A stretch of 64,000 nucleotides of DNA from positions 18,751 to 82,750 of the forward strand of contig JAEHCM010000002.1 in the NCBI GenBank assembly GCA_020696365.1, in the 5' to 3' direction. Both the position numbers and the translations under genes were made by a program. The DNA is from Thermoplasmata archaeon (GTDB taxonomy: Archaea; Thermoplasmatota; Thermoplasmata; UBA10834). Below, one piece after another: positions 1 to 64,000 of this stretch (within the stretch, counting starts at the first letter, position 1; every line of letters begins with the position of its first letter). The notes below the pieces were generated by a model. The model saw only the letters and a program-made list of their open reading frames with translations, ran no database searches and had not been told where the DNA came from.

Positions 1-427
1 TGGAGACGCCCCACGTGGTCGTGCCCACGCTGAGCAAGCTGGCCAAGATCTGCACGTCCTGATCGGCCGTCATGCTGCCGAGGTTGGCGTGAGTGTCTGG
101 GTTGAGATACATGCTACCCACCTCGGACATCACAGGCGGGCTGATAAGCGTCCACACTACGAGGATGACGATGACGGCTGCAATCACGATCCAACGACCG
201 ATGTGCCGGGGTTTCCTCCGCTCCTTCTTCGGCTTGCCACGGCGGCCCTCGCGTTCGTATTCCTCTATCCACATCTCCTGGGGATCGCCGTCGAACTCAG
301 CGGGCGCATCCTCTCCGGGCAGGAACTCGGGAGGCGGCGGTTCAGGCGGTGGCGGCTCCGGAGCGGCCGCAGCAGCCTCACTCGATCCTGCCATGTATTC
401 GTCCTTTTCAGAAGCCAATTGACTCAT
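1..427 (-). CDS. Partial CDS (C-terminus lies beyond the window): Pro/Glu-rich N-terminus, one TM helix, then an extracytoplasmic part
   Basis: Own translation of the minus strand from ATG at 427 (MSQLASEKDEYMAGSSEAAAAAPEPPPPEPPPPEF...RHIGRWIVIAAVIVILVVWTLI...) stays open to position 1. It begins 15 nt after the stop of the upstream aminotransferase. It is absent from the ORF track because it has no stop in the window. Confidence 0.5.
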   Translation of the reverse strand, partial: MSQLASEKDEYMAGSSEAAAAAPEPPPPEPPPPEFLPGEDAPAEFDGDPQEMWIEEYEREGRRGKPKKERRKPRHIGRWIVIAAVIVILVVWTLISPPVMSEVGSMYLNPDTHANLGSMTADQDVQILASLLSVGTTTWGVS

Positions 428-441
428 CCATCCTGCTGGTA

Positions 442-1629
442 TCATCGACTACAATCGAAATCAATCTTTCGCTCAGGATCACTCGCCTTCAATGTCCGCA
501 TGAGGTCGTCGATTTTGTCCAAGCCGCTCATCAGGTATTCCTTCGGCAGCGCCGTCCCTATCCGCATGTAACCGTCCATTCCCAGCTGGTCTCCAGGCAC
601 GACTAGAACGGATCTCTCCTTTCGAAGGCGCTCGGAGAGGTCCGAGGAATTCAATCCAGGCGGATGACGGACGAAGCACATCGCCCCAGCCTCGGGCGAC
701 CTGTGGGCAAGAGCCGAGCCATGAGCCTCGTTCCAGTCGACAAAGACGCGACAGCTCATCCTCACGACCTCTTGGTTCTTCGCGAGTATTCTCTCTCTCC
801 TCTCCGGCTCGAGGACCTTCCTGGCTATGTGGTCTGACAGCATCGAGTGCGTGAGGGTCAGATAGTCGTGGTAGCAGGTTATCTCCCTGAGCGTCTCCGG
901 CGTGCCGACGAGCCATCCGATCCTCAGACCAGGCATACCGTACGCCTTACACAGGCCATTGGTGATGAGCGTCTTCTCATGATGCCCCCACAGTGACTGC
1001 GTCCTCGAATCCCCCAACTCCGCACCCACGTACACTTCGTCCGCAAGGAGCCATGCACCAGAGTCCTTCACGGCATCAATCAGGGCTTTGCGCTGCTCGG
1101 AAGCCATGATGGCACCGGTCGGATTGTTCGGGTTGCAGACGTGGACGGCCTTCGTTCTCCTCGTGACCGCAGCCTTGAGATCCTCGGGGTCGAACTGCCA
1201 CCCGAGCTCCTCCTTGAGCGGCAGCGGCCTAACCTCCATGCCCCACGACTCTGCCAGATTCCAGGTCTGCGGATAGTTCGGGACGATGATCACTACTTCG
1301 TCACCCTTCTCGAAGAGGCGCCATGCCGCCATGAAATTCGCCTCCGATGCGCCGTTTGTGACGAGGATGTGATCCGCGGACGCCCGCTCATACATGGCGG
1401 CGATCGCGGACCGCAGTTCAGGAGACCCGTTCGTCGGAGGATAGCCCTGTTCAACCTCGAGCAGGGTCCTAACCGCATCATCGCTGCCCATGACTTCCTT
1501 CAGGCTGACGGAAGGCACCCCGCTTCCCGATAGGTCGTAATCCACGTCACCATCGTAGGCACACTGCATCCTAACCATGTCAAAGGCCTGGAGTTCCATT
1601 GATCCCGCCGACATGGCATGAACGCTCAT
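442..1629 (-). CDS. PLP-dependent aminotransferase, class I/II
   Basis: 395-aa ORF with the NPNNPTG motif and the Lys-containing LCKAYGMPGLRIG motif typical of fold-type I aminotransferases. Confidence 0.85.
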   Translation of the reverse strand: MSVHAMSAGSMELQAFDMVRMQCAYDGDVDYDLSGSGVPSVSLKEVMGSDDAVRTLLEVEQGYPPTNGSPELRSAIAAMYERASADHILVTNGASEANFMAAWRLFEKGDEVVIIVPNYPQTWNLAESWGMEVRPLPLKEELGWQFDPEDLKAAVTRRTKAVHVCNPNNPTGAIMASEQRKALIDAVKDSGAWLLADEVYVGAELGDSRTQSLWGHHEKTLITNGLCKAYGMPGLRIGWLVGTPETLREITCYHDYLTLTHSMLSDHIARKVLEPERRERILAKNQEVVRMSCRVFVDWNEAHGSALAHRSPEAGAMCFVRHPPGLNSSDLSERLRKERSVLVVPGDQLGMDGYMRIGTALPKEYLMSGLDKIDDLMRTLKASDPERKIDFDCSR

Positions 1630-1837
1630 GGATTAAAGACCTTCAGTGGCGCAGGAAGCCTCTTCCGTTGCTGTTGATGAAATGGGCTCGAATCTCCTTG
1701 CCCTCATGACGGAATCGATGACAGGAAGAATCAACCTCTCGTCCTCGAGGCGCTCCCGCCGACGCAATTACCGGAACGCGGAGATGTCCGGCAGGCTCCA
1801 CCCGAAAAACCGATGTTTTGAATGGCCAGAGCAACGC

Positions 1838-1845
1838 TTTTATAC
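1838..1845 (+). promoter_or_regulatory. Candidate TATA box upstream of the 23S rRNA gene
   Basis: TTTTATAC in noncoding DNA, about 165 nt upstream of the 23S processing stem. The same octamer precedes the S13 operon. Confidence 0.3.
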
Positions 1846-2040
1846 GGGTCGATACATAGCGGGAATCCCAGCCCGTCTAGAGGGCAACGCCTAAATAACG
1901 TTGGCTTGCTAGATTAAGGGTTGGTCGTGCACCCGTGCATGCTGTGCCCGGGGAAGATGGTTGAGGGGCAGCGGGCGGGAAGGACTTGCGGGCTCCTGTG
2001 AGTGCCGATCATGTGCAATCCGGACGTGTGCTGAGTCGAC

Positions 2041-5261
<3,221 letters not shown>

Positions 5262-5453
5262 CCGATTTGGTAAGTGCGGCTCAGCCGTTACACGGATTGC
5301 ACATGAATATCCTGCCGTTCCTTCCACATTTTCTTATTTTCACAGCGTGCAGCGCTAGCGCCGCCCGGCCGATGCCCTTCGGATACACTTTGCCGCAATG
5401 TTAATGATGGACCATCTCATCAGATGCTGCGAAGCATGGTGGAGGCGTTCGAA

Positions 5454-6671
5454 GTGAGGGTAATAATCATCGGGAACAACATCGCGGGAACAACAACGGC
5501 GAAGGCAATCCGCGATGCAGACAAAGAGGTCGAGATCAACATCTTCACCGAGGAGTCGGTACCGTACTATGCTCGGCCGAAACTCATCGACTTCGTCGCC
5601 GGGGCGGTCGAGGAGAGCGGCATCATGTTCCACCCGACCGAGTGGTACGAGAAGAACAATCTAAACCTGCATCTGTCATCGAAGGTCGACAGGATGGACG
5701 GCGCTGGCAAGAAGGTGTTGGTCGGCGTTGACTGGTACACGTACGACAAACTCGTCCTGGCCAACGGCTCCAGCGCATTCCTTCCTCCGTTCAAGGGCCT
5801 GCCGAAGGAGAACGTCTTCACACTGAGGACGCTAGACGATGCCAAGAGGATCAGAAAGGCAGCTGCGGGATCGAAGCGCGTGGTCGTGATAGGTGGAGGG
5901 CTACTTGGGCTCGAAACCGCCAGGGCGTTAGCCACGGGCTTCCCAGAGCTGGACATCACAATACTCGAGTACGCAGAACACCTCCTGATGCGGCAGCTCG
6001 ACCACGAGGGCGCGGAGATTCTGCAGGACTGGATCGCAGAGACGGGCACGAAGGTCGTGACCAAGGCCGAGACGGAGGAGCTGCTAGGCGAAGGCGACAT
6101 CGCCGCCACTGTGAAGCTCAAGGACGGCAGGACAGTCGAGTGCGACATGGTGATAATGTCGGCCGGCGCGCGGTCCAACCTGGGCCTCGCAAAGGAGGCG
6201 GGACTCAGCGTGAACAGGGGCGTGATTGTCGATTCGTCACTCCGCACCTCAGACCAGAACGTATTCGCCGTTGGGGATGTCGCGGAGTATGAGGGAAAGG
6301 TCTGGGGAATGATCCCTCCGGCGCTGGACCAGGCGAGGATCGCCGCGAAGAAAGTGCTCGGGCTCGAAGGACCAGACTACACGGGCACGATCCCATCCAA
6401 CATCCTGAAGGTAATGGGCATCGACCTCACTTCCATCGGCACCGTTCGGAGCGAGCACGAGACGCAGGAGAAGGGATTCGAAGAGATACGGGCGGTGACG
6501 GCGGACAAGAAGGTGTACAAGAAGTTCGTGCTCAAGGACGGGAAGATAATCGGCGCGATACTCCTAGGGACAAAGAAAGAGACCGGTAAGGTGGCGAATA
6601 TGATCAAGGAGGGCACGCCCGTCGAGAGCATCAGGGACAGGCTCTCGGATCCAGGCTTCGACTTCCGCTAG
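5454..6671 (+). CDS. FAD-dependent pyridine nucleotide-disulfide oxidoreductase (NADH oxidase / rubredoxin-reductase-like)
   Basis: Dinucleotide-binding motifs IIIGNNIAGTTTA and VVVIGGGLLGLETA, plus VFAVGDVAE. GTG at 5454 is preceded by GGAGG (5441-5445). The ORF track's longest start is 5424. Confidence 0.8.
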   Translation: MRVIIIGNNIAGTTTAKAIRDADKEVEINIFTEESVPYYARPKLIDFVAGAVEESGIMFHPTEWYEKNNLNLHLSSKVDRMDGAGKKVLVGVDWYTYDKLVLANGSSAFLPPFKGLPKENVFTLRTLDDAKRIRKAAAGSKRVVVIGGGLLGLETARALATGFPELDITILEYAEHLLMRQLDHEGAEILQDWIAETGTKVVTKAETEELLGEGDIAATVKLKDGRTVECDMVIMSAGARSNLGLAKEAGLSVNRGVIVDSSLRTSDQNVFAVGDVAEYEGKVWGMIPPALDQARIAAKKVLGLEGPDYTGTIPSNILKVMGIDLTSIGTVRSEHETQEKGFEEIRAVTADKKVYKKFVLKDGKIIGAILLGTKKETGKVANMIKEGTPVESIRDRLSDPGFDFR

Positions 6672-6761
6672 GCGCTCCAGCACTTCGCGCCGACCGACGC
6701 CAGGGGTGTCCAGGCAACCGTACGAAAACCGTTAAATCCTAACGACTCATGCAGAACCTGG

Positions 6762-9458
6762 ATGGAGCCCAAGGACTACGAACTCGAGTTCTTCACGAGC
6801 AACGGCTTTCAGCGCAAGCAGTGCAAGGGCTGTCGCAGGTTCTTCTGGACTCTGGGCAACAGGGACACGTGCGGTGAAGCGCCGTGCGTGGAGTACACCT
6901 TCATCGGGAATCCGTTGTTCAAGGAGAAGATGAACGTCCACGAGATGCGCGAGAGCTTCCTGTCTTTCCTCGAGCGGGAGGGGCACACTAGGATCGCGAG
7001 ATACCCTATAACCGCCCGATGGAGGGACGACGTCTTTTTCACACAGGCGAGCATCTATGGCTTCCAGCCATGGGTGATCCAGGGGGTCGTTGACCCACCC
7101 GCCAATCCCCTCGGAATCTCGCAGACATGCGTCCGGTTCAACGATATCGACAATGTGGGAAAAACCGGCTCTCATCTCACCATGTTCGAGATGATGGCCC
7201 ACCATGTCTTCAACAAGAAGGACAAGCCGATCTATTGGAAGGAGCGCACTACGGAGCTGTGCCACGAGTTCCTGACGAAGGTCCAAGGGCTGGACCCGAA
7301 GGCGGTGAGCTACTCCGAGGCGTGGTGGGAAGGCGGAGGAAACGCAGGACCGTGCCTCGAAGTGTTCCTTGGCGGAGTCGAGGTCGCCACTCTCGTGTTC
7401 ATGGAGTACTCGACGGCCAACGGACAACAGACGCCTCTTGACATGCAGGTCGTCGACACAGGTTATGGATTGGAGAGGCTCACGTGGATCTCCCAGGGCA
7501 CGCCCTCGGCCTACGAGGCGGTGTTCGGGGACGTGCTCAGGGAGCTGAAGGAGATCTCTGGAACCGACACGGAGGAGAGGACGCTCGGGGAGTATGCCAA
7601 GGTCGCAGGCTCGATGAAGATCGAGAACGCGGCGGATGTGAGAGAGCTCAGGGCGGACACGGCAGCCAGGGTAGGAATGGATATAGACGAGTTCGTGCGC
7701 CAGATAAGACCTTTCGAGAGCATGTACGTGGTATGCGACCACACCCGCGCGCTGATGTTCATGCTGAGCGACGGTACCGTGCCCTCGAACGTCAGACAGG
7801 GATACTTCGCCCGACTGCTGGTGAGGAGGGCCCTCAGGGAGATGTCGCAGCTAGGGATAGACCGGAAGCTCTCCGAGATAGTCGCCCTGCAGGTCGACTA
7901 CTTCTCTAAAGATTTCCCCGACCTCAAGGAGAACAGGGAGGGCATCCTGAAGCTGGTGGACGTCGAGCAGGACAGGTACAGCGACACGCTCGTGAAAGGC
8001 AGAGGGATAGTTCAGAGGCTGGAGACGTCCTTGGACCAGAGCGGCAAGAGAATATCGGACGAGGACTTGATCGAGCTGTACGACTCACACGGGCTGAACC
8101 CCGAGGTCGTCGCCGAGTTCGCCGAGAAGGAAGTGGCCGTGCCCGATGACTTCTACAAGCGCGTGGCTGCGAGGCATGCGAAGTCGCGCGAGGAGGAGGA
8201 GACCAAGCCAGAGATATCTCTTCCGAAGGGCCTGCCAGCGACCAAGCAGATGTTCTACAAGGACCCATACAAGTACAAGTTCAGGGCGAAGGTGCTCGCC
8301 GTCGAGGGGGACCTCGTCGTGCTCGACAAAACCTACTTCTACGCCGAGAGCGGAGGTCAGGAGTCCGATGTCGGGACGATGAAGGACATGAGGGTCGTCC
8401 ATGTCGACAAGGTCGGCAACGTCGTCGTGCACAGGGTCGAGGGAGAAATGCAGGCGGTCAAGGGAAAGCTGATCACGAGCACGATCAACGAGGGGCGGAG
8501 GAGGAGGCTGCAGAGGCACCACACGGCCACGCACATCGTGAACGGCGCGGCCAGAGAAGTTCTGGGCAACCATGTCTGGCAGACAGGAGCGCACAAATCG
8601 GTGGACGTGGCGAGGCTCGATATCACCCATTACGCTGACATCACGCAGGAGGAGCTGGAGAGGATAGAGAGGAGGGCAAACGAGGTAGTCCTCTCGGGCA
8701 CAAAGGTCGATTCACGCTTCATGGACCGCACGGACGCAGAGAAGAGGTACGGGTTCAGGTTGTACCAGGGCGGAGCCGTCCCGGGGAAGGAGATCAGGGT
8801 CGTGAGGATAGGCGACTTCGACGTGGAGGCCTGCGGAGGAATCCACTGCAAGAACACACTCGAGGTCGGGGCGATCGCCGTGCTCCAGACGAGGAGGATA
8901 CAGGACGGGGTCGTAAGGCTGGAGTTCGCCTCGGGCATGGCAGCGGTAGAGAAGATGATCGCCATGTCGGAGGCGGTCTCGAATGCGAGCTCGATGCTGA
9001 TGACGACCCCGGATGGCCTCGTTAGTGCGGTCAAGCTTCTTCAGGCCGAGAACAAGGACCAACGCAAGGAGCTGGAGAGCGTGAAGAGAGGTCTGGTGGG
9101 CGAGACGGTGGAGGACCTCGTCGCCAGGGCCATGAAGGTCTCCGGAGTCACGATAGTCCGCCATGTCCAATCAGAGGATATGAGGCACCTGGTGAACCTC
9201 GCCAAGGAGCTGATAACCCGTCCGAAGACGATAGCGGTCCTCGCATCGGACCAGGAAGGGGCCAAGATAATCGTCGCGAGGAGCGCCGACGTCGACATAA
9301 ACTGCAGACCTCTGCTAGGGGACGCGATGAAGGCCGTCGGCGGCTCCGGAGGGGGCAAGCCCGATTTCGCCCAGGGAGGAGGGCCGGACGTCGACAAGCT
9401 GGAGCATGCAGTCGACCATGTCGTGTCCGCCCTCAAGAAGGCCCTGGAAGAAGAGTGA
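6762..9458 (+). CDS. alaS: Alanine--tRNA ligase (archaeal type)
   Basis: 898 aa. Archaeal AlaRS N-terminus (FFTSNGFQRKQCKGCRRFFWT). Editing-domain motifs HHTATHIV and ACGGIHC. Confidence 0.95.
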   Translation: MEPKDYELEFFTSNGFQRKQCKGCRRFFWTLGNRDTCGEAPCVEYTFIGNPLFKEKMNVHEMRESFLSFLEREGHTRIARYPITARWRDDVFFTQASIYGFQPWVIQGVVDPPANPLGISQTCVRFNDIDNVGKTGSHLTMFEMMAHHVFNKKDKPIYWKERTTELCHEFLTKVQGLDPKAVSYSEAWWEGGGNAGPCLEVFLGGVEVATLVFMEYSTANGQQTPLDMQVVDTGYGLERLTWISQGTPSAYEAVFGDVLRELKEISGTDTEERTLGEYAKVAGSMKIENAADVRELRADTAARVGMDIDEFVRQIRPFESMYVVCDHTRALMFMLSDGTVPSNVRQGYFARLLVRRALREMSQLGIDRKLSEIVALQVDYFSKDFPDLKENREGILKLVDVEQDRYSDTLVKGRGIVQRLETSLDQSGKRISDEDLIELYDSHGLNPEVVAEFAEKEVAVPDDFYKRVAARHAKSREEEETKPEISLPKGLPATKQMFYKDPYKYKFRAKVLAVEGDLVVLDKTYFYAESGGQESDVGTMKDMRVVHVDKVGNVVVHRVEGEMQAVKGKLITSTINEGRRRRLQRHHTATHIVNGAAREVLGNHVWQTGAHKSVDVARLDITHYADITQEELERIERRANEVVLSGTKVDSRFMDRTDAEKRYGFRLYQGGAVPGKEIRVVRIGDFDVEACGGIHCKNTLEVGAIAVLQTRRIQDGVVRLEFASGMAAVEKMIAMSEAVSNASSMLMTTPDGLVSAVKLLQAENKDQRKELESVKRGLVGETVEDLVARAMKVSGVTIVRHVQSEDMRHLVNLAKELITRPKTIAVLASDQEGAKIIVARSADVDINCRPLLGDAMKAVGGSGGGKPDFAQGGGPDVDKLEHAVDHVVSALKKALEEE

Positions 9459-10063
9459 TGCTGAAGATGTCGAAGTTGAGGGAGTCGGTCAGAAACCTGA
9501 AGTATCTGTTCGAACTCACGAGGTCGGCCGCCATAGCCAGAAGGTACTTCGTCATAGGCGCGTTCGACGGCGCCCTCACTGTCCTTGGTGTGATCATAGG
9601 CGTGTATGTGGCCGAGGCGAGTGTCCACCCTGAGCTGGCCAGGCAGCTGATAATCGGGGCGGGGCTGGCCGGGGGAATCGCACTCGCGGTCTCCAGCGGG
9701 GTCGGCGCCTACGAGGCCGAGAGGGTGGAGCACATACTCAGCCACCAGAACCTCGAGCAGGCCATGCTCTCGAGCGTCGAGGGGACCCGGAAGGAGGCCA
9801 TGAGGGTCAGCATAGTCGTGAGCGCGACAGTGCACGGGGTGGCCCCGATGATCGCCGCTTTCGTGCCGTTGGTGCCGTTCTTCTTCATGCCCCTGCATGA
9901 GGCCGTCGTGACGGGCATCGTAATCACCATGATATTCCTTTTCGTACTCGGGGCGTTCCTCGGCAACATGATAAAGGAGATCTTCGTCTACACGGGCCTG
10001 AGGTTCGTCATAGCCGGGCTCGCCACCGCGATAGTCCTGATACTCATCGGAGGGCATCCGTAG
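9458..10063 (+). CDS. VIT1/CCC1-family membrane protein
   Basis: ARRYFVIGAFDGALTVLGVIIG followed by multiple TM segments. The ATG overlaps the alaS TGA (TGATG). A paralog lies at 56490..57077. Confidence 0.65.
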   Translation: MLKMSKLRESVRNLKYLFELTRSAAIARRYFVIGAFDGALTVLGVIIGVYVAEASVHPELARQLIIGAGLAGGIALAVSSGVGAYEAERVEHILSHQNLEQAMLSSVEGTRKEAMRVSIVVSATVHGVAPMIAAFVPLVPFFFMPLHEAVVTGIVITMIFLFVLGAFLGNMIKEIFVYTGLRFVIAGLATAIVLILIGGHP

Positions 10064-10166
10064 GCGCTCCGAGGTCCGTCGACTCATGGCCTTAAATCAA
10101 CCAATCATCACATATCATCTTCGATAACTGAACATAAATTGGCAATCCTCACCGACGAAGCCCCGG

Positions 10167-10598
10167 CTAATGCGGCGATGTTACGAGCTTCAGGTCGAGC
10201 ACGCCCTTCTGAGCCCTGAGCGTCTTCGCTAGGGCGCGCACCCTCGACGCCTCCCCGCTGAAGGCGATCATCTCGAGGCATGTGTGCTTGGACAGGTGTA
10301 CGTGCATCGTCGCAGTCACAACATCGGGATAATCGTGCTGGAGCTCGGTCAGGGTGTTGCTGATTCCACGAGAATGATGGTCGTATGTGACGAGGATCAC
10401 TCCAGACGCCTTGCCCCTCCTGGCCAGGTCCCATTTCCTGTTCGCCACGAACTCGCGCATGGCCTCGCTGACCGCCTGAGACCTGTTCGGATGGCCGAGG
10501 CTCTCCGTCAGCCCGTCGAACTCTTCCAGGAGTTCGCCGGAAACGCTCAGGGATATCCTCGTCTGCCTCGTCATCAGTTCGGTGAACGAGTCTCCCAT
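10167..10598 (-). CDS. nikR: Nickel-responsive regulator NikR (ribbon-helix-helix plus metal-binding domain)
   Basis: RHH segment TRISLSVSGELLEEFD. Metal-site block ATMHVHLSKHTCLEMIAFSG matches the NikR HxH...C signature. Start chosen at ATG 10598; 10574 is also possible; the longest ORF start 10718 is unlikely. Confidence 0.75.
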   Translation of the reverse strand: MGDSFTELMTRQTRISLSVSGELLEEFDGLTESLGHPNRSQAVSEAMREFVANRKWDLARRGKASGVILVTYDHHSRGISNTLTELQHDYPDVVTATMHVHLSKHTCLEMIAFSGEASRVRALAKTLRAQKGVLDLKLVTSPH

Positions 10599-10606
10599 GG
10601 ATAATG

Positions 10607-10624
10607 CTTTTCGACAACGAAAAG
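10607..10624. promoter_or_regulatory. Perfect 7-4-7 inverted repeat (CTTTTCG ACAA CGAAAAG) just upstream of nikR
   Basis: Read directly from the sequence. It lies 9 nt upstream of the nikR ATG. Candidate operator. Confidence 0.3.
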
Positions 10625-10708
10625 TTGACATACGCGAGAGCGGTACGGAACCGTGGTGCTGGCATGACCCAAGAGCTTCCAGTCGCCTTCGCACATCCAG
10701 CATAAGTG

Positions 10709-10716
10709 TTTTATAC
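10709..10716 (+). promoter_or_regulatory. TATA box of the S13-S4-S11-rpoD operon
   Basis: TTTTATAC in the nikR/rps13 divergent spacer. The expected TSS (about 25 nt downstream) falls after the ATG at 10727, which argues against that start. Confidence 0.45.
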
Positions 10717-10807
10717 ACCTTAGTGTGTGGGGGAGTTTGCGCTCCAGACGGGGATATTTGTATGTCTGGAGGGCGCTGATACGAATCACCGAAGTGGAGG
10801 TTGCCGT

Positions 10808-11392
10808 TTGGCCGAGGATAAGGACAAGGACGAGAAGACGAAGGGCGCCGGGAAGGGCAAGAAGAAAGACGCCAAGAAAGCGGAAGAGCCCGCCAAGACG
10901 CCCGTAGCCGAGAAGAAGAGCGATGATTTCAGATACATCGTCAGAATCGTCAACTCCGACCTCGACGGCAACAAGGACATCGTTATAGCCCTCGCGGGCA
11001 TCAAAGGCGTGGGTATGCGGACCGCCGAGATAATCGCCAGGATGACGGGCGTACCGCGCAACACGAAGATCGGGGATCTCCCGGAGAAGAAGACGGAGGA
11101 GCTCGAAAAGCTCGTACTGGACTACTCCGAGAAGGCGCCCCATTGGATGGTCAACAGGCAGCATGACTGGTCGTCAGGAGCGGACATTCATATCGTCGGT
11201 GTGGATGTGGAGCTCTACAAGAGGGACGATGTGAACCTCATGAGGATGATCAGATGCTACAAGGGCGTGAGACACGAGACAGGCCAAAAGGTCAGGGGGC
11301 AGCGGTCCCGGGCCAACGGTCGGAGCGGACTCACGCTCGGTGTCATCAAGCGCAAGGAGCAGCCGGGCGGAGGAGCCCAGAAGAAGGAGTAG
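10808..11392 (+). CDS. rps13: 30S ribosomal protein S13 (uS13) with a Lys/Asp/Glu/Ala-rich N-terminal extension
   Basis: Core FRYIVRIVNSDLDGNKDIVIALAGIKGVGMRTAE. TTG at 10808 is preceded by GGAGGT (10796-10801). No in-frame ATG/GTG/TTG lies between 10808 and the conserved core. Confidence 0.85.
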   Translation: MAEDKDKDEKTKGAGKGKKKDAKKAEEPAKTPVAEKKSDDFRYIVRIVNSDLDGNKDIVIALAGIKGVGMRTAEIIARMTGVPRNTKIGDLPEKKTEELEKLVLDYSEKAPHWMVNRQHDWSSGADIHIVGVDVELYKRDDVNLMRMIRCYKGVRHETGQKVRGQRSRANGRSGLTLGVIKRKEQPGGGAQKKE

Positions 11393-11400
11393 TGTGACGG

Positions 11401-12114
11401 ATGGGCGACCCTAAGTTCTCCAGAAGAAAATACGAAACGCCAGCTAAGCCATGGCAGGGCGAGCGTATCAAGGCGGAGAACGAGTTGCTGCAGAAGTACG
11501 GTCTCAAGAACAAGAGGGAGCTGTGGACCGCGCAGTCGCTCGTAAGGAGATTCAGGGCGCAGAGCAGGGAGCTCCAGGCGCGGCAGAGGACGGGAGACCC
11601 ACAGGCCCAGAGGGAGACGGATGAGCTCCTGGGCAGATGCGGTCGCATGGCCCTGTTGCCTGCCGATGGTGCGACCCTGAACGACGTTCTCGCGCTCAAC
11701 ACCGAGGCGGTCCTGGCAAGGAGACTTCAGACGATCGTCTACAGGAAGGGGCTCGCGTTCACGCCGAAGCAGGCGCGTCAGATAATCGTCCACGGACACG
11801 CGTCCCTGGACGGAAGAAAGGTGACGATCCCTGGCTATCTCGTCAAGCGCGGAGAGGAGGAGCAGATAGACTACCATATGACCTCGCCCCTGACTGACGA
11901 CATGCACCCCACCAGACCCAAGCCGGAGGAACTGGAGCGCAAGCGCATATCCGACGCGGCGAAGGCCGAGGCCAGGGCCCTGAGGGCTAACGAAAGAGGA
12001 CGGGGTCCTCCGATGAGGCGGCCACGGAGGCCGAGGGTGGAGACGAAGCCAGCGGCGAAAGTGGAGAAAACCCCTGAGCCGGCGAAGCCCGCTGCTGAGA
12101 AGACGGAGGGATGA
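11401..12114 (+). CDS. rps4: 30S ribosomal protein S4 (uS4) with a Lys/Pro/Ala-rich C-terminal extension
   Basis: [19 protein letters not shown]... S4 N-terminus and S4 RNA-binding domain ([25 protein letters not shown]). The extra tail ends ...[27 protein letters not shown]. Confidence 0.9.
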
Positions 12115-12503
12115 GTTCTATGGCCAGATGGGGTATCGCACACATTTACGCCAGCTACAACAACATCGCAATCACGCTCACCGACATCACTGGCGCCGAG
12201 ACAATAACGAAGGCCACCGGCGGCATGGTGGTCAAGCAAGCCAAGGACGAGGCGTCGCCCTACGCCGCGATGAGAGCGGCCGAGAAGGTGGCCGACGTCG
12301 CCAAGGAGAAGGGCATCGATTCGATACATGTCCGTGTCCGCGCGCCTGGAGGGAACAAGGCGACCTCGCCGGGGCCAGGGGCGCAGGCGGCTATCAGAGG
12401 CCTTGCGAGGGCAGGGCTGAGGATCGGCAGGATCGAGGACGTTACCCCGATACCGCACGACGGGACCAAGAAGAAGGGCGGCCGAAGAGGACGCAGAGTG
12501 TAG
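12111..12503 (+). CDS. rps11: 30S ribosomal protein S11 (uS11)
   Basis: [24 protein letters not shown]...; ATGA overlap with the rps4 stop. Confidence 0.93.
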
Positions 12504-12515
12504 AGTTGATCCCCC

Positions 12516-13349
12516 ATGAATATCGATGTTCTTGAGATGACGCCTACCAAGGCGGAGTTCGTTATAAGCGACACAAACCACACCTTCGCCAACGCGATGA
12601 GGAGGATCATCGTGGCCGACGTTCCGAAGATGGCCATCAACGACGTCGAATTCCACCTCGGACCGATCATGGACGAGGGGAGCCAGGCGTACGAGAGCAT
12701 CTCCCCGCTGTTCGACGAGGTCGTCGCGCACAGGCTGTCGTTGGTGCCGATCCCGACGGACCTCGATAAGTTCAATCTGAAGGAGACGTGCGCATGCGGA
12801 GGCGAGGGATGCCCGTCATGCACCATCATGTACTCGCTCAACAAGAAGGGGCCATGCACCGTATACTCGGGCGACCTCGAGCCGCTGGGGAACGAGGAAT
12901 TCAGGATTAAGGACGATCTCATACCGATCGTGAAGCTGGCGGACGACCAGGCGCTGCTCGTGTATGCCACTGCGGAACTCGGCACTGGCAGGCAGCACGC
13001 CAAGTGGCAGGCCACCGTCGGCGCTGGCTACAGGTACTTCGCAAACATAGAGATCGACGGAAGCAAGTGCGATGTCGGGTGCTCGTGCGTCGAGATATGC
13101 CCCAAGGGCGTGCTCGCGAAGGACGGCAGGAAGGTCGTCGTCAAGCACCCCGAGAAGTGCAACCTGTGCAACTCCTGCGTCGAGATGTGCGAGACCGAGG
13201 CGATTAAGGTCACGGCAGACCCGACCAAGATACTGTTCAGGTTCGAGACGGACGGATCCGTCCCCGCGAAGGACATCTTGCTCAAGGGGCTGAAGATACT
13301 CGAGGAGCGGTTCGAGCAGGTCAGGGATCAGATATCATCGCTCAAGTGA
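12516..13349 (+). CDS. rpoD: DNA-directed RNA polymerase subunit D (Rpo3) with a ferredoxin-like Cys-cluster domain
   Basis: NTFANAMRRIIVADVPKMAI N-terminus. Two Cys clusters: CDVGCSCVEICP and CNLCNSCVEMC. Confidence 0.9.
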   Translation: MNIDVLEMTPTKAEFVISDTNHTFANAMRRIIVADVPKMAINDVEFHLGPIMDEGSQAYESISPLFDEVVAHRLSLVPIPTDLDKFNLKETCACGGEGCPSCTIMYSLNKKGPCTVYSGDLEPLGNEEFRIKDDLIPIVKLADDQALLVYATAELGTGRQHAKWQATVGAGYRYFANIEIDGSKCDVGCSCVEICPKGVLAKDGRKVVVKHPEKCNLCNSCVEMCETEAIKVTADPTKILFRFETDGSVPAKDILLKGLKILEERFEQVRDQISSLK

Positions 13350-13411
13350 GCGGCTCCTGAACCTGCCGGCTCTTCACTGATTGCGAATCCAAGCTTCGGC
13401 CACGTAAACGG

Positions 13412-16400
13412 TCAGACGAACTCGTCCAGTTTCGAGTTCCTGATTTTGTCCGACTGGAAGAGCGAGCTGATCGCATTCTCCAGAATGGATATCCGCTGGA
13501 GGGTGTAGGGCGAGACCCTGTATGTGTTTCCGATGCGCTTCGCGGTCTCAAGGTACTTGCTGACCCCCGCCTCGTGAACGGTTAGCGTGAGCCTGTTACC
13601 GCAGTAGCACATGCCCTTCAACGGTATCCGCCTGTACTTCGCGTTGCATTTAGCACACCTCAGCTGCTGCCCGGTGAACCGTCTCAGGCTTCCCTGGGTG
13701 TCCGGGAGCAGATGGCGCGTGATTATCCTGTGGACCACATCGGACACGTCCACCGCCCTGATCTTCACGCCGAGCGCTATCTGCGCTTCGAGCTTCTCGA
13801 CCATCGAGCCAAGAGCAGTATAGGCCGATGTGACGGGGCCCTCGGATATTCGGCTCATGCCGTGCGTGAAGCCCAGGCCCTCGTACTGGAGGACGGTCCC
13901 GATCCTGCCAGATATGAGGTCCATGGCAGGCTCTACTTCCTTGGGGTGAGCGAACCTCTGCGCGGCCTTGTAGAACTCGAGCGGATATGCGTACGACACA
14001 TCGATATTGTGCGCCTCCTTGTCTATCTCGTTCGGGTCCAGCTTGGTGGTCAGCACCAGAGGGGCGTCCATGAGGCCGCCCCTGCGCTCCGGTAGGAACG
14101 ACCGCGAGAAGTTGAGAAGGCAGTCCATGAGTAGTATGATCGAATCCTCGTCACCGTCGCAGTTCCGTCTCTTGGCGGCGTGGAAGAACGGATGGGCGTA
14201 GCCCACGTGGGCGTCCGTGAACCCGACAACCCGGGATAGCACCCCACCGGACGTGTGAGGAGCCAGGCCGACCACGAGGTGTCCCACGAGGTCCTGCTTG
14301 ACTCTCAACCTGTAGAACGCCTCCAGACCGTAGAACTTCTCAAGCAGCTCGTCCACGAACCTTGCCGTGGACATCATATACTCGACGCATGAATCGGGTA
14401 TGACGACATCCTGCACCTTGAGCTCGAGGAGGTCGTCCGGACTCTCGATGTCGTTCCCCTCCGCGGTCTTGGCATAGCCGAGCCTGCGCGCGGTCTCCAC
14501 ATCGATTCCGACCTCGGATGGGGTGAAGTGAGTCAGCGGGACATCGGTCGCATCCACCCTGATAGTGCCGTCCTTGAAAACGAACACGCCGTTCCGCGCG
14601 CGGAGCACACCCTTCTCGATCGATTCCGGCGTCTTGCTCTTGGAAATCATGCCCTGGACTCCCTTGATGTCCAGGCTGCGTCCGTTCGTCAGTTCAAGGG
14701 CGGACCGCAGCATCTCGGCCACGGGCACGCTCTGGATTGACATCTTCCCAGTGAACACCGTGTGCGCGCCGCAGCCGCACTTGCAGGAGAAAGTCACCGT
14801 TCCGCACATGGGGCACGACCTCTCACCCAACTGGGTTCGGATGACACCTACGTTGGCGGCCTCGCTGATAAGCCTCTGGGGGCCACCGTACGACCCGACC
14901 GGGAACAGGCAGTGCGGTGGCGGTTTCATGCGTCTCTCGCGCGCCTTCTCCGGGCGGGCCACCCTAGCACCGATCCTGGTGACCGCCCGAGCGCGGACCT
15001 CAAGACCCGAGAGGGTCGATACCAGTTCCAGCGAGCTGTCGGTCTCGGGGATTGTGGTCTCCGTCTCCGCGACCCTGCCGTCGGTCGCTTTCAACCCCAG
15101 CCCGAGGAGGAGAGGGGCAGCCAACTCATCTAGGACGACCCTGTTGGCTATCACCGAGTGCAACGCCCCCAGCAGTTCCAGAGCACCCTTGTGCTCTTCG
15201 TCGAGGGGGATGCTCAGCCTGCCGTCCGTCCACTCCGCAGCGGAAACCAGGTATCCGCGCAGGTCGAGTAGGCGCTTCACATCCACGTCTGACCAGAACA
15301 GGTTGTACTTGGGATGGAGCGGGACCTTGAGTTCCGTCGATATCTCGATCGCCCTGTCGAAGGACGGGCTTATCCAATCTTCAGGCAGGTCGGGACCCCG
15401 GGCATTCAGCTCCTCCCGGTACCATTCGAGGGTGAGTCCAGAAGGCATCAGGAAGTGGTTGTTCTCGACGAACTCGCCGTATGGGACCAGGAGCTCACCG
15501 ACATCCACGATCTCCTTCACGCGGCCGCGTATCTCAAACGCCTCCGCGGTAGTGTTGGCCTGAACGAGGTCGCCGTTCTCGAGCAGCACGATCGGCCCCT
15601 CAATAGAGTCGCAGGGTGTTATCGCGCCCGCCTTACCGGGACGCTCTATCTTGAGCTGGGTGCCTATGGCGACGAAGTCGTCCAGTACGATCATGGTTGC
15701 AGGGTTCATACCCAGCGCCGCGAGCCCGGTCGCCCGGGTGCGGCCATATCTGAGCCTGAAACCGCCGACCCTCGACGGATACGCCAGCACGGGTCTTCCG
15801 GCTAGCATGTCCTTGAGGAACTTGGCGCTCGGAGCTATCTCCACGGCGCCATCCACCTGTCCCTTCGTCTTGAGGTTGATGAAGTCGTCTATGTGCTCCC
15901 AGCCATCTATCCTCAGGCGCTTCACGTGCTTCTGGAGCTTCGGGGCCTTGAGGCATAGACCCTCTGCGATAACGAGGCACGCCCCACCCCTGACCCGGTT
16001 CGTCGCTATCCTCGGAAGGTCCCTGAACCCTGATATCTCGGCGTCCTCGGTTCCCTCGCCGTCGACGCACACGGGCACGTTGCTCGCCATTATCTCGATC
16101 TCCTCGTTGGAAGGAGTGTACTGCAGATGCTGGCAGGACTTGTAGAGGGGTATCTCCTCCTTCAGCCTCAGCACCTCCGGCCCTGTCGGAGCGTACCTTC
16201 CGAGCCCGACCTCGCGCCGGACGACATCTGCAATCAAGACGCTCATCGCTTGACCGGTCCCACCGGCGGACCTTATCGGGCCTGCGAAATAGACGGTCAG
16301 GTAGTCGGAGCCATCGGAGTTCCTGTTGATCGAGACCCCTGCGATCCCCTCCAGGGGCGCGACTAGGATGCCTTCGGTCAACACCGCCAGGCCTAACCTG

Positions 16401-16690
16401 ATGGCCCTCTCCACCGCGAACTCGGGCGTCTTCGCCGGGAGTTTCGCGTATTCCTTGGCGATCAGGAGCGAGACCTCCTCTCGGTCATGGTCGACGCTCA
16501 GCTCGCGTATCCTGTCCGCCACGCCGTCCACCTCCCATTCGAACAGCAGCTTCTCCACCCTGGCTGCAAGGTCTGAAGCCTGGGGGATCTCGACGTCCAG
16601 CTCGGGGTCGAAACCCTTCATCCTGGCGCGCTTGGCGACGTCGTAGCAGACGTCTACCTCACGCTGGAGCGATGAAAAATAGTCCTGCAT
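13412..16690 (-). CDS. polC: DNA polymerase II (PolD) large subunit DP2
   Basis: About 1090 aa. N-terminus MQDYFSSLQREVDVCYDVAKRARMKGFDP. Internal zinc modules CPMCGTVTFSCKCGCGAH and CAKCNAKYRRIPLKGMCYCG. ATG at 16690 chosen over the longest ORF start 16732. Confidence 0.92.
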   Translation of the reverse strand: MQDYFSSLQREVDVCYDVAKRARMKGFDPELDVEIPQASDLAARVEKLLFEWEVDGVADRIRELSVDHDREEVSLLIAKEYAKLPAKTPEFAVERAIRLGLAVLTEGILVAPLEGIAGVSINRNSDGSDYLTVYFAGPIRSAGGTGQAMSVLIADVVRREVGLGRYAPTGPEVLRLKEEIPLYKSCQHLQYTPSNEEIEIMASNVPVCVDGEGTEDAEISGFRDLPRIATNRVRGGACLVIAEGLCLKAPKLQKHVKRLRIDGWEHIDDFINLKTKGQVDGAVEIAPSAKFLKDMLAGRPVLAYPSRVGGFRLRYGRTRATGLAALGMNPATMIVLDDFVAIGTQLKIERPGKAGAITPCDSIEGPIVLLENGDLVQANTTAEAFEIRGRVKEIVDVGELLVPYGEFVENNHFLMPSGLTLEWYREELNARGPDLPEDWISPSFDRAIEISTELKVPLHPKYNLFWSDVDVKRLLDLRGYLVSAAEWTDGRLSIPLDEEHKGALELLGALHSVIANRVVLDELAAPLLLGLGLKATDGRVAETETTIPETDSSLELVSTLSGLEVRARAVTRIGARVARPEKARERRMKPPPHCLFPVGSYGGPQRLISEAANVGVIRTQLGERSCPMCGTVTFSCKCGCGAHTVFTGKMSIQSVPVAEMLRSALELTNGRSLDIKGVQGMISKSKTPESIEKGVLRARNGVFVFKDGTIRVDATDVPLTHFTPSEVGIDVETARRLGYAKTAEGNDIESPDDLLELKVQDVVIPDSCVEYMMSTARFVDELLEKFYGLEAFYRLRVKQDLVGHLVVGLAPHTSGGVLSRVVGFTDAHVGYAHPFFHAAKRRNCDGDEDSIILLMDCLLNFSRSFLPERRGGLMDAPLVLTTKLDPNEIDKEAHNIDVSYAYPLEFYKAAQRFAHPKEVEPAMDLISGRIGTVLQYEGLGFTHGMSRISEGPVTSAYTALGSMVEKLEAQIALGVKIRAVDVSDVVHRIITRHLLPDTQGSLRRFTGQQLRCAKCNAKYRRIPLKGMCYCGNRLTLTVHEAGVSKYLETAKRIGNTYRVSPYTLQRISILENAISSLFQSDKIRNSKLDEFV

Positions 16691-16824
16691 GGACTCGCTG
16701 CAAACGACGCCTCTCATTCCCCACCCCCTCAAAGAACATCGACAAGGGCGGAAGCTCCGACCCGCGCCGATGCGGTAGCATTAGGTGCGATCCGGAAGCT
16801 AATCGCCAAATCGCACTATAAGCG

Positions 16825-17793
16825 TTACTGAGGCTTGAGGTGGTCAACCAACGCATCGACCAGCTCTGGCACACCGGCTCCCGTCGATGCGGATATCTTC
16901 ATCCTGTCTGATTCCGACACGAGGAGATCGGTCTTGTTCTCGACCTCGATTATCGGGATCGAACCGAACTCGGAACGCAGGTCGGAGAGCAGGTTGTTCT
17001 GCTGTGCCACGGTGTAACCGCATGTCTCGCTCAGGTCCAGGACGAACACGACGACATGGGCAAGGTATTTCAGCGCCAGGACCGCGCGAAGCTCCATCGT
17101 GTTCCTCTCGTTGAACGGACGATCCAGCAGCCCCGGTGTATCGATGATCTGATATCGCAGGTACTTGCGCTCGAACACCCCCACGGATATCTCCTGCGTC
17201 GTGAACGGGTACACCGCCACCCTCGGCTTGACGGTGGATATCTGCCCCACCAGCTGGCTTTTGCCGACGTTCGGGGCGCCTGCGATCACCGCGGTCGGAA
17301 CAGATGGGTCGATGGCGGGGAACTTCCTCATAGTGTCCCTCGCGCGCCCGAGAAATACCAGCTCCTTGCGGACCTGCTTCACGAACGAGGACATCCTGCC
17401 GTACGCGGCGTTCCTCAGGTTGTCAATCATTTCCATGTTTCTGGCCGCGGCCATGTCCCTCGTCGTCTGTCTCGCCACCCGAGCCACGTTGCCCCGGGAC
17501 CAGTCCAGGGCGCCCAAGCACTTTTTCAGCTTGTCCCGACTGATCGTGACATCGATGAGTTCGGAGTAGAACGGGCTGAGCCGGTCGATGCTTGGAAAGG
17601 CCTTCACGTACCGCCCCATAGTGGTCACGATGATGTCGCTCGAAGACTTGATCTTGGATATGTTCGTCGCCCTCACGGAGTCCAAGCGAGTAGCGCCGCT
17701 ATGTTCGACCTTGGAGGCCTTCCTGAAGGCCTTGTCCAGTATCTCGTCCGCCATAAGGACCGTGGGTATGTCAAACATGTACTTCGTCCCCAT
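16825..17793 (-). CDS. NOG1-family GTP-binding protein
   Basis: G1 GAPNVGKS, G3 DTPG, G4 NKTD, with a NOG1-type N-terminal helical region. The first 113 codons of the 435-aa ORF have antisense-like composition. ATG at 17793 (or 17778) chosen. Confidence 0.8.
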   Translation of the reverse strand: MGTKYMFDIPTVLMADEILDKAFRKASKVEHSGATRLDSVRATNISKIKSSSDIIVTTMGRYVKAFPSIDRLSPFYSELIDVTISRDKLKKCLGALDWSRGNVARVARQTTRDMAAARNMEMIDNLRNAAYGRMSSFVKQVRKELVFLGRARDTMRKFPAIDPSVPTAVIAGAPNVGKSQLVGQISTVKPRVAVYPFTTQEISVGVFERKYLRYQIIDTPGLLDRPFNERNTMELRAVLALKYLAHVVVFVLDLSETCGYTVAQQNNLLSDLRSEFGSIPIIEVENKTDLLVSESDRMKISASTGAGVPELVDALVDHLKPQ

Positions 17794-17877
17794 GAAGGGA
17801 ACATGAGATAAAGCCTCCCCTCGCCCTCTGGCCCAAAAGCCTCTTATCGAACACTCGTCTATCTGACGTCGAAGACA

Positions 17878-19518
17878 ATGAGGAACATCAGGGCTAGAAG
17901 GGGGAAGGAACTGGCCTGTAAGGGCTGGCGCCAGGAGGCCATCCTTCGCATGCTCCAGAACAACCTGGAGAATGCCGAGAAGCCGGAGGAGCTGATCATC
18001 TACGGCGGGACGGGTAAGGCGGCCAGAAACTGGGACAGCTACGATGCCATCGTCGAGTCCCTGACCGACCTCGAGGATGACGAGACCCTGCTGGTCCAGT
18101 CGGGCAAGCCCGTCGGGGTGTTCAGGACACACAGCCTTGCCCCGAGGGTACTCATCGCGAACTCACACCTCGTCCCGCGCTGGTCCACCTGGGAGGTGTT
18201 CCACGAGCTTGAGGCGAAGGGGTTGATCATGTACGGCCAGATGACGGCCGGAGGCTGGGCGTACATCGGCACCCAGGGGATACTCCAAGGGACCTACGAG
18301 ACCTTCGCGGCTTGTGCGCGCAAGAGCTTCGACGGCACTCTGAAGGGGAGGCTCGTGCTCACAGGCGGCCTGGGTGGCATGGGAGGCGCCCAGCCGCTGG
18401 CAGTGACGATGAACGGCGGCGTGTGCCTCGCAGTCGAGTGCGACCGCGCACGGATCGATAGGCGCGTGAGCAAAGGCTACTGTGACATTCTGATGGAGGA
18501 TCTCGACGAGGCCATCGACGCCGCCCTCGAGGCGAAGAAGGAGGGCAGGCAGCTGTCGATCGGGTTGTTAGGAAACTGTGCCGAGACGCACCCCGCGATC
18601 GTCGACATGGGAATCGTACCGGACGTCGTCACCGACCAGACATCGGCCCATGACGAGCTCGACGGATACATCCCGACGGGGCTGAGCATCGACGAGGCGG
18701 AAGCATTGAGAACAGCCGATCCCGAGGAGTACAGGAAGAGGGCCTTCGATAGCATCGCAACCCACGTGAGGGCGATGCTGAAGTCCATGGAGAAAGGTTC
18801 GGTCGTCTTCGACTACGGCAACAACATCCGCGCCCAGGCCGTGAAGGGTGGCGTCGAGGGCGCGTTCTCGTTCCAAGGGTTCGTGCCGCTGTACATACGC
18901 CCGATGTTCTGCGAAGGGCGCGGGCCTTTCAGATGGGTGGCAATATCCGGCGATCCAGATGATATCCTGAAGACGGATGCCGTCGTCATGAGGGAGTTCA
19001 GCGACAATGCCCAGCTGGTCAATTGGATTAAGCTCGCCCAGGAGAAGGTGCCGTTCGAGGGCCTCCCCGCACGAGTCTGCTGGCTGGGATACGGCGAGAG
19101 GGCGCGGTTCGGCAAGATCATAAACCAGATGGTCGGCAGTGGCGAACTGAGCGGACCGATTGTGATCACGCGAGACCACCTCGACTGCGGTTCCGTCGCG
19201 TCACCCAACAGGGAGACCGAAGGCATGAGAGATGGCAGCGATGCGGTCGCGGACTGGCCGATGTTGAATGCGCTCCTGAACGCGGTGGCGGGGGCGGACT
19301 TGGTGGCTATACACAACGGCGGCGGAGTCGGGATAGGCTATTCGACCCATGCAGGCCTGCTCGCAGTGGCGGACGGCACAGCTGATGCTGAGGAACGGCT
19401 CGAAAGGGTTCTCACGACTGACCCCGGGATGGGCATAGTGAGGCACGCGGACGCAGGATACCCTGAGGCCATCGACATGGCGAGAAAGAAAAAATTGAGG
19501 ATACCGATGCTAGAATGA
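17878..19518 (+). CDS. hutU: Urocanate hydratase
   Basis: 546 aa; [10 protein letters not shown] and [13 protein letters not shown] (NAD site); overall urocanase layout. Confidence 0.92.
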
Positions 19519-19556
19519 CAAGGGATAAGGGGTTCCCATGAAATCGGGGTTGGATC

Positions 19557-20834
19557 ATGTGTAATGGCGTCCGACTACATCTCGGCTGCGGCAACGTTCA
19601 CAGGGCAGGTTATGTGAACGTAGACCTGTTTGATTCGAGCGTCGCAGACGTGAAGGGAGACGTCACGAGACTACCGTTCGCGACCGCCTCCGCGGATGGA
19701 ATCGAGGCGTTTCACGTCATAGAGCACTTCGACTACATACACTGCAAGTACGCTCTTTCCGAATGGTTCAGGGTCCTGAAGGGCGGTGGGGAGTTGGTAT
19801 TGGAGACGCCAGAAATATCGGAGACGTTCAAGCAGTTCCTGAAATCGGATGAGAACTCACAGGAGAAGAGGCTCCAATGGATATACGGGATCGACAGCCC
19901 CGGAATGCAGCACAAGGTCGGCTTTTCCTCCAAGCTCTTGCAGAGACTCTTGCACGAGTGTGGTTTCGTGAGGACAAAGCGCGAGGAGGCAACGACTCAT
20001 CTCTACGAGGCAGGCATGAGGATAGTGTGCCGGAAGCCGACTATCGACAAGACCGCCGAGTTCGCAGCATCGTTCAGATGGAGAGTACTCGCCGAGCTCG
20101 GCCCAATCGACTCCTACGTCATGATCCCGTTGGAGAAGCACGTGCAGGAAGTGATTGCAGACATTCGAGGAAATCGTGTCCCGGCCTCGGCGGACATCAT
20201 GGCAATCTCGGCGAAGACGGCCGCGGTGAATCCCGGAATCGCCATAGCCATCCTGACTTCCTGGATGGAATCTGCAGACGTGAATTCTGGCGACCTGGAA
20301 TGCGCACTATCCAAGATACGAGATCTCCGGGACAGGAGAATTCATGAAAGAGCTTTGACCCTTTGGATCAGGGCCAAGAAGGAAGGGGCTCTGGACAAGC
20401 AGTTTCGGACATTCACTGAAAGGCTTGGGAAAGACATCCTTGCCTATCTGATGGACCGCGAACCGGATGACATAAGCTATCTTCTCAGTCTTGAACCCGA
20501 ACGGATACCCCTCTTTGATTTTGAGCTCGTCCTCATGGACGTAAGGATGCGGGTAAACAGGGGCGTAAGAAAGTTCGCGTCCGACGACCTCAGTGGAGCC
20601 AGAGCGATCCTGGAGGTTGCAGCGACGGAGAACCCAGACAATCTATACGCCCATTGGAACCTTGCAAGGTTGGGTGCCGTTGCAGGCTCAGATAGCGGGT
20701 ATGTCGAACGGCACTACAATAAGGCCGTGTCACTCTCCCGCGACGCGAGGCTTAAGGGTGCCATCAAGGATGAACTCGCCTCGTACATGGCAGACGGGGC
20801 TCCTGCGGTCAGAACCACTCCAGTAACAGAATGA
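19557..20834 (+). CDS. Class I SAM-dependent methyltransferase with a long helical (TPR-like) C-terminal region
   Basis: Motif I LHLGCGNV and the ADGIEAFHVIEHF post-I region (Methyltransf_11-like). About 250 aa of helical C-terminus. Confidence 0.7.
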   Translation: MCNGVRLHLGCGNVHRAGYVNVDLFDSSVADVKGDVTRLPFATASADGIEAFHVIEHFDYIHCKYALSEWFRVLKGGGELVLETPEISETFKQFLKSDENSQEKRLQWIYGIDSPGMQHKVGFSSKLLQRLLHECGFVRTKREEATTHLYEAGMRIVCRKPTIDKTAEFAASFRWRVLAELGPIDSYVMIPLEKHVQEVIADIRGNRVPASADIMAISAKTAAVNPGIAIAILTSWMESADVNSGDLECALSKIRDLRDRRIHERALTLWIRAKKEGALDKQFRTFTERLGKDILAYLMDREPDDISYLLSLEPERIPLFDFELVLMDVRMRVNRGVRKFASDDLSGARAILEVAATENPDNLYAHWNLARLGAVAGSDSGYVERHYNKAVSLSRDARLKGAIKDELASYMADGAPAVRTTPVTE

Positions 20835-20895
20835 TGTTCCGGCCGCTTTGACTTCCAGGTCAACAGAATGCGAATCGTAATATAGCCCAGTTCGC

Positions 20896-21303
20896 ATGAA
20901 GAAGATGATGGGTTCGAAGTTGTCCGAGGTCGGCGGGGAGCTCGGCGTCGAGAGAAATGATGTCGATGCAATCAAGAGGATACGATTCAAGCGACTCCTG
21001 TTCAAGAGAATCTTCGGCTGGATGGTTCCGCTCCTGGCTTTCGTCGTCGGGTTCTTCGCCGGGGGGGCGCTGCCTTCCTCAACTAGCGTCTACCCCTACG
21101 CGGCGGCGACGTTCGTGTTCAACTACAAGGCGTTCTCGACCAAGACCAAGTTCACTATACTCGGCACGGCGATACTGTCGGTCGTGGTATTCATCTTGGG
21201 ATTCGTCCTCGGCGGCGACTCGCCGAAGGATTATCCACTCGTGCCGAAGTACACTGTTTCCCCAGCATACGGGGTCTTTCATGTCCAAGGAACGGTGACA
21301 TGA
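20896..21303 (+). CDS. Small membrane protein, paralog 1 (YPYAAA motif)
   Basis: 135 aa with two hydrophobic segments. It aligns with the next ORF over LGV..DV.AIK..R...W.VP...YPYAAA. Confidence 0.6.
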   Translation: MKKMMGSKLSEVGGELGVERNDVDAIKRIRFKRLLFKRIFGWMVPLLAFVVGFFAGGALPSSTSVYPYAAATFVFNYKAFSTKTKFTILGTAILSVVVFILGFVLGGDSPKDYPLVPKYTVSPAYGVFHVQGTVT

Positions 21304-21689
21304 TGAACAACCAGGTTCAGACCATAGAAGGGCTTGGCGTCACCGCGAAAGACGTATCCGCGATCAAGACGGTCAGATCCAGAGAGAGGCTCGTCGGTTT
21401 TCTCAGATCATGGTGGGTCCCGATTGCATCCTCTGCGTCTGGGCTCGTAGCAGGGCTTGCACCGATGCTCGCGCTGGAGGGGAAGGCGGCTTCTACATAC
21501 CCTTACGCGGCCGCAATGGCCTCTGGCGCCATGGTCACAACGGCGGCATCCCGCAAACCCGTCGGTTTTTTGCTGCTGGTAGCGGTGCCGGTGTTCCTCT
21601 TCGCCTTCATAGCAGGTCTCGGCATAGGGGATGCGGTGAACGGAGACAGTCAGTTCGGAGTTGGTACCTTCTACGGGGTGCAGAAATAA
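21300..21689 (+). CDS. Small membrane protein, paralog 2 (YPYAAA motif)
   Basis: 129 aa; ATGA overlap with paralog 1; same conserved blocks. Confidence 0.6.
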   Translation: MMNNQVQTIEGLGVTAKDVSAIKTVRSRERLVGFLRSWWVPIASSASGLVAGLAPMLALEGKAASTYPYAAAMASGAMVTTAASRKPVGFLLLVAVPVFLFAFIAGLGIGDAVNGDSQFGVGTFYGVQK

Positions 21690-21708
21690 TTACGGGAGAC
21701 GGGCCGGA

Positions 21709-22731
21709 TTGATAAGACCTATATCTCTCGATTGTGCCATCTGGGAGCTGACATTGCGATGCAATCTCAGATGCACCCATTGCGGGTCGTCCGCCGGACA
21801 GGCGAGGCCTGATGAGCTGACCACCGAGGAGGCGTTCAGGATGTGCGAGGGCCTCGCCTCTGTCGGTTGCAAGGAGGTGTCGCTCATGGGTGGAGAGCCG
21901 CTTCTCAGGGAGGACTTCGTCGCTATATCGAAATGCGTGGTTCAGCTAGGGATGAAGCTCAGCATAGTCTCGAACGGATTGCTGATAGCGCAACATGTGG
22001 ACAGCATCCAACAACTGAAGCCTGAGGTAGTCGGCATCAGCTTGGACGGCATGAGGGATACCCATGAGACGATACGCGGACAGGGAACCTGGGCAAGGGC
22101 TGTTAAGGCTATCGATCTGTTGAAGGCCCGCGGCGTGCCGACAACGGTCATCACGACTGTGAGCAAACTCAACTACAAGGACCTGCCAGAGATGAGAGAG
22201 CTGCTGAGGTCGAAGGATGTCAACTGGCAGATCCAAACCGCCATGCCCTTCGGCAACTTCCGCAAAGAGCAGACATTGTCCCCTGAAGAGTTCTACTCCA
22301 CCGCGTTGTTCATCGCCAAGGAGAGGATCAGGGGCAAACAGGACAGGATAAGGGTTGCTGGGGCTCACTGCTACGGATACTTCTCAAAGGTCCTTCCGGG
22401 ATGCTCGTGGGACGGATGCACAGCGGGCATCTCGACGATAGGCATCACCAGTAACGGCGGCATAGTTGGCTGTCTGTCCATGGGGAACGACCGGTACTTC
22501 GAGGGGAATGTGAGGGACAGGGCCTTCGCGGACATCTGGAGCGACCCCGGTGCCTTCCCGTACACAAGAAAGTTCAGTCGTGAACAGCTCGGGGAGAACT
22601 GCACGGGATGCAAGTACGGCGCCAAGTGCGAAGGCGGGTGCAATTCCGTGTCTCTCGCGCTGACGGGCAAGATGCACAACAACCCCCACTGCTTCTACTC
22701 GATCGAGAAACGCCTGAAGAGGTCGCTCTAA
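21709..22731 (+). CDS. Radical SAM protein with a C-terminal SPASM-type auxiliary Cys cluster
   Basis: CNLRCTHCG (CxxxCxxC) near the N-terminus. C-terminal CTGCKYGAKCEGGC plus additional Cys. Start ambiguous: TTG at 21709 lies after the previous stop, while the longest ORF starts at 21661. Confidence 0.8.
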   Translation: MIRPISLDCAIWELTLRCNLRCTHCGSSAGQARPDELTTEEAFRMCEGLASVGCKEVSLMGGEPLLREDFVAISKCVVQLGMKLSIVSNGLLIAQHVDSIQQLKPEVVGISLDGMRDTHETIRGQGTWARAVKAIDLLKARGVPTTVITTVSKLNYKDLPEMRELLRSKDVNWQIQTAMPFGNFRKEQTLSPEEFYSTALFIAKERIRGKQDRIRVAGAHCYGYFSKVLPGCSWDGCTAGISTIGITSNGGIVGCLSMGNDRYFEGNVRDRAFADIWSDPGAFPYTRKFSREQLGENCTGCKYGAKCEGGCNSVSLALTGKMHNNPHCFYSIEKRLKRSL

Positions 22732-22791
22732 TATCGACTCGCCCGGCAAAGAGTAATTACGCAGGAATCTGATGAGCCGTCGGAGAACGTG

Positions 22792-23505
22792 ATGTACGAT
22801 TTGAAGCTCAAGATGTGGCTGGTGGACGGCAACAGGTTCATCGTGAGCGATGGCAGGGCCACACTGTTGCGCAAGATACGCGAGTATGGGTCCATGTCCA
22901 AGGCCGCCAAGGAGATGGGCATGTCCTACAGGCACGCCTGGGAGGTTCTCCATAGGATCTCGGAGAACGCAGGCGGAGATATCGTCGCATCGACGAGAGG
23001 GGGGCGAGATGGAGGCGACACGAAGCTCACCAAGCTCGGCGAGACGATATTGAGGGAGTACGACAACAAGACTGAATCGCTGACCAGTCAGCTTGAGAAC
23101 CATTGGAGGAAGCCGTCCGTGACGGTCGACGGCATCGTGATCAAGCGGGACAAGATACTTCTCATCAGAAGAGGGAAGGAGCCATTCAAAGGAGTTTACG
23201 CCCTCCCGGGAGGCTTTCTGGAGTACGGGGAGAAGGCAGAGCATTGTGCGACACGAGAGGTCCAAGAGGAGACCGGGCTCGTCACCGAGATAGTGGACCT
23301 GGTCGGCGTCTACTCGGACCCGAAGAGAGACCCTAGGGGGCACTTCGTCACCGCCGTCTATCACCTGAAGGCCGTCGGGGGACGGCTGAAGGCTGGAGAC
23401 GATGCGCAATCGGCAGAATGGGTACCTTTGGGCAAGCTGCCCGAATTCGCGTTCGACCACGGGATGATCATAAAGGACTTCCTGAAAAGGAAGCGTCAGG
23501 AATGA
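22792..23505 (+). CDS. Fusion protein: ModE-N/LysR-like winged HTH plus NUDIX hydrolase
   Basis: The N-terminal segment GRATLLRKIREYGSMSKAAKEMGMSYRHAWEVL resembles the ModE N-terminal HTH. The NUDIX box is GGFLEYGEKAEHCATREVQEETG. Confidence 0.75.
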   Translation: MYDLKLKMWLVDGNRFIVSDGRATLLRKIREYGSMSKAAKEMGMSYRHAWEVLHRISENAGGDIVASTRGGRDGGDTKLTKLGETILREYDNKTESLTSQLENHWRKPSVTVDGIVIKRDKILLIRRGKEPFKGVYALPGGFLEYGEKAEHCATREVQEETGLVTEIVDLVGVYSDPKRDPRGHFVTAVYHLKAVGGRLKAGDDAQSAEWVPLGKLPEFAFDHGMIIKDFLKRKRQE

Positions 23506-23508
23506 GGC

Positions 23509-24096
23509 TTACAGAGCCGGCGTCAATCCGCTCTGGCCCATGACGAACGGAAGATACACGACCTTCGAGCCGTTAACCGTGAGGGAATAGTCGAGCCTCT
23601 GCAGCACCCCCGGCTTCTCGGCCTCCATGGTGACGACTACGAAGTCCGCCAACTCCACCGCCTCTTCCCTGGACATCATGGCAGGCATACGTCGCACACC
23701 ACCGAAATCAAGCCTGGACCGATACTTCGGTGACGAGACGGTGTAATCTATGGCCAGCCTCTTGAACGTCGATGGGTCGAAATCTGCCGCGGGTATATGG
23801 ATGAACAGCGTCCCGCTGCCGTCCTCGTCCTTCATCCACGACATCAAGCGGAACACGTGCCCGCCCTCCACGCTCTTCGACCTGATGATGAACGAGCAGT
23901 AGAGCCTCCAAAAGGGGACGAACACCCTCTCGCCCGAGGACGACCCACTGAACTCCGCTATCTCGAAATCGAGCTTCTCGGCCCCGCCGTTCCTCGTGTG
24001 AAGGACGTTGCACTTGTCGCAGTAGAAGAGCTGGTCCCGCTGCTTCGAGTATATGGGCGAGTTGCACGAGGGACACTTCACCTGGACGATCCTCAT
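23509..24096 (-). CDS. Zinc-ribbon protein (soluble), last gene of the SPFH operon
   Basis: CPSCNSPIYSKQRDQLFYCDKC ribbon and FVPFWRL motif shared with the two upstream genes. ATGA overlap with the upstream stop. Confidence 0.65.
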   Translation of the reverse strand: MRIVQVKCPSCNSPIYSKQRDQLFYCDKCNVLHTRNGGAEKLDFEIAEFSGSSSGERVFVPFWRLYCSFIIRSKSVEGGHVFRLMSWMKDEDGSGTLFIHIPAADFDPSTFKRLAIDYTVSSPKYRSRLDFGGVRRMPAMMSREEAVELADFVVVTMEAEKPGVLQRLDYSLTVNGSKVVYLPFVMGQSGLTPAL

Positions 24097-25097
24097 CTGT
24101 ACGCCTCCTGCAGTGTTCTCGCAGCGCTCTGCAGCTCCTTGATCGTCTGCGAGACAGATGCGGGCTTGTTCTTGAACTCCCCCTCGACTATCTCCGAGCC
24201 GTGTCTGAAGAATCTGTAGGTGATGTAGAGGATGATGCCGCCAGCGAGTAGCCCTACTATCATCAGCTCCGCGGCGACGCTAGACATGATTATCCCGACC
24301 GCGGCCGCGAGGCCGCCGACCGAGGTCCCAGCGGTGATCGCGAGACTCTGAAAGAGGGGGTCGCCCGGTGCGCGCCCGGACAGCACCTGCCCGGTGACGC
24401 CGTCCACGGTGGTCATGTACATCCTGTCGCGGTAAGTGTAACGCACGACCCAGACGGGGTAATAGACCATCGAGAGTCTCCTCGGGAGCACGTGCAACCG
24501 CTCCATCGTGACGCGGGAGACCTTTGCGGACGACCGTGCCCTGGACTGAGCATCGGACTTGGCACGCGCCACTGCGTCGTCCCTGCTCGTGGTCGCCTCG
24601 AAAGTGGGTATCATATCGAAGTCGGCGAAGCTCGTCTCTCCTGAGAAGTTCCTGAGAGACCGTATGCCAAGGTCGCCAGGGTCGGTGGCGATCTCGGAGA
24701 ATCGGTAGTCGTTGAGAACCATGACCTCCTTCGGCACCTTCTGCTCGTGGACCCTCCCTTTGGAGTCCGTATGGCGTCGTATCTCGTAGCCACATATCCA
24801 GCCAGCAACCCTCGTCATGGCCCTCCAGAACGGCAGGTATATCGGGTACACCTCGATCGTCCTGCCGACACGCTTGAGGTCCCTCGCCTTCCAGCCTCTC
24901 GACCACCAGAGGCGGGACGCCTTCATCGCGCCTTCTCGGTTCACCTTGTTCCTGAAAGCTATCGTCGTGACGCCTTGGTCGCCCTCGATGAAGAGCGTAG
25001 AGTCGCAATAGGGGCACAGGAGCGTGCTCTCACCCTCGACGACGGATACAGCACCTCCGCATGCCGGGCAGTTCAGGCCGACCGATATGTCCGCCAT
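24093..25097 (-). CDS. Zinc-ribbon protein with C-terminal TM segments
   Basis: CPACGGAVSVVEGESTLLCPYC ribbon, YLPFWRAM and YYPVWVVRY motifs, hydrophobic C-terminus. ATG at 25097 is preceded by GGAGGT. Confidence 0.65.
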   Translation of the reverse strand: MADISVGLNCPACGGAVSVVEGESTLLCPYCDSTLFIEGDQGVTTIAFRNKVNREGAMKASRLWWSRGWKARDLKRVGRTIEVYPIYLPFWRAMTRVAGWICGYEIRRHTDSKGRVHEQKVPKEVMVLNDYRFSEIATDPGDLGIRSLRNFSGETSFADFDMIPTFEATTSRDDAVARAKSDAQSRARSSAKVSRVTMERLHVLPRRLSMVYYPVWVVRYTYRDRMYMTTVDGVTGQVLSGRAPGDPLFQSLAITAGTSVGGLAAAVGIIMSSVAAELMIVGLLAGGIILYITYRFFRHGSEIVEGEFKNKPASVSQTIKELQSAARTLQEAYR

Positions 25098-25098
25098 G

Positions 25099-25842
25099 CT
25101 ACAACCTCCTCGCGACCGTGAAAGAGGCTGCGAACACACCTATCACCGTGAGGGCCATGAGGACGAGTGCGGCCGTCAGGGAGCTCAGGGCCAGCACGCC
25201 CTCGAACGCAAACGCCAGGAAACCGAAGGCCGCCACCAGCATGTACGCGGCTGAGCTCCTCGTAGGGAAGACCGCCGAGAAGACCTCACCTGCCGAGGCG
25301 TCAATGATCACATCGTACCTCTTCTGTTCGAAAACGTAGGTGAGACGCCAGATGGGGAAGAAGACCAACGCCTGCTCCTTCGGCTTACCAGGAAGTGAAT
25401 CCACGTACGAGATCATCTCGATGTCCGGCTTGATGAGCTCGGCTCCGCTCGTATCGAACGAGGAGTCGAATATCTTCAAATCGCCGGCGGGCACCTTCAG
25501 CGCGTGCAGCCCGGGCAGCGTCGTGGACCCCGCGGGCTCGAAGAACACCTGCTCCTTCCCGTTGACGTTCCGCTTGAGCATGTACACCGGGAAGTACTGC
25601 TTCTGGACGCCCGCCACCTGGGCACGCTTATCCAGGTCCTTAGCCTTCTTAGAGCCTGCTGCCCATCTCCTGAACAGTCCCATCGCATTCGTTTCATCTA
25701 TCACGAACGGCACGGCGTAGTAGAACCCGGCTCCTGAGCGGTCGATATGGATCTGTGAGTCGCAGTAGGAGCACTTGATGAACCTCGTCCCCGCATCGAA
25801 TGCGACGGGGGCGGCACACTTCGGGCATTTGATCGATGCCAA
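25099..25842 (-). CDS. Zinc-ribbon protein with C-terminal TM segments
   Basis: CPKCAAPVAFDAGTRFIKCSYC ribbon, FFPIWRLTY motif, two C-terminal hydrophobic helices. TTG start. Confidence 0.6.
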   Translation of the reverse strand: MASIKCPKCAAPVAFDAGTRFIKCSYCDSQIHIDRSGAGFYYAVPFVIDETNAMGLFRRWAAGSKKAKDLDKRAQVAGVQKQYFPVYMLKRNVNGKEQVFFEPAGSTTLPGLHALKVPAGDLKIFDSSFDTSGAELIKPDIEMISYVDSLPGKPKEQALVFFPIWRLTYVFEQKRYDVIIDASAGEVFSAVFPTRSSAAYMLVAAFGFLAFAFEGVLALSSLTAALVLMALTVIGVFAASFTVARRL

Positions 25843-25875
25843 GATCTCCCTGCACCGAGACGACTTACGAGTCTA

Positions 25876-26994
25876 TCAAGTTTCCTTCCCGCACTCGGGG
25901 CAGAACTTGACGGAGTTGGGAACTTCCTCCCCACAGGAGGCGCACTTCTTGGTACTAGCGACCCGCCCCCCACATTCCGAACAGAACTTGGATGACGCTG
26001 GGACCTCCGCGTCGCACTTGGAGCACTTCGCCAAGTCAACCGCCATCTTCGCTCCGCACGACGAGCAGAACCTGCTCGAAGGCTGATTCATCTCGCTACA
26101 CTTGGAACAAGGCACGAGCGAGACCGCCTGGGGAGCTGTTCCCTGAGGGACTGGCTGCTGAGGTGGTCGCATGGAATCCATCATCGTCCAGCCCATCCCA
26201 ATGCCTGCGCCGACGCCGACCCCGGCTCCAGCAGTTCCGCCTGAGGGGTTCTGGGCGGCCTCACGCATGGCCTGCCCGGCCTGATACTGGACATAGTTGG
26301 CATTCAATATCTGCATCGAAGACTTCGTATCGACGGCCTTCTGCACCTCCTCCGGAAGCGATATGTACAGACCGGACAGCTTGTCGACCGTGAGGCCGTA
26401 GAGATCGAAGTGATCCTTGCACCTCGCGAGTATGACCTGCTCTATGTTCGTGAGATTGCTGGCGATGTCCGCAACACCCATTCCCTCGTTCTTCATATCG
26501 CCGAGGGAATCGTACACGAGTATGACCATCTGCTCCTTGATCCGCTCTTCGACCTCGGCGCTCGTGGCGTAGTTGAGCGTCCCAACGAACTGGTTCACGA
26601 AGTTCTCGGGGCCAGCGACCTTGTACCGGAACTCGCCGAACACTCGCAGGTTCACCATGCCGAACTCCTTGTCCCTGAACTGGTACGGCTGCTTGCTTCC
26701 GAATTTCGCGTCCAAGACGCGCTTCTGGAGGTAGACGACCTCGGCCTGCTGTTGCACGCCCGAAAGGAACTTGACCACCTTGCCCACTATCGGCGCGTTC
26801 AGTGAGGTGAGCGCGTACCTGTCCGGACGGTCGAAGTATGCGAGCGCTTTGCCGTCGCGGAAGAAGACGGCTACCTCATCCTCTCTAACGACGATGTTGT
26901 CGTTGAACCGGATGTTCCTGGGCATCCGATACATTATGTTTGAGCGCTTGTCTCGGTCCTCCCACTTGAAAGTGTCCGCGCCTATGAGACCCAT
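25876..26994 (-). CDS. SPFH/Band-7 domain protein of the YdjI (COG4260, virion-core-like) type, with three C-terminal zinc ribbons
   Basis: The blocks VREDEVAVFFRDGKALAYFDRPDRYALTS, EFGMVNLRVFGEFRYKV and ISLPEEVQKAVDTKSSM match my recollection of YdjI-family proteins. The C-terminus has three CxxC-x(10-11)-CxxC units. Confidence 0.8.
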   Translation of the reverse strand: MGLIGADTFKWEDRDKRSNIMYRMPRNIRFNDNIVVREDEVAVFFRDGKALAYFDRPDRYALTSLNAPIVGKVVKFLSGVQQQAEVVYLQKRVLDAKFGSKQPYQFRDKEFGMVNLRVFGEFRYKVAGPENFVNQFVGTLNYATSAEVEERIKEQMVILVYDSLGDMKNEGMGVADIASNLTNIEQVILARCKDHFDLYGLTVDKLSGLYISLPEEVQKAVDTKSSMQILNANYVQYQAGQAMREAAQNPSGGTAGAGVGVGAGIGMGWTMMDSMRPPQQPVPQGTAPQAVSLVPCSKCSEMNQPSSRFCSSCGAKMAVDLAKCSKCDAEVPASSKFCSECGGRVASTKKCASCGEEVPNSVKFCPECGKET

Positions 26995-26997
26995 ACA

Positions 26998-27528
26998 TCA
27001 CACCTCCGTTCCCTCGATCACCCTCAAGCGGGCGCCGAACTTATCCTCGAAATCGGTGATCCTCGCCTTGATGTTCATCATGTCCCTGAATATGGTTGAC
27101 TCGTCCGCGGCCATGAGTGAGTTCTTCAGAGACTCTATGCTGGCGGCCATGGACGCCATGTGGTCGAGCATGCTCGCATCGTACTCATAGAGTCGGTCGA
27201 GCTCCTCCTCCTTCACGCTGATATCGGCGGCTATCCCGGAGTATCCGACAGGCGCGTGGGCGACCTGGCCTTCCACCTTCTTGAACTGGTTGATCAATCC
27301 TCCGATCATGTCGAGCTCCTTCGATCCGGATCCCCGAATGAGAATCCCTCGACACTCCTCGAGGCCACGCCTCTGCAGAGCAATCTTCTGAGATAGTTGA
27401 GCGCGGAGCATGCGATCCGCATCTCTGATGTCTTCCCTGCGACGGTAACCTCTGAATCCCGGGACATAAGTCTGAATCTTCTTCAGAAGTCCTCTGTCGT
27501 CTTCGATCCTTTCCCTGATATCAGCCAT
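26998..27528 (-). CDS. Coiled-coil protein, first gene of the SPFH operon (function unknown)
   Basis: 176 aa, charged and helical (MADIRERIEDDRGLLKKIQ...). ATG at 27528 is preceded by GGAGGCG. The stop lies 3 nt before the SPFH gene start. Confidence 0.6.
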   Translation of the reverse strand: MADIRERIEDDRGLLKKIQTYVPGFRGYRRREDIRDADRMLRAQLSQKIALQRRGLEECRGILIRGSGSKELDMIGGLINQFKKVEGQVAHAPVGYSGIAADISVKEEELDRLYEYDASMLDHMASMAASIESLKNSLMAADESTIFRDMMNIKARITDFEDKFGARLRVIEGTEV

Positions 27529-27642
27529 CCTGGACGCCTCCGTCAAGTGCCTCAATATCGTATGGAAGGCCTAATAAACATGTCGTTGGTAGGCCAGGGG
27601 TCAGAAGTGCATTTATGTCTGAGGAGCCTATTTCGTCCCACG

Positions 27643-28119
27643 ATGGCCTCCGATATAATAGGCGTGATAGGCGCCAGTCGCGCAGACGACGAACTTCTGA
27701 GGCTGGCGGAGGAACTGGGACAGGAAATCGCCTCCAGAGGCGTCGCAATCGTCTGTGGCGGCATGACGGGCGTGATGGAGGCAGTCTGTAAAGGCGCACG
27801 GGCGAAGGGAGGGCTGACAATCGGCATCATCCCCTCTGATGACAAGAACGATGCCAATCAGTATGTCCAGGTACCCATCGTCACAGGCATGGGGGTGGGG
27901 AGGAACGTGATACTCGTCAAGACCGCAGACGTTCTCATAGCCGTAGGGGGCGAGTACGGGACTCTGTCTGAGATCGCCCATGCGCTGAACATCGGCAAGA
28001 CGGTGGTGGCGCTACGTTCTTGGAACCTGGAAAGAGCCGCGGAGAAGTCCATCCCGAACCTGATAGATGCCAAGAGTCCGAAAGAAGCCGTGGACCTGGC
28101 GCTGGACGCCCTCCATTAG
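27643..28119 (+). CDS. TIGR00725 / LOG-like (SLOG) Rossmann-fold protein
   Basis: IGVIGASR..., VCGGMTGVMEAVCKGA, GGEYGTLSE motifs. ATG at 27643 chosen; the upstream 82 codons of the ORF are not supported. Confidence 0.75.
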   Translation: MASDIIGVIGASRADDELLRLAEELGQEIASRGVAIVCGGMTGVMEAVCKGARAKGGLTIGIIPSDDKNDANQYVQVPIVTGMGVGRNVILVKTADVLIAVGGEYGTLSEIAHALNIGKTVVALRSWNLERAAEKSIPNLIDAKSPKEAVDLALDALH

Positions 28120-28139
28120 CATAGCCGATAAGCTCTGAG

Positions 28140-28169
28140 CGAGCTAGACATCCTTTTTCTGATTTCAAT
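28140..28169 (-). repeat. 30-nt boundary repeat, variant 2 (minus orientation): ATTGAAATCAGAAAAAGGATGTCTAGCTCG
   Basis: 28/30 identical to 53137-53166 on the opposite strand. It overlaps the TGA stop of ORF 28165..28428 and sits at the GC-rich/AT-richer transition. Confidence 0.8.
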
Positions 28170-28428
28170 AATACGGGGAATCGTCTCCTTCTCCCTTGTC
28201 CTTCCGCTTCAATTTCCTTGTAAGCGAGATAATAAGCGGTGCAATAAGAATCACAGTGCCAAACAGGACAATCTCAAAGAGAAATCCGCTGAGGTTCCTA
28301 TCGGACTCATTGGATCCGCCAATCATCTCAATGGCGGCAATCGCGAGTATCACGGCAGCAAGAACGAGCAGCCCAGGAACCCACTTTGTTATCTTCCTTC
28401 GGCCCTTCTTGCGAATCTTCTTCGCCAT
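28165..28428 (-). CDS. Small basic membrane protein (two TM segments)
   Basis: 87 aa: MAKKIRKKGRRK..., two hydrophobic helices, charged C-terminus. Confidence 0.5.
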   Translation of the reverse strand: MAKKIRKKGRRKITKWVPGLLVLAAVILAIAAIEMIGGSNESDRNLSGFLFEIVLFGTVILIAPLIISLTRKLKRKDKGEGDDSPYY

Positions 28429-28552
28429 TGTTCCTCAGTCGGTGACTGCGCATCAGAGGTTATGATTTTTCCCTGGTCTTCCGCCCCTATGGCCACTCCG
28501 ACTGTTGGCGGCATGCACGTCATCCCGCCATGCCAATATCGTCCTAAAAGTT

Positions 28553-28939
28553 CTAAGTGCATTGATTGTGCATCTTCACCTCAAGGGCGATGGTATCCAG
28601 TAACTTACGAAGTCGTCGTCCCTTGCTATCAAGCTCCTCGCTGCGAACCGAGGAAGCCTCGGGACACAGTTCGTCGACCACCACATCGCCATCGACAGAC
28701 ATATTCACCGGGTAGATGACGCAGCCTAAGGGCCTACGCGAGTACTCCCCGCATCGTTTCTTTTCATGGTCGTAGAAGAAACAGTACTCTCCAGTGTTGC
28801 GCAGTCGGGGTATGCCATCGGCGCCACGACGCACGAAATCCTCTCGCTCATAACCCCTTCGCTCAAGTCGCGCTATGTCCGCCTTGCACAGCTGCATCTC
28901 CGTATCGCGGCAGCACTTCTCGCAATGAGAACAGTGCAT
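28553..28939 (-). CDS. YkgJ-family zinc/iron-chelating protein (CxxCxxCC)
   Basis: The N-terminal CSHCEKCC motif and downstream Cys residues are typical of the UPF0153/YkgJ family. Confidence 0.7.
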   Translation of the reverse strand: MHCSHCEKCCRDTEMQLCKADIARLERRGYEREDFVRRGADGIPRLRNTGEYCFFYDHEKKRCGEYSRRPLGCVIYPVNMSVDGDVVVDELCPEASSVRSEELDSKGRRLRKLLDTIALEVKMHNQCT

Positions 28940-29324
28940 CCAACCTACGAGGTCGGCGGAATAGTTAAAGCTTCGGGCCGGCCGACCTCAGACCCGAGTT
29001 GCTGGAACGATGTCCGTTCATAGAGCGCGCAGCGTCCGCCGCCGATGTTTGGCGGAGGGGAACACATATCGGGGGATCCCTCGCAGTCCACCAAGGGGAT
29101 GAGACCCCTCGAGATGTGTTTAGAGGCGACAGTTATTTGTGCTACCTGCGTATGCTCACCCGAAGCCCTTCCGGGCTCTGTCATACCATATCTGTGACAT
29201 GGTTCCCTCAAACACTAGCAAGGATGGGGTGACTCCTAATAGCTGCGAAAAGGGGTACGTTGAACTAAGAAGTTGACTACGTCGAAGAACGACTTTACGA
29301 ACTACAGATAATCTATGGTGAACT

Positions 29325-31250
29325 ATGTCATTCAGAAGAATTCTCTTAATTAAGCCTTCGGGGAGGCATGGGATAAGCTTTGCATTTGATATGATTCCCA
29401 CTGGGCTTGAGTACATTGCCGCGCATATTGAGGATGTTGTTGACGAGATCAATATTGTTGATTTGGAGATGGAGCCTAAGCCAATACAACAGGCTGCCGC
29501 TGGGCTCTTAGATTCCCTTAAGCCCGATCTAGTGGGCATATCTATGTCTTCAACAGAGCACACCGAAGGCCTTGAGCTTGCACAAATGGCCAAGAAACGA
29601 GGTGCAATGACGGTTCTGGGCGGATACCATCCTACGGCAATCCCAGATGAACTACTTTCACATCCTCAAGTAGATTATATAGTCCGGGGCGAGGGCGAAC
29701 AAAAATTCAAGGAACTAGTGATAAAAGGAGATGCAAAGGGCATCAAGGGAATCTCTTATAGAGATGGAAACGAAATAATTCATAATCCTGAGCGAGATTT
29801 CATCAAGGACTTAGATAGCCTATCGTTCCCTGCTCGGCATCTCCGGCGATATAAATATTACCTATCTATGGCGAGAGGCAAAGAGCATGATATAATTACA
29901 ACTTCTAGGGGCTGTTGGGGCAGATGTAGTTTCTGCTGTGAGCCTACAATGAGCAATAGCCATCAGCGTTATCGCTCCCCAGAGAATGTTATGGCGGAGA
30001 TATTGGAGATAGTCAAGTACCATGATGGAAAGCCGCTCAGCATTGAAATCACGGATCCTCATTTTATGGGCAAGCCTGAGCTGGTTGAGAGGCTTTGTGA
30101 TTTGTTAGCTAGCCATAAGCTGGACATAGGTTTCACTGCAAAAGTCCGGCCGGATTCTATGGCAAAGCATCCTGAAGTTGTTCGGAAAATGATAGCAGTT
30201 GGCATTGCCCACTTTGAAATGGGTATTGAGAGCCCAAACATGAGAGACCTTGGAAATACGTCCAAGGGAGTTAGCCCAGATATTCATATTACGGCTGTTA
30301 ACAATATTAAGAAATGGGGAGGGAGTGCAGGAGGAACATTTGTTATTGGCTTGCCAGACCAAACTGAAGAGGAAATACTGGAATTTCCAGCTTATGCCAA
30401 GAAACTTGGAATCGTGGGCAGTGCGTTTGGCATAGCAACACCATATCCCGGCACAAAATTCTACGAAGAACTGGATACAAAAGGGCTGATATTTGAGACT
30501 GATTGGAATAGATTCGATGAGATGCATTCTGTATATAACTTAAAGCATATCTCAAGTGAGCGAATCGAGGAGCTGGCATCGATTTGCATGGCCAAATTCT
30601 GGACGGTGGATACATTTTTTGAAAGGGAACGCTTGAGAATTATCAGGGAAAACAATATGTGGTCCATGGATGCAGAGGCACCTATCAAAGAAGGTGACAA
30701 ACAATTTATGGACAAAAGACTCACTTTAATGGAGTTCATCAGGCAGAGAAGGGTCGACATCAAATTCTCGCTATCCGCAGGCACTCAGCTTCAAGGAGAT
30801 AATTTCAACAAACATATGCAACAGTTTTTCGAGGTATCGCCAGATCCGTCAGTAAAGAGATATACTGAGAAAGTAGGAATTCATAATCTTATAAAGATGT
30901 CCAGATTCTTAGATTTACTTGGACCCCAGACGACTCAAATAACAATGAGATCGGACGGAAAACCTCTCGTGAGCTGGGTTATCAAGACCACAAAGAACAC
31001 GGTGGAACACATTCAGGTAATACCTGGGAAGATGGATGGTGCTACAATCGATTTTGACGCAGAACTAAATGATTTCAAAATCAATGGGCAACAGCGCTCG
31101 TCAAAAATCAACAACGTCAGACTTGTAGCTAAATTACTCGCGTCAAACAAAGGCATCAAGAACCAGCTGGGTTTGTGCCGGTTAATCGCCGCAGCTGGCA
31201 TTGAGTTTACCACGTATTTAGGAACGAAAAATAATGGGAATAGCGAGTGA
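29325..31250 (+). CDS. B12-binding-domain radical SAM protein with a ~200-aa C-terminal extension
   Basis: N-terminal cobalamin-binding-like Rossmann region (LVGISMSST...VLGGYHPT) and the radical SAM triad CWGRCSFCC. AT-richer codon usage than the backbone. Confidence 0.8.
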   Translation: MSFRRILLIKPSGRHGISFAFDMIPTGLEYIAAHIEDVVDEINIVDLEMEPKPIQQAAAGLLDSLKPDLVGISMSSTEHTEGLELAQMAKKRGAMTVLGGYHPTAIPDELLSHPQVDYIVRGEGEQKFKELVIKGDAKGIKGISYRDGNEIIHNPERDFIKDLDSLSFPARHLRRYKYYLSMARGKEHDIITTSRGCWGRCSFCCEPTMSNSHQRYRSPENVMAEILEIVKYHDGKPLSIEITDPHFMGKPELVERLCDLLASHKLDIGFTAKVRPDSMAKHPEVVRKMIAVGIAHFEMGIESPNMRDLGNTSKGVSPDIHITAVNNIKKWGGSAGGTFVIGLPDQTEEEILEFPAYAKKLGIVGSAFGIATPYPGTKFYEELDTKGLIFETDWNRFDEMHSVYNLKHISSERIEELASICMAKFWTVDTFFERERLRIIRENNMWSMDAEAPIKEGDKQFMDKRLTLMEFIRQRRVDIKFSLSAGTQLQGDNFNKHMQQFFEVSPDPSVKRYTEKVGIHNLIKMSRFLDLLGPQTTQITMRSDGKPLVSWVIKTTKNTVEHIQVIPGKMDGATIDFDAELNDFKINGQQRSSKINNVRLVAKLLASNKGIKNQLGLCRLIAAAGIEFTTYLGTKNNGNSE

Positions 31251-31307
31251 TCAACATTGTGCTAGTAGTTCCTAAAGTCGTTCGGATGACGATTGGAGAG
31301 AGAACAA

Positions 31308-32552
31308 ATGACGTTCAAGGATCTTAAGCTCATAGAGCCTCTTCTGGAGGCAATTGCTAAACAGGGTTATACTGCGCCAACACCAATACAGGAACAGGCA
31401 ATTCCTCATATTCTTCAAGGCAGGGATTTGATTGGGATCGCACAAACTGGCACCGGAAAGACTGCTGCATTTGTTCTTCCCCTATTGCAGTTGATGTCAC
31501 AATCACCTAGGCGTATTATCCCTAAGTCTCCTAGAACTCTAGTTGTTGCGCCAACTAGAGAATTAGCTGCGCAGATAAATGAAAGCTTTGCAACCTACGG
31601 CTCATTTATGAGATTCAGGCACACTGTAATGTTCGGCGGTGTCAGCCAAGGCGCTCAGGTTAGATCAATTTCCAAGGGTGTTGATGTCCTAGTCGCTACA
31701 CCTGGCAGATTATTGGACTTGATGAATCAGGGTTACGTGAATCTAAACCATTTAGAATTTCTTGTTCTCGATGAGGTTGATAGAATGCTTGACATGGGAT
31801 TCATAGTTGATGTCAAGAGAATCATTTCAAAATTGCCGACACACAGACAATCAATATTCCTTTCAGCAACAATGCCGCAAAAGATAAGCGAGCTTGCAAA
31901 AACATTGCTACGTCATCCTGTGCGCGTTGAAGTTGATCCTCAAGCAACCACCGTAAAACTAGTTCAACAAAAAGTTCTCTTTGTAGACGAAAGAAACAAG
32001 ATCACGATTCTATTGAAATTGCTGAAACATGAAGATCTGAAATGTGTACTGATATTTGCCAGAACAAAAAGAAGAGCCAATAACGTCGCCAAGCTGCTGA
32101 CCAATCAGGGTATTCGGGCTGAAGCCATACATGGCAACAAATCACAGAGTCAAAGAACAAGAGCATTAGACAATTTCAAATCAGGACATGCAAGAGTGCT
32201 GGTTGCAACTGACATTGCTGCAAGAGGCATTGACGTTGATGACATATCCCATGTAATAAACTATGATTTACCTGTTGACCAGATAGATAACTATGTTCAT
32301 AGAATTGGCCGTACCGCAAGAGCAGGAGCCAGGGGAACTGCATATTCCCTGTGCGCGAGCTATGAACGGAACGCCTTGAGAGAAATCGAAAGCCTCATAA
32401 AAATGAATATCAACGTAATGTCTCATTCATTCCATTCTAACACAGCAAGAGATGCTGTTGGCGCTGCTGCAAGACCGCCGCCAAAACAACAAAGAGGTCA
32501 GAGAAGGTCAAATATGAATCGACAGGATAAGAGACATTATCGATCGAAATAG
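31308..32552 (+). CDS. DEAD-box ATP-dependent RNA helicase (motif II is DEVD)
   Basis: Q-motif TPIQ, motif I AQTGTGKT, motif II DEVD, motif III SAT, motif VI HRIGRTAR, and a basic C-terminal tail. ATG at 31308 lies after GGAGAG. Confidence 0.9.
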   Translation: MTFKDLKLIEPLLEAIAKQGYTAPTPIQEQAIPHILQGRDLIGIAQTGTGKTAAFVLPLLQLMSQSPRRIIPKSPRTLVVAPTRELAAQINESFATYGSFMRFRHTVMFGGVSQGAQVRSISKGVDVLVATPGRLLDLMNQGYVNLNHLEFLVLDEVDRMLDMGFIVDVKRIISKLPTHRQSIFLSATMPQKISELAKTLLRHPVRVEVDPQATTVKLVQQKVLFVDERNKITILLKLLKHEDLKCVLIFARTKRRANNVAKLLTNQGIRAEAIHGNKSQSQRTRALDNFKSGHARVLVATDIAARGIDVDDISHVINYDLPVDQIDNYVHRIGRTARAGARGTAYSLCASYERNALREIESLIKMNINVMSHSFHSNTARDAVGAAARPPPKQQRGQRRSNMNRQDKRHYRSK

Positions 32553-32594
32553 AATGTCTAGAATTCTCGGTTCAGGAAAACCCCTTATCTCCTG

Positions 32595-32609
32595 CTGAAA
32601 AATGGATAG
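32595..32609 (+). repeat. Degenerate copy of the boundary repeat (CTGAAAAATGGATAG, preceded by ATCTCCTG as in copy D)
   Basis: ATCTCCTG-CTGAAAAATGGATAG compares with ATCTCCTGAGAAAAGGCCATAG at 53193-53215. It lies just after the DEAD-box gene stop. Confidence 0.3.
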
Positions 32610-32707
32610 AAAGTGGAGAGGGGGCACTCCCTAGGGACGTAATTCTGTTTCTGTTGCATTTCACTCCCTACGGTCTCTTCCGATGCGAGATAACGGCATA
32701 TTTATTC

Positions 32708-32718
32708 AAAAAGAAAAA
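32708..32718 (-). terminator. Oligo-T terminator after tRNA(Ala)
   Basis: The minus strand reads TTTTTCTTTTT immediately 3' of the tRNA. Confidence 0.6.
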
Positions 32719-32790
32719 TGGACCGAAGGGGATTTGAACCCCTGACCTCCTGCTTGCAAAGCAGGCGATCTTCCACTGATCTATCGGCCC
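32719..32790 (-). tRNA. tRNA-Ala (anticodon UGC)
   Basis: The minus strand reads GGGCCGATAGATCAGTGGAAGATCGCCTGCTTTGCAAGCAGGAGGTCAGGGGTTCAAATCCCCTTCGGTCCA. It has a 7-bp acceptor stem with G3:U70, anticodon loop TTTGCAA, and no encoded CCA. Confidence 0.93.
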
Positions 32791-32828
32791 TTATGCTAGG
32801 TCTCGAAGACGGCGATTGAGTGTCGTCG

Positions 32829-32836
32829 TTATATAC
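32829..32836 (-). promoter_or_regulatory. Candidate TATA box for tRNA(Ala)
   Basis: The minus strand reads GTATATAA, about 40 nt upstream of the tRNA 5' end. Confidence 0.3.
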
Positions 32837-33053
32837 GTTTCTCGTTCCCCTGAAACTGCAGGTCGTCCTTCGGATGAGCAGAGCAGCCTCGCCTGATACT
32901 ATCCGAGTCGACCGGCCTCGTCAGGGAGAGGAATCGTGCGGTTCTCGCACGATCCATGAACCAGCCGGAAATCCGTCAAATGGCAAAAACGCATGAGAGA
33001 TACTGCACTAATTAAAGAAAATCGCTCACTAATACAACAGAAGCACGATGCGC

Positions 33054-33365
33054 TCAGGATCTCAGCACGATCTCGATGTTGACGCCGTCGGGCACCTGTA
33101 TGCGCATCAGCTGCCTGAGAGCGCGCTCGTCCGCGTCGAGGTCGATGAGCCTCTTGTGCACGCGCATCTCCCAGCGGTCCCAAGTTTCGGAGCCTTCCCC
33201 GTCCGGGCTCTTTCTGCACGGCACCATAAGGCGCTTCGTCGGCAACGGGATGGGGCCGGAGATGGCCACGCCAGTCTTCTCGCTGATCAACTTGATCTGC
33301 TTGCATACCCCGTCGACCTTCTTTGGGTCAGTGCCGCTCAGCGATATCCTGGCTCTCTGTGCCAT
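33054..33365 (-). CDS. rps10: 30S ribosomal protein S10 (uS10)
   Basis: [24 protein letters not shown]...HKRLIDL; 103 aa. Confidence 0.93.
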
Positions 33366-33421
33366 CTTTTCATTACCTCTTCAAAACATCTTGGCAAAAT
33401 CAAAAGGGAAAAGGGGTTTTA

Positions 33422-34693
33422 TCACATTTCTTTCTTCTCGATGCTCACGACCGACCCGGCTGCGACCGTCTGGCCCATGTCCCTGACGGCGAACCTGCCG
33501 AGCTGCGGGAACTCCTTCGCGGTCTCGATCGCCAGCGGCTTCGTCGGCACGATCTTCACGAACGCGATGTCGCCGGTCTTCAGGAACTGCGGGTTCTCCT
33601 CCTTGACGGCACCAGTCTTAGGGTCGAGCTTCTTCTGCAACTCCGTAAAGGTGCACGCCACCTGCGCCGTGTGGCAGTGGAACACCGGTGTGTATCCGAC
33701 CGTCAGCACGCTCGGGTGGTTCAGAACCGCGATCTGAGCGACGAACGACTTCGCGACCGTCGGGGGGCTGTCCGCCGGTCCGGCGACGTCTCCCCTGCGG
33801 ATATCGTTCCTAGCGATGCCTCTGACGTTGAATCCGACGTTGTCGCCTGGACCCGCCTGGGGCAGTATCTCGTGGTGCATCTCGATCGTCTTCACCTCGC
33901 CGGTCTTGTTCGACGGCATGAAGGTGACCTTCATGTCGGCCTTAAGCAGGCCAGTCTCGACTCTGCCAACGGGCACTGTACCCACACCGGTGATGGTGTA
34001 TACGTCCTGCACGGGCAGCCTGAGCGGCTTGCCGGTCGTCACCTCGGACGGCTTGAGCGCGTCGAGCGCCTGAAGGATCGTCGGACCCTTGTACCAAGGC
34101 ATGTTCTCCGACGGCTTCGCGACGTTGTCTCCCTTGAAGCCGGATGCGGGAATGAACGGTATATCGTCCGGCTTGAAGCCGACGGTCTTCAGCAGCTCCG
34201 AGACGGCCTTCTTGGTCTCCTCGTACTTCGCCTGCTCGTACTTGACAGCGTCCATCTTGTTGACGTCGATGATGATCTGCTTCACGCCCAAGGTCCTCGC
34301 GAGGAATATGTGCTCCTTCGTCTGCGCCTGCGGGCCCTCGATAGCCGACACGACGATGACCGCCGCATCGGCCTGGCTCGTGCCTGTGATCATGTTCTTG
34401 ACGAAGTCCCTGTGACCCGGAGCGTCGATTATCGTGAAGTAGTACTTCTGCGAGTTGAACCTCTTGTGGGCCACATCGATGGTGAGACCCCTCTCCCTCT
34501 CTTCCTTCAGTCCATCCATGACCCACGCGAACTCGAAAGTTCCCTTGCCCTTCTGCTCGGCTTCCTTCCTGTACTTCTCGATGATGTGCGCTTCGATATG
34601 TCCTGTATCGAGTAGCAGCCGGCCGACGGAGGTTGACTTGCCGTGATCGACGTGTCCGATGAACACCAAGTTCATGTGTGGTTTTTCTGCCAT
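33422..34693 (-). CDS. tuf: Translation elongation factor 1-alpha
   Basis: [24 protein letters not shown] at 34693 is preceded by GGAGG. Confidence 0.96.
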
Positions 34694-34950
34694 ATTTATG
34701 GCCTCCATTACCTACGATTCGAGCATCATGCTCTTGGTATATTAGTCTTTTTGCCTGGTGGCTCGGTCACAAATCGTACGTTATAGGCAGTCTTGGAACA
34801 CAAACGCTTGGCCCGCGGTTGGCAACTCGGTGCGCGTCAAGGCGGTTCGTGGTCTGTTCTTGGTAGGGGGTTTTATTCGAGGCAGTAACCGTGCTCGAAG
34901 ACTTCCGAATCGTAGGGAACCTTGAAATCCAGGTCGGCCTCGAGGCGCGC

Positions 34951-37149
34951 TCAACCCGCGTAATACGTGGCATCATACGGATCTGGTTTGAGCCCCTTCC
35001 TCTGCCTTATCTGCGGCACGACCTTTTCCTGCACCTCACGCGGCATCATGACGAAGCCTGAGTTCTCGGTCGACCAGAGCGCACGTCCGCTCGTGGCGCT
35101 CCTTATGGACGCGGAGAACCCGAACATCTCGCCCACCGGACACTTCGCATGGATGGTCGTTTGTTCGCCCTCCTGCTTCATGTCCTCGACGACGCCCCTC
35201 CGCTGCTGGACCTCGCGGATCGCGTTGCCCATCAGGTCCTCAGGCACGTTGATGAACACCTTCTGCACGGGTTCGTAGAGGACCCTGCCGGCCTCGCACA
35301 TGGCGCCGTAGATGGCCGACCTCGCGGCAGGGATGACCTGCGCTGGCCCCCTATGGATGCTGTCCTCGTGCAGCTTGGCGTCGACGAGCATGATCTTCAT
35401 ACCCATGCACTTCTCGTTCGCGAGCGGGGCCCGGTTCATCGCCTCGATGTATGCATCCCTCACAAGCTCCATCGTCTCGTGTAGGTACTGGATGCCCTTC
35501 GTCGTGTCCAGCAGGACGTTCGTTCCTTCGAACGCGTGTATGCCCCTCGCCTCGCCCCTATCCATGCCGAGGTCCTGGAGTACTCTGGCCATGGCCTTGG
35601 CGTCCTTCACCTTCCCCACAGTCGAGATGACGCCTGAGCGGATCGCCTCGACGATAGCTGGCTCGAGAGCCTCGACCTCGACGTAGAACCTGTTGTGCTT
35701 GTTGGGCGACTTGCCCTCGAACGGACCGCCCTTGCCGGAGACGCACTCCCTGTAGACGACTATCGGCGGGGATGTGTTGATCGGCACCTTGTATTCGTTC
35801 ACGATGCGGTACTGTGTGATCTCCAGGTGCAGCTCGCCCATGCCGGACATCAGGTGCTCTCCCGTCTCCTGGTTGATCTCCACCTGGATGGACGGGTCGG
35901 CCTTGGCGACCGTCCTCAGGACCTCGACCAGCTTCGGAAGGTCCTTAGTGTGCTTGGCCTCGATCGCGACCGTGACGACCGGTTCGCTGTAGTGGAGCAT
36001 CTTCTCGAACGGTGCCATCTCAGGGTCGCTGGAGGCCGTGGACCCTGCTATGGCGTCCTTGAGGCCCGATACTGCCACGATGTTGCCGGCGTCGATCTCC
36101 GGGACCGGTATCCTGTCGGCTCCGACCGTGAGGGATACCAGCTGCGCCCTGTTCGCGTCGGGCATGCCGCTGATGTACAGCTCCTGCCCCTTCGATATCT
36201 TGCCGCTGAACAGCCTCCCGACGGCGACCTCGCCCGCATGTGGGTCGATGATGATCTTCGTGACCATGAACGCGACCGGACCTTCAGGGTCGCATTCCAT
36301 CATACCCTTGCCGAAGGTAGATTCCAGGTCTCCGCGCCAGATGGTGGGGACCCTCAGTTTCTGCGCTTCGACCGGACCAGGCAGGTGCGTTATGACCGCG
36401 TCCAGCGTGACCTCGTGAAGAGGAGCCCTCTTCGCGAGAGTCTTCTGGTCCTCCTTGTGGCAGTAGTCGTATATCTCCTTGAACGTGATGTTGGTCGTCT
36501 TCATGTACGGCACGCTGATGGCCCAGTTGTTGTAGGCAGAGCCGAAGAGCACGTTACCGCTCTCGACCTTCAGAGACCACGCCTGCTTCAGCTCGGGCGG
36601 TAACAGCTTCGTTATCTTCTCGTTCACTTCGTTGATGATCGTCGTCAGCCGCTGCTGCATCTGCTCCGGCGTGACCTTCAGCTCGTTGATGAGCCTGTCG
36701 ACCTTGTTGATGAACAGTATGGGGTGTACCTTCTCGCGTATGGCCTGCCTGATGACCGTCTCGGTCTGCGGCATTACGCCTTCGACCGCACAGACGAGGA
36801 TGAGTACGCCGTCGATGGCCCTCATGGCCCTCGTGACATCTCCTCCGAAGTCGACGTGACCAGGCGTGTCGATCAGGTTGATGAGATAATCCGTCTCGCG
36901 GAACTTGTAGACCATCGACGCGCTCGCAGCGTTGATCGTGATACCTCTGGCCTGCTCCTGCTCGTCGAAGTCGAGGAGGAGCTGCTTGCCCGCGAGCTCC
37001 TCGGACATCATTCCAGCGCCCGCTATGAGGTTGTCCGACAAGGTGGTCTTCCCGTGATCTATGTGAGCCGCTGTGCCTATGTTGCGGATGAGATCCGTCT
37101 TCCTCATCAGAGCCTGGGCCTTTCGAATGTTGTCTTCCTTTCTTCCCAT
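34951..37149 (-). CDS. fusA: Translation elongation factor 2 (aEF-2)
   Basis: AHIDHGKTT, DTPGHVDF, diphthamide-region HEDSIHRG; 732 aa. Confidence 0.96.
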   Translation of the reverse strand: MGRKEDNIRKAQALMRKTDLIRNIGTAAHIDHGKTTLSDNLIAGAGMMSEELAGKQLLLDFDEQEQARGITINAASASMVYKFRETDYLINLIDTPGHVDFGGDVTRAMRAIDGVLILVCAVEGVMPQTETVIRQAIREKVHPILFINKVDRLINELKVTPEQMQQRLTTIINEVNEKITKLLPPELKQAWSLKVESGNVLFGSAYNNWAISVPYMKTTNITFKEIYDYCHKEDQKTLAKRAPLHEVTLDAVITHLPGPVEAQKLRVPTIWRGDLESTFGKGMMECDPEGPVAFMVTKIIIDPHAGEVAVGRLFSGKISKGQELYISGMPDANRAQLVSLTVGADRIPVPEIDAGNIVAVSGLKDAIAGSTASSDPEMAPFEKMLHYSEPVVTVAIEAKHTKDLPKLVEVLRTVAKADPSIQVEINQETGEHLMSGMGELHLEITQYRIVNEYKVPINTSPPIVVYRECVSGKGGPFEGKSPNKHNRFYVEVEALEPAIVEAIRSGVISTVGKVKDAKAMARVLQDLGMDRGEARGIHAFEGTNVLLDTTKGIQYLHETMELVRDAYIEAMNRAPLANEKCMGMKIMLVDAKLHEDSIHRGPAQVIPAARSAIYGAMCEAGRVLYEPVQKVFINVPEDLMGNAIREVQQRRGVVEDMKQEGEQTTIHAKCPVGEMFGFSASIRSATSGRALWSTENSGFVMMPREVQEKVVPQIRQRKGLKPDPYDATYYAG

Positions 37150-37229
37150 GTCATCACCCTGGGTTGCTATTCAGCTATCACTTCGAACGGTATATGAGAG
37201 GTACCTGCCCGCGAAGAGCGGTCTCACGA

Positions 37230-38096
37230 TCATCTCGCCGAGGCAGAGACTCGCTCGACCTCTTCCTTCTTTCTGACCGAGTAGCAGTTGACATCGCCCT
37301 TCGAGGCGGCGATTATCTCGTCCGCGAGACACTCGCCTATGGGTTTCCTGCTCTTGTGCGACGACTCGAGCGCTCCCCGACAGATGTGCCTCAGTGCGAG
37401 GTCGACTCTCCTAGCAGGTGCCACATCGACCGCCTTCGGGACGGATATGCCGCCGTACTGAAGGCGCGTGACCTCCTCGCGAGGGGCGGCGTTCTGGAGC
37501 GCGTCGACGAGCATCTGGAGCGGAGCCCTCTTGGTCTTATCGTGGATAATGATGAAGGCGTCCTCGACCGCCCTGTAGCTCTTAATCTTCTTGCCGGTGA
37601 AGTCCCCGGTCCTCATCATGCCGTTGATGAGCCTCTCGACGACGCTCATCTTGGCCTTCCCGAAGGCCTTGCTGGTATGTTTGCCTCCGGTGTGCGGGAC
37701 GGATATCGGGGAGACATCGATATATCTCGCCATGCCAGGGTCGTCGATGTGGATCTCGGAGACGTCGAACCTGCCGAACAGCAGGACGTTGTCCAACGCG
37801 GAGGGCGTGGGTTTCGGCTTCGCCTCCTTGATCGAATCAGCGGTCTGCGGTTTCTTCGGCGCTTCCTCCTTAGTTTCGGGAGCTTCCGAAGGAGCGGGTG
37901 GTGCAGCGGCCGCCTTGGGCTTACGCTTGGGTTTCGGCTTCTCCACCTTGATCGGGGCAGCGGTCTGCGGCTTCTTCGGAGCTTCCTCCTTAGTTTCGGG
38001 AGCTTCCGAAGGAGCGGGTGGTGCAGCGGCCGCCTTGGGCTTACGCTTTTCAGCGGGCTTCTCCTGTGACGGTGTCTGTGGTTTCTCTTCCTCCAT
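37230..38096 (-). CDS. rps7: 30S ribosomal protein S7 (uS7) with an ~85-aa Lys/Pro/Ala/Glu-rich N-terminal extension containing a tandem repeat
   Basis: The S7 core starts around LLFGRFDVSEIHIDDPGMARYI... ATG at 38096 is preceded by GAGGTGA and lies 5 nt after the rps12 stop. The longest ORF start 38333 overlaps rps12 and is rejected. Confidence 0.88.
   Translation of the reverse strand: MEEEKPQTPSQEKPAEKRKPKAAAAPPAPSEAPETKEEAPKKPQTAAPIKVEKPKPKRKPKAAAAPPAPSEAPETKEEAPKKPQTADSIKEAKPKPTPSALDNVLLFGRFDVSEIHIDDPGMARYIDVSPISVPHTGGKHTSKAFGKAKMSVVERLINGMMRTGDFTGKKIKSYRAVEDAFIIIHDKTKRAPLQMLVDALQNAAPREEVTRLQYGGISVPKAVDVAPARRVDLALRHICRGALESSHKSRKPIGECLADEIIAASKGDVNCYSVRKKEEVERVSASAR
37805..38048. repeat. 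Tandem duplication, 2 x 120 bp, inside the rps7 5' extension
   Basis: 37861-37928 is identical to 37981-38048 (68/68). The flanks are diverged. It encodes KPKRKPKAAAAPPAPSEAPETKEEAPKKPQTA twice. Confidence 0.9.
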
Positions 38097-38101
38097 ACAG
38101 C

Positions 38102-38539
38102 TCACCTCACGGGCTTCTCCTTCCGACCCCTCACGAGCTCGTCGAGAGAGACGTTGTTGACCTTGATCACCTTGAATCTGACGCCGGGGATGTCTCCGTA
38201 TGATCTCCCCATCCTGCCGCCGATGCCCTCGACCAGGACCTCGTCGTGCTCGTCGATGAAGTTGATGGCTCCGTCCCCCACAGCAAACGCGGTGATCTGT
38301 CTGCCGTTCTTTATCAGCTGAATCTTGACGCACTTTCGTATGCCTGAGTTGGGCTGCTTGGCCTCGATTCCGACCTTCTCAAGGACGACGCCCTTGGCCT
38401 GAGCGGACCCCTCTAGCGGGTCGGACTTCACCTTGAGCGAGAGCGTCCTGCGCTTGTAGTAGCGGTCGCTCCACCGGGTCTTCTGTCTGTTGAGCCTAAG
38501 CTTCCTAGCTGTGTTCAAACCTCTCGGCAAACGCGTCAC
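38102..38539 (-). CDS. rps12: 30S ribosomal protein S12 (uS12)
   Basis: [38 protein letters not shown]; GTG start. Confidence 0.93.
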
Positions 38540-38574
38540 CTTTTACTCTGGAGTAAGCCCTACAAACTCGTCCG

Positions 38575-38584
38575 ATTATTAAAA
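38575..38584 (-). promoter_or_regulatory. TATA box of the str operon (rps12-rps7-fusA-tuf-rps10)
   Basis: The minus strand reads TTTTAATAAT, about 40 nt upstream of the rps12 GTG. Confidence 0.45.
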
Positions 38585-38599
38585 CTTGCGGTTTTACGA

Positions 38600-40130
38600 T
38601 AGGGCCTGCCAGATTGTCCGAGCAAGTGGTTAGAGCCTCTTGCCGCAGTACTTGCAAAACTTGGCATCGCTGTCATGTGAGGCGCCGCAGCCAGGGCAGA
38701 CCCCGCGGGCGTTGTCGGCACTTCCCGAGGCGTTTGAGGATGGAACCGCGTGACATCCACCCCATGCTTGAAAGCAGGGGCTTCCTTTCTCGGCGGCATC
38801 AGCCACCACCAGGAACGGTTCCTGCTTCACAGAACGGAGAAGCCAGGTCGTTTGTTCGCCCTGGTTGAACTCCACTCTCCACAGGCATGAGTTCGGCGAT
38901 GTCCTCGCCTACCTGAGACAATCCTCTTTCGAGGATGTTTCGAGCCGCATTTTCGTCCCGGCCTATGGTGTTGCCACAGGCCGGACAGCTGTACACTCTG
39001 AGCCACAACGGCATGTCCTTCACATGCTTGCAGACGTTACATTCCATCGTGGAACGCCACGCTGACGGTTGGACGAACCGATTGCCCTTCCGCTGTACCT
39101 TGTAGTCCACGAAGCCACACAGTTGGCCCCATCCTGCGTCGTGGATGGATTTCGCAAGACGATGGTTGTGGGCCATGTCTCTTATCTGCAACTTCTCCAT
39201 CGCTACGAAATCGTACTTGTCGGCTATCTGGCGCGAGAGCTTGTGGTTGAAATCACGCCTGGTCCTGGCGACCTTCCGGCTCTGCTTCGCCATCCTCTCG
39301 ATGGCCTTGACGCGGTTCTTCGACCCTTTCTGCTTCCGTGACAATTCTCTCTGTAAATGCTTGAGCCTCCGCTCGTGAACCTTCAGGGGTTTTGGCGGCT
39401 TGACGTGCCAGCCGTCCGAGGTCGTGATGAGCGCCTTCAAACCCAGATCTATGCCGACCGGATGCTCGATTGGCAGACCGCGCGGCTCCACGTCCGGTAC
39501 TTCGTACTCCAGCACAACATACCACTCTATCCCTTCCCGCTTCACAGTACACCGCTTGTTCTTCCCGTTCGATGGGTCGCGGTGTACCAGTATCGGCACA
39601 TAGCCAATCTTGGACAGGTATATTCTAGTGTTCTTCCGCGTGACACCAAGTCTTACCGAACCATTGTAAGCGTCCGGATACGTTATTGAATCGTAACTGC
39701 CGAACTTCTTGAACTTCGGATACCTGGCGTTCTTCTTGAAAAACGCCTGGTATGCCCGCTCCAATCGCAGTACGACATCTTGAAGGACATGGCTGTACAC
39801 GCCCTGCAAGAACGCGCTGGACCTCTTATCGACCGCTATCTGCCTATTCTGCTCGAACCGGCTAACCGATATGCGTTCGTTCTCCCATGCGCCCTTACGC
39901 TCCGCAAGGCATCGGTTCCACAGCCTTCGACATGTTTCCAATTGCTCCGCCAGCGTCCGCTCTTGTTCCTTCGTTGGGTAGATGCGGTACTTGCGGATCT
40001 CGATGATCTCAAACCCTTCCTTGTTCTTCGATATGTGACCTGTATTTCGTTTTCATAGCCTAATTCCATTATAACACTATCCGATACATGTGATGTTCGT
40101 CGCCCTATCCCCATGTCTAAAGCCAGGGAG
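38600..40130 (-). mobile_element. TnpB-only IS200/IS605-family element (no tnpA); ends not determined
   Basis: tnpB lies between the DUF99 gene stop (40178) and the rps12 promoter (38575-38584). The boundaries are guesses from flanking gene and promoter positions. Confidence 0.45.
38799..39941 (-). CDS. tnpB: TnpB (IS200/IS605 OrfB-type RNA-guided nuclease); the conserved N-terminus continues upstream without a canonical start codon
   Basis: RuvC residues in GIDLGL, AMEKL and GRDENAARNIL. Zinc finger CNVCKH...CPACG. The reading frame continues upstream as ...GFEIIEIRKYRIYPTKEQERTLAEQ, back to a TGA at about 40050, with no ATG/GTG/TTG before the TTG at 39941. Confidence 0.85.
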   Translation of the reverse strand: METCRRLWNRCLAERKGAWENERISVSRFEQNRQIAVDKRSSAFLQGVYSHVLQDVVLRLERAYQAFFKKNARYPKFKKFGSYDSITYPDAYNGSVRLGVTRKNTRIYLSKIGYVPILVHRDPSNGKNKRCTVKREGIEWYVVLEYEVPDVEPRGLPIEHPVGIDLGLKALITTSDGWHVKPPKPLKVHERRLKHLQRELSRKQKGSKNRVKAIERMAKQSRKVARTRRDFNHKLSRQIADKYDFVAMEKLQIRDMAHNHRLAKSIHDAGWGQLCGFVDYKVQRKGNRFVQPSAWRSTMECNVCKHVKDMPLWLRVYSCPACGNTIGRDENAARNILERGLSQVGEDIAELMPVESGVQPGRTNDLASPFCEAGTVPGGG

Positions 40131-40177
40131 TTGCGGGCAACCGTTTATTTTCGCTCATGCCGATTCAGCGCTGCGTA

Positions 40178-40756
40178 TCAGGACCGCCCCCGAGATTCGC
40201 CACGGACCATCGCCGCCGACACGATATGGGCGATCCTAACGGGCTCCGGCACGGCCCCTCTTACCGTGGACATGACGACGAGCTCTTGGAAGCCTCGCCA
40301 ATCGAGACCTACACCGCAGGCATAGAGAGGCTTGTGGGCCGTCTCTATCTGCCGAAGGTCCAGCTTGGCCATGAGGTCGTACCGTCGCTGCCAGTCGTCG
40401 AAATGCTTCCTGAGGGCGGCACCGATCTCGTCCATGTTCGGCCGGTCTCGTGTAAGCGTGAGAACGGGTAGGCCTGTTTCTTCGTGTACCCTCTCGATGT
40501 CGACGACATTGAACCCGGCAAGGGCGATACCGTCAATCATGATGGCCTTGATCTGCTCCCTATACCTCGATCCTGACGTCATCTGGACGATGCGGTCCGT
40601 TGAATCCGTACCGTCCACCTCCACCGTCGTCTTCATCACGGCCTCGAGGTAGTTCGGAGCCCTCACAAGCGCCCCGACAACGAGCGATTCCTTGTCTCCG
40701 AAGCGGAACGGGGAATCGTCGATGCCCAGTATTCGGACCTGTGACTTCATGACCAT
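40178..40756 (-). CDS. DUF99 / UPF0215 family protein (endonuclease-V-like fold)
   Basis: VRILGIDDSPF... N-terminus typical of archaeal DUF99. Confidence 0.75.
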   Translation of the reverse strand: MVMKSQVRILGIDDSPFRFGDKESLVVGALVRAPNYLEAVMKTTVEVDGTDSTDRIVQMTSGSRYREQIKAIMIDGIALAGFNVVDIERVHEETGLPVLTLTRDRPNMDEIGAALRKHFDDWQRRYDLMAKLDLRQIETAHKPLYACGVGLDWRGFQELVVMSTVRGAVPEPVRIAHIVSAAMVRGESRGRS

Positions 40757-40757
40757 C

Positions 40758-41132
40758 TCACATCAGCGGCAAGGACCCGGTCACTGGGTCGATGCTACCT
40801 GCGGGTGCGGGGCCGATGCCTAGGCACGTGGTCGTCTCCGGCGGCAGCTCCGTCAGGCCGGCGTCCGTTATCAACGCTCTGGGCAGGCCCGCCCGAGCGG
40901 CCTTCGCCTCCAGGGTCCTAAGCTCCTCCAGGTCGTCCGCCCTGAGGACCACCTTCCGCTGGCCCTCTCTGTACCACTTGGCGAACCAATCGGCCTTCTT
41001 AGACTTGGCAGAGATGGCACAGGAGACGGCGGCGTGCGCGACCTGGACTGCCATCTTGCCAGGGGTCATGTGGAGGTCGTCCCTGATGACCACCACGAGC
41101 TTGTAATCCATCGAACCCTTAGCGCGAGCCAT
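40758..41132 (-). CDS. pth2: Peptidyl-tRNA hydrolase, archaeal Pth2 type
   Basis: YKLVVVIRDDLHMTPGKMAVQVAHAAV. ATG at 41132 is preceded by GAGGAGG. Confidence 0.88.
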   Translation of the reverse strand: MARAKGSMDYKLVVVIRDDLHMTPGKMAVQVAHAAVSCAISAKSKKADWFAKWYREGQRKVVLRADDLEELRTLEAKAARAGLPRALITDAGLTELPPETTTCLGIGPAPAGSIDPVTGSLPLM

Positions 41133-41703
41133 CGGCATCATCCTCCTCACGTAGGGCGTCCAGCTCGGAGTTTATCTTGCCTACGAACTCCTTGGCCTCG
41201 GCTATCCTCTTGCGATAGTAATCCTTTCTGCTGTCGCTAGCGCTCTCGATCCTATTCGAGCAACGCTCCATCTCGCTGAGCCACCGCTCCCTCTCGAGCG
41301 CCAGCCTGGACGCCCTGTGCTCGTTCGAGTGGCCAGGCAGGCGCATCCCCCCCACGGTCCTCGGAGGAGGGTTGCGGTAAAGGGAGGGGTGCAGGAAGCC
41401 CATAGAAGGATACGCCCCTCGGAGCCAACCGCCGACGAAGAAGACGACGGTGACGGACCCCAAGGACAACCACAGCCATACACCGGTCACGTAACCCTGC
41501 TCCTCGGTGCTGATGGCGTCGAGGGCGAACCCGACGATGATGGCGATCACTATGCTTAGACCCATACCGAGGGCGACCCGGTACACGATGTCGTATTCGG
41601 GGTCGAGCTCGCCCTTTCTCGGGAACAGGAGAGAGACGAAAGTGTACCCTGGTACGAAGAAGATGATCGCTGTACCCGCAAGTATCTGAATCGTGCTGCT
41701 CAT
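41119..41703 (-). CDS. Membrane protein with a C-terminal coiled coil (DUF1616-like N-terminus?)
   Basis: Four hydrophobic segments followed by a charged helical tail (RLALERERWLSEMERC...). Confidence 0.55.
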   Translation of the reverse strand: MSSTIQILAGTAIIFFVPGYTFVSLLFPRKGELDPEYDIVYRVALGMGLSIVIAIIVGFALDAISTEEQGYVTGVWLWLSLGSVTVVFFVGGWLRGAYPSMGFLHPSLYRNPPPRTVGGMRLPGHSNEHRASRLALERERWLSEMERCSNRIESASDSRKDYYRKRIAEAKEFVGKINSELDALREEDDADGSR

Positions 41704-41828
41704 CTGGCTCTGGCCACAAGCAGAAGTGAGACCGTATATAATTGTTTTCAGGAGGCCTACGGAGGCGATACGGTCCGGCTACTCGCTCCAATAGGCCTAA
41801 TAACCACTCGGACGTTACATCCGATTGT

Positions 41829-43781
41829 ATGTTCGAGCTGAAGGAGCGCGACGGCCTTGCCAGGATGTGCGAGCTGAAGACGAAGCACGGAACCGTGAGA
41901 ACACCAGCGCTGCTACCGGTCGTCAACCCGAACCAGATCACGATCGAACCCGCGGAGATGCGCGAGAGGTTCGGTGTCGAGATCCTCATCACGAACTCAT
42001 ACATCATTTGGAACGACCCTAGGCTGAGGGAGCGGGTCCAGAGCTCGGACGTCCACTCGCTTCTGAACTTCGACGGGCCCATAATGACGGACAGCGGGTC
42101 CTTCCAGAACTACGTGTACGGCGATGTCGAGGTCGACCACAAAGAGATCGTCGCGTTCCAGAGCCAGATCGGCTCGGACATCGGAACCATCCTCGACGTG
42201 TTCTCGGAACCCGATTTTAGTGAGGAGCAGGCGACGGATGCGGTTAACGACACGCTTGCGAGGGGGAAGGACTCCGTCGACCAGAAGGGGGAGATGCTAC
42301 TCGCGGGGACCGTTCAGGGAGGTGTGTTCCCTCATCTTAGGGAACGCTGCGCCAAGGAGCTGTCGGCCATGGACTTCGACCTCCACCCGATAGGCGGAGT
42401 GGTACCCATCATGGAGGGCTACAGGTACAGCACGCTCGTCGATGTCGTCATGGCCTCGAAGAAGGGGCTCGACCCGTCCCGGCCTGTGCATCTATTCGGA
42501 GCAGGGCATCCGATGATGTTCCCGCTCGCAGTCCTCATGGGATGCGACATGTTCGACTCCGCAGCGTACGCGAAGTACGCCAGGGATGAGAGGATCATGT
42601 ATCCCACCGGCACGAGGTTCCTGAGGGACCTCCACGACTTGGCATGCTCTTGTCCTGCTTGCGTGAAGACGTCGGTGGACGACCTCAAGGACATGGAGAA
42701 GGGCGAGCGGACGCGACGGATCGCGGAACACAACCTGCATGTGAGCCTGCTTGAGCTCAAGAAGGTCAAGAACGCCATCCACGAAGGTTCGATTTGGGAG
42801 ATGGTGGAGATGAGGGCCAGGGCCCATCCGGCGCTACTCGAAGCGCTCAAGACGCTGGTCGCCCACAAAGACCATCTCGAGAGGTTCGAACCGGTCAGCA
42901 GGAGAGGGGCGTTCTTCTACTGCGGCCCGGAAAGCTACGAGCGGCCGACAGTTGCGAGGTACCGCGAGAGGTTCTTCTCCAGATATCGCAGGCCGGACAC
43001 GAAGGTGCTCGTCGGGTTCGAGGATGCGGATAAGCCCTACTCGAGGACTTACTCGAAGGAGATATCCGCCATCTCGAAGAATGTAGACGCCAGCTTTCTC
43101 GTCGCATCCTTCTTCGGCCCTGTCCCGATAGAACTCGACCACATGTTCCCTATCGCGCAGTCCGTCATCCCGAAGAACCTAGACCCCGAGGTCATGCGCA
43201 GGATGATGGACGTCATGGAACGGCACGCTCACGTCCATGGTTATCCTCTTGCGGTGATGTGGGATGGCGAGGAGACGCTGAGCTTCCTCAAGGACATCGC
43301 TCCTGGAAGCGGAGAGCTAGACTCGGACGTGATGGTGTGTAGAGCGGTCCTCGACATGCAGTTCGGAAAGGGTGCCGGCGACATCCTTGCCGGCAGGAAG
43401 ATCGAGTTCGTGAAGTCGAGGAACACCGGGAGGATACGCAACGTCGTGATAGATGGCGCGCATGCGCTCTCCATGAGGGCGCACGACGGCATGTTCACCC
43501 TCAAGCCGGATGGAGCGAGACTGCTCATGAAGGCCCTTCCCCCGCCCAAGATGAGGGTCGTCGTGGAGGACGAGCCCGCGGAGTTCTCCAGGAAGGGGAT
43601 GAACGTGTTCGCGAAGTTCGTGGTCGACTGCGATGAGGAGATAAGGCCTGGTGACGACGCGATGGTCGTTGACACCAAGGGGGAGCTCGCAGCAGTCGGA
43701 AGAGCGCTCATGAACAGGGAGGAGATGCTGGCGTTCAGGCGCGGCATCGCAGTCCGGGTGAAGAGCACGCCCGAGGACTGA
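41829..43781 (+). CDS. tgtA: Archaeosine tRNA-guanine transglycosylase with C-terminal PUA region
   Basis: MFELKERDGLARMCELKTKHGTVRTPALLPVVNP, DSGSFQ, zinc motif CSCPAC; 650 aa from ATG 41829. Confidence 0.9.
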   Translation: MFELKERDGLARMCELKTKHGTVRTPALLPVVNPNQITIEPAEMRERFGVEILITNSYIIWNDPRLRERVQSSDVHSLLNFDGPIMTDSGSFQNYVYGDVEVDHKEIVAFQSQIGSDIGTILDVFSEPDFSEEQATDAVNDTLARGKDSVDQKGEMLLAGTVQGGVFPHLRERCAKELSAMDFDLHPIGGVVPIMEGYRYSTLVDVVMASKKGLDPSRPVHLFGAGHPMMFPLAVLMGCDMFDSAAYAKYARDERIMYPTGTRFLRDLHDLACSCPACVKTSVDDLKDMEKGERTRRIAEHNLHVSLLELKKVKNAIHEGSIWEMVEMRARAHPALLEALKTLVAHKDHLERFEPVSRRGAFFYCGPESYERPTVARYRERFFSRYRRPDTKVLVGFEDADKPYSRTYSKEISAISKNVDASFLVASFFGPVPIELDHMFPIAQSVIPKNLDPEVMRRMMDVMERHAHVHGYPLAVMWDGEETLSFLKDIAPGSGELDSDVMVCRAVLDMQFGKGAGDILAGRKIEFVKSRNTGRIRNVVIDGAHALSMRAHDGMFTLKPDGARLLMKALPPPKMRVVVEDEPAEFSRKGMNVFAKFVVDCDEEIRPGDDAMVVDTKGELAAVGRALMNREEMLAFRRGIAVRVKSTPED

Positions 43782-43787
43782 ACCTAA

Positions 43788-44027
43788 TCATTTCTTCGAG
43801 ACTATCTTCTCGGCGACGGACACGCACGACAGAAAATCATCCAGCGTGTGCAGGAGGCTCTTGAGCGTGGACGCATTGATGACCGCAACGATGGAGTCGT
43901 CCTCCTGCTTCGCATCGACATACCCGCTATTGTCCTGCTCCACCGCGTGGAAGACCTTGCCCGCACTGTCCGATGAGGGGAAGCGCAGCACTATCTCGCA
44001 GGTCACCCTGTTTTCCTCGACCGTCAT
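43788..44027 (-). CDS. pcc1: KEOPS subunit Pcc1-like protein
   Basis: 79 aa. The pattern CEIVLRFPSSDSAGKVFHAV...IVAVINASTLKSLLHTLDDFL fits the Pcc1 family layout. Confidence 0.55.
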   Translation of the reverse strand: MTVEENRVTCEIVLRFPSSDSAGKVFHAVEQDNSGYVDAKQEDDSIVAVINASTLKSLLHTLDDFLSCVSVAEKIVSKK

Positions 44028-44102
44028 GCTGAGGCTGTATGTCCGGGTGCAATCAAAATACTTGGGAGTCGCTACGTGCTATTCGACGTCGGGGGTATTC
44101 GA

Positions 44103-44621
44103 ATGGATGTCAAGGAATGCATCGAAGGAAGGACGAGCGTAAGGGTGTTCAAACCTGATCCTGTGACAGACGAGGTCGTAGAGGAGGGGCTCAGGATGGC
44201 TAACCTCGCACCTTCCGCTGGCAACCTGCAGGCGAGAGATTTCATCATCGTCCGGAACCACGGCGTCAAGAAGATGCTCATGGATGCCGCGTACGGACAG
44301 GACTTCGTCGAGACGGTGCCCGTGGTGGTGGTCTTCTGCGCCAACCTCGAGCGGGTATCTCATTACGGGGATAGGGGGCGGACGCTCTACTGCCTTCAGG
44401 ATGTCGCGGCGGCCATCCAGAACATGACCCTGTACCTCCACGGCAAAGGTCTTGGCAGTGTCTGGGTGGGCGCGTTCGACGAGAAGAAGGCCGCGGAGAT
44501 CCTAGGCGTCCCGGCACACATAAGGCCTGTTGCCATGCTCCCCATCGGATACCCAGCGGAGAAAGGGGTCCATAGGCAGAGGCTTCCGCTGTCCGAGCAG
44601 GTGCACAGAGAGAGATGGTAG
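44103..44621 (+). CDS. Nitroreductase-family protein
   Basis: CIEGRTSVRVFKPDPV, APSAGNLQ, and the WVGAFDE region. Confidence 0.8.
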   Translation: MDVKECIEGRTSVRVFKPDPVTDEVVEEGLRMANLAPSAGNLQARDFIIVRNHGVKKMLMDAAYGQDFVETVPVVVVFCANLERVSHYGDRGRTLYCLQDVAAAIQNMTLYLHGKGLGSVWVGAFDEKKAAEILGVPAHIRPVAMLPIGYPAEKGVHRQRLPLSEQVHRERW

Positions 44622-44624
44622 AGC

Positions 44625-44831
44625 ATGGCCAAGTGGAAGGTCGACAAACGCATGGCCATCTGGGGCGTGGCGTTCGGAGTGGTAGCCACCCTCACAGGCA
44701 CCTTTCTGCTCAAGGCTGTAGGAGGCGGGTTTCTCGCGGAAGGCTTCTTCCTGATAGTGCTGTCCTGGGTGATCCTGTTCCTCTTCGTAGCGAAGTTCGT
44801 CAACTGGTTGACAGGTAAGAAGGAGGAGTAG
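44625..44831 (+). CDS. Small membrane protein (two TM segments)
   Basis: 68 aa. It begins 3 nt after the nitroreductase stop, is hydrophobic, and ends KKEE. Its 3' end abuts tRNA(Gln). Confidence 0.45.
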   Translation: MAKWKVDKRMAIWGVAFGVVATLTGTFLLKAVGGGFLAEGFFLIVLSWVILFLFVAKFVNWLTGKKEE

Positions 44832-44901
44832 CCCCGGGAGGATTCGAACCTCCGTCACAGGCTCCAAAGGCCCGTATGATTGACCACTACACCACGGGGC
44901 T
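44829..44901 (-). tRNA. tRNA-Gln (anticodon UUG)
   Basis: The minus strand reads AGCCCCGTGGTGTAGTGGTCAATCATACGGGCCTTTGGAGCCTGTGACGGAGGTTCGAATCCTCCCGGGGCTA. Anticodon loop CTTTGGA. Confidence 0.9.
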
Positions 44902-44941
44902 ATGGCGAAGCACGCACCGGAGACATGGAGCGGCTCCGATA

Positions 44942-46183
44942 TTAACGATTTCCTGCGAGGCGGCCGATGAGGTATGTCGGTTTGGCAGAATCGATGACGA
45001 CGTCGTAGAACTTCCTCAGAGGGAGGTCGTCGACGATAACGACCAGTCTGTAATCGTCCGTGCGGAGTATGGTACTGTCATTCTTCCCGCGCTCGGTCGC
45101 GAGCGCGCGCCTCTCGGATCCGACGAGCCGCTCGTTCCTGGCAAGTGATACCTCGAACCTCGCCACTGTGAGTTCCCTGGAGCGGTCCTTCGCCTTCCAC
45201 CCGACGACCCCGCGTCCGGACCCGAACGCCTTCGTTCCAGGACGCGGCGAGTATCTCGTCACATTGACGATGTCCGGCTGAACGCGCCTTACCAGTGCGA
45301 GGTTCGCCTCGTGGTCCTCGTCGGTCTCCTCAGGATACCCGACGATCAAATCCGTCGAAAGTGTCAGCTCGGGGACGGCGGAGCGGAACGCGGAGACCAC
45401 CTTCTCGAAATCTGCTAGCGTGTAACGCCGCCCCATCTCGGAGAGCAGCCCGTCACTCGCGCTTTGCACCGGAAGATGCAGGAACTTGAACACGCGGGGT
45501 TCCGAAAACGCGCCCGGGAGACGGTTCAGGAGCGGCAGGACGCTGTTCGGGTTCATCATCCCGACCCTCATCCTGAAATCGCCCTCTACCTCGCCGATGG
45601 ACTCCATCAGCCGTACCAGGTCGGACCCGATGTCGAACCCGTACGCAGCGGAGTCTTGCGCTGTGAGACGGATCTCCAGAGGTCCTTCGCGGACTTCGTC
45701 AGCGACCTTGGCGATAATCCTCTCCGGCTGTCTACTCCTAAGGTCTCCTCTCGCAAGACGCGTGATACAATACGAGCACTCGCCTCTGCAACCCGTGGCG
45801 ATCGGCACGATCGAGAAGCCCGACACATCGCCGCCCGCCGCATCGACCGAGGGGGAACCAACGCGTCCAACCAGTTCCGCGAAGGACTCGAGGTCCCCGG
45901 GAGGGACGAACTCCGCGGAAGGCAACACCGCCTGGGCGGCCTCCCTCCGGGCAGTTGCCATACAGCCGGTCACGATGACCTTCCCGGATGAAGAGAGCGC
46001 CCTCAACCGCCTGAGCATCCTGTTCTCCGTCGCCTCGATCACGACGCATGCGACGAGGACCGAGAGATCTGCATCTCCAGGGTTGGAGGTCATGCTCCAG
46101 CCGAGGGACAGCAGGAGGTCCCTGACCTCACAAGCTTCCCCCTTATTCAAAGTGCATCCATAGGACTCGATGTATGCGCGCAT
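44942..46183 (-). CDS. MiaB-like tRNA methylthiotransferase (archaeal/CDKAL1-type)
   Basis: N-terminal YIESYGCTLNKGE, radical SAM CRGECSYCITR, C-terminal TRAM-like domain. ATG at 46183. Confidence 0.88.
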   Translation of the reverse strand: MRAYIESYGCTLNKGEACEVRDLLLSLGWSMTSNPGDADLSVLVACVVIEATENRMLRRLRALSSSGKVIVTGCMATARREAAQAVLPSAEFVPPGDLESFAELVGRVGSPSVDAAGGDVSGFSIVPIATGCRGECSYCITRLARGDLRSRQPERIIAKVADEVREGPLEIRLTAQDSAAYGFDIGSDLVRLMESIGEVEGDFRMRVGMMNPNSVLPLLNRLPGAFSEPRVFKFLHLPVQSASDGLLSEMGRRYTLADFEKVVSAFRSAVPELTLSTDLIVGYPEETDEDHEANLALVRRVQPDIVNVTRYSPRPGTKAFGSGRGVVGWKAKDRSRELTVARFEVSLARNERLVGSERRALATERGKNDSTILRTDDYRLVVIVDDLPLRKFYDVVIDSAKPTYLIGRLAGNR

Positions 46184-46314
46184 CCGAGCCTCCAACGCTG
46201 CGGACCGTAATACTGTTTTCCGCCACGAGAAGGTAGACAATCCCGCCTTAGACGGCCTGATACCATGGTGGATAGGTTCATATTCGCGCACATCAGTCAA
46301 CGTGCCCGAGAAAC

Positions 46315-46527
46315 ATGTCCTCCATGAAGCAGGCGAAGAGGTACTCCTCCCAGGTCAACAACTACGAGCATTCGGCTAAGAGACGCGCCAAGGCGGCGAA
46401 GCTCAGGGCGAAGGCCGCCAAGCTGCGGGAGCAGGTAGCCAAACACGACGCTAAGATCAGGAAGCTGCAGCGGAAGATCGCGGATCTTGAGAGACGCGCT
46501 GCGCAGATGGCAGGAGACTCGGCCTGA
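46315..46527 (+). CDS. Small basic coiled-coil protein
   Basis: 70 aa with an AKAAKLR heptad duplication. Backbone-like GC3 bias. No homolog recognised. Confidence 0.4.
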   Translation: MSSMKQAKRYSSQVNNYEHSAKRRAKAAKLRAKAAKLREQVAKHDAKIRKLQRKIADLERRAAQMAGDSA

Positions 46528-46613
46528 GCCTGCGTCGCCAGGAACGCGAACATATATATACGTTGTACAAGATATTGTCAGACGATCGTCATACGACGGG
46601 ATGGGGTACTATA

Positions 46614-46934
46614 ATGATGAGGAGATCGGCTGTTCCCCTCGCGATAAACAGCATGGACCACTCGGGTCAGAACGTGATGGGAAGGACGAGGAAGCTCAAG
46701 GTTTCTGGAGCGGACGTCGAGAGTCAGAAGTTCCTAGGCAAGCTCGCAGAGAACAGGATGAGGATCGAGAAGATCGAAAGGGATGTCTGGCAGTGTTCGG
46801 ATGTGGACTGTGCGGACATCGTTGAGGAGATCGAGTTCCTCAGGGCGAACATAGAGATCGACCTGGTCGAGATTGCCGGAGAGCTGGAGGAGATCCGAAG
46901 CTCCGAGGAGATCCTCGCAGAAGTCATGGCGTGA
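46614..46934 (+). CDS. Hypothetical acidic protein
   Basis: ATGATG lies downstream of a TATATATA stretch (46549-46560). Helical acidic C-terminus. Confidence 0.4.
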   Translation: MMRRSAVPLAINSMDHSGQNVMGRTRKLKVSGADVESQKFLGKLAENRMRIEKIERDVWQCSDVDCADIVEEIEFLRANIEIDLVEIAGELEEIRSSEEILAEVMA

Positions 46935-47104
46935 GACGTCCGAGGCAGTGCGGCTGAATCCATCCGGATCACGAAACCCCTTCGACAGCCTTCTACCATT
47001 CTGATAGTCCCATCACAGCGTCATCGTTCTCGACCGGTCCGACGAACCCTTAAGTGTGACATCGTCTCTCCCACCCCACGTCTAAGAGGAAACGGGTGAG
47101 AAGT

Positions 47105-48070
47105 ATGAAGACGACCAAACCTGTAAGGCTGACAAAGGGCGCAACGATAGGAATAGCCTCACCTTCGAGCTTCTCCGAGCCTTTCGGACTCGGACAGGGA
47201 GTCAAGTACCTGCGTGAGCTCGGCTACAAGGTAGTGCTCGGAGAATGCACGCGTAACCTCACGCGGTCGGGCTTCACGGCCGGCAAGGACGAAGCGCGCG
47301 CGAAGGAACTCACGGGCATGTTCGCAAACGACAAGGTCGACGCGATCTTCGCCTCGAGAGGGGGCTACGGTGCGATGCGGGTGCTCCCTCATCTCGACTT
47401 CGGGGTGATCAAGGACAACCCGAAGATATTCATGGGCTACAGCGACATCACGACCCTTCACGTCGCGATACACCAGAGGACTGGCCTCGTGACGTTCCAC
47501 GGGCCCTCCATCGAAGGATATGCGGGCGACAATCCTGAGAAGGACTTGCCGACCGGGAAGCCGAACATAGATAGGGCGCTGAAGATGTTGAGCAAGGCAG
47601 AACCATGGGGGAACCTGGAGAACCCAGACAAGGGCATGCTGCTCAGAACCATCGTCCCGGGGAAAGCCAAGGGCAAGTTGTTCGGAGGGAACCTCTCGAT
47701 GATCACGCACACCTTCGGAACGGAGGATTCCATCGACACTAAGGGCAAGATCATGTTCTTCGAGGACGTGTACGTCTCGGAGTACGACGTAGAGAGGCTG
47801 CTCACCCACATGCATCTAGCGCGCAAGTTCGACGGGGTCGCGGGTATTGTGATGGGACAGTTCTCGAATTTCCCGAAGCGAGAGGACTCACAGCCTAGCC
47901 TGGAGGAGATTCTCCAGGACAGGATCGGCTGCCTCAAGAAGACGCCTTCGTTCACCGGCCTCTGCTGCGGCCACGGCGCCATGAAGCTCGTAATGCCAGA
48001 GGGTGTCAAGGCATCGATGAACGCGACCTCACCTGTACTGAGGATAGAGGAGAGCCCGCTCGTCAAGTAA
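47105..48070 (+). CDS. LD-carboxypeptidase (peptidase S66, MccF-like)
   Basis: IGIASPSS, GYSDITTLH (nucleophile Ser), and a C-terminal H/E region. Confidence 0.85.
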   Translation: MKTTKPVRLTKGATIGIASPSSFSEPFGLGQGVKYLRELGYKVVLGECTRNLTRSGFTAGKDEARAKELTGMFANDKVDAIFASRGGYGAMRVLPHLDFGVIKDNPKIFMGYSDITTLHVAIHQRTGLVTFHGPSIEGYAGDNPEKDLPTGKPNIDRALKMLSKAEPWGNLENPDKGMLLRTIVPGKAKGKLFGGNLSMITHTFGTEDSIDTKGKIMFFEDVYVSEYDVERLLTHMHLARKFDGVAGIVMGQFSNFPKREDSQPSLEEILQDRIGCLKKTPSFTGLCCGHGAMKLVMPEGVKASMNATSPVLRIEESPLVK

Positions 48071-48142
48071 CGACGCCGAGACGGTGCGTCCGAAAACACA
48101 CATGAAAGATGGGGCGAGCGACTCAGACGTCACATATTGCCT

Positions 48143-48164
48143 CGACAGAAACATATTTCTGTCG
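48143..48164. repeat. Perfect hairpin: 9-bp stem, 4-nt loop (CGACAGAAA CATA TTTCTGTCG)
   Basis: Read directly. It lies 73 nt after the LD-carboxypeptidase stop and about 100 nt before repeat copy A. Confidence 0.7.
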
Positions 48165-48265
48165 GCTACCTCCCTGTTTATGTCGACTGCCTGGTCCATC
48201 CAGTCTTTTTCTACCTCTTCTGTTTATTCCCGATGCCAAAGAACACCACTTAGAGTCTTGATTCC

Positions 48266-48288
48266 CTCAGAAAAGGCCTTAGGGGCGG
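48266..48288 (+). repeat. Cassette-boundary repeat, copy A (CTCAGAAAAGGCCTTAGGGGCGG)
   Basis: Matches the consensus CTGAGAAAAGGCCATAGGGGCGG. The upstream TCTTGATT is shared with copy D0. Confidence 0.75.
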
Positions 48289-48512
48289 GAAAATGAAGGA
48301 GGTTTGCGCCGAGCCGTCAATCCCTGCTGATTGACTCTTCCGCTTACTTTGCTGGCTGTCAACCGACAGTCTCCGAACGACCATCTCTTTTATTGTCCGA
48401 CCTTCCAGCGGGAGCGCCGACCAGATTGAACGTAAAACACGCAACCACATGAGCGAAAGAAGAAGAATGAACGAGAAAGGGTTTTTTCCTAGATCTTGTC
48501 GTCGCCCTCGGC

Positions 48513-50114
48513 TCATTCGGCATGTGGTTCTGGCAAGGGCTCCGGCGTCTTCGGCTTCCTGCCCATGACCATCATGACGATGAGAAGGACGATTACGACC
48601 ATCAGGAGTCCAATTACGGCGTACAACATCGAATCTAGGGAGTCCAGCTGAGACTGAAGGGCGTTCAACTCGCTCTCAAGCGTTGCAGTCTCCTCCAGGA
48701 GGGCCGCCTTTGTCGCATTGATATCGGAACTCATGGCATCCAACTGCGCTAGAACGTCGAACAGCTGTGCCTCTAGATCCGCGACATGCTCTTCCAATGT
48801 GGGAGCGTCAACAACGGTTAACAATAACTCCTGAACTGGCAGTTCCACCCCGCCTGAGGCCGTATTTGTGTACCATCGCACAACAACACTGTATGTCCCT
48901 GGCTCGGCGGTCACAGGCACCTCCAGCTCAATCGCAATGGTCGAGTAAGGTGCGGAAATCCATGCGTTCACTGGATTAATCGGAATCTCCTCCGGGGAGA
49001 CGAAATACGCATAGTAATCCGAGCTCGTTACCGTCCCCCTGTTGGCAAAATCGACGGTCAGCGTGACTGTGACACTATCGCCGGCACGCACCTCAGACTC
49101 GGAAAGCGATGAGGTCAGCTCCATCACAAGCAACGCGAGAACCTGAGGGGACACATCGGTGTTGTTGTTTCCTCCGAAGGCGTAAACCACCCCGTCCGCC
49201 GAAGCTGCTGCACCCAGGTATCTCACGCCAACTGGAATATCGTCCAGTTGGGTCCAATCACCTGTTGAGGGATTGAAACAGTATGACGTGTTGTATCCCC
49301 ACTCGACGTTGTTCGCGGAGTTAGCGCCGCCGATAACGTAGATCAAGCCATCGGGACCGACGACGGCAGCGTGGGCCGCCGTCGGAACGGGCATCGGGTC
49401 AATCGTGCTCCAGGAGTCGGAATAACTATAGTATGTGTACACTGAATCCACGGCTGCGTATCCAGGTTCCGAACCGCCGATGTAGTAGCAGGAGTAACCC
49501 ACCTGCAGAAGGGCTCCGGCAAATACGGCACCTGGGAGACTACCTCCGGCTGACCAGCTGTCGTCGACGATGTCGTATATCTGTGTGTTGGTGAGTGCGC
49601 CCTCTCCGCCGACAACGATTATCTCACCTGACTCCAAACTAGTGGCCTTGGCCTCCCATACGCCCAGAGGAACAGCAGCGCCAGAGGTCCAGATATCTGT
49701 TTCAGGGTCGTATATCTGCGTGACATTGTTCGTGGAGGCGCTTGAGTTCGCTCCGCCGAAAACGTAGATCCTCCCATCGTCTCCCAGGGCACCCGCGGCC
49801 CCTCTGACACCGTACGGCATCTGAGCCAGATCGGTCCATTCCCCCGTGCTCGGGTTGAATGATTCGACATTGTCGACCACCGGTCCGTAGTTGCCGCCTG
49901 ACATGCTTCTGACTCCACCCATGATGTAGACGATCCCATTATCGTCCTGCAGGACCACCGCCTGGGTCCGGTTGCCTCTCATTGGGTCCTCGACCTGCCA
50001 GTCCGAAGAAAACGCAGCACTCGCCGAAGGAGACATGGACGTCAGGGCACACAATACCAGCGAGACCACTATGCATAAGGCAAGTCCGCTGACAACTCTA
50101 TTCTTCACTATCAT
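48513..50114 (-). CDS. Kelch-repeat surface protein (signal/TM, beta-propeller, Ig-like region, coiled coil, C-terminal TM anchor)
   Basis: Repeated ...IYV(F/I)GG... / W(T/S) blades, a C-terminal LEAQL...LESELNALQSQL coiled coil, then a hydrophobic anchor. ATG at 50114 lies after GGAGTGG. Confidence 0.75.
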   Translation of the reverse strand: MIVKNRVVSGLALCIVVSLVLCALTSMSPSASAAFSSDWQVEDPMRGNRTQAVVLQDDNGIVYIMGGVRSMSGGNYGPVVDNVESFNPSTGEWTDLAQMPYGVRGAAGALGDDGRIYVFGGANSSASTNNVTQIYDPETDIWTSGAAVPLGVWEAKATSLESGEIIVVGGEGALTNTQIYDIVDDSWSAGGSLPGAVFAGALLQVGYSCYYIGGSEPGYAAVDSVYTYYSYSDSWSTIDPMPVPTAAHAAVVGPDGLIYVIGGANSANNVEWGYNTSYCFNPSTGDWTQLDDIPVGVRYLGAAASADGVVYAFGGNNNTDVSPQVLALLVMELTSSLSESEVRAGDSVTVTLTVDFANRGTVTSSDYYAYFVSPEEIPINPVNAWISAPYSTIAIELEVPVTAEPGTYSVVVRWYTNTASGGVELPVQELLLTVVDAPTLEEHVADLEAQLFDVLAQLDAMSSDINATKAALLEETATLESELNALQSQLDSLDSMLYAVIGLLMVVIVLLIVMMVMGRKPKTPEPLPEPHAE

Positions 50115-50346
50115 TTCAACCACTCCGATTGCACCTTTTCAGATGATCAACTGGCAAAGACAAAGCCCGCCGAATCGCCCAAGTTATCGACACGTGAGGA
50201 TAAAAGCCCTGTGGACTACCATGTGTCAAACGTTAAGGAGGATATAGGCAAGCAGGTTATCCCGCAACTCTTCATACGATCCAATAACCTGAGGTTTTTG
50301 CCTTCATGCCTATCTTTCTCACTTTGCCAAGCCAGATGATCCGCCG

Positions 50347-50703
50347 ATGGGTCAGGACGCTCAAGGCAGCATGGTCAAAAGAACCACAGCCAGTATTGAG
50401 ATAGTGTCCCAAGAACCAGAATTGGAGAAGCTAGCAAAGCTTTACGGAGGATTTTTCAAGGACTCAAAAGACATCCGCAACGGCGTCGTCCACACGGATG
50501 ATAGAATAGATGATGTGGTCAGAGATCTTGGCAACTTGTACGACTCCAAGTTCACCTTCGATGGCAAGGAACTTGGAATCGGCCCTGAGTTGGAACGAAT
50601 TCTGGAAGAGTTCTTTGAGGGGCTTCTGCAGGCATGTGAGTCTATTGCTGAGCGACAACGCAGAGAGGCAGTAGGCGGTCCCAGGAAATCTGAATCGCCG
50701 TGA
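50347..50703 (+). CDS. Hypothetical protein; its stop codon lies inside repeat copy B
   Basis: 118-aa ORF. Its TGA at 50701-50703 is the TGA of the repeat. Confidence 0.45.
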   Translation: MGQDAQGSMVKRTTASIEIVSQEPELEKLAKLYGGFFKDSKDIRNGVVHTDDRIDDVVRDLGNLYDSKFTFDGKELGIGPELERILEEFFEGLLQACESIAERQRREAVGGPRKSESP

Positions 50704-50722
50704 GAAAAGGCCATAGGGGCGA
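50700..50722 (+). repeat. Cassette-boundary repeat, copy B (GTGAGAAAAGGCCATAGGGGCGA)
   Basis: 21/23 match to the consensus. Confidence 0.85.
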
Positions 50723-50774
50723 ATCCTTGGCTATTCCCGCGTGGAAACGCGTCTGAGAGCGTGCAAAAGACCTT

Positions 50775-51536
50775 ATGCGGATAACAGGATTCCATCGAAA
50801 GGAGATGGTTCGAATGTATGGTGGAAACGTTATGACTTGCGAGAACTGCCGGTACTCGCGGGCCGCCCTTAGCGAAGTATGTCCTATGTGTCTGCGCTAC
50901 AGTGTACCTAGAACAGACAGATGGGCACCATCCAAACAATTCCGCACAAAGAGCGAAGAAGAGGCGGAAGCCGAAGAGGAAAGGCAACGTGTAGCCGACG
51001 AGGAGATACTGATGAAGGCGGGAGCTGGCTTCTTCGTGAGGGAGCGTGATGCCGTGTTGGGGTTGATCGAATCCTCACAGGAACGATATGGCGTCACAGT
51101 TGAATTCCTGCTAGAGGAAGCGCGAAAGCTCAATATCCCTGAAGGGCGCGTCAAGGTGCATCTGAAAGACCTAGCCTACAAAGCGAACATTTACCAACCT
51201 CGTTGTGGACGATGGAAGGTCACGGGATTCCCAGACTCTGAAGAAGTGGACTAGCATCATCTAGGACGCATTCTTTCGCCTAGATGGCCTTGCTTTCGGC
51301 CCTATGCGCCCTCGGAGGCATCTTACCATCACCGCGAGGAGATCGCCCCTTTCAAGAACCGAGACGGAAGGCCCTATCTTGAGCAGCATCATATAGTCTG
51401 GAGGTCGCGAAAAGGGGATGATCTTATCACGAATACTGCAGCCCTATGCCCCAACTGTCACAGAAGAATGCATGCGCTCGACCTGAAGCGAGATAGAGGC
51501 TTATTGCTGAGAAAGGCCTCTGAGAGAAGCCCTTAA
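50775..51536 (+). pseudogene. Zinc-ribbon / HNH-nuclease gene interrupted by an in-frame TAG (51252-51254)
   Basis: The 159-aa ORF (CENCRYSRAALSEVCPMC...) ends at TAG. The same frame continues as ...APFKNRDGRPYLEQHHIVWRSRKGDDLITNTAALCPNCHRRMH (HNH motif) to TAA at 51534-51536. Confidence 0.6.
51507..51526 (+). repeat. Degenerate cassette-boundary repeat, copy B' (CTGAGAAAGGCCTCTGAGAG)
   Basis: The first 13-14 nt match the consensus. It overlaps the 3' end of the HNH reading frame. Confidence 0.45.
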
Positions 51537-51571
51537 GCCATCGAAGGCGATGCGGAAGACGGGGAAATGGT

Positions 51572-51928
51572 ATGAGTTGTATCGAGGGTTTATTGAGTGA
51601 TTTGTGTAAGGATGTCGAACGGGAGCTCAAACCAGCAGCTTCTGGACTTCTGACGGGCTTTGTGGTCAAAAGCTTCTTGCCTCAAGACTGGATATTCAAA
51701 ACTGAACAAGAGTCTGTCACATTCCATGTGACGAAGTCCGGGTCAGCCACTTCCAAGGCCGGCGAATCAAGAAACCCTGATGTTGTTGTCGAATGGAACC
51801 ATGATTCTTTGGCAACAGTGCTTCGGACGCGGTCCAGTGAGGGCATTTCTCGCCCGCCAAGAGTGAGGATTCTGACGGCAAAAGGTCAGACTGGATACAA
51901 CCAACTTCGTAAGCGCATTGGCATTTGA
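51572..51928 (+). CDS. Hypothetical protein; its stop codon lies inside repeat copy C
   Basis: 118-aa ORF. Its TGA at 51926-51928 is the TGA of the repeat. Confidence 0.45.
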   Translation: MSCIEGLLSDLCKDVERELKPAASGLLTGFVVKSFLPQDWIFKTEQESVTFHVTKSGSATSKAGESRNPDVVVEWNHDSLATVLRTRSSEGISRPPRVRILTAKGQTGYNQLRKRIGI

Positions 51929-51947
51929 GAAAAGGCCATAGGAGCGG
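51925..51947 (+). repeat. Cassette-boundary repeat, copy C (TTGAGAAAAGGCCATAGGAGCGG)
   Basis: 21/23 match to the consensus. Confidence 0.85.
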
Positions 51948-51997
51948 ACCACCAAAGAAAGTCATATAAGCACTCAACAAGGATTCTGCATCAGAGG

Positions 51998-52081
51998 ATG
52001 GCAATGAAGTGTCCAGAGTGCGGAGGAGCCCCCCCTGATCCCCTCAGGGATATATCGAAAAGAGGGATGGGGATGCCCTGA
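51998..52081 (+). pseudogene. 27-codon zinc-ribbon gene fragment (MAMKCPECGG...), ending in a motif-like sequence
   Basis: Only the first CxxC of a ribbon is present. The 3' end, TCGAAAAGAGGGATGGGGATGCC (52055-52077), resembles repeat copy G. Confidence 0.35.
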
Positions 52082-52555
52082 CACTTCTCTTGTTTGGGGA
52101 TGAGGGGGAGCTTGCTAGTTTCCAGATACTACGTTCCTCTTGCCGTTGTCGATTTACACTCTGCAAGAAAACCTGGAGAATGCATAGCGGTTGGAAACCT
52201 TAGGTAGATGCGAGCATTGCGGCATGAGACTCTGAGGTTGCATGCCAAAAGGAAATGAACGGGTTTAGCTCCGGTTTTCCAGTGGCCCTCAAAGACGCGA
52301 TAGACGAGGCAACCGTCTCAAAACCTTTCACGATCGAATTATCCATGACCACCGCAGTGGGTTGCTCCCCCATGCCTCCCTTTTCATGAACCCGCCTTAA
52401 GCCACCATCTGTAGGTACCGTCTTATCGTGTAGCAGGAGCACAAGGTTGTACGACGAAGCCCGTGGCGTGTATTGCACTGAGTCAAGAACGTGATTCTTC
52501 TCTGTCTCCTATTTGGTGGAGATCTCTTGCGCACTTGTTCTTGTGAAAGGAGGAA

Positions 52556-52945
52556 ATGAAAATGGAAAAAGAGTTTAGCGTGAAGTTGGCGAACAAGCCC
52601 GGAGAGCTCGCGCGGGTAGCGGAGGTTCTGCAGAAGGATGGCGTAAACATACGCTCAATCGCGACAGAGCCTAACGCCGAGGTCGTGAGAATCGTCACGT
52701 CCGATCCCGAGAAGAGCCGGCGAAGCTTCAACCAATCGAACATGCAGTTCTCCGAGAGGAACCTGCTTGTGGCCAAGCTCGAGGACAAGCCTGGGGAGCT
52801 CGCCCGAATCTCGGCAGAGCTCGCCAAGGAAGGCATCAATATCAATGCCGCCTACATGCTCGACAAGGACGCAAATCGTGTGCATGTGGCGCTAGCCGTC
52901 AGCGACGAGGACAAGGCAAAGACCATCCTAAAGTGTTGTGATTAG
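52556..52945 (+). CDS. Tandem ACT-domain protein
   Basis: Two copies of the (K/D)KPGELAR(V/I)...L(A)K(D/E)G(V/I)NI pattern. ATG lies after AGGAGG. Confidence 0.7.
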   Translation: MKMEKEFSVKLANKPGELARVAEVLQKDGVNIRSIATEPNAEVVRIVTSDPEKSRRSFNQSNMQFSERNLLVAKLEDKPGELARISAELAKEGININAAYMLDKDANRVHVALAVSDEDKAKTILKCCD

Positions 52946-53136
52946 GACTAGTACCTTGCCGACAAAACCCCTTACCTTTTCATTCCCTCATGGATGTTAT
53001 GATGAAGTGGCCCCCGCCAATATCGTGGTTCATCAAGACTACGCGGAGCTCGTTCCCATCGAGAGCGGAACCAGCGTTTCGGTCATAGTCGCAATCTGAT
53101 GGACCATTGCATTTCTGGACGCGATTTCAACTCTTG

Positions 53137-53166
53137 ATTGAAGTCAGAAAAAGGATGTCTGGCTCG
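53137..53166 (+). repeat. 30-nt boundary repeat, variant 2, copy D0 (ATTGAAGTCAGAAAAAGGATGTCTGGCTCG)
   Basis: 28/30 identical to the reverse complement of 28140-28169. It lies 35 nt upstream of copy D. Confidence 0.8.
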
Positions 53167-53200
53167 GAGAGGAGTCAAAACCCCTCTGCCGCACAATCTC

Positions 53201-53223
53201 CTGAGAAAAGGCCATAGGGGCGG
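53201..53223 (+). repeat. Cassette-boundary repeat, copy D (CTGAGAAAAGGCCATAGGGGCGG)
   Basis: Equals the consensus. Confidence 0.88.
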
Positions 53224-53332
53224 AAGGGCGACAAGGAGATGGAAGCCGCCGAAGGCCCTCCGCCCGTCAGCCTCGGCTCCTCAGGAAGGCTCTTAAAGAC
53301 TCGGAATCATCCACACCAAGGTCTCTGATGGA

Positions 53333-54145
53333 ATGGAAATGACGAATTTGCCTAAGGGAGTGGCATCATCTAACGCAGGCGTAATTGCCAAAAGGCTAGG
53401 AACAGTCTCTGGCGACAGAATATTGGATGTTGCCACAGGCAAAGGAACATTCATTGACACTTTGATGAAGACTCTGAAAGATTATGATTCCTTTGTTGGG
53501 ATAGATTATTGCCCTTCCGCTACTTCAAGAGAGGAGATGGAATCTGCAAAGAAACGGTTTGAAGGAATGCCCGTGCGTTTCTTTGAGATGAACGCCGAGA
53601 CCTTGAAGTTCGAAGACGGATCTTTTGACACAGTCTGTATATCCCATTCTCTGCATCACCTCGCAAATATAGACATGGTGCTAACCGAGATGAAGCGAGT
53701 GCTGAGAACCTGCGGCAATTTCATACTTCAAGAGGCTTACTGCGATGGAGACCAAACCGAGGCGCAGAAATCAGAGAGACTTCAGCATGAGTGGGGAGCA
53801 CGGATCGACTCTCTGCTTGGCATCACCCACAATAAGACCTTCACCAAACAGAGAATCATGAACATCGTGAACAGTCTGGAGCTGAGGGAGCTAGAGGTTT
53901 ATGATTCTACACATTCCGTCGACTGCCTGTTCTGTGAGAGGAAACATGAGTGCGAAGACCCGAAGAATCAGGCAACATACCACGATTCGATCAAGGAGAT
54001 TGATGATGCATTCAGAGAGATAGAGAACTACCCCAATCTGGAAATTCGGAATCACCTGAAGGACGAGGGGGAGAGAATCAAGGAGACGATAGCCAAGTCT
54101 GGGGCGGCGTCAGCATCATTTCTATTAATCATTGGCAAGACTTAG
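53333..54145 (+). CDS. Class I SAM-dependent methyltransferase
   Basis: Motif I ILDVATGKGTF, post-I VGIDY, FDTVCISHSLHHL. AT-richer composition. Confidence 0.8.
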   Translation: MEMTNLPKGVASSNAGVIAKRLGTVSGDRILDVATGKGTFIDTLMKTLKDYDSFVGIDYCPSATSREEMESAKKRFEGMPVRFFEMNAETLKFEDGSFDTVCISHSLHHLANIDMVLTEMKRVLRTCGNFILQEAYCDGDQTEAQKSERLQHEWGARIDSLLGITHNKTFTKQRIMNIVNSLELRELEVYDSTHSVDCLFCERKHECEDPKNQATYHDSIKEIDDAFREIENYPNLEIRNHLKDEGERIKETIAKSGAASASFLLIIGKT

Positions 54146-54214
54146 CCTGTTTCTCAGAATGACAGTGCTGGTGATGGAGGTTTATCCGGATTCATGGCCC
54201 GACGGCTGCAGATT

Positions 54215-54237
54215 CTGAGAAGAGGCCATAGGGGCGG
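54215..54237 (+). repeat. Cassette-boundary repeat, copy E (CTGAGAAGAGGCCATAGGGGCGG)
   Basis: 22/23 match to the consensus. Confidence 0.88.
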
Positions 54238-54444
54238 ACGGAACAAGGCACACGCCGCCCTGCAGGATTCTTTGAGTACTCGCTCCGACTTGGCGCACTT
54301 CATATTCGTGCTCCAGGAGGACCGTCAGCCCCGCGAACCCGCCGATGGTCAGGCAGGGTCGGTCGCGGACAACAGTGAAATAGTCTCAAGACAATCCCAG
54401 ACAGGCTCCGGGGCGATCCCCCTCGGACCTTGGGAGGAGATGTC

Positions 54445-54984
54445 ATGGGAGAATCCGTATCTGACCCGGCCGTCGCCGGAGGGCAACAGCAGCCAGACGC
54501 GCCTCCAACGAGACAGTGCGTCTCGTGTGGACGCAGGATAGACTGGAATTCAAACGCCTGCCCGTACTGCGGGCACGACTACAGAATGGCGCAGCCTGGA
54601 CAGGCTGCCCCGCAGAAGGAGAGAAGCATGCTGCCGGTGATCGGCGGCGTGCTCATACTCATCGCGGGACTCGCAGCCCTGGGCATGGGCGTGGCGTTCA
54701 TGGCGTTCGACGCTCAGGACTTCGAGGACTGGGTGGACCTCGACGAGTTGGATGTGTCGCTCAGCGAGCTGGATGACATACTCTTCACGTGCGGCGCCGT
54801 GGTGATGGTCTTCGGTGTGATCGGGGTCCTCGGGGGCGTGTTCGCGATAGTCCGGAAGCACTTCAGCCTCGCAGTCGTGGGCGGGATATTCTCGATTCTC
54901 GGTCTGGGTTTCGTGGTCGGCGCCGTGGTCGGTCTCATCGGTCTGATCCTGGTCTTTGTCGGCAGGAGCTCCTTCAACGAGTGA
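54445..54984 (+). CDS. Zinc-ribbon membrane protein (N-terminal CxxC-x11-CxxC, four TM segments)
   Basis: CVSCGRRIDWNSNACPYCG followed by hydrophobic helices. ATG at 54445 lies after GGGAGGAG. Confidence 0.65.
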   Translation: MGESVSDPAVAGGQQQPDAPPTRQCVSCGRRIDWNSNACPYCGHDYRMAQPGQAAPQKERSMLPVIGGVLILIAGLAALGMGVAFMAFDAQDFEDWVDLDELDVSLSELDDILFTCGAVVMVFGVIGVLGGVFAIVRKHFSLAVVGGIFSILGLGFVVGAVVGLIGLILVFVGRSSFNE

Positions 54985-55206
54985 GCGCCTGCGGTGAGTG
55001 CGCCGAATAAGGGTTGATACACGCCAGTGTATCGCCCTCAAACCATAATCATCGCAATTTTCTATAATTTCCTTCACCATCTCAATAGGTCGGCTAGTGC
55101 GTCTTGTAGCGGGTCTGCGCACTACTGAGGTGATGGGGTGGGAGCAACGGGTAGTACTCCGTCGACTACTCGGAGCTGTGTCTCGTGCGGCCGCACATCA
55201 AATCAG

Positions 55207-55229
55207 CTGAGAAAAGGCCATAGGGGCGA
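55207..55229 (+). repeat. Cassette-boundary repeat, copy F (CTGAGAAAAGGCCATAGGGGCGA)
   Basis: 22/23 match to the consensus. Confidence 0.88.
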
Positions 55230-55266
55230 AAGGGCTGAGGAACCACTCTGTCTGGGGGAAAGCCTT

Positions 55267-56100
55267 ATGGCTCTACGCTTCGTTTGGGCAACAGGGAAAT
55301 CGACATTGACGCTAGTACAGGCCTGCATTGCACATGAAGGAGAGCGGGTCATTCTAATTGGGGACAGACTTGTCACGAGGAACATAGGTACCGACGTTCC
55401 GTCCTATGAATATGAATCGCACAATCGAAAGGTTCTCCTCAAAGGAATGGTTGGAATCGGGTTCGCAGGAGATGTGGTCCTGATAGACCAGTTCGTAACT
55501 GAATTATCGGGCAAGAGGGACTACAACAGCATTGTTGACAGCATCGCAGAGTCCATTAAGAAGGAAGACGAGAAAGCCACTGAAAGGTATGTGAGGTCTC
55601 GCACGGGCCTATCCGCGAAGCAGTTCTTTGAGAGGACAGACGCCAAGATACCACCGGACTATCTGGTTGACGAGGTCTACGAGGGCATAGAGGAGCGCGT
55701 CGACATTGGCGCCCTCGTTGCGGGTTATGACAGGAACGGGAATGCCAAACTCACTGTCGCCGACGCCGATGGAGAAGTTCTTAACTTCACGAACCTCGGG
55801 AATGTCTCGATTGGCAGTGGTAGCACTCTGTCTGGCATATACTTCGACCAAAACCGCTACGATCCGCGCATGAACGAGAATGAGGCTCTATTGTTTGCCT
55901 TCGAGGCGAAGAAGTGGGCGGAGGCGCACACTGGTGTTGGCCATTCAACCGACATAATAATCATCAAGAAGAGGGGCAAGTCAAAAGAAATACTGGAAGA
56001 GTCCCCCCAGATGGAGAAGATGAACCGAGTCTATGAGGAAGAGCGCCGGAAGCAGAAAGAGGTCAGGAAAAGGCTCATTAGGAAGATGTTCCGAGAATAG
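55267..56100 (+). CDS. Proteasome-subunit-like (Ntn-hydrolase fold) protein with a basic C-terminal tail
   Basis: STLTLVQA...GERVILIGDRLVT, IGFAGDV, ALVAGYDRNGNAKL, SIGSGS resemble the proteasome beta/HslV-like block order. ATG at 55267 (MALRFVW) chosen, because the upstream part of the ORF runs through the repeat. Confidence 0.55.
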   Translation: MALRFVWATGKSTLTLVQACIAHEGERVILIGDRLVTRNIGTDVPSYEYESHNRKVLLKGMVGIGFAGDVVLIDQFVTELSGKRDYNSIVDSIAESIKKEDEKATERYVRSRTGLSAKQFFERTDAKIPPDYLVDEVYEGIEERVDIGALVAGYDRNGNAKLTVADADGEVLNFTNLGNVSIGSGSTLSGIYFDQNRYDPRMNENEALLFAFEAKKWAEAHTGVGHSTDIIIIKKRGKSKEILEESPQMEKMNRVYEEERRKQKEVRKRLIRKMFRE

Positions 56101-56182
56101 GACGGGGTGTGTCGTGATGCACTCCGTATAAAACAGCACTTGCCTTCATCTGCATTGTCTTATATGCAGTGATCGTCTTCCC

Positions 56183-56203
56183 CGGAAAAGGCTATGGGGG
56201 CGG
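56183..56203 (+). repeat. Degenerate cassette-boundary repeat, copy G (CGGAAAAGGCTATGGGGGCGG)
   Basis: Same orientation. It is the last copy before the composition returns to GC-rich. Confidence 0.55.
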
Positions 56204-56489
56204 TACGATAGCTCTTGGTCGGTTGTGGGAACCCCCGCAAAAAATGACATGCAACAAGTATGGCGAGTAATTCCGAGTGTCGAAATCCTAGCAGCGGCAA
56301 TACAACGAGGGAGATGATCATGATTGCGAGCACTACCAACGATCCCGCTATGCCGAACCTATCTCCGATGATTATCATTCTTGCTTGAGGGACCTTGGGA
56401 ATCTGGGGAAAGGCCATCATCATACAATGTGAGAAAGCCGCATAAGTATACTCGAATGGGACTCCGGTCTGCAGTGGGCCGTCCTGCCA

Positions 56490-57077
56490 CTAGAAGAGCT
56501 GCTCGAACATGATCAGGGCGCCGAAGGCCAGGAGCGCAATCACGGACATTCGGACAGCGCGGAGCCACGGGCGTCCGCGGCCCAAGGTTCCCAGGTAATA
56601 TCCCGCGCCGAAGATGATTCCGATACCAAGGATGCTCGAAAGCATCGCTGCCGCACCGAAATCACCAATGACCCCCGCGTCAAACAACAGAAGTGGAGTC
56701 CCCATGACGATGGCAACGAAGACCGGCGCAAAGAAGTTGACTGTAGCCACCGCATAGGCGGAGACTCGTGCCTTCCGCTCGATTTCAGTGTCCTCCATGG
56801 ACGACAGCATCGCCCGCTCGACCTTCCGCATCTCAATCTCAGTCTCGACATGCTCGGCTTCATAGACACTCACAGCAGTGGAAATCCCGATGGCAAGGCA
56901 GGCGGCAAACACGGTTCCAACGGCGATCTCCGGGTTTGCATCGGGAATGAATGCTGACGCTGCAAGAATCCCAAGTACCACGAAGGTTGAGTCGAACAGA
57001 GTGTTAATGAAGTAGCGACGCAACAGTTCTTGTGGCTCGACGGGCAATACTCTCCGCAGAAAATCTGCCAGACTCAT
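56490..57077 (-). CDS. VIT1/CCC1-family membrane protein (paralog of 9458..10063)
   Basis: RRYFINTLFDSTFVVLGILAASAF and the same TM layout. Confidence 0.65.
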   Translation of the reverse strand: MSLADFLRRVLPVEPQELLRRYFINTLFDSTFVVLGILAASAFIPDANPEIAVGTVFAACLAIGISTAVSVYEAEHVETEIEMRKVERAMLSSMEDTEIERKARVSAYAVATVNFFAPVFVAIVMGTPLLLFDAGVIGDFGAAAMLSSILGIGIIFGAGYYLGTLGRGRPWLRAVRMSVIALLAFGALIMFEQLF

Positions 57078-57240
57078 TACGTTTCATTCACGTTATATCG
57101 TGTGAGAAGATAACGGTTTGGGAAATCGGAGGAGACGCATCCTCATCATCTGGCACGTGAGCAGGTCCCAGGGGTTTTTAGTCACACATGCTCATTCTTC
57201 GATGTCCGAATCCCTCAGAGCGAACATCCCTCCTCTCTAA

Positions 57241-58512
57241 TCAGTCAAAGCTCCCGCTCCGGACCCCCCCAGACATGATCTTCCTGCCAGTTCTGTGTGT
57301 CTCACTCACAAACAAGGCGATTATTGATGTGGCAGCTGCGAGGGCCACTGCGCACACGAGAATAGGCGCCCCTGGGCTGATCTTCTCGTACATCACGCCT
57401 AAAGCAGAAAATCCGATGATGTTGCCGATTCCCTGCACGGTCTGGTATGCTCCCATAACCCTGCCCCTCTCTTTAGGGTTCATCGCATCTCCGAGCATCG
57501 CCCCGACCGAAGGATTGGACATGGCAGCCCCGAACTGGGAAAACGCAACGAGGACATACACCTGCCAAATCTCAGTGGCGAACGCCATGGTCGCTAGCCC
57601 GCCAGCCATGAGTACGCCACCGATGATGATGAATGGTTTCCTACCGTACTTGTCAGACATCATACCGAACGGTATCGTGCCGACGGCCATCGTCGCCATA
57701 CCCAAGGACAGCGCAAAGCCCACCTCGGTGAGGCTCATGTCGAGTTCGTACCGCCAGAAGATGATGAGCCCGAGAGCCCAAAGACCCTGCACGATACCCA
57801 TGACGAGTCCGCGGACGGTAAGAGGAAGAAGGGCGTCGTTCTGCGCAGCGTTCCTTCTCCACGCTCCGAACATACTCATGATCGAAGGCTTCTCGTCCAT
57901 CTCACTGCGTATCTTCGGTTCGTGGATGAACGAGACGATAACCGCACACACCACTGAGAGGACAGCAGCGAGGTAGAAAGGGATGTAGAAATTCATCTCA
58001 CCGGCGATCACGCCGCCGAGAGCGGGGCCCGCTAGACCGCCAAGCAGCTGAGCAGTCCCTTCTGCGCCCATGGCCACCCCGCGCTTGCCCTCTGGCACAA
58101 TATCGAGTGTCAAGGCAAACGCTGCCGGAGTGACCATAGCCGCGCCCACACCTTCTAGGGCTCTGAGCAACGCGAACTGGTAAGGCTCGGTGATAAGGAC
58201 CATAGCGAACGTCGTTACTCCGAAGAGGAGGACACCTGACATTATCATCCGCTTCCTGCCCACCTTGTCTGCCAGAAGGCCTGCAGGAGGCAGGGCGAAC
58301 ACGAAAGCGAGCGGAAAGAGGGAATACGCCGCACCCAGCTCGGATTCGGACATTCCGAGTATCTCTCCGAACGTGGGCATGAGAGGGCTTAGAAGGCCGA
58401 AGCCTAGGCTGACGATGATGAGTGCAAGAACTATCACCGAGAAATCTCTGGACAGGGCGAATGTCTCCCTGATCCGTCCGGGGACGCTCTTTCCTTCCTT
58501 TGGACCGCTCAT
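57241..58512 (-). CDS. MFS transporter
   Basis: 423 aa, about 12 TM segments, loop 2-3 motif GLLADKVGRKR. Confidence 0.85.
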   Translation of the reverse strand: MSGPKEGKSVPGRIRETFALSRDFSVIVLALIIVSLGFGLLSPLMPTFGEILGMSESELGAAYSLFPLAFVFALPPAGLLADKVGRKRMIMSGVLLFGVTTFAMVLITEPYQFALLRALEGVGAAMVTPAAFALTLDIVPEGKRGVAMGAEGTAQLLGGLAGPALGGVIAGEMNFYIPFYLAAVLSVVCAVIVSFIHEPKIRSEMDEKPSIMSMFGAWRRNAAQNDALLPLTVRGLVMGIVQGLWALGLIIFWRYELDMSLTEVGFALSLGMATMAVGTIPFGMMSDKYGRKPFIIIGGVLMAGGLATMAFATEIWQVYVLVAFSQFGAAMSNPSVGAMLGDAMNPKERGRVMGAYQTVQGIGNIIGFSALGVMYEKISPGAPILVCAVALAAATSIIALFVSETHRTGRKIMSGGVRSGSFD

Positions 58513-58708
58513 TCAAACACCCATGTGAGGGCACAGAAGATTACCTAGATGGTCATTTCTGGCCAAGAGTCGGCCATGATGATGTGGAAGACGGATATCT
58601 GTATTACTGACATACAATCGTCGAAAGGCTAACCAAACAATCCTCTGACCACTCTTAGCGAAAGGAGGAACAAGGGCATGCAGTCGAGCCGAAACCTGGG
58701 CAGGATAT

Positions 58709-59794
58709 ATGAGGGTGGGCGTGGTTGACCTCGGGCACGCATGCATGAACAGGCGTGCACGAAAGGCGATCAGGATGCCCGATTCAGACGAACTTTGGAT
58801 AGACATCGGATTCCGACCAGGGAAGGCGACTGCAGACATTCGATTCAGGAGGTTAAGGGGATGCGAGGACTTCTTGACAATGTCCGATATCTGCATCAAG
58901 AGCTGGAAGGCGGACCAAGTAGACTTTCTGAAGACCAAAGAGGACTTCGAGAACGCATTCAAGCACGACCCCAAAGGAGACCCGGCCAAAGACCTGCTTT
59001 TCGCACACACAAATGGCAGGGAAGTAGGCTTCGCCGTGATGAGCGTGATTAAGAAGTCCCGCGAAGAGATCAAGTGCTTCCAGTATGTGCATCTACTCCC
59101 TGAGCACCGGGGAGAGGGAATCAGAGAGGCGCTGCTCAGATACAACGAGAAGATGTTGAGGCTGGCAGTCAGAGACCGACCCGAGACCGAGAGGGTCTTT
59201 GAGTCCTGGTCGTCCAGCGACCAGAACGATTGGCGCGATATCCTCATCCAAGAAGGGTATAAGCCAACATGGCATCTGTTCGAAATGGTCAGACCCAATC
59301 TCGACGACGTGCCAGACATACCACTCCCCGAGGGCGCGACTGTCCGGCCCATAAAAGAGGAGGACTATCGCAAGGTATGGGATGCTTCGAAGAAGGTCTT
59401 CAGAGGCCAGCCCTGGTCCAACGATGAGATCTGGGATGAGGCGCATTATGAGCAATGGCTGTCATCGCCAACCTTCAAGCCTGACCTGTGGCAGATCGCA
59501 TGGGATGGGGACGAGATCGTCGGAAGCGTTCAGAGCTTCATAGATGAAGATGAGAACAGGGAATTTGGCAGGAGTAGGGGGCACACAGAGCAGATCTTCG
59601 TCGCACCCTCCTGGAGGGGGAAGGGACTAGCCAAGGCGCTGATAGCCAGAAGCCTGCGCCTGCTGAAAGACCGGGGAATGACAGATGCCACCCTTGATAC
59701 CGAAGAGGCAAACGTGCACCAGGCGTACAAGGTCTACGAGAGGATGGGCTATCAGGTGGTGAAGCAGTTCACATTCTACCAGAAGCCTCTGTGA
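58709..59794 (+). CDS. GNAT-family N-acetyltransferase, two GNAT domains (MshD-like architecture)
   Basis: The HLLPEHRGEGIREALL and FVAPSWRGKGLAKALI acetyl-CoA motifs lie in two halves. Start uncertain: 58709, 58745 or 58775. Confidence 0.75.
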   Translation: MRVGVVDLGHACMNRRARKAIRMPDSDELWIDIGFRPGKATADIRFRRLRGCEDFLTMSDICIKSWKADQVDFLKTKEDFENAFKHDPKGDPAKDLLFAHTNGREVGFAVMSVIKKSREEIKCFQYVHLLPEHRGEGIREALLRYNEKMLRLAVRDRPETERVFESWSSSDQNDWRDILIQEGYKPTWHLFEMVRPNLDDVPDIPLPEGATVRPIKEEDYRKVWDASKKVFRGQPWSNDEIWDEAHYEQWLSSPTFKPDLWQIAWDGDEIVGSVQSFIDEDENREFGRSRGHTEQIFVAPSWRGKGLAKALIARSLRLLKDRGMTDATLDTEEANVHQAYKVYERMGYQVVKQFTFYQKPL

Positions 59795-59832
59795 ACGGCT
59801 TCGAGCTCATGGCCAATCCTCGTCCAGACAGC

Positions 59833-60915
59833 TCAGTCGCAGGTGACCGTGCCCTCGTCCAGGATATCTCCGTTCACCGTGACGAAAGCGAAATCGTAGC
59901 CGTCATCGCTCAGCGTTAGCTCGAGTGCTCCGAAGTTGTCGCCTTCCGTGTGCTCGAGGTTGTTCAGGGTCTCAACAGATATCCCGTGCGGGTAGTCTCC
60001 GACGCAATCCAACGGGGTCTCCTGTGGGAAATGCCAGAGGTACGCGCCACCTGTTCCAGTGACGAACTGACGGACGCCATCTGGGTCGTAGTTCCCGTAT
60101 GGATCCTGCGGCGCCCATCGCTGATAGTTGTGATTGTGCCCGGAGAGGACCATCTCGACCCCGTACTCGTAGAAGAGCTCCCACATATGCACCTGGGTAC
60201 TCAGGTCGAACCAGCTGATCCACTCGCACCTGTAATAGAGTTCCCAGTCGTACAGCGGATGATGCATGATCGCTATGGTTCCGGTATACTCGTCACCTGA
60301 GTGTGTCGCGAGGTCCTCCTTGAGCCAATCGTACTGGACCCGCGCCGCAGAGCCGTCCTCTGGCATCAGGTCATCGGTCAGGTTGCACTGATGGGGAAGA
60401 TACGAGTTCAGTGCGATTATGTGCCACGAACCGATGTCGAACGAGTAATATCCAAGATTGACGTCCTCGTACGTTTCATTGAGTACCAAGTCTGGAACGG
60501 CACAGTTCTCGAGTGCTCCGAAGTATTCGAAGTATCCATCAGCAGTATCAGAGACATAGTAGTCATGGTTGCCCGTGACCGGATAGGTGACGTCCTTGAG
60601 AGGGTTGAAGAAGGTGTCATAGTAGGCCAGGTAATCCTCAATCTCCCCATCGTTGTGCTGACCATCTCCGAGCATCAGGAACGCGTCAGGATCGTTGTCC
60701 AATATCAGCTCGGCAACCTTGTCATACTGGTAGCGGTTCGTGTTCTCACGAGGCAGCTGGTCCAGCCCGATATCACCGACTGCGAATACAGTGTACGACT
60801 TCGGCTTCTCTGTTGGCTTGGCCATCGACAGGCTCGATGCAGTCATAGAAACCACCAGCAGTGCGGTCACCACGCAAATGGCGACCTTGGTGTGCCCGTT
60901 CCGTATCATGATCAT
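59833..60915 (-). CDS. Secreted calcineurin-like metallophosphoesterase
   Basis: Signal/TM segment VAICVVTALLVVSMTASSLSMA; GDIG, GDGQHNDG, GNHDYY, GHNHNYQR motifs. ATG at 60915 chosen. Confidence 0.8.
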   Translation of the reverse strand: MIMIRNGHTKVAICVVTALLVVSMTASSLSMAKPTEKPKSYTVFAVGDIGLDQLPRENTNRYQYDKVAELILDNDPDAFLMLGDGQHNDGEIEDYLAYYDTFFNPLKDVTYPVTGNHDYYVSDTADGYFEYFGALENCAVPDLVLNETYEDVNLGYYSFDIGSWHIIALNSYLPHQCNLTDDLMPEDGSAARVQYDWLKEDLATHSGDEYTGTIAIMHHPLYDWELYYRCEWISWFDLSTQVHMWELFYEYGVEMVLSGHNHNYQRWAPQDPYGNYDPDGVRQFVTGTGGAYLWHFPQETPLDCVGDYPHGISVETLNNLEHTEGDNFGALELTLSDDGYDFAFVTVNGDILDEGTVTCD

Positions 60916-61140
60916 TCTATCTTGTCCCCCCCGTCCGAGACAGCTCCGTCCCCTTGACCGAGACGCACTGACCTCGGGCTTGAATGTCCGAAATCCCATA
61001 TATAACGTGCGTGAGATCATCGTCGCTGACCCGACTATCTTCCGATAAGCTACGCTCTGCCGAGTGACCCCAACGATGACCGAACCGCGGGTCATCCGCC
61101 GCATGACGAGCTGAGACAGTCCGGCTCGGCCGATGATGAC

Positions 61141-62148
61141 CTAGCCTTCCCCGACGCTCCCCACGAGATGCATGTGAGGGTACGCGATTCCGACACTCGG
61201 GTCCGACATGAACTTCGTCCATATCTTCTCCGTTATGTCCGCCTTGATCTTTCGCCGCAACTCGACCGGACAGAAATAGAGGACATACACGTTCACGCCG
61301 GAATCGGCGAGCTCCATGCGGAGCTCGGGCGATTTCAGTAGCAGTTGGTCGAGGTCACGTATGCCGAGGCGTTTGCGATACCTCTCGTAGTTCTGCTCCA
61401 TGAGCTCGCCGACCACCTCCTTGGCGGACTCCAACAGGTACTTCTTGGCGATCTCGATGTCGCTCTCGTACGTCACGAGGTTGACTACCTCGTCCCAGAC
61501 GAATGGGAAGTCCCTCGTGTAGTTGCAGACCGGCTGGTCGAAGATGAGGCTGTTGGGCACCGTTACGATCCTGCCAGTGAACGTGTCTCCATGCATCCAC
61601 TCCCCGAACTCCCGAAGCTCTGTGTACATGGTGGTGATATCCAGGACGTAGCCCTTGACCGTGCCGAACGCAACCCTGTCGCCTATCCTATAGATGCGAC
61701 GGTAGGATATCAGGGCCCAGGCACCCACGTTCAGGAGCGGCTTCTGGAGAACGAACGTGAGGGCTGCCCCAAGCAACCCGATGGACAAGACCAACGAACC
61801 CGTCTCGCCGATCATGCTGATGAATATGATGCTCAGGACCAGTATCCACACGGCATATGCTATGAGCTTCCACATGGACCGCGCCTGAGCATGGCTGCCG
61901 ACCTTCGCTGTAGTCAGCCTCTCGAAGAGGCCTCCAAGGAAATACAGAACGAGCCACGTGGTTAGAATCGTTACGAATGCCAACAGCAGTGTCGTCAGAT
62001 CTCCTGTGGGGTCCGCTATGGACATCAGAGGGAGGAAATCGTACTTGATCTCCAGCACCAGTGTTGCCAGGACAAGTGCGAGCACGCACACGAATACCGC
62101 CCGCGGAACGTGTCGGTCGTCCCGTTCGTATCGCTTCGTCAAGTCCAT
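61141..62148 (-). CDS. MscS-family mechanosensitive channel
   Basis: Three to four N-terminal TM segments, then an IGDRVAFGTVKGYVLDIT beta-domain. Confidence 0.8.
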   Translation of the reverse strand: MDLTKRYERDDRHVPRAVFVCVLALVLATLVLEIKYDFLPLMSIADPTGDLTTLLLAFVTILTTWLVLYFLGGLFERLTTAKVGSHAQARSMWKLIAYAVWILVLSIIFISMIGETGSLVLSIGLLGAALTFVLQKPLLNVGAWALISYRRIYRIGDRVAFGTVKGYVLDITTMYTELREFGEWMHGDTFTGRIVTVPNSLIFDQPVCNYTRDFPFVWDEVVNLVTYESDIEIAKKYLLESAKEVVGELMEQNYERYRKRLGIRDLDQLLLKSPELRMELADSGVNVYVLYFCPVELRRKIKADITEKIWTKFMSDPSVGIAYPHMHLVGSVGEG

Positions 62149-62238
62149 CTCACATCAACCTCAGTCCGTTCGATCCGTCCCTTCCAAGCACACCTGTACG
62201 CACGCAATGGATCGAGTACTAACGCCATCATCCGCTGT

Positions 62239-62703
62239 CTACGCGTCAACCCTCTGCTCAGCCACCAGCTTTGCGAAGGCTACTCCTTTGGCTAGCTCCC
62301 CCTCCGCCACAGGTCCCTTCATACCATCTACGCGGAGCGATAGGCCAGGCGTGACGACGAGCGTATCCTTGTTCCTCGCTTTGAACTCGTTCTCCATCTT
62401 GGCGACCGCCTTGCCGAAGTCGCCTCCAATGTAAGTGTCGAAGAACGCCAATCGCTTCCCTGAGAGGTCGAAGGCTGCAAGACTTCGGATGAACTTCTTC
62501 ACGCGCCTTGTCGGCCCTCCGATATGGTTGGGGGACCCTACAAGAATGGCATCAAAGGTGGCCACTTTGTTGACATCCGCTGAATCGACCTTCATGGAGA
62601 CGACCTCGGGCACCCCCGCACCTCTCAGCGCTTCCCTTATCGCTTCGGCTACCTGGGCGGTGTTGCCGTACTTCGATTCATAGACAATCGCAACCCTCTG
62701 CAA
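62239..62703 (-). CDS. Flavodoxin-fold protein
   Basis: VAIVYESKYGNTAQVAEAI..., ILVGSPNHIGG. TTG at 62703 is preceded by GGAGGCG. The upstream part of the ORF is unsupported. Confidence 0.7.
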   Translation of the reverse strand: MQRVAIVYESKYGNTAQVAEAIREALRGAGVPEVVSMKVDSADVNKVATFDAILVGSPNHIGGPTRRVKKFIRSLAAFDLSGKRLAFFDTYIGGDFGKAVAKMENEFKARNKDTLVVTPGLSLRVDGMKGPVAEGELAKGVAFAKLVAEQRVDA

Positions 62704-62826
62704 TCCACGCCTCCATCCGCGGGAAGGGCCTGACAAGGGAAAACACTTTCGACTTCGGGGACGAGGCAGTGGATGCGACGCATGGACGCGCAAAGCTTAT
62801 CGACCCGGTTCGGCAATGCCATCAGC

Positions 62827-63168
62827 ATGAAGAAAGTCGGACTCAAAGATGTCGAAGGCACCTCGCCTGAAGGCACGAAGGGGGTCGTTTTCAGGCAGTT
62901 GCTCGCCAAGAACGTGGATGCCCCGAACTTCTATCTCAGGCTGTTCGACGTTGAACCAGGAGGGAACACTCCGCTGCATGCTCACGACTGGGAGCATGAG
63001 GTCTTCGTCGTCAGCGGACGGGGGAAGATAGTCCTTGCGGACTCCGAGCACACGTTGGAAGAAGGGGACGCGGTCCTCGTGCAGCCGAACGAGACTCATC
63101 AGTTCGTCAACGACTCGGAGTCTCTGATGCGCATGATCTGTGTGATACCTAGGCCCTCGGGGGGATGA
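62827..63168 (+). CDS. Cupin-domain protein
   Basis: GGNTPLHAHDWEHEVFVVSGRG and PNETHQF cupin motifs. Confidence 0.75.
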   Translation: MKKVGLKDVEGTSPEGTKGVVFRQLLAKNVDAPNFYLRLFDVEPGGNTPLHAHDWEHEVFVVSGRGKIVLADSEHTLEEGDAVLVQPNETHQFVNDSESLMRMICVIPRPSGG

Positions 63169-63182
63169 CTCCATCGGCCGCA

Positions 63183-64000
63183 TCAAGGAGTGAAAGTACG
63201 ATAACAGCTCCCGCCAGACAGGCTAGCTCTGTGTGCCTTCCCAATGATAACCATATCGAAGCTGAGCGTCTCAGGGGAGCGCGGTTCCTCACCCACTCGG
63301 AATGTGCCCTCTCGGGTCGGGACGAGTACTTGCTCGATTCCGGAAGGCTCTATGAACAGAAGGTCCTGACCCCGACAGACGACCCTGAAGTTCGTCAGCC
63401 ACGGATTGTAGGAACGATAGTGCCCGACATAGGAGCTCCACGCTGCTGGAGGGGGGGCCTGGCTTTCGGAGTCAGCGGGCTCCAGCAGGTAGAGGGCGCT
63501 CCCATGGCCGATCCCGACCAGTCTTTCACCGGACCGAAGGAACCTGACCAGGAATAGCCTGAAATCAGGATGGTCCAACCGGAAGTAATCGTCCTTGACG
63601 CATTCCATGGAGACATCAACCCCATCGACGGCAGAGTGAAGAGAGCCGTCCTTCTCACTCACTCTTAGGACTCCAGCCTTCCCGTGGTAGTCGCCGACGT
63701 ACTCGGACAGAGTGCCCGGGTCGCATCTGTGCCTTGACACCACAGCCTCGGGAAGATCATCTCCTCTGCCTGATGCCCCGAGCAGGCGCAGGAAGTACCT
63801 CGAGATCTTCTCTGGCTCGTCCAGGGAATTGGTCAACACAATGATTCCCATTCCGAAGTCCATGTCCATTAGCATCGATGAGGTGTAGCCGACCATTCCG
63901 CCCGTGTGGCTAAGAACCGAGCGGCCGTCGTCCTCCCTGACAGACAGACCGTAGCCATAGTGCTCCTTCTCTCCGCCCTCTCCGCAGAACACGTGGGGGG
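63183..64000 (-). CDS. Partial CDS: serine hydrolase (beta-lactamase/PBP family) C-terminal part plus an extra C-terminal domain; the N-terminus lies beyond the window
   Basis: SHTGGMVGYTSSMLMDMDFGMGIIVLTNS (HTG box region). The frame is open toward the window edge. Confidence 0.6.
   Translation of the reverse strand, partial: PHVFCGEGGEKEHYGYGLSVREDDGRSVLSHTGGMVGYTSSMLMDMDFGMGIIVLTNSLDEPEKISRYFLRLLGASGRGDDLPEAVVSRHRCDPGTLSEYVGDYHGKAGVLRVSEKDGSLHSAVDGVDVSMECVKDDYFRLDHPDFRLFLVRFLRSGERLVGIGHGSALYLLEPADSESQAPPPAAWSSYVGHYRSYNPWLTNFRVVCRGQDLLFIEPSGIEQVLVPTREGTFRVGEEPRSPETLSFDMVIIGKAHRASLSGGSCYRTFTP

Follow-up and report, generated by a model that had tools for sequence, protein, structure and literature searches.

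The locus examined here raises the question of what five tightly packed genes of a Thermoplasmata archaeon do together, and how closely they correspond to the YdjG/YdjI (SamG/SamI) system of Bacillus subtilis. The genes occupy positions 23509-27528 on the minus strand of a 64,000 nucleotide stretch of contig JAEHCM010000002.1, referred to below as the window, and are numbered 1 to 5 in the direction of transcription.

All five open reading frames were recovered in an ORF check. Their coordinates, tight packing and four junctions, as given in a first-pass annotation of this DNA, were exact: a 3-nt gap between genes 1 and 2, a 33-nt gap between genes 2 and 3, a 1-nt gap between genes 3 and 4, and an ATGA overlap between genes 4 and 5. 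A GGAGG-like Shine-Dalgarno sequence precedes every one of the five start codons. When 11 orthologous upstream regions were aligned, the TATA box, a GATATT element and the GGAGG of gene 1 were unchanging and the remaining columns were variable. One conserved archaeal promoter is therefore predicted to serve all five genes. The features of the locus are listed in Table 1.

Table 1. Coordinates of the operon, its predicted promoter and the domains of its five products.
Feature	Position in window	Strand	Description
Operon promoter and leader	27537..27578	-	Upstream of the gene 1 ATG; motifs invariant across 11 orthologous upstream regions
TATA box TTTATTA	27572-27578	-	Invariant in the alignment of 11 upstream regions
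Conserved GATATT	27554-27559	-	Invariant in the alignment of 11 upstream regions
Shine-Dalgarno GGAGG of gene 1	27537-27541	-	Invariant in the alignment of 11 upstream regions
Gene 1	26998..27528	-	176 aa, ATG start; soluble, predicted five-helix bundle
Gene 2	25876..26994	-	372 aa, YdjI/SamI-type SPFH, no membrane helix (hydropathy)
Gene 2 SPFH (Band_7_1) domain, residues 24-240	26275..26925	-	Pfam Band_7_1 residues 24-228, Band_7 35-240
Gene 2 Gly/Ala/Met/Gln-rich low-complexity linker, residues 241-292	26119..26274	-	Sequence starts GQAMREAAQNPSGGTAGAGVGVGAGIGMGWTMMDSM
Gene 2 three tandem zinc ribbons, residues 293-372	25879..26118	-	CxxC-x10-CxxC x3, C-terminal
Gene 3	25099..25842	-	247 aa, TTG start; YdjG/SamG-like: ribbon, cytoplasmic core (predicted), hydrophobic anchor
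Gene 3 N-terminal zinc ribbon	25753-25833	-	CPxC-x14-CxxC
Gene 3 C-terminal hydrophobic anchor, residues 198-245	25108-25251	-	Hydropathy
Gene 4	24093..25097	-	334 aa, YdjG/SamG-like gene 3 paralog: ribbon, core, anchor, ~37-aa cytoplasmic tail (predicted)
Gene 4 zinc ribbon	24996-25076	-	CPxC-x14-CxxC
Gene 4 hydrophobic anchor, residues 252-297	24207-24344	-	Hydropathy
Gene 5	23509..24096	-	195 aa, soluble; N-terminal zinc ribbon then alpha/beta domain
Gene 5 N-terminal zinc ribbon	24001-24081	-	CPxC-x14-CxxC, same type as genes 3 and 4

The five genes are all kept, in the same order, in 48/50 species-level Thermoplasmata loci, the 50 being GTDB species-level loci with at least 3.6 kb of sequence after gene 1. 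Median identity to the window genes is 59-74% per gene. Flanking genes change among these loci while the five-gene order persists, and conservation of this order is far beyond chance. The zinc-ribbon genes thus stay beside the SPFH gene in other genomes, and their proposed grouping into one module survived the neighbourhood check. Two Thermoplasmata species retain only genes 1 and 2, so genes 3-5 are dispensable in some lineages. The divergent SLOG gene noted beside the operon in the first-pass annotation is a neighbour at the level of the lineage. Together with an HTH-NUDIX regulator-like gene it flanks the operon in ∼33 more closely related species loci, but it is missing from the Methanomassiliicoccales clade, where the five genes are kept.

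Gene 2 had been described as a YdjI-type SPFH/Band-7 protein, and this was borne out. It matches Pfam Band_7_1 (PF13421; E=1.4e-34; 120 bits, cutoff 24), aligns with B. subtilis YdjI over 295 columns (hhalign 99.1%), and is the ORF that a YdjI query picks among all window ORFs (phmmer, 7.6e-17). The low-complexity linker, which has a counterpart of the same kind in B. subtilis YdjI, would be flexible and lead into three zinc ribbons. The ribbons match Pfam DZR (3.4e-20) and Zn_Ribbon_1 (3e-17) in three stretches, with six CxxC motifs at residues 296, 310, 324, 338, 351 and 365. Three C-terminal ribbons had been reported correctly, but with a spacing of x10-11 where it is x10 throughout.

The similarity between genes 3 and 4 extends along the entire cytoplasmic domain (BLASTP 6e-15; hhalign 99.3%, E=1e-20, 191 columns). 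Among window ORFs a B. subtilis YdjG query matches only gene 3 (1.6e-7) and gene 4 (3.3e-7) using phmmer. The gene 3 profile aligns with YdjG over 192 columns (hhalign 96.2%, E=2e-9), and gene 4 matches it by hhalign (96.7%) and by BLASTP (4e-7, residues 10-287 against 74-339). These alignments identify genes 3 and 4 as paralogs and as true homologs of B. subtilis YdjG/SamG. Gene 3 orthologs are all 247 aa long, and residues 171-240 of gene 4 give a weak Pfam PepSY match. Hydropathy agrees with the earlier view that two of the ribbon proteins end in transmembrane helices and the last is soluble: only genes 3 and 4 have hydrophobic stretches (∼46-48 residues, room for two membrane helices), and genes 1, 2 and 5 have no hydrophobic membrane segment. 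The two predicted membrane helices would place the alpha/beta core domain in the cytoplasm. The N-terminal CPxC ribbon attributed to genes 3-5 is present in each as CPxC-x14-CxxC.

Database labels (RpoP/RPC12, DUF1610, YacG) would make genes 3-5 nucleic-acid-binding or transcription-related zinc-ribbon proteins. Such labels are carried by gene 4 and gene 5 orthologs at JGI, and the ribbons weakly match RpoP, S27e and L37ae models below threshold. We felt that this reading has next to no chance of being correct. All RpoP-type matches fall below the curated cutoffs and span only the ∼30-residue ribbon, genes 3 and 4 are homologous to YdjG beyond the ribbon and have membrane helices at the end, and genes 3-5 have a fixed place in an SPFH operon.

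The first-pass annotation counted three paralogous zinc-ribbon proteins. The paralogy of genes 3 and 4 is solid, but gene 5 is demonstrably related to them through the ribbon only: its match (hhalign 95%, E ∼1e-8, 43-46 columns) is significant just over the ribbon and the following strand. In a relaxed alignment the motifs FxPFWR, SREEAVELA/SRDDAVARA and VYLPF/VYYPVW are collinear, a correspondence without statistical weight of its own. Gene 5 is probably a truncated, anchor-less relative of genes 3 and 4. Its AF2 model (pLDDT 87.1, pTM 0.86) found no PDB match with Foldseek. There are 238 gene 5 homologs, and all organism-named ones come from Thermoplasmata-type archaea.

A zinc-ribbon-rich cassette beside SLOG and NUDIX genes looks like a conflict system, and the cluster could serve in antiviral defence or abortive infection, with a membrane-acting SPFH protein at its centre. 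PADLOC models lend this some substance: gene 5 weakly matches HEC-08 (3.1e-4), and the SLOG and NUDIX neighbours match PsyrA and PDC-S07. However, the gene 5 match spans only ∼40 ribbon residues and genes 1-4 match no PADLOC model. Profile searches of the operon turned up no effector domain, whether nuclease, NTPase, pore-forming or of another type. This locus is inherited across the class like a core locus, unlike the usual patchy distribution of defence islands, and its GC content is that of its surroundings. A defence function is very improbable.

Gene 1 had been called a charged helical coiled-coil protein. Charged residues make up 34% of it and it is predicted to be all-helical, but the AF2 model (pLDDT 84.5, pTM 0.81) is a compact bundle of five helices (residues 2-21, 31-64, 69-91, 107-139 and 143-172) rather than a long coiled coil. 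Its close homologs are every one 176 aa long. A Pfam profile search gave no match, and NCBIfam LIMLP_15305_fam matched weakly over the full length, below its cutoff (6.6e-12). At E≤1e-3 the family comprises 1,203 50%-identity clusters. Judged by these searches, it is a large, widespread and uncharacterised family without a Pfam model. Its conserved motifs are IPGFRGY...E..R..D...R and HA..GYSG...L...Y..D, and the residues conserved across the family are P23, G24, G27, Y28, E32, R35, D38, R42, G95, Y96, L110, Y114, D117 and R167. In an up-down bundle these would group at one end, which suggests a single binding site. Fusions of the gene 1 domain with zinc ribbons and with DUF4178 were found, the latter a domain reported earlier in PspA operons (Ravi 2024, PMC11237479). 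Since the models of genes 1 and 5 have no informative structural neighbours, the roles proposed for these two proteins are drawn from gene context alone.

Gene 1 was also proposed as a candidate for the PspA-like role. As a functional equivalent of PspA it would polymerise on damaged membrane to repair or remodel it and be recruited by the SPFH and YdjG-like proteins. It is first in the operon, the position of pspA in B. subtilis, its product is a soluble helical protein rich in charged residues, PspA is absent from the archaeal loci, and apolipophorin-type and other helical bundles are among its weak Foldseek matches. The direct comparisons were negative. PspA_IM30 and Snf7 profiles gave no signal in gene 1 or in 69 diverse family members, hhalign probability against B. 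subtilis PspA was 0.2%, and the best 50 Foldseek PDB matches listed contained no PspA, Vipp1 or ESCRT-III structure and nothing below E=0.1. ESCRT-III proteins and PspA form a long hairpin with at least 50 residues per helix, whereas the helices of gene 1 have 20-34 residues in a predicted compact bundle. Family conservation sits in polar loop motifs, not along amphipathic helix faces. Finally, a genuine pspA shares an operon with a gene 1 relative in bacteria (L086, and L088/L089, one Chloroflexia locus recovered from two samples), with the order gene 1 - pspA - ydjI-type in two bacterial contexts. This argues against redundancy, and the gene 1 family protein would act alongside PspA, not instead of it. 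Functional equivalence to PspA is thus quite unlikely, and gene 1 is predicted to be a partner in the PspA-SPFH network rather than a PspA substitute.

Relatives of gene 1 lie directly upstream of YdjI-type SPFH genes in both archaea and Chloroflexota. The pair formed with a Band_7_1 gene was found in Methanocorpusculum, in a locus named Hod-/Odinarchaeota in source records (Asgard group; a 40-aa ORF lies between), in Chloroflexales and on two unplaced contigs (L078, probably bacterial, and L087). On an archaeal contig (L085) a gene 1-like gene, a YdjI-like gene and a full two-ribbon YdjG ortholog are consecutive, the last matching B. subtilis YdjG at 1.7e-37 from the same position in the cluster. 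From gene context, the gene 1-SPFH pair appears to be the invariant core in archaea and Chloroflexota alike, with a membrane-anchoring partner that differs from case to case: a YdjG-like protein, a small protein with four TM helices, a 2-TM/zinc-ribbon protein or DUF2207. The tail of the SPFH protein, every partner and some gene 1 relatives carry zinc ribbons, and the gene 4-type ribbon was seen again in unrelated neighbours of the pair. Gene 1 relatives without a nearby SPFH gene were found in L080 and as second paralogs in L001, L045 and L051.

The resemblance to the B. subtilis operon, first described as analogous, is stronger than that, with gene 2 a homolog of YdjI and genes 3 and 4 homologs of YdjG. 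The B. subtilis operon is pspA-ydjGHI, whereas the archaeal operon is without PspA and without the TPM-domain protein YdjH, and none of the archaeal loci was found to have a homolog of either within 8 kb. Bacillus YdjH is reported to be in direct contact with PspA and YdjI. Soluble YdjI depends on YdjG and YdjH to reach the membrane (Scholz 2021, PMC8581546). SamI restrains SamGH signalling; its loss leads to constitutive SamGH-dependent stress signalling, a phenotype for which PspA is dispensable (Baur 2026, bioRxiv 10.64898/2026.02.06.704340). The sole source of functional extrapolation is a walled bacterium whose operon differs in make-up from the archaeal one.

The SamI findings also speak for a module that is mainly signalling rather than a repair scaffold, in which YdjG-like membrane proteins would sense stress, the SPFH protein would be the brake that silences them, as proposed for SamI/SamGH, and gene 1 or gene 5 would carry the output to a cytoplasmic target. 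Soluble gene 5 could be a decoy or messenger, and the flanking SLOG and HTH-NUDIX regulator-like genes would fit. However, profile searches found no recognisable output domain (kinase, DNA-binding, cyclase) in the operon, genes 3 and 4 have almost no extracytoplasmic sequence for sensing, and NUDIX as well as SLOG neighbours are missing from the Methanomassiliicoccales clade. We consider a mainly signalling role unlikely.

From homology and the Bacillus analogy, the products of the locus more probably form a membrane-associated scaffold complex around the SPFH protein, of the YdjG/YdjI (SamG/SamI) type, for membrane-stress sensing or maintenance. Genes 3 and 4 would form a membrane receptor, tethered by the C-terminal hydrophobic hairpin, that recruits SPFH (gene 2) oligomers to the inner membrane face. 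Anchor-less gene 5 may compete with or bridge the receptor-SPFH interaction, with zinc ribbons as likely docking modules between components, and the whole assembly would sense or buffer membrane stress. Gene context suggests that gene 1 binds the SPFH protein as a dedicated adaptor or regulator. The gene 1 family, a constant neighbour of YdjI-type SPFH scaffold genes in archaea and bacteria, would be a new partner of these scaffolds.

The five genes of the operon (g1 to g5 in order of transcription) were confirmed as tightly packed ORFs occupying 23509-27528 of the minus strand, joined as the first-pass annotation had described: by a 3-nt gap, a 33-nt gap, a 1-nt gap and an ATGA overlap, in that order. 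A GGAGG-like Shine-Dalgarno sequence lies ahead of each start. The region upstream of g1 was aligned for 11 orthologous loci, and three motifs proved invariant while the sequence between them varies. These motifs look like a conserved archaeal TATA promoter and a leadered mRNA, and there is room for only one promoter to serve all five genes.

Genes of the operon and motifs invariant among 11 aligned upstream regions (window positions)
Feature	Position	Strand	Description
g1	26998-27528	-	176 aa ORF
g2	25876-26994	-	372 aa ORF
g3	25099-25842	-	247 aa ORF, TTG start
g4	24093-25097	-	334 aa ORF
g5	23509-24096	-	195 aa ORF
TTTATTA	27572-27578	-	invariant motif upstream of g1
GATATT	27554-27559	-	invariant motif upstream of g1
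GGAGG	27537-27541	-	invariant motif upstream of g1

The window comes from an uncultured Thermoplasmata archaeon. Its g1, g4 and g5 have metagenomic homologs that are 97-99% identical, and all homologs with an organism name come from Thermoplasmata-type archaea. Gene order was surveyed in one genome per GTDB species. The query was a closer g1 alignment, which biases the survey toward Thermoplasmata; more diverse g1 alignments offered no conserved stretch. The survey returned 72 loci, and the gene-order count was restricted to the 50 with at least 3.6 kb downstream of g1. All five genes were found in the same order and on the same strand in 48/50 loci, including Methanomassiliicoccales loci where g1 identity falls to about 45-55%, and g1-g2 alone were found in 2/50. 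The zinc-ribbon genes are thus conserved beside the SPFH gene, which the first reading of the locus required. Median identity to the window was 74% for g2, 68% for g3, 66% for g1, 64% for g4 and 59% for g5. The genes flanking the cluster vary, and in another genome the neighbours are quite different. Because the flanks are not fixed while the five genes are kept, g1-g5 behave as one inherited module.

An anti-phage defence system was considered and rejected, since the PADLOC scan was negative and the five genes keep their order in 48/50 loci. In PADLOC-DB no match was obtained for g1, g2 or g4, g3 scored 0.088, and g5 scored 3.1e-4 over its ribbon only.

The SLOG/TIGR00725 gene that had been placed next to the module (27643-28119, plus strand; LDcluster4 3.3e-47) is divergent from g1. 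On the other side a gene with a ModE-like HTH and a NUDIX domain (22789-23505, plus strand) converges on g5, their stop codons 3 nt apart. Among about 33 species loci of the nearer clade, SLOG is adjacent in 33 and NUDIX in 27, and both are absent from the Methanomassiliicoccales clade. Both were rejected as module parts since their place beside the cluster is limited to the nearer clade; together they may form a nucleotide-signalling unit of their own.

g2 scored 120 bits with the Pfam Band_7_1 family (PF13421), for which the cutoff is 24, and covered positions 7-210 of the 211 in the profile (E=1.4e-34). For direct comparison, a B. subtilis-type pspA-ydjGHI locus was found in metagenome contigs by means of a ydjG cloning primer given by Scholz et al. 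2021. YdjG, YdjH and YdjI of this operon are also named SamG, SamH and SamI. Aligned to YdjI, g2 gave an hhalign probability of 99.1% (E=5e-19, 295 columns). When YdjI was searched against the window ORFs with phmmer, g2 was the best match at 7.6e-17 and the next ORF scored 1.5e-3. No membrane helix is apparent in g2, its maximum 19-residue hydropathy being 1.12 with no segment at or above 1.6, and a Gly/Ala/Met-rich linker leads to three CxxC-x10-CxxC ribbons at the C-terminus. By domain, direct homology, solubility, linker and ribbons, g2 is, as judged from its sequence, a YdjI/SamI-type SPFH protein, which upholds the original assignment of the second gene, its three C-terminal ribbons included.

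The proteins encoded by g3 and g4 have a CPxC-x14-CxxC ribbon at the N-terminus and a hydrophobic stretch of 46-48 residues at the C-terminus. They are paralogous across the whole cytoplasmic part (BLASTP 6e-15; hhalign 99.3%, E=1e-20). YdjG searched against all window ORFs matched only g3 (1.6e-7) and g4 (3.3e-7). The g3 profile aligned with YdjG from the second YdjG ribbon to just before the YdjG membrane helix (hhalign 96.2%, E=2e-9, 192 columns). The g4 profile gave 96.7% (E=4e-10), and by BLASTP g4 matched YdjG over residues 10-287, nearly its full length, at 4e-7. YdjG has been described as consisting of zinc ribbons, a domain related to YpeB and a membrane segment (Ravi et al. 2024), and a weak, below-cutoff PepSY match at residues 171-240 of g4 (E=0.004) fits the YpeB-related domain. 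These alignments establish g3 and g4, at the level of sequence, as homologs of YdjG, with the predicted YdjG/SamG architecture but a single ribbon where YdjG has two. A contig from an archaeal metagenome (L085) bridges B. subtilis YdjG and g3/g4. It encodes, in order, a g1 relative, a close g2 relative, a 377-aa YdjG ortholog and a membrane protein with a beta-propeller, and the ortholog scored 1.7e-37 to B. subtilis YdjG and 9e-13 to the g4 profile.

The three zinc-ribbon genes had been taken for paralogs, which stands for g3 and g4 and not, as a statistical matter, for g5. The g5 ribbon is of the same type as in g3/g4, and significant similarity to them is confined to it (hhalign 95%, about 45 columns). 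In a relaxed alignment without statistical significance, FVPFWR, SREEAVELA and VYLPF of g5 lie opposite the matching g4 motifs in the same order. The AF2 model of g5 (pLDDT 87.1, pTM 0.86) predicts a ribbon followed by an alpha/beta domain in which two long beta-hairpins carry these motifs, and Foldseek found no PDB relative of the model except zinc fingers for the ribbon. Against YdjG, g5 gave 79% over 15 columns; by hhalign and hydropathy it has neither significant similarity to the YdjG/SamG family beyond the ribbon nor a hydrophobic segment. JGI labels orthologs of g4 'DNA-directed RNA polymerase subunit RPC12/RpoP' and orthologs of g5 'DUF1610' or 'YacG' (P0003, P0005, P0398, P0420 and similar). 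These identities were rejected, as the labels appear to derive from a zinc ribbon of about 30 residues alone and to be misleading over-annotations.

The window operon and pspA-ydjGHI (samGHI) can therefore be compared part by part. g2 and YdjI share the soluble Band_7_1 SPFH domain, a low-complexity linker and C-terminal zinc ribbon, three ribbons in g2 and one in YdjI. g3/g4 and YdjG share an N-terminal ribbon, a core domain (YxPFW, YxPVW...DG.TG.V) and C-terminal membrane anchoring, but the YdjG-type gene is duplicated here, carries one ribbon where YdjG has two, and its hydrophobic stretch of ~46-48 residues could accommodate two membrane helices, whereas YdjG has a single C-terminal helix. 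Both operons also encode a soluble helical protein. The B. subtilis operon has PspA and the TPM-domain protein YdjH, and the window operon has neither: no PspA homolog was found in the window or within 8 kb of ~70 archaeal loci, no YdjH homolog was found by phmmer in the window or the loci, and g1 and g5 scored <0.4% against YdjH by hhalign. Conversely, the extra soluble ribbon protein g5 and a g1-family protein are features of the window operon and not of pspA-ydjGHI. The gene order is g1-I-G-G-g5 in the archaeal host and pspA-G-H-I in B. subtilis.

No Pfam match was obtained for g1, and its AF2 model is a compact five-helix bundle (pLDDT 84.5, pTM 0.81). It aligned over its full length with NCBIfam NF047596, LIMLP_15305 (residues 6-170 against profile positions 9-172 of 175, E=6.6e-12), at 45.7 bits, well below the equivalog cutoff of 210. 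A full-length match below the cutoff makes g1 a distant homolog of the Leptospira LIMLP_15305 family and not a member of it. The conserved residues lie in the helix 1-2 loop, at the start of helix 2, in the helix 3-4 loop, at the start of helix 4 and at the end of helix 5. The conserved loops carry the motifs PGFRGY and HA..GYSG. In an up-down bundle the conserved residues would all fall at one end, which suggests a single binding site.

Clustered at 50% identity, the matches of an exhaustive g1 profile search form 1,203 clusters with E<=1e-3 and 623 with E<=1e-10. Members with an organism name belong to Thermoplasmata, Methanocorpusculum, Chloroflexota, and Hodarchaeota and Odinarchaeota (source-record names, Asgard group). 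No Pfam family was common to 69 diverse members, and some are fused to N-terminal zinc ribbons or a C-terminal DUF4178, a domain already reported in PspA operons. The window has no second g1 copy. In some Thermoplasmata a second, stand-alone paralog lies about 1.2-1.3 kb downstream of g5 (L001 5750-6274, a called gene of 174 aa; L045 13280-13828; L051 5828-6376), with E=1e-37 to 2e-30 to g1.

The first-pass annotation had put g1 forward for the PspA-like role in a membrane-stress or remodelling module. Homology of g1 to PspA/ESCRT-III was rejected, as the sequence and structure searches were negative. It had no PspA_IM30 or Snf7 match in Pfam at E<=0.1, and neither is listed in the 25 families that the 69 diverse relatives matched most often at E<=1. 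Against B. subtilis PspA hhalign gave 0.2%, the g1 profile found only chance matches among PDB sequences (E>=0.23), and no PspA/ESCRT-III relative came from Pfam, from NCBIfam or from Foldseek searches of BFVD and of PDB, where the top 50 matches listed include nothing below E=0.1. A functional analogy is also disfavoured because g1 relatives occur together with pspA in bacteria.

The evidence for coexistence comes from a small sample of distant contexts. It was drawn from 12 contig look-ups, 10 on eight distant g1-family representatives and two cluster members, and 2 on g4 orthologs. Two contigs were too short for the g1 context to be judged. In a Chloroflexia locus recovered from two samples (L088/L089), the order is a 2-TM protein with a g4-type ribbon, DUF2207, g1, PspA (2e-22 to B. 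subtilis PspA) and a YdjI-type SPFH protein. In another locus (L086), a g1-DUF4178 fusion is followed by a PspA_IM30 protein and then a YdjI-type SPFH protein with ribbons. These loci place the g1 family in the PspA-SPFH neighbourhood, coexisting with PspA. As in the window, a g1-family domain and a YdjI-type SPFH with C-terminal ribbons stand in one gene row, and in L088 a membrane protein with a g4-type zinc ribbon is nearby. They differ from the window in that a genuine pspA stands between the g1 and SPFH genes, that g1 is extended by a long low-complexity tail or by DUF4178, and that the membrane partners are the 2-TM/zinc-ribbon protein and DUF2207 instead of YdjG-like proteins.

The g1-SPFH pairing is found again in distant lineages. 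Immediately downstream of the g1 relative is a Band_7_1 gene in Methanocorpusculum (L081/L082), in L087, in L085 and in L078, a contig that is probably bacterial. A 40-aa ORF separates the two in a Hod-/Odinarchaeota-type locus (L083/L084), and a genome scan found the pair in Chloroflexales (L072/L073). The exceptions, in which a g1 relative stands alone, are L080 and the second paralogs in L001, L045 and L051. The membrane partner beside the pair differs: it may be YdjG-like, a small 4-TM protein (L081, L087), the 2-TM/ribbon protein with DUF2207 (Chloroflexota) or multi-ribbon beta-propeller proteins (L078).

Beside the pair in L085 is a TM/LVIVD beta-propeller/TM protein (8846-10147), and L078 encodes a 557-aa protein (5359-7032) with several zinc ribbons and a repeat-rich C-terminal domain resembling a beta-propeller; such propeller-type neighbours may serve as alternative sensors. 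In Chloroflexales the SPFH protein paired with g1 (L072 8774-9817) is without zinc ribbons and ends in a short helical tail, ISEDNYNRLMQKWQQRL, which by eye resembles a SHOCT domain.

From this distribution we tentatively advance a broader reading, which we hold to be possible but somewhat short of an even chance. g1 would represent an undescribed ancient family (at least 1,200 clusters at 50% identity, in Thermoplasmata, Methanocorpusculum, a Hod-/Odinarchaeota-named lineage, Chloroflexota and, distantly, Leptospira) and be the obligate partner of YdjI-type SPFH proteins. The conserved core of this membrane-maintenance system would be g1 with its SPFH protein and not PspA, the membrane anchors and PspA would be exchangeable add-ons, and g1 itself would either regulate or cap SPFH assemblies in a new way or be a helical effector of a new kind that acts on membranes.

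Other prokaryotic SPFH systems, namely stomatin-NfeD (QmcA-YbbJ), HflK/C-FtsH and the flotillins FloA/FloT, likewise have an SPFH protein encoded with a dedicated membrane partner, and the general principle is that an oligomeric SPFH assembly organises a patch of membrane. Their SPFH proteins are themselves membrane-inserted and form long coiled-coil walls, whereas g2 has neither property, and the partners NfeD and FtsH are unrelated to g1 and g3-g5. In a Methanomassiliicoccaceae locus (L046 10018-11636) g3-g5 are missing and g1-g2 are followed, on reading the sequences, by an apparent NfeD-type protein and an apparent classical, membrane-inserted stomatin-type SPFH protein, so both kinds of SPFH pair appear to coexist. 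The 'Meth_adaptin' archaeal ESCRT loci encode SPFH, coiled-coil and zinc-ribbon proteins (Makarova et al. 2024, PMC10936438). By their description they resemble the present case in having an archaeal SPFH protein with zinc ribbons and a context link to the ESCRT-III/PspA superfamily, but they hold Vps4, ESCRT-III and adaptin-like proteins, none of which is in or near the window operon. PspAB, the 'PspA-associated domain B' (e.g. AAZ55047.1), is paired with a membrane metallopeptidase (Ravi et al. 2024); this context differs from that of g1, which may nevertheless be the same domain.

In B. subtilis, soluble YdjI and PspA depend on YdjG and YdjH to reach the membrane, and signalling by SamGH is kept in check by SamI. 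By analogy with Bacillus YdjG/YdjH/YdjI, g3/g4 would tether g2 oligomers to the cytoplasmic face of the membrane, and g5, as an anchor-less relative, could modulate that tethering. g1 would act as a dedicated adaptor or regulator of g2. The output of such an assembly may be either physical protection of the membrane or signalling.

Elsewhere in the window, two tandem genes for small membrane proteins of 135 and 129 aa (20896-21303 and 21300-21689, plus strand) have overlapping stop and start codons. The proteins are alike in layout, with a charged N-terminus followed by hydrophobic segments, and neither has a Pfam match. A radical SAM/SPASM enzyme (21661-22731, plus strand) follows directly, and the genes at 20896-22731 could be a peptide-modification or maturase cassette. 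From about 29000 to 32800 the GC content is 0.43-0.51, against about 0.58 elsewhere. Within this stretch lie the genes of a B12-binding radical SAM protein (29325-31250) and of a DEAD-box helicase (31293-32552). It ends at a tRNA-Ala (32719-32790) and may have been acquired horizontally.

In Firmicutes the pairing of YdjG with YdjI, and its connection with PspA, are already known, and an archaeal SPFH-ESCRT-III link has been noted for a different type of locus (Makarova et al. 2024, PMC10936438). In the literature no description was found of the archaeal five-gene operon, of the g1 family as an SPFH partner or of g1-pspA-ydjI operons, and nothing functional was found on Band_7_1/PF13421/COG4260 or Leptospira LIMLP_15305. 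SPFH proteins organise membranes in all domains of life, and all that is known of how the soluble YdjI/SamI type works comes from two studies of a single bacterium. The present locus carries the YdjG-YdjI pairing deep into the archaea, where it is passed on within a fixed set of five genes that lacks PspA. The question whether the ESCRT-III/PspA superfamily and SPFH proteins have an ancient link was raised by Makarova et al. 2024; the occurrence of g1-pspA-ydjI in Chloroflexota and of g1-ydjI without pspA in archaea suggests that the SPFH side can stand alone. The previously unnoted g1 family accompanies the YdjI-type SPFH protein more faithfully than PspA does. It is the part of the locus most worth following up, and offers experimental work on the PspA/SPFH membrane-stress network a definite new component.

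Follow-up and report, generated by a model that had tools for sequence, protein, structure and literature searches.

What is the 30-nt sequence that occurs twice, on opposite strands and far apart, in the genome of a Thermoplasmata archaeon, and why does it lie where it does? We analyzed a 64,000-nt stretch of this genome (GCA_020696365.1 JAEHCM010000002.1:18751-82750; referred to as the window), for which an earlier note had described the sequence as a variant of the 23-nt repeat of a gene array at 48 to 56 kb, marking island boundaries and overlapping the stop codon of the gene before it. A renewed comparison of the minus-strand copy (28169..28140; ATTGAAATCAGAAAAAGGATGTCTAGCTCG) with the plus-strand copy (53137-53166; ATTGAAGTCAGAAAAAGGATGTCTGGCTCG) bore out the reported identity of 28 of 30 positions. 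The 23-nt core of the match has two exact occurrences in the window, while 0.00 are expected from shuffled sequences; the match is real and far above chance. Since the flanks of the two copies exhibit no homology to each other, the match is not a segment of a longer (coding) duplication.

We refer to the 30-nt element as V (full form, about 42 nt, TTCCCCGCTGATTGAAATCAGAAAAAGGATGTCTGGCT; logo, TTCCCcgTTGATTGAAATCAGAAAAAGGAtGTCTGGCT) and to the 23-nt array repeat as M (GAGAAAAGGCCATAGGGGCGGAA; extended consensus, yCCCyT-GAGAAAAGGCCATAGGGGCGGAA). The loci used for comparison, designated by L numbers, were chosen for containing M or V, and the frequencies reported below are therefore biased. Genes were predicted with a purpose-written caller and spot-checked with Pfam. 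We found 23 V copies in genome loci and 117 in 100 metagenome stretches; V is thus a separate conserved element with more than 100 copies in Thermoplasmata genomes and metagenomes. Profiles for M and V built only from other genomes (nhmmer) recovered 8 M sites and 2 V sites in the window (Table 1), among them the 48.3-kb and 56.2-kb sites, whose assignment to the 23-nt family was correct. Frames that end at the TGA of V are short (only 12 to 50 codons in 20 of 23 copies) and unrelated in sequence; as found, V is therefore non-coding. An overlap with the stop codon of the preceding gene, which is real for the window ORF 28428..28165, is accordingly no rule.

Table 1. Features recovered in the window (positions counted from its first nucleotide; E values are from profiles built from other genomes)
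Feature	Position	Strand	Evidence or context
V copy 1, putative att arm derived from an integrase 3' end	28140..28181	-	nhmmer E=6e-8
Cargo gene, 87-aa membrane protein	28165..28428	-	M remnant on 5' side, V on 3' side
M copy, 3' half only (GGCCATAGGGGCGGAAG)	28475..28494	-	exact GGCCATAGGGGCG; nhmmer E=0.003, model positions 16-33
First M of array, preceded by CTTGATT	48268..48290	+	nhmmer E=4.5e-6
M copy	50702..50724	+	nhmmer E=1e-7
M copy, followed by a 26-codon MKCPECGG Zn-ribbon gene remnant	51927..51949	+	nhmmer E=6e-7
ACT-domain cassette body	52251..52976	+	Pfam ACT; 90% identical to L074 4577-5301
V copy 2, left arm of composite junction	53124..53166	+	nhmmer E=2.5e-10
Decayed tRNA-3'-end-like core (GAGAGGAGTCAAAACCCCTCTGCCGCAC) and short trailer	53167..53202	+	between V and M
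M copy, perfect consensus (0 mismatches), right side of composite	53203..53225	+	nhmmer E=8.8e-10
M copy	54217..54239	+	nhmmer E=2.7e-7
M and proteasome-like cassette, complete M-to-M module	55209..56182	+	91% identical to L012 901-1869
Terminal degenerate M, array end	56183..56205	+	4 mismatches; nhmmer E=0.006

A tRNA 3' end follows V in 67 of 102 copies (i.e., at least 13/16 identity to the terminal 16 nt of real tRNAs from these loci, within 46 nt of V), compared with 0/102 shuffled and 1/102 random genomic controls. By type, 40 of these ends were Gly-GCC, 21 were Gly-CCC, and 4 were Ala-CGC. The segment from V to M corresponds to the tRNA 3' end, from the T-arm through the discriminator; V itself was never called as a tRNA by ARAGORN. 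In five loci (L112, L138, L180, L181, and L186), however, a complete tRNA-Gly(CCC) gene is present 0.9 to 3 kb upstream on the strand of V, with the same 3' end duplicated after V. The succession of V and a duplicated tRNA 3' end argues that V is the distal att arm (i.e., an attR scar) of tRNA-targeting elements.

An ORF of locus L172 was identified as a tyrosine integrase (PF00589, E = 3.8e-16) with a weak match to PF16795 (E = 3e-4), and tblastn detected complete or C-terminal homologs in 13 loci. The best NCBIfam match of this integrase is XerA (64.8 bits; cutoff, 220), and its score against the TIGR02249 integron integrase is 25.2 bits (cutoff, 265). Members of the family end in (N/S)PPLIExEKxxSGYA before the stop codon, and V translated in the integrase frame reads N-S-P-L-I-E-I-R-K-R-M-S-G. 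When integrase 3' ends were compared with V, 11 of 12 aligned at one constant offset, with CTGATTGAA and CTGGCT as common blocks and with 19 to 30 of 40 positions identical (48 to 75%; random mean, 15.9). The DNA identity between V and the integrase is thus moderate, and the V profile matched the integrase ends weakly (nhmmer, E = 0.07 to 0.5). The stop codon of the integrase is followed within 1 to 6 nt, on the reverse complement, by a tRNA or tRNA-like 3' end in 8 of the 12 loci examined, and the abutting tRNA was called by ARAGORN in four loci (L180, L187, L066, and L082).

Integrase and V are inverted relative to each other, with V on the 5' side of the integrase, in seven of the eight loci that hold both. 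This geometry implies an order, read on the tRNA strand, of tRNA (forward), integrase (reverse), cargo, V (forward), and tRNA 3' fragment. The recurring layout is a tRNA, a reverse and often truncated integrase, a series of forward M copies, and V with its tRNA fragment; most integrase copies are truncated. We rejected V as one half of a profile-detectable terminal inverted repeat, since nhmmer found no inverted V upstream of V at E values up to 10; the inverted partner of V would be the true integrase 3' end, which the profile misses because it is too diverged. No pair of int(N) and int(C) fragments was seen: the C-terminal fragments stop at the tRNA, and no int(N) lies on the V side. The att core is located past the integrase stop codon, so integration leaves the gene unsplit; being outside the ORF, it places the elements in the classical type rather than in the SSV-type "suicidal" one (PMC8371274). 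L010 can be read as a series of integrations into one tRNA-Gly(GCC), in which every unit is an M array that ends in V and a tRNA fragment. The loci yielded neither a circular or excised form nor an intact element, with the integrase, the M array, and V together on a single contig, and the evidence for excision and integration is comparative only (DATKWQ L002/L043, tRNA-Ala).

On the basis of these results, V probably represents the conserved last 13 to 14 codons of the integrase, serving as the distal att arm of elements that target tRNA 3' ends and that carry M-separated cassettes as cargo, and the window copies of V are probably relics of such elements. The description of the 30-nt sequence as a boundary marker therefore holds, in that V is a genuine non-coding marker of island or cassette boundaries linked to the 23-nt repeat. 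Its description as a variant of that repeat holds for a single shared block, (C/G)AGAAAA(A)GG; V is otherwise a distinct element, probably an integrase end, that normally abuts a tRNA fragment.

M was detected in 92 genome stretches of more than 15 MAG species (a single exact-pattern scan with one genome per species), nearly all of them Thermoplasmata MAGs, three closed chromosomes included, and it often forms same-strand arrays. Across 289 copies, conservation is confined to positions -5 to +22 and the flanks carry no information, so M is neither a MITE nor a duplication; a REP-type repeat was likewise rejected, the conserved core having no dyad symmetry. A replichore-polar motif was also rejected, as the strand of M alternates along the closed chromosome CP070736. 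Adjacent M copies lie on the same strand in 194 of 195 pairs and on opposite strands in 1. The units between them have a median length of 560 bp and are mostly single-gene, with ordinary accessory genes as cargo. Of the confident genes inside these units, 76 are co-oriented with M and 41 are opposite (41/117; 35%), counts that were checked by ORF listing and Pfam; the opposite-strand genes are cargo, and there are perfect M copies that head into the 3' end of a large gene convergent with them. V shares the strand of the neighboring M in 143 cases, with 0 exceptions. The notion that the element takes the orientation of the gene it follows was therefore generally wrong: V is oriented with the array and the target tRNA, irrespective of the neighboring gene.

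Of 41 tRNAs, 13 have an M copy in their own orientation 6 to 300 nt downstream, and none has one within 60 nt upstream. Wherever a locus holds both, M and the integrase remnant diverge, with M located 5' of the remnant; in L045 and L083, M directly adjoins a truncated integrase. Clustering of the proteins called in M loci yielded no recurrent recombinase. Homology between genomes has a modular pattern, and its breakpoints fall on M in 26% of cases compared with 3% for random positions (about ninefold), with peaks at both edges of M. A 490-bp module, M to M, is 88 to 93% identical in four species and has unrelated flanks in each, and M-bounded modules exhibit a median identity of 86% between species versus 72% for other homology. 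Two genomes that are 95 to 98% identical (L050 and L074) differ by one cassette: at the site of a single M in L050, L074 carries two M copies with 965 nt between them. The single M of L050 is a hybrid of the left and right copies, which places the crossover within the GGGGCGG part of M. The extra cassette of L074 is a homolog of the ACT-domain cassette of the window, which is thus the inserted or deleted unit of this polymorphism. Neither M nor V was found in the viral contigs scanned, Rfam contains no family at M or V at gathering score or, for positions 48000-56500 (including V, the core, and M), at E values up to 5, and the literature search found no paper with the motif string or describing such arrays in Thermoplasmata.

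At 28.1 kb, V is a solo copy that has lost its tRNA-derived core (best downstream match to a tRNA 3' end, 8/16). The TGA of ORF 28428..28165 sits in the ATTGA of V, with the last codons (DSPYY) and the stop within the element, as the earlier note had it; the product has no convincing Pfam family. The half copy of M upstream of this small ORF (28494..28475) had been missed. Window positions 28142-28494, from M to V, are 72% identical to L059 1461-1823, with unrelated flanks. The L059 ortholog of this module keeps M, the gene, V, and a 3' fragment of tRNA-Ala(CGC), its gene ends likewise in V, and the module is preceded by another tRNA-Ala(CGC) fragment and M. In the window, this one-gene module abuts the 3' end of a convergent SLOG/TIGR00725-type gene. 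A GC switch exactly at 28.14 kb, as previously described, was not observed; the G+C fraction is 0.536 at 28 to 29 kb and 0.43 to 0.48 at 29 to 33 kb (i.e., the drop begins at about 29 kb). For this island, a second strain (L093) is 96% identical and collinear, with no strain polymorphism; the island is thus stable within the species.

At the far edge of the same AT-rich block, a degenerate copy had been proposed at 32587-32609. Neither profile matches there at E values up to 50, and the site is conserved only as a neighborhood in L043; of the four convergent regions said to carry the element, those at 28.1, 48.3, and 56.2 kb are members and that at 32.6 kb is not. The adjacency of a DEAD-box gene and tRNA-Ala at this edge is common to another species and is ancestral rather than an island edge, so the repeat does not mark the far edge of the block. 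In the species sharing this adjacency, a separate integration duplicated 28 nt of the tRNA-Ala 3' end. The window also contains an archaeal LSU rRNA gene (2041-5257).

In the 48- to 56-kb array, the CTTGATT preceding the first M resembles the 5' block of V and the integrase, and this M also has a V-like TCAG. Four other M copies carry CTGATTG 8 to 16 nt upstream (about 0.2 expected); this remnant is all that a search for strict hybrids of a V 5' part and an M 3' part detected. The Zn-ribbon gene remnant following the third M of the array is a decayed cassette. M starts 37 to 43 nt past the end of V in 13 of the 23 genome-locus copies, and in about a third to half of all copies, forming a composite that spans about 105 nt, its ends conserved and its central hairpin variable. 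The V at 53.1 kb aligns with 12 composite copies of other genomes. Its core, with 12/16 matches to a tRNA end, lies just under the 13/16 threshold and is of the same subtype as GAGAGGGTTCAAATCCCCTCTCCCGCAC in L139, L143, L177, L189, and other loci; in L139, L045, and L143, the tRNA adjoining the stop codon of the integrase has this subtype as its 3' end. The M of this composite is the start of a methyltransferase cassette. The homology of the proteasome-like module to L012 (window positions 55210-56178) runs from the 5' edge of M to the next M, with unrelated flanks. Exact-protein look-ups of the ACT-domain and 159-aa cassettes returned no match on record. Two Logan contigs (L102 and L103) end 10 to 15 nt past an M copy matching that at 54217..54239 of the window; such short-read contig ends at M, also seen in L100, are suggestive of population heterogeneity but may be repeat-induced graph breaks, and they carry no weight in the argument here.

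The window itself holds no integrase homolog (tblastn, E values up to 0.01). No intact target tRNA stands beside either V (the tRNA-Ala and tRNA-Gln of the window do not adjoin them), and neither is followed by a tRNA fragment reaching 13/16 (12/16 and 8/16). Given this, and by analogy with the other genomes, both copies are presumably relics. The one at 53.1 kb, with its decayed tRNA-like core and M, would be a fossil composite junction inside the array, and the solo V at 28.1 kb would close a one-gene module whose gene has grown into the scar and uses its TGA as a stop.

We propose that elements of this Thermoplasmata clade target mainly tRNA-Gly(GCC) and tRNA-Gly(CCC), and also tRNAs for Leu, Ala, and Arg. 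The integrated state, as the loci show, consists of an intact tRNA, a convergent integrase whose stop codon lies 1 to 6 nt from the tRNA end, the cargo, V, and a duplicated tRNA 3' fragment. The cargo is a one-directional array of gene-sized cassettes split by M copies of 23 to 28 nt that always point away from the integrase, and cassettes are gained, lost, and exchanged between species through events with breakpoints within M. In the circular form, V would face the real integrase 3' end across the tRNA-like core, forming a large quasi-palindromic attP in which the T-loop region would be the site of the integrase crossover. The (C/G)AGAAAA(A)GG common to V and M may be a shared protein-binding block; M may accordingly be a substrate of the same recombinase or of a relative. 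IntpTN3 is reported to recombine short identical sequences besides its att sites (PMC8371274), which is a precedent for integrase activity on M-like repeats. The shared block and this precedent make the integrase a candidate for recombination at M, a link that we infer; alternatively, M copies may recombine through ordinary short homology or slippage, with no part played by the integrase.

An alternative is that V, the GC-rich hairpin, and the T-run that follows form an expression element at the 3' end of transcription units, either a terminator acting in both directions or a minihelix that resembles a tRNA and is cut by RNase P or RNase Z, with M as promoter or leader of the unit that follows; the likeness to integrase and tRNA would then reflect ancestry without a present function at the DNA level. 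The A-run of V and the T-run of the trailer do bracket a long imperfect hairpin, and V closes a unit ahead of the next M at the fixed spacing described above (13/23). Same-strand ORFs begin 20 to 80 nt past the first position of M in 44% of copies versus 16% in the control orientation (an enrichment at 20 to 60 nt downstream of M), unrelated genes begin at exactly +36 in seven cases, and promoter-like blocks (BRE/TATA-like) follow M in several classes. Cassettes thus look like autonomous units of expression, in which M may additionally, or instead, be an expression signal. Most copies, however, fold no better than shuffled sequences (z-scores, +0.9 to -1.4, with a single copy at -2.1), and the covariation, with 4 pairs, is weak. 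We rejected the role of an ordinary promoter for M: the stable-RNA promoters of the window (rRNA and tRNA) are canonical AT-rich TATA boxes unlike M, the AT profile exhibits no fixed TATA downstream of M, and 35% of the enclosed genes are antisense, with perfect M copies facing the 3' ends of large convergent genes. An expression element also leaves unexplained the tRNA-specific duplicated 3' ends, the inverted geometry of integrase and V, and the indel with its hybrid M. We regard this alternative as unlikely.

A second alternative is that V is a diverged member of the M family (i.e., one boundary repeat in two variants), with no origin in integrase or tRNA. V and M do have (T)(C/G)AGAAAA(A)GG and a loose GG..C.GG in common, they are strictly co-oriented (143:0) and both stand at module ends, and the first M of the window array carries V-like features (TCAG and the upstream CTTGATT). 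Against this, the separate profiles do not cross-match in the window, the M profile missing both V copies and the V profile missing all M copies. V has 20 additional conserved positions that are absent from M, and solo M lacks the tRNA 3' fragment as a partner. V aligns in frame with integrase C termini, while M exhibits no similarity to integrase 3' regions (nhmmer), and a derivation of M from these regions was rejected. For M, too, the TGA in the motif is not a gene stop as a rule: only 13 of 289 copies end a frame of at least 60 codons there. The view of V as a mere member of the M family is improbable and is largely refuted.

According to a third alternative, the arrays are canonical archaeal integrons or CALINs, in which V, hairpin, and M together form an attC site for an IntI-type integrase. 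The cassettes are one-directional and mostly single-gene (median, 560 bp), the integrase is divergent from the array, the composite junction of about 105 nt has conserved ends and a variable central hairpin, and archaeal integrons are known (PMC9668308). Most junctions, however, are a solo 23-nt M with no palindrome, and the R"/R' cores (RYYYAAC/GTTRRRY) are missing. Folding around M is comparable to that of controls (mean z, -0.2 to -0.8 versus -0.15), with M mostly unpaired, and attC-like folding of the junctions was rejected on these scores. The central hairpin is a tRNA 3' end rather than an attC, and the integrase scores 25 bits against the 265-bit TIGR02249 cutoff. This alternative is very improbable. 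Finally, there is next to no chance that the 28/30 match is accidental or a piece of a longer duplicated coding segment, an idea favored only by its shortness and opposed by the two occurrences against 0.00 expected, the unrelated flanks, the more than 100 independent copies elsewhere, and the unrelated ORFs that end in the element.

The proposed integrase origin of V can be compared with known archaeal systems. Classical (type II, pNOB8-like, non-suicidal) tyrosine-integrase elements of archaea insert in tRNA genes, also in tandem (PMC8371274). The elements described here share with them the PF00589 recombinase, the targeting of the tRNA 3' part, the regeneration of an intact tRNA at one junction, the duplicated tRNA 3' fragment at the other, the stacking downstream of one tRNA (as in L010), and the decay of integrases to pseudogenes, which leaves cargo-only islands. 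They differ in that the far att arm repeats, in inverted orientation, approximately the last 14 codons of the integrase itself, that this V arm is conserved across integrase subfamilies with different target tRNAs, and that the cargo comprises M-separated cassette arrays. The uncultured Thermoplasmata lineage and this integrase family are absent from the characterized examples in that review, where Thermoplasma is mentioned only with XerA (PMC8371274). SSV-type suicidal integrases (SSV1, pTN3, and pT26-2; PMC8371274, PMC7253208) are likewise archaeal and tRNA-targeting and have integrase sequence in the att region; in the present elements, by contrast, the tRNA-derived core lies outside the ORF (stop codon 1 to 6 nt before the tRNA end), and the gene remains unsplit. 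V is thus the scar of a tRNA-targeted integrative element, with an unusual arm made of integrase codons.

The M arrays resemble integrons, including sedentary chromosomal integrons, CALINs, and the archaeal integrons of Ghaly et al. (2022; PMC9668308), in having the integrase transcribed away from a one-directional array of mostly single-gene cassettes, in the functional diversity of the cassettes (some of them ORF-less or reversed), in the occurrence of cassettes in different contexts across species, and in the presence/absence polymorphism of whole cassettes. They differ from integrons in the junction, which is a non-palindromic repeat of 23 to 28 nt of double-strand type and not a folded attC, in the integrase, which is not IntI, in the location of the whole platform, which is embedded in a tRNA-integrated element delimited by V with its tRNA fragment, and in the promoter-like sequences that the cassettes here seem to carry. 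The arrays are thus an integron topology nested in a tRNA-integrated element, in which a 23-nt non-palindromic junction replaces attC. The pdif modules of Acinetobacter plasmids are recombinase-less, gene-sized modules that lie in varied contexts between 28-bp recombinase sites; these sites are of XerC/XerD type, palindromic, and of alternating orientation. The likeness to pdif modules consists in gene-sized modules at short sites, while M is non-palindromic and strictly co-oriented.

The M arrays appear to be the more novel part, as an undescribed integron-like variant with neither attC nor IntI. Our tentative suggestion, which we hold to be somewhat short of an even chance, is that they form a new integron-like capture platform with a non-IntI integrase, in which one-directional M cassettes are moved at M by this integrase or a relative and V is the outer arm. 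If the M arrays are recombinase-driven, they would represent a second archaeal route to modular gene capture, mechanistically unlike integrons and apparently widespread in Thermoplasmata of sediment, soil, and groundwater (92 stretches; more than 15 MAG species). Such a system would explain the spread of small accessory genes between species (e.g., genes for surface proteins, peptidases, transporters, regulators, and methyltransferases), and its compact integrase/att pair could possibly serve as a genetic tool. For annotation, caution is warranted, as small ORFs can run into integrase scars and short-read assemblies break at such junctions. M and V would, in turn, provide short tags for flexible regions and fossil integration sites in archaeal MAGs.

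In the MAG DATKWQ01, from a related species, 28 nt copied from the 3' end of tRNA-Ala come after the DEAD-box gene, while the intact tRNA-Ala lies on a different contig, beside unrelated DNA containing M (the conserved 23-nt repeat at cassette junctions). This split arrangement bears the hallmarks of an insertion into that genome's tRNA-Ala gene. The compared stretch L058 carries a 3' gene fragment (encoding ...RKLKRTDKGDGDDSPLY*) with homology to the C-terminal part of the 87-aa membrane protein of the window; therefore, one cargo gene recurs beside different tRNAs. The coordinates of these and the other features are listed in the table.

Coordinates of the features (window positions unless a compared stretch, L-number, is named)
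Feature	Coordinates	Strand	Remark
tRNA-Ala 3'-end site, DATKWQ01	L043 4931-4960 and L002 4929-5049		corresponds to window 32719-32790
3' gene fragment	L058 about 100-215	-	downstream of tRNA-Ile, then M
Two-HTH protein, 340-430 aa, recurrent	L057 2927-3955; L035 3247-4275; L186 2032-3324; L032 1942-3012
Region after M at 51927	51950-52250	+	sequence reading
Metagenome loci with motif GGAAAGGGGTTTGG, examples	L106, L113, L118, L126, L135, L158
Logan contig ends	53204 (L103); 54247-54252 (L102); 55199 (L100)
Group I catalytic intron	3992-4243	+	Rfam match, full-length model, 68.6 bits, E=2.8e-15
TnpB-type ORF	38799-39941	-	OrfB_IS605 and Cas12f1-like TNB domain
120-nt unit, two tandem copies, 93% identity	37805-38044	+	repeat family D2

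Within the window, M at 51927 is followed by a block resembling a BRE/TATA element (AAAGAAAGTCATATAAGC), a GAGG similar to an SD sequence, and an MKCPECGG Zn-ribbon gene reduced to a 26-codon remnant; a very decayed M-like stretch (about 52173 to 52190) then precedes the ACT cassette. The further motif GGAAAGGGGTTTGG recurs in several metagenomic copies, where it stands either a short distance 3' of M or immediately behind the first half of V (the att arm of about 42 nt derived from an integrase 3' end). Four of the five internal ends of short-read Logan contigs, from two samples, lie no more than 15 nt from a copy of M, and one such contig runs exactly from M to M. These ends could stem from differing cassette linkage within the population, or simply from assembly breaks that the repeat induces.

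The 120-nt tandem unit is covered by two overlapping HSPs in the alignment of L093, a contig of a second, 96%-identical strain, and on that alignment the unit appears to be single copy there. The TnpB-type ORF adjoins the ribosomal-protein S12/EF-2/EF-1alpha gene cluster. Separately, the group I intron match lies within the archaeal 23S rRNA gene (LSU rRNA 2041-5257).

Outside Thermoplasmata-labelled sequences, M arrays and one complete composite of V, tRNA fragment, and M were present on two short contigs (L019 and L021) of JAEOUG01, an Asgard MAG by its label (Candidatus Thorarchaeota FT1_004); these are either misbinned Thermoplasmata contigs or products of cross-phylum transfer. The recurrent 340- to 430-aa protein, with 89% identity across two species, has an N-terminal AsnC-type HTH and a second HTH (approximately residues 175 to 211) with weak transposase-/resolvase-type HTH matches. 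Its gene is itself a reverse-oriented cassette, and the protein could regulate M or V or serve as a DNA-binding partner for either.

Follow-up and report, generated by a model that had tools for sequence, protein, structure and literature searches.

Within the window, by which we mean the whole 64,000-nt stretch of a Thermoplasmata contig analyzed here, a first-pass annotation had described a repeat lying between functionally unrelated genes, and proposed either an integron- or CALIN-like cassette array with a non-canonical site or a 3′-UTR RNA element. The locus therefore raises the question of what the repeat is and how the genes between its copies came together. The best reading of our comparisons is that the joints formed by this motif mark small gene cassettes that are swapped and reshuffled among related sediment archaea of the Thermoplasmata, in a system that is integron-like in its working and is not an integron.

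The Repeat and Its Array in the Window

A search of the window tolerating up to three mismatches located TGAGAARAGGCCATAGGRGCG at positions 48267, 50701, 51926, 53202, 54216, and 55208, that is, six near-perfect copies, all on the + strand, whereas 100 shuffled windows produced no match; the conserved repeat annotated at 48.27–55.23 kb is thus borne out (Table 1). Conservation covers around 27 nt (yyCT-GAGAAAAGGCCATAGGGGCG-GAAnG; the motif is 23–27 nt), and the flanks outside it are otherwise not conserved. As the annotation had stated, the TGA within the motif is the stop codon of two ORFs (50347–50703 and 51572–51928), whose 118-aa products are mutually unrelated, and the stretch is richer in AT, with a GC content of 0.51–0.55 vs. 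0.58–0.61 in much of the backbone. The copy at the distal end proved real, with two mismatches to the 17-nt core. That annotated at 51507–51526 does contain the motif, but in a truncated form without ATAGGGGCG, and after it comes a second recurrent element, GAGAGAAGCCCTTAAG..GCGATG; the same BRE/TATA-like extension lies directly 3′ of 19 motif copies elsewhere. The annotated list of copies was also incomplete, having overlooked a partial copy on the − strand.

Matches to Pfam agreed with the annotated Kelch, ACT, methyltransferase, and zinc-ribbon products, the proteasome-like match being weak. The HNH nuclease gene is indeed disrupted: it is a pseudogene in the window and intact (ca. 130 aa) in a contig from a related strain (L093), where 127 nt absent from the window are present. 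The fragment associated with element X resembles a tRNA T-arm plus 3′ acceptor strand and ends 5 nt before motif copy 4; the composite of element X, tRNA 3′ fragment, around 11 nt, and motif occurs in at least 12 further loci.

Table 1. Motif copies, cassettes, and associated elements in the window.
Feature	Position	Strand	Content
Motif copy 1 (CTCAGAAAAGGCCTTAGGGGCGG)	48266–48288	+	Array start
Cassette 1	48289–50699		Kelch-repeat surface protein, 48513–50123 (−), Pfam Kelch; 118-aa ORF, 50347–50703 (+)
Motif copy 2	50700–50722	+	TGA is the stop of ORF 50347–50703
Cassette 2	50723–51924	+	159-aa ORF, 50775–51254; HNH pseudogene, ~51260–51536; 118-aa ORF, 51572–51928
Truncated motif CTGAGAAAGGCC and second element (GAGAGAAG-CCCTTAAG-N9-GCGATG)	51507–51552	+	Resembles a BRE/TATA promoter
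Motif copy 3	51925–51947	+	TGA is the stop of ORF 51572–51928
Cassette 3	51948–53137		Remnant zinc-ribbon ORF, ~52005–52082; ACT-domain protein, 52556–52945 (Pfam)
Element X (TTGAAGTCAGAAAAAGGATGTCTGGCTCG) and tRNA-like fragment	53138–53195	+	
Motif copy 4	53201–53223	+	
Cassette 4	53224–54214	+	SAM-dependent methyltransferase, 53333–54145 (Pfam)
Motif copy 5	54215–54237	+	GAAGAGG variant
Cassette 5	54238–55206	+	Zinc-ribbon membrane protein, 54430–54984 (Pfam zinc-ribbon)
Motif copy 6	55207–55229	+	
Cassette 6	55230–56182	+	Proteasome/Ntn-like protein, 55267–56100 (weak Pfam match)
Motif copy 7, degenerate (CGGAAAAGGCTATGGGGGCGG)	56183–56203	+	Distal array end
Partial motif copy (GGAGTGGCCATAGGGGCGGAAG)	28478–28500	−	Outside the range first annotated
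87-aa membrane-protein ORF, then element X copy	28165–28428; ~28140–28168	−	Follow the partial motif copy

The Motif Forms Polar Arrays in One Thermoplasmata Lineage

The motif is confined to one lineage of Thermoplasmata: public genomes contained 90 motif stretches in about 17 species, all of them Thermoplasmata-type MAGs (three are closed chromosomes), and JGI metagenomes contained 96, while the viral contigs searched contained none. It is concentrated in one-orientation arrays and not scattered after core genes. The largest arrays, in CP070736 and CP070732, have 17 copies and many others have 5–11, with a median spacing of 571 nt and around one ORF per interval. The arrays are polar, with the same orientation in 207 of 209 adjacent motif pairs and, in the metagenome loci, in 134 of 135; against these ca. 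99% of motif pairs, only about 50–60% of adjacent ORFs are co-oriented, as judged from crude calls that took the longest ORF first. Among the 163 decidable cassettes, 114 have a sense ORF starting around 30 nt after the motif, and in about 30% of cassettes the ORF lies on the opposite strand, with some 120 nt of its own 5′ region.

Cassettes Are Modular, Break at the Motif, and Are Exchanged

Ends of BLAST alignments between genomes fell within −60 to +80 nt of a motif in 30% of cases, vs. 5.7% expected, and clustered at offsets 0 and +20 to +23, the homology of a cassette starting just after one motif (ca. +21) and stopping just before the next (ca. −2). Motif-to-motif segments of the same length recur among genomes (208 nt in four genomes and 411–414 nt in another four, as well as pairs of 441/441, 934/934, and 1588/1589 nt), yet none of 53 pairs of homologous cassettes shared an upstream or a downstream neighbor. 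Identity between shared cassettes reaches 96.6%, with a median of 83.6%, above the median of 72.8% for non-array DNA from the same genome pairs; cassettes are thus exchanged between species.

Breakpoints at the motif also separate close relatives of the window (93–98% identical), which beyond them run into other cassettes. Contig L093, 98% identical downstream, departs from the window precisely on the upstream side of 50701, and homology to L141 (93%) begins at 54216, the upstream sequence being different. In L099 and L149, from strains around 96% identical, homology begins at 48269, and 48269–50721, where homology to L188 breaks, is a single block common to L099 and L188 at 96% identity, with both neighbors different. 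Additionally, Logan contig L092 starts at 53204 and is 100% identical to 53204–54247, which is exactly one cassette, motif to motif; 55210–56178, which extends from a motif nearly to the following one, aligns at 91% identity to 1869–901 of L012, where the surrounding array differs; and 52289–52977 was found again at 90–96% identity in L074, L108, and L159. Gene content between motifs is therefore shuffled among MAGs and also among near-identical strains, and this shuffling, the breakpoints at motif edges, and the one-orientation arrays support the cassette array with a non-canonical site originally proposed.

Arrays Are Anchored Downstream of tRNA Genes

A motif lies downstream of 18 of the 22 tRNA genes in the loci, co-oriented in 17 cases and at a distance of up to 160 nt in 11, while the upstream 1.7 kb of all 22 are free of the motif. 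Arrays often begin 5–160 nt downstream of a tRNA gene, in its same orientation, and homology between orthologous tRNA loci ends at or before the motif. Likewise, displaced 3′ fragments of tRNAs are found 11–12 nt upstream of motif copies.

A Putative Cassette System and Its Catalyst

These comparisons make it probable that the motif (yyCT GAGAAAAGGCCATAGGGGCG GAA) serves a lineage-specific gene-cassette system as its crossover or attachment site. A cassette would consist of one motif plus 0.2–2.5 kb of DNA, usually with one ORF, co-oriented with the motif in some 70% of cases and often apparently with a short promoter region of its own. Two direct copies would recombine and release the intervening DNA as a putative circular intermediate with one copy, which could re-insert at any chromosomal copy and restore the direct repeats. 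Such excision and re-insertion at the motif would lead to strictly one-orientation arrays, typically anchored just downstream of tRNA genes, whose content varies between species and strains.

Since the site has been kept base for base in some 17 species, the likeliest catalyst is a sequence-specific recombinase that is encoded outside the arrays and acts in trans; failing this, we would turn to homologous recombination through the repeat. The motif has no dyad symmetry, with at most 4 of 10–11 positions complementary, and in this it differs from the core sites at which known tyrosine and serine recombinases act; no circular or empty-site junction was observed at it. The array-bearing genome DNA, about 680 kb, has only two Phage_integrase ORFs, roughly the background rate, and both seem to belong to separate integrated elements. 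There were none in 447 kb of metagenome loci nor, as had been noticed, in the window.

Alternative Roles for the Motif

The 5′ half of the motif, GAGAAAA, is BRE-like and ORF starts concentrate 35–80 nt downstream, and for this reason we kept in play a regulatory role, alone or additional. As the main rival, the motif would be cis-regulatory, either a specialized promoter, with a BRE-like part and an odd TATA substitute, or an operator or upstream activating site for a lineage-specific factor controlling accessory genes, and shuffling would be a by-product of homologous recombination between identical copies. We consider this unlikely, although GAGAAAA matches the BRE of the tRNA-Ala promoter in the window (ACGAGAAAC-GTATATAA) and agrees with the A-rich BREs of other window genes. 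For ORFs of 60 aa or more, sense ATG starts are enriched at that distance, with one within 100 nt of about 120 of 273 copies vs. about 45 in the antisense control; the predominance of sense ORFs among decidable cassettes points the same way, and the earliest ATGs, at +31 to +36, would be compatible with leaderless mRNAs if the motif occupied the BRE/TATA position. However, the expected TATA position is occupied by GGCCATAG, whereas real promoters in the window have TTAA/TATA boxes, and the separate BRE/TATA-like element following 19 copies means that the motif is not needed as a core promoter. Orientation is uniform within arrays in spite of the opposite-strand ORFs, and the near-perfect conservation of 23 nt exceeds that of usual operators. 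Additionally, where tRNA-proximal copies are conserved, the genes 3′ of them vary from genome to genome, indicating that there is no stable regulon, and a sense gene follows only 13 of 21 singleton copies.

Growth by a CRISPR-adaptation-like or casposase-like process appears improbable. An integrase would insert foreign DNA after staggered cuts flanking the motif, and gap repair would duplicate the motif in full, making it a target-site duplication and not a site borne by the cassette. The length and strict orientation of the repeat resemble those of CRISPR repeats, and the asymmetry of the site and the span of homology from one motif to the next would also fit. Casposons of Thermoplasmatota hosts insert adjacent to tRNA genes. 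Rare variants within the motif core are linked to neither adjacent cassette, but purifying selection on the core explains this equally well. Against this process, the same cassettes occur with identical ends in many genomes, which needs a precise excision that it does not provide; moreover, no terminal inverted repeats were found, nor was there a Cas1-like gene among the Pfam matches of the scanned ORFs.

We give very little credit to an RNA-level 3′-end element (a terminator, processing site, or 3′-UTR protein-binding site) acting after tRNA and accessory genes, which would leave the shuffling unexplained. It would account for the co-oriented motifs downstream of tRNA genes, for 39 of 273 long open frames that end at the motif's own TGA or TAG, and for the co-orientation of all upstream genes at the array ends in the window. 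Nevertheless, RNA folds around the motif were not significant (z-scores of −1.7 to +0.6), the flanks contain no complementary partner, Rfam gave no match even at an E-value of 1, the motif has no U-tract while tRNA genes have their own T-tracts ahead of it, and the upstream gene is co-oriented at only about 65% of intergenic copies. The first-pass idea of a 3′-UTR RNA element was thus not upheld, and the description of the motif as a gene-3′-end element rather than a promoter is uncertain in view of the ORF starts enriched downstream.

Comparison with Known Systems

A canonical integron or CALIN with merely divergent attC sites is already contradicted and has next to no probability: there are no R″/R′ boxes and no dyad symmetry, and up to 150 nt to either side there is neither an imperfect palindrome nor a partner arm, as anticipated for the window, so attC identity was rejected; a search of 1.1 Mb of array DNA found no integron integrase, and an IntI-like gene is absent from array-bearing genome DNA, metagenome loci, and the window. 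Ghaly et al. (2022, PMC9668308) reported archaeal integrons whose attC sites are canonical. The likeness to chromosomal integrons and CALINs lies in the architecture: tandem arrays of short, mostly co-oriented ORFs, about one per interval, with a recombination-type site of a single orientation between each; many arrays without an adjacent integrase; and functionally unrelated cargo that varies by strain and species, with cassettes reappearing elsewhere with other neighbors. In contrast, integron attC sites are imperfect palindromes of 57–141 nt conserved in structure, whereas only 23–27 nt of asymmetric sequence are conserved here, base for base across species. No attI was found either, many cassettes appear to have their own promoter, and the arrays begin beside tRNA genes.

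Archaeal tRNA-anchored islands and tandem integrative elements use tyrosine integrases and att sites in tRNA 3′ ends (PMC8371274). As in these, variable DNA starts just downstream of co-oriented tRNA genes and displaced tRNA 3′ ends (T-arm and acceptor strand) are found inside the arrays; however, the motif is not derived from tRNA and is identical after many different tRNAs, and its units, of 0.2–2.5 kb and up to 17 per array, have no integrase. Xer/dif modules (IMEX, and the pdif modules of Acinetobacter plasmids) are likewise discrete units bounded by a short conserved site (ca. 28 bp) and moved by a recombinase encoded elsewhere, as we infer for the motif system. The pdif sites alternate in orientation, whereas motif copies are all direct. 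Sites of the dif type have two 11-nt inverted arms and a 6-nt spacer (PMC8371274), a symmetry absent from the motif. CRISPR arrays are comparable in repeat length, single orientation, and near-identity of repeats within and between arrays; however, an unsystematic look noticed no cas genes near motif arrays, and the motif intervals, of 230–2500 nt, are variable in length and protein-coding.

Distribution and organization of the motif

Scanning a single genome for each species with the exact pattern retrieved 90 motif-bearing stretches, all of them in Thermoplasmata-type MAGs from approximately 17 species and including three closed chromosomes; 96 further stretches were found in JGI metagenomes, some of them the same contigs as in the MAGs, and there were no matches among the viral contigs of IMG/VR. 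Motif-bearing loci are designated by L plus a number; counts for the genome loci refer to 8-kb blocks surrounding each exact match to the motif, there is some overlap between metagenome and MAG loci, and ORF calls in the loci are heuristic. At up to three mismatches the genome loci contain 273 copies, with the consensus yyCT-GAGAAAAGGCCATAGGGGCG-GAAnG and otherwise flat flanks.

Copies are unevenly spread and gather in arrays, many of 5–11 copies and some larger (Table), besides 34 singletons; spacing has a median of 571 nt (5th–95th percentile, 234–2004 nt). Neighbouring copies within 3.5 kb had the same orientation in 207 of 209 pairs from genome loci, as did 134 of the 135 neighbouring pairs from metagenome loci, while neighbouring ORFs, crudely called, were co-oriented in only about 50–60% of cases. 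When orientation was compared with chromosomal position, copies lay on mixed strands of the closed chromosomes. At array edges the commonest family is that of large secreted clostripain (Peptidase_C11)/CARDB-like proteins (21 ORFs in 10 genomes), and in CP070732 one clostripain-type gene sits alone between two divergent arrays. Two of the motif contigs, both short, come from a bin (JAEOUG01) labelled Candidatus Thorarchaeota: L019 has the composite of element X, tRNA-Gly fragment and motif described below, and L021 a serine recombinase ORF. They seem more likely to be mis-binned Thermoplasmata contigs than instances of inter-phylum transfer.

Coordinates of the motif copies, associated elements and neighbouring features
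Feature	Sequence	Position	Strand	Remarks
23S rRNA gene	window	2041–5257
Group I intron	window	3992–4243		Rfam RF00028, 68.6 bits
Element X copy	window	~28140–28168	-
87-aa membrane-protein ORF	window	28165–28428	-
Partial motif copy	window	28478–28500	-
Low-GC island	window	29000–32700		GC 0.43–0.45, ~0.58 elsewhere
B12-binding radical SAM protein	window	29325–31250		in low-GC island
DEAD-box helicase	window	31293–32552		in low-GC island
tRNA-Ala	window	32719–32790	-
Motif matches	window	48267, 50701, 51926, 53202, 54216, 55208	+
HNH gene deletion	window	51334–51349		127 nt; also in L114
Truncated motif copy	window	51507	+
Second element	window	51522–51552
X + tRNA fragment + motif composite	window	53138–53223
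Degenerate motif copy	window	56183	+
Motif array	CP070736	1,067,353–1,078,459	+	17 copies
Motif array	CP070732	1,627,181–1,639,422	-	17 copies
Clostripain-type gene	CP070732	1,874,683–1,875,840		L029 2683–3840
Clostripain-type gene	L075	86–1102
Tyrosine recombinase, AAA+ ATPase	L022	1–1984
Integrase, HEPN/AbiV gene	L025	3150–5124
Second element	L038	2391–2425
Element X copy	L063			just after tRNA-Ala
Element X copies	L001, L007, L010, L019, L054, L069, L072, L089, L160, L161, L188, L190
Extra 127 nt of HNH gene	L093	909–1035
Extra 127 nt of HNH gene	L095	365–491
Extra 127 nt of HNH gene	L096

Motif copies and cargo in the window

The window is archaeal and carries two tRNA genes and a 23S rRNA gene with a group I intron; this 23S gene is solitary, with no 16S or 5S gene nearby within the window. 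Six matches to TGAGAARAGGCCATAGGRGCG with up to three mismatches were found, all on the same strand, and none in 100 shuffles; conservation in the aligned flanks ends approximately 27 nt out. The copies listed in the first-pass annotation did not include a partial one on the minus strand. The copy that it placed at 51507 is motif-derived, as proposed, but consists of a truncated motif followed by a second element resembling a BRE/TATA promoter. Its identification of a Kelch protein, an ACT protein, a methyltransferase and a zinc-ribbon membrane protein as cargo was borne out, the proteasome-like match being weak, as was its reading of the TGA in the motif as the stop codon of both 118-aa ORFs. 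Paralogy of these two ORFs was rejected, their sequences being unrelated to each other, and exact-protein look-ups returned no record for four window proteins.

The partial motif lies 4.2 kb downstream of a tRNA-Ala gene in the same orientation, with a low-GC island adjoining the tRNA between them, and is followed by an ORF for an 87-aa membrane protein. The helicase part of the island is 85–87% conserved in other loci, and in a relative (L163) a motif copy occurs 5 nt after the same tRNA-Ala, in place of the island.

Cassettes differ among strains and are exchanged between genomes

Contigs from other samples that are 93–100% identical to the window lose homology at motif copies. In L093 (98%), the sequence upstream of 50701 is unrelated to the window, whereas L114 (99%) is colinear with it over the 50700 junction, showing that both arrangements exist in nature. 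The contigs L099/L149 and L188 (96%) have the Kelch and 118-aa block (48269–50721) in common with the window, with two other cassettes upstream and four others downstream of it; homology of L141 (93%) begins at 54216, and a Logan contig (L092) corresponds exactly to 53204–54247, one motif-to-motif cassette.

The same modularity is seen between genomes. In an all-against-all BLAST comparison, 272 of 901 inter-genome alignment ends fell within −60 to +80 nt of a motif, with 5.7% predicted from sequence length, and they piled up at offset 0 for alignments lying downstream of the motif and at +20 to +23 for those upstream. Similarity between homologous cassettes extends from the motif before them to the motif after them; variants shared among homologous cassettes did not locate the crossover point. 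Motif-to-motif segments of equal length recur in other genomes, with 208 nt (four genomes) and 411–414 nt (four genomes), as well as in pairs of 441/441, 934/934 and 1588/1589 nt. The comparison of strains and MAGs suggested in the first-pass annotation therefore revealed shuffling, with content that differs and breaks at the motifs: among 53 pairs of homologous internal cassettes from different genomes, none kept a homologous upstream or downstream neighbour. Shared cassettes had a median identity of 83.6% (maximum, 96.6%), and homologous non-array DNA from the same genome pairs a median of 72.8%; this higher likeness of the cassettes points to exchange after species divergence. Within genomes, the only duplicates were diverged paralogous cassettes, 63–87% identical, and no recent ones were found.

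Cassette anatomy and the regulatory alternative

The dominant ORF of 202 motif-bounded intervals was sense with respect to the motif in 114, antisense in 49 and ambiguous in 39. Sense ORFs are tightly packed, starting approximately 55 nt past the motif start and ending approximately 24 nt before the next motif, and some use a stop codon within it (TAG in 19 and TGA in six); antisense ORFs leave approximately 120 nt on their own 5′ side. Cargo consists chiefly of small membrane, zinc-ribbon and secreted proteins, and 644 of the 762 ORF clusters are singletons.

The main rival explanation treats the motif as a regulatory element and the recombination between its copies as accidental. In archaeal core promoters, the 8-bp TATA box is A/T-rich, is centred about 26 nt ahead of the transcription start and is immediately preceded by a purine-rich BRE. 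One half of the motif, GAGAAAA, is BRE-like, and ORFs of at least 60 aa show an excess of ATG starts 35–80 nt downstream of the motif in the sense direction only, a geometry compatible with a core promoter; both features favour the regulatory explanation. However, the TATA position is not A/T but reads GGCCATAG, unlike the real promoters in the window. Separate promoters also appear to lie downstream of the motif: directly after 19 copies there is a second element, gaAGaaG-CCCTTAAG-N9-GCGATTc, which resembles the BRE/TATA promoters of this organism and, in 18 of the 19, is followed by a sense ORF whose ATG lies 21–36 nt from it. The near-absolute polarity of the motif in arrays, the antisense cassettes and the lack of conservation of its target genes likewise argue against a regulatory element. 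A further subset of copies, with GGCGGAAnGGCATAnC...GAGGGGAATGGCGATGAAGTG, precedes genes for zinc-ribbon (MKCPxCG) proteins.

A proposed mechanism: recombination at the motif

Taken together, the findings fit best with recombination that takes place at the motif itself. Two direct copies would recombine to excise a circle bearing one copy, and this circle would then recombine with any chromosomal copy, an insertion that would restore the direct repeats. Excision and insertion at the motif would explain its near-absolute polarity whatever the gene orientation, the single motif at each junction, the sharing of the same cassette ends across genomes, and the free reassortment of cassettes. Neither a circle nor an empty site was observed. 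On the strength of sequence conservation, a sequence-specific enzyme acting in trans is favoured as the agent, because the 23-nt core is constant over approximately 17 species in which the remaining shared DNA is about 73% identical. That the site is asymmetric speaks against the classical chemistry by which tyrosine or serine recombinases act on a symmetric core. A possible alternative is homologous recombination through the 23–27-bp repeat; if there is no enzyme, a short portable repeat would by itself turn homologous recombination into an integron-like system.

Arrays are anchored at tRNA genes

In the genome loci, the motif was found downstream of 18 of 22 tRNA genes, co-oriented with the tRNA in 17 of these and 5–160 nt from its 3′ end in 11, and upstream of none of the 22 within 1.7 kb. 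Metagenome loci gave a motif downstream of 13 of 13 tRNAs, 11 of them co-oriented, although one of the tRNA calls (L155) looks false. Orthologous tRNA loci of different genomes are homologous over the tRNA and the sequence upstream of it; this homology ends at the motif or short of it, with unrelated DNA farther on.

A second dispersed repeat, designated element X, (TTGATTGAAATCAGAAAAAGGATGTCTGGCTCG) occurred 27 times. At least 12 loci have a composite formed by X, a displaced tRNA 3′ fragment (the T-arm and acceptor strand of tRNA-Gly or tRNA-Ala), a spacer of about 11 nt and the motif. In tRNA-targeting integrative elements, the insert lies between the tRNA gene and a directly repeated copy of that gene's 3′ end. 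The order in L010, namely a real tRNA-Gly, an insert of approximately 370 nt ending in X, a displaced tRNA-Gly 3′ fragment and a motif-led array, corresponds to the footprint classically left when an element integrates into a tRNA gene, indicating that integrase-type events occurred at array anchors; the X composite resembles the right-hand junction of small elements inserted in tRNA genes. Repeats of tRNA ends are restricted to a subset of junctions (the X-preceded tRNA-Gly and tRNA-Ala fragments, and one tRNA-Val repeat in L016), and since most junctions carry the motif alone, this tRNA-integration layer is separate from shuffling at the motif.

A tRNA origin of the motif was rejected, as it is not tRNA-like. 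The central AGAAAAAGG of element X is weakly similar to the 5′ half of the motif, and the 3′ end of X coincides with an ACTGGC(T/C) box found approximately 6–10 nt past the 3′ end of many tRNA genes of the lineage (L016, L026, L030, L058, L059, L076 and L087), its place being taken by the reverse complement, AGCCAG, in L054, L066 and L081.

Comparison with known systems and search for a recombinase

The sites of integron cassettes, attC, contain R″ (RYYYAAC) and R′ (GTTRRRY) boxes and are imperfect inverted repeats of 57–141 nt that fold into hairpins, with conservation of structure rather than sequence. Neither box is present in the 29-nt motif consensus, and no other flank position is conserved; for 276 copies, complementarity to a partner arm within 150 nt on either side equalled that of shuffled controls, and RNA folds of 120 nt around each copy were not significant (z from −1.7 to +0.6), with a pairing register that varied by copy. 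Consensus, arm search and folds thus agree with the first-pass annotation in that there are no R boxes and no attC-type palindrome. They speak against its other suggestion, a 3′-UTR RNA element, for which there was neither a significant fold nor an Rfam match: Rfam 15 recovered only the rRNA, intron and tRNAs from the whole window at gathering score, and nothing from positions 48000–56600 at E-values up to 1.

At the head of an integron array are the tyrosine recombinase IntI and attI, both missing in CALINs. Searches with phmmer, using XerD, Cre and resolvase against six-frame ORFs, and Pfam scans of array flanks detected no integron integrase in the window, in 680 kb of genome loci or in 447 kb of metagenome loci. 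Two Phage_integrase ORFs appeared in the genome loci, and none in the window or the metagenome loci. One of them (L022) is a 216-aa tyrosine recombinase with a catalytic domain only; it neighbours an AAA+ ATPase within AT-rich DNA and is oriented divergently from a 10-copy array, 860 nt upstream of the degenerate motif with which that array begins. The other (L025) is a 382-aa integrase beside a HEPN/AbiV gene, 3 kb from a motif copy. Each appears to belong to a separate integrated element, and their frequency is close to background; they may be unrelated or may offer a lead to the enzyme. The large CP070736 array is flanked by genes for a clostripain, a deaminase, a winged-helix protein and a ferredoxin.

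Archaea have been reported to harbour integrons whose attC sites are canonical and which have IntI (PMC9668308). As in integrons and CALINs, our arrays have co-oriented sites, approximately one ORF per interval and content shuffled between genomes, but only architecture and shuffling are common, the motif failing every feature of sequence or structure that defines those sites. A short site, putatively recognized in trans, recalls Xer-dependent modules, and tRNA anchoring recalls archaeal integrative elements, although site structure differs in both cases. Sites of the dif type are 28 bp long, with a 6-nt spacer separating two inverted arms of 11 nt (PMC8371274); such a site was rejected, with at most 4 of 10–11 positions complementary for arms of 9–11 nt and spacers of 4–9 nt. 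Ends of MITEs or insertion sequences, in which terminal inverted repeats and target-site duplications surround a unit of fixed length, were rejected, with no inverted motif copy in the window and only about 27 nt conserved. CRISPR arrays have short uniform spacers (~25–50 nt) and nearby cas genes; here, in contrast, the intervals are protein-coding, with the much wider spacing already given, and there were no cas genes among annotated array flanks. Judged by eye, a C/D-box or K-turn sRNA was dropped for lack of a conserved upstream box, and a T7-like promoter for lack of a single-subunit RNA polymerase among annotated ORFs.

We class the arrays as a cassette platform that is integron-like but has a different site and a putative machinery, and there is a substantial chance that this machinery makes the platform categorically new. 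To our knowledge, integrons are so far the sole well-understood system in which single-gene cassettes are stockpiled and reshuffled, and all known integrons rely on folded attC sites and IntI. Here, a whole archaeal lineage behaves in an integron-like manner at the population level, with arrays, swapping among strains and exchange among species, around a site that meets no attC criterion of sequence or structure. Tentatively, and with slightly more doubt than confidence, we propose an undescribed archaeal platform for gene capture and shuffling, with a short, asymmetric site of fixed sequence and machinery unlike IntI and the classical tyrosine and serine recombinases, operating genome-wide from tRNA-anchored arrays across a sediment Thermoplasmata lineage; a search for the motif string and related terms found no paper in the literature library covered. 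Candidate machinery for such a platform would be a repeat-duplicating integrase, or a recombinase directed to its site by a component that is sequence-specific or RNA-guided. A dedicated enzyme, if it exists, would recognize an asymmetric site of 23–27 bp. In uncultured sediment archaea this would constitute a new route for gene flow, and it might yield a new tool for site-specific DNA insertion. With or without an enzyme, searching metagenomes for the motif is a simple way to find the accessory-gene pool of these organisms.

The HNH gene of window cassette 2

The HNH gene of cassette 2 (50723–51924) is a pseudogene in the window and is not recurrent. A role of this nuclease as homing enzyme for the motif was rejected because the gene is confined to the window species. 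Its break corresponds to a deletion at a sequence of about 16 nt that can be aligned with either flank of the gap, and the extra nucleotides are retained in three other contigs (Table). In one of these, L093, the gene is intact and encodes approximately 130 aa, the C-terminus of which overlaps the truncated motif.
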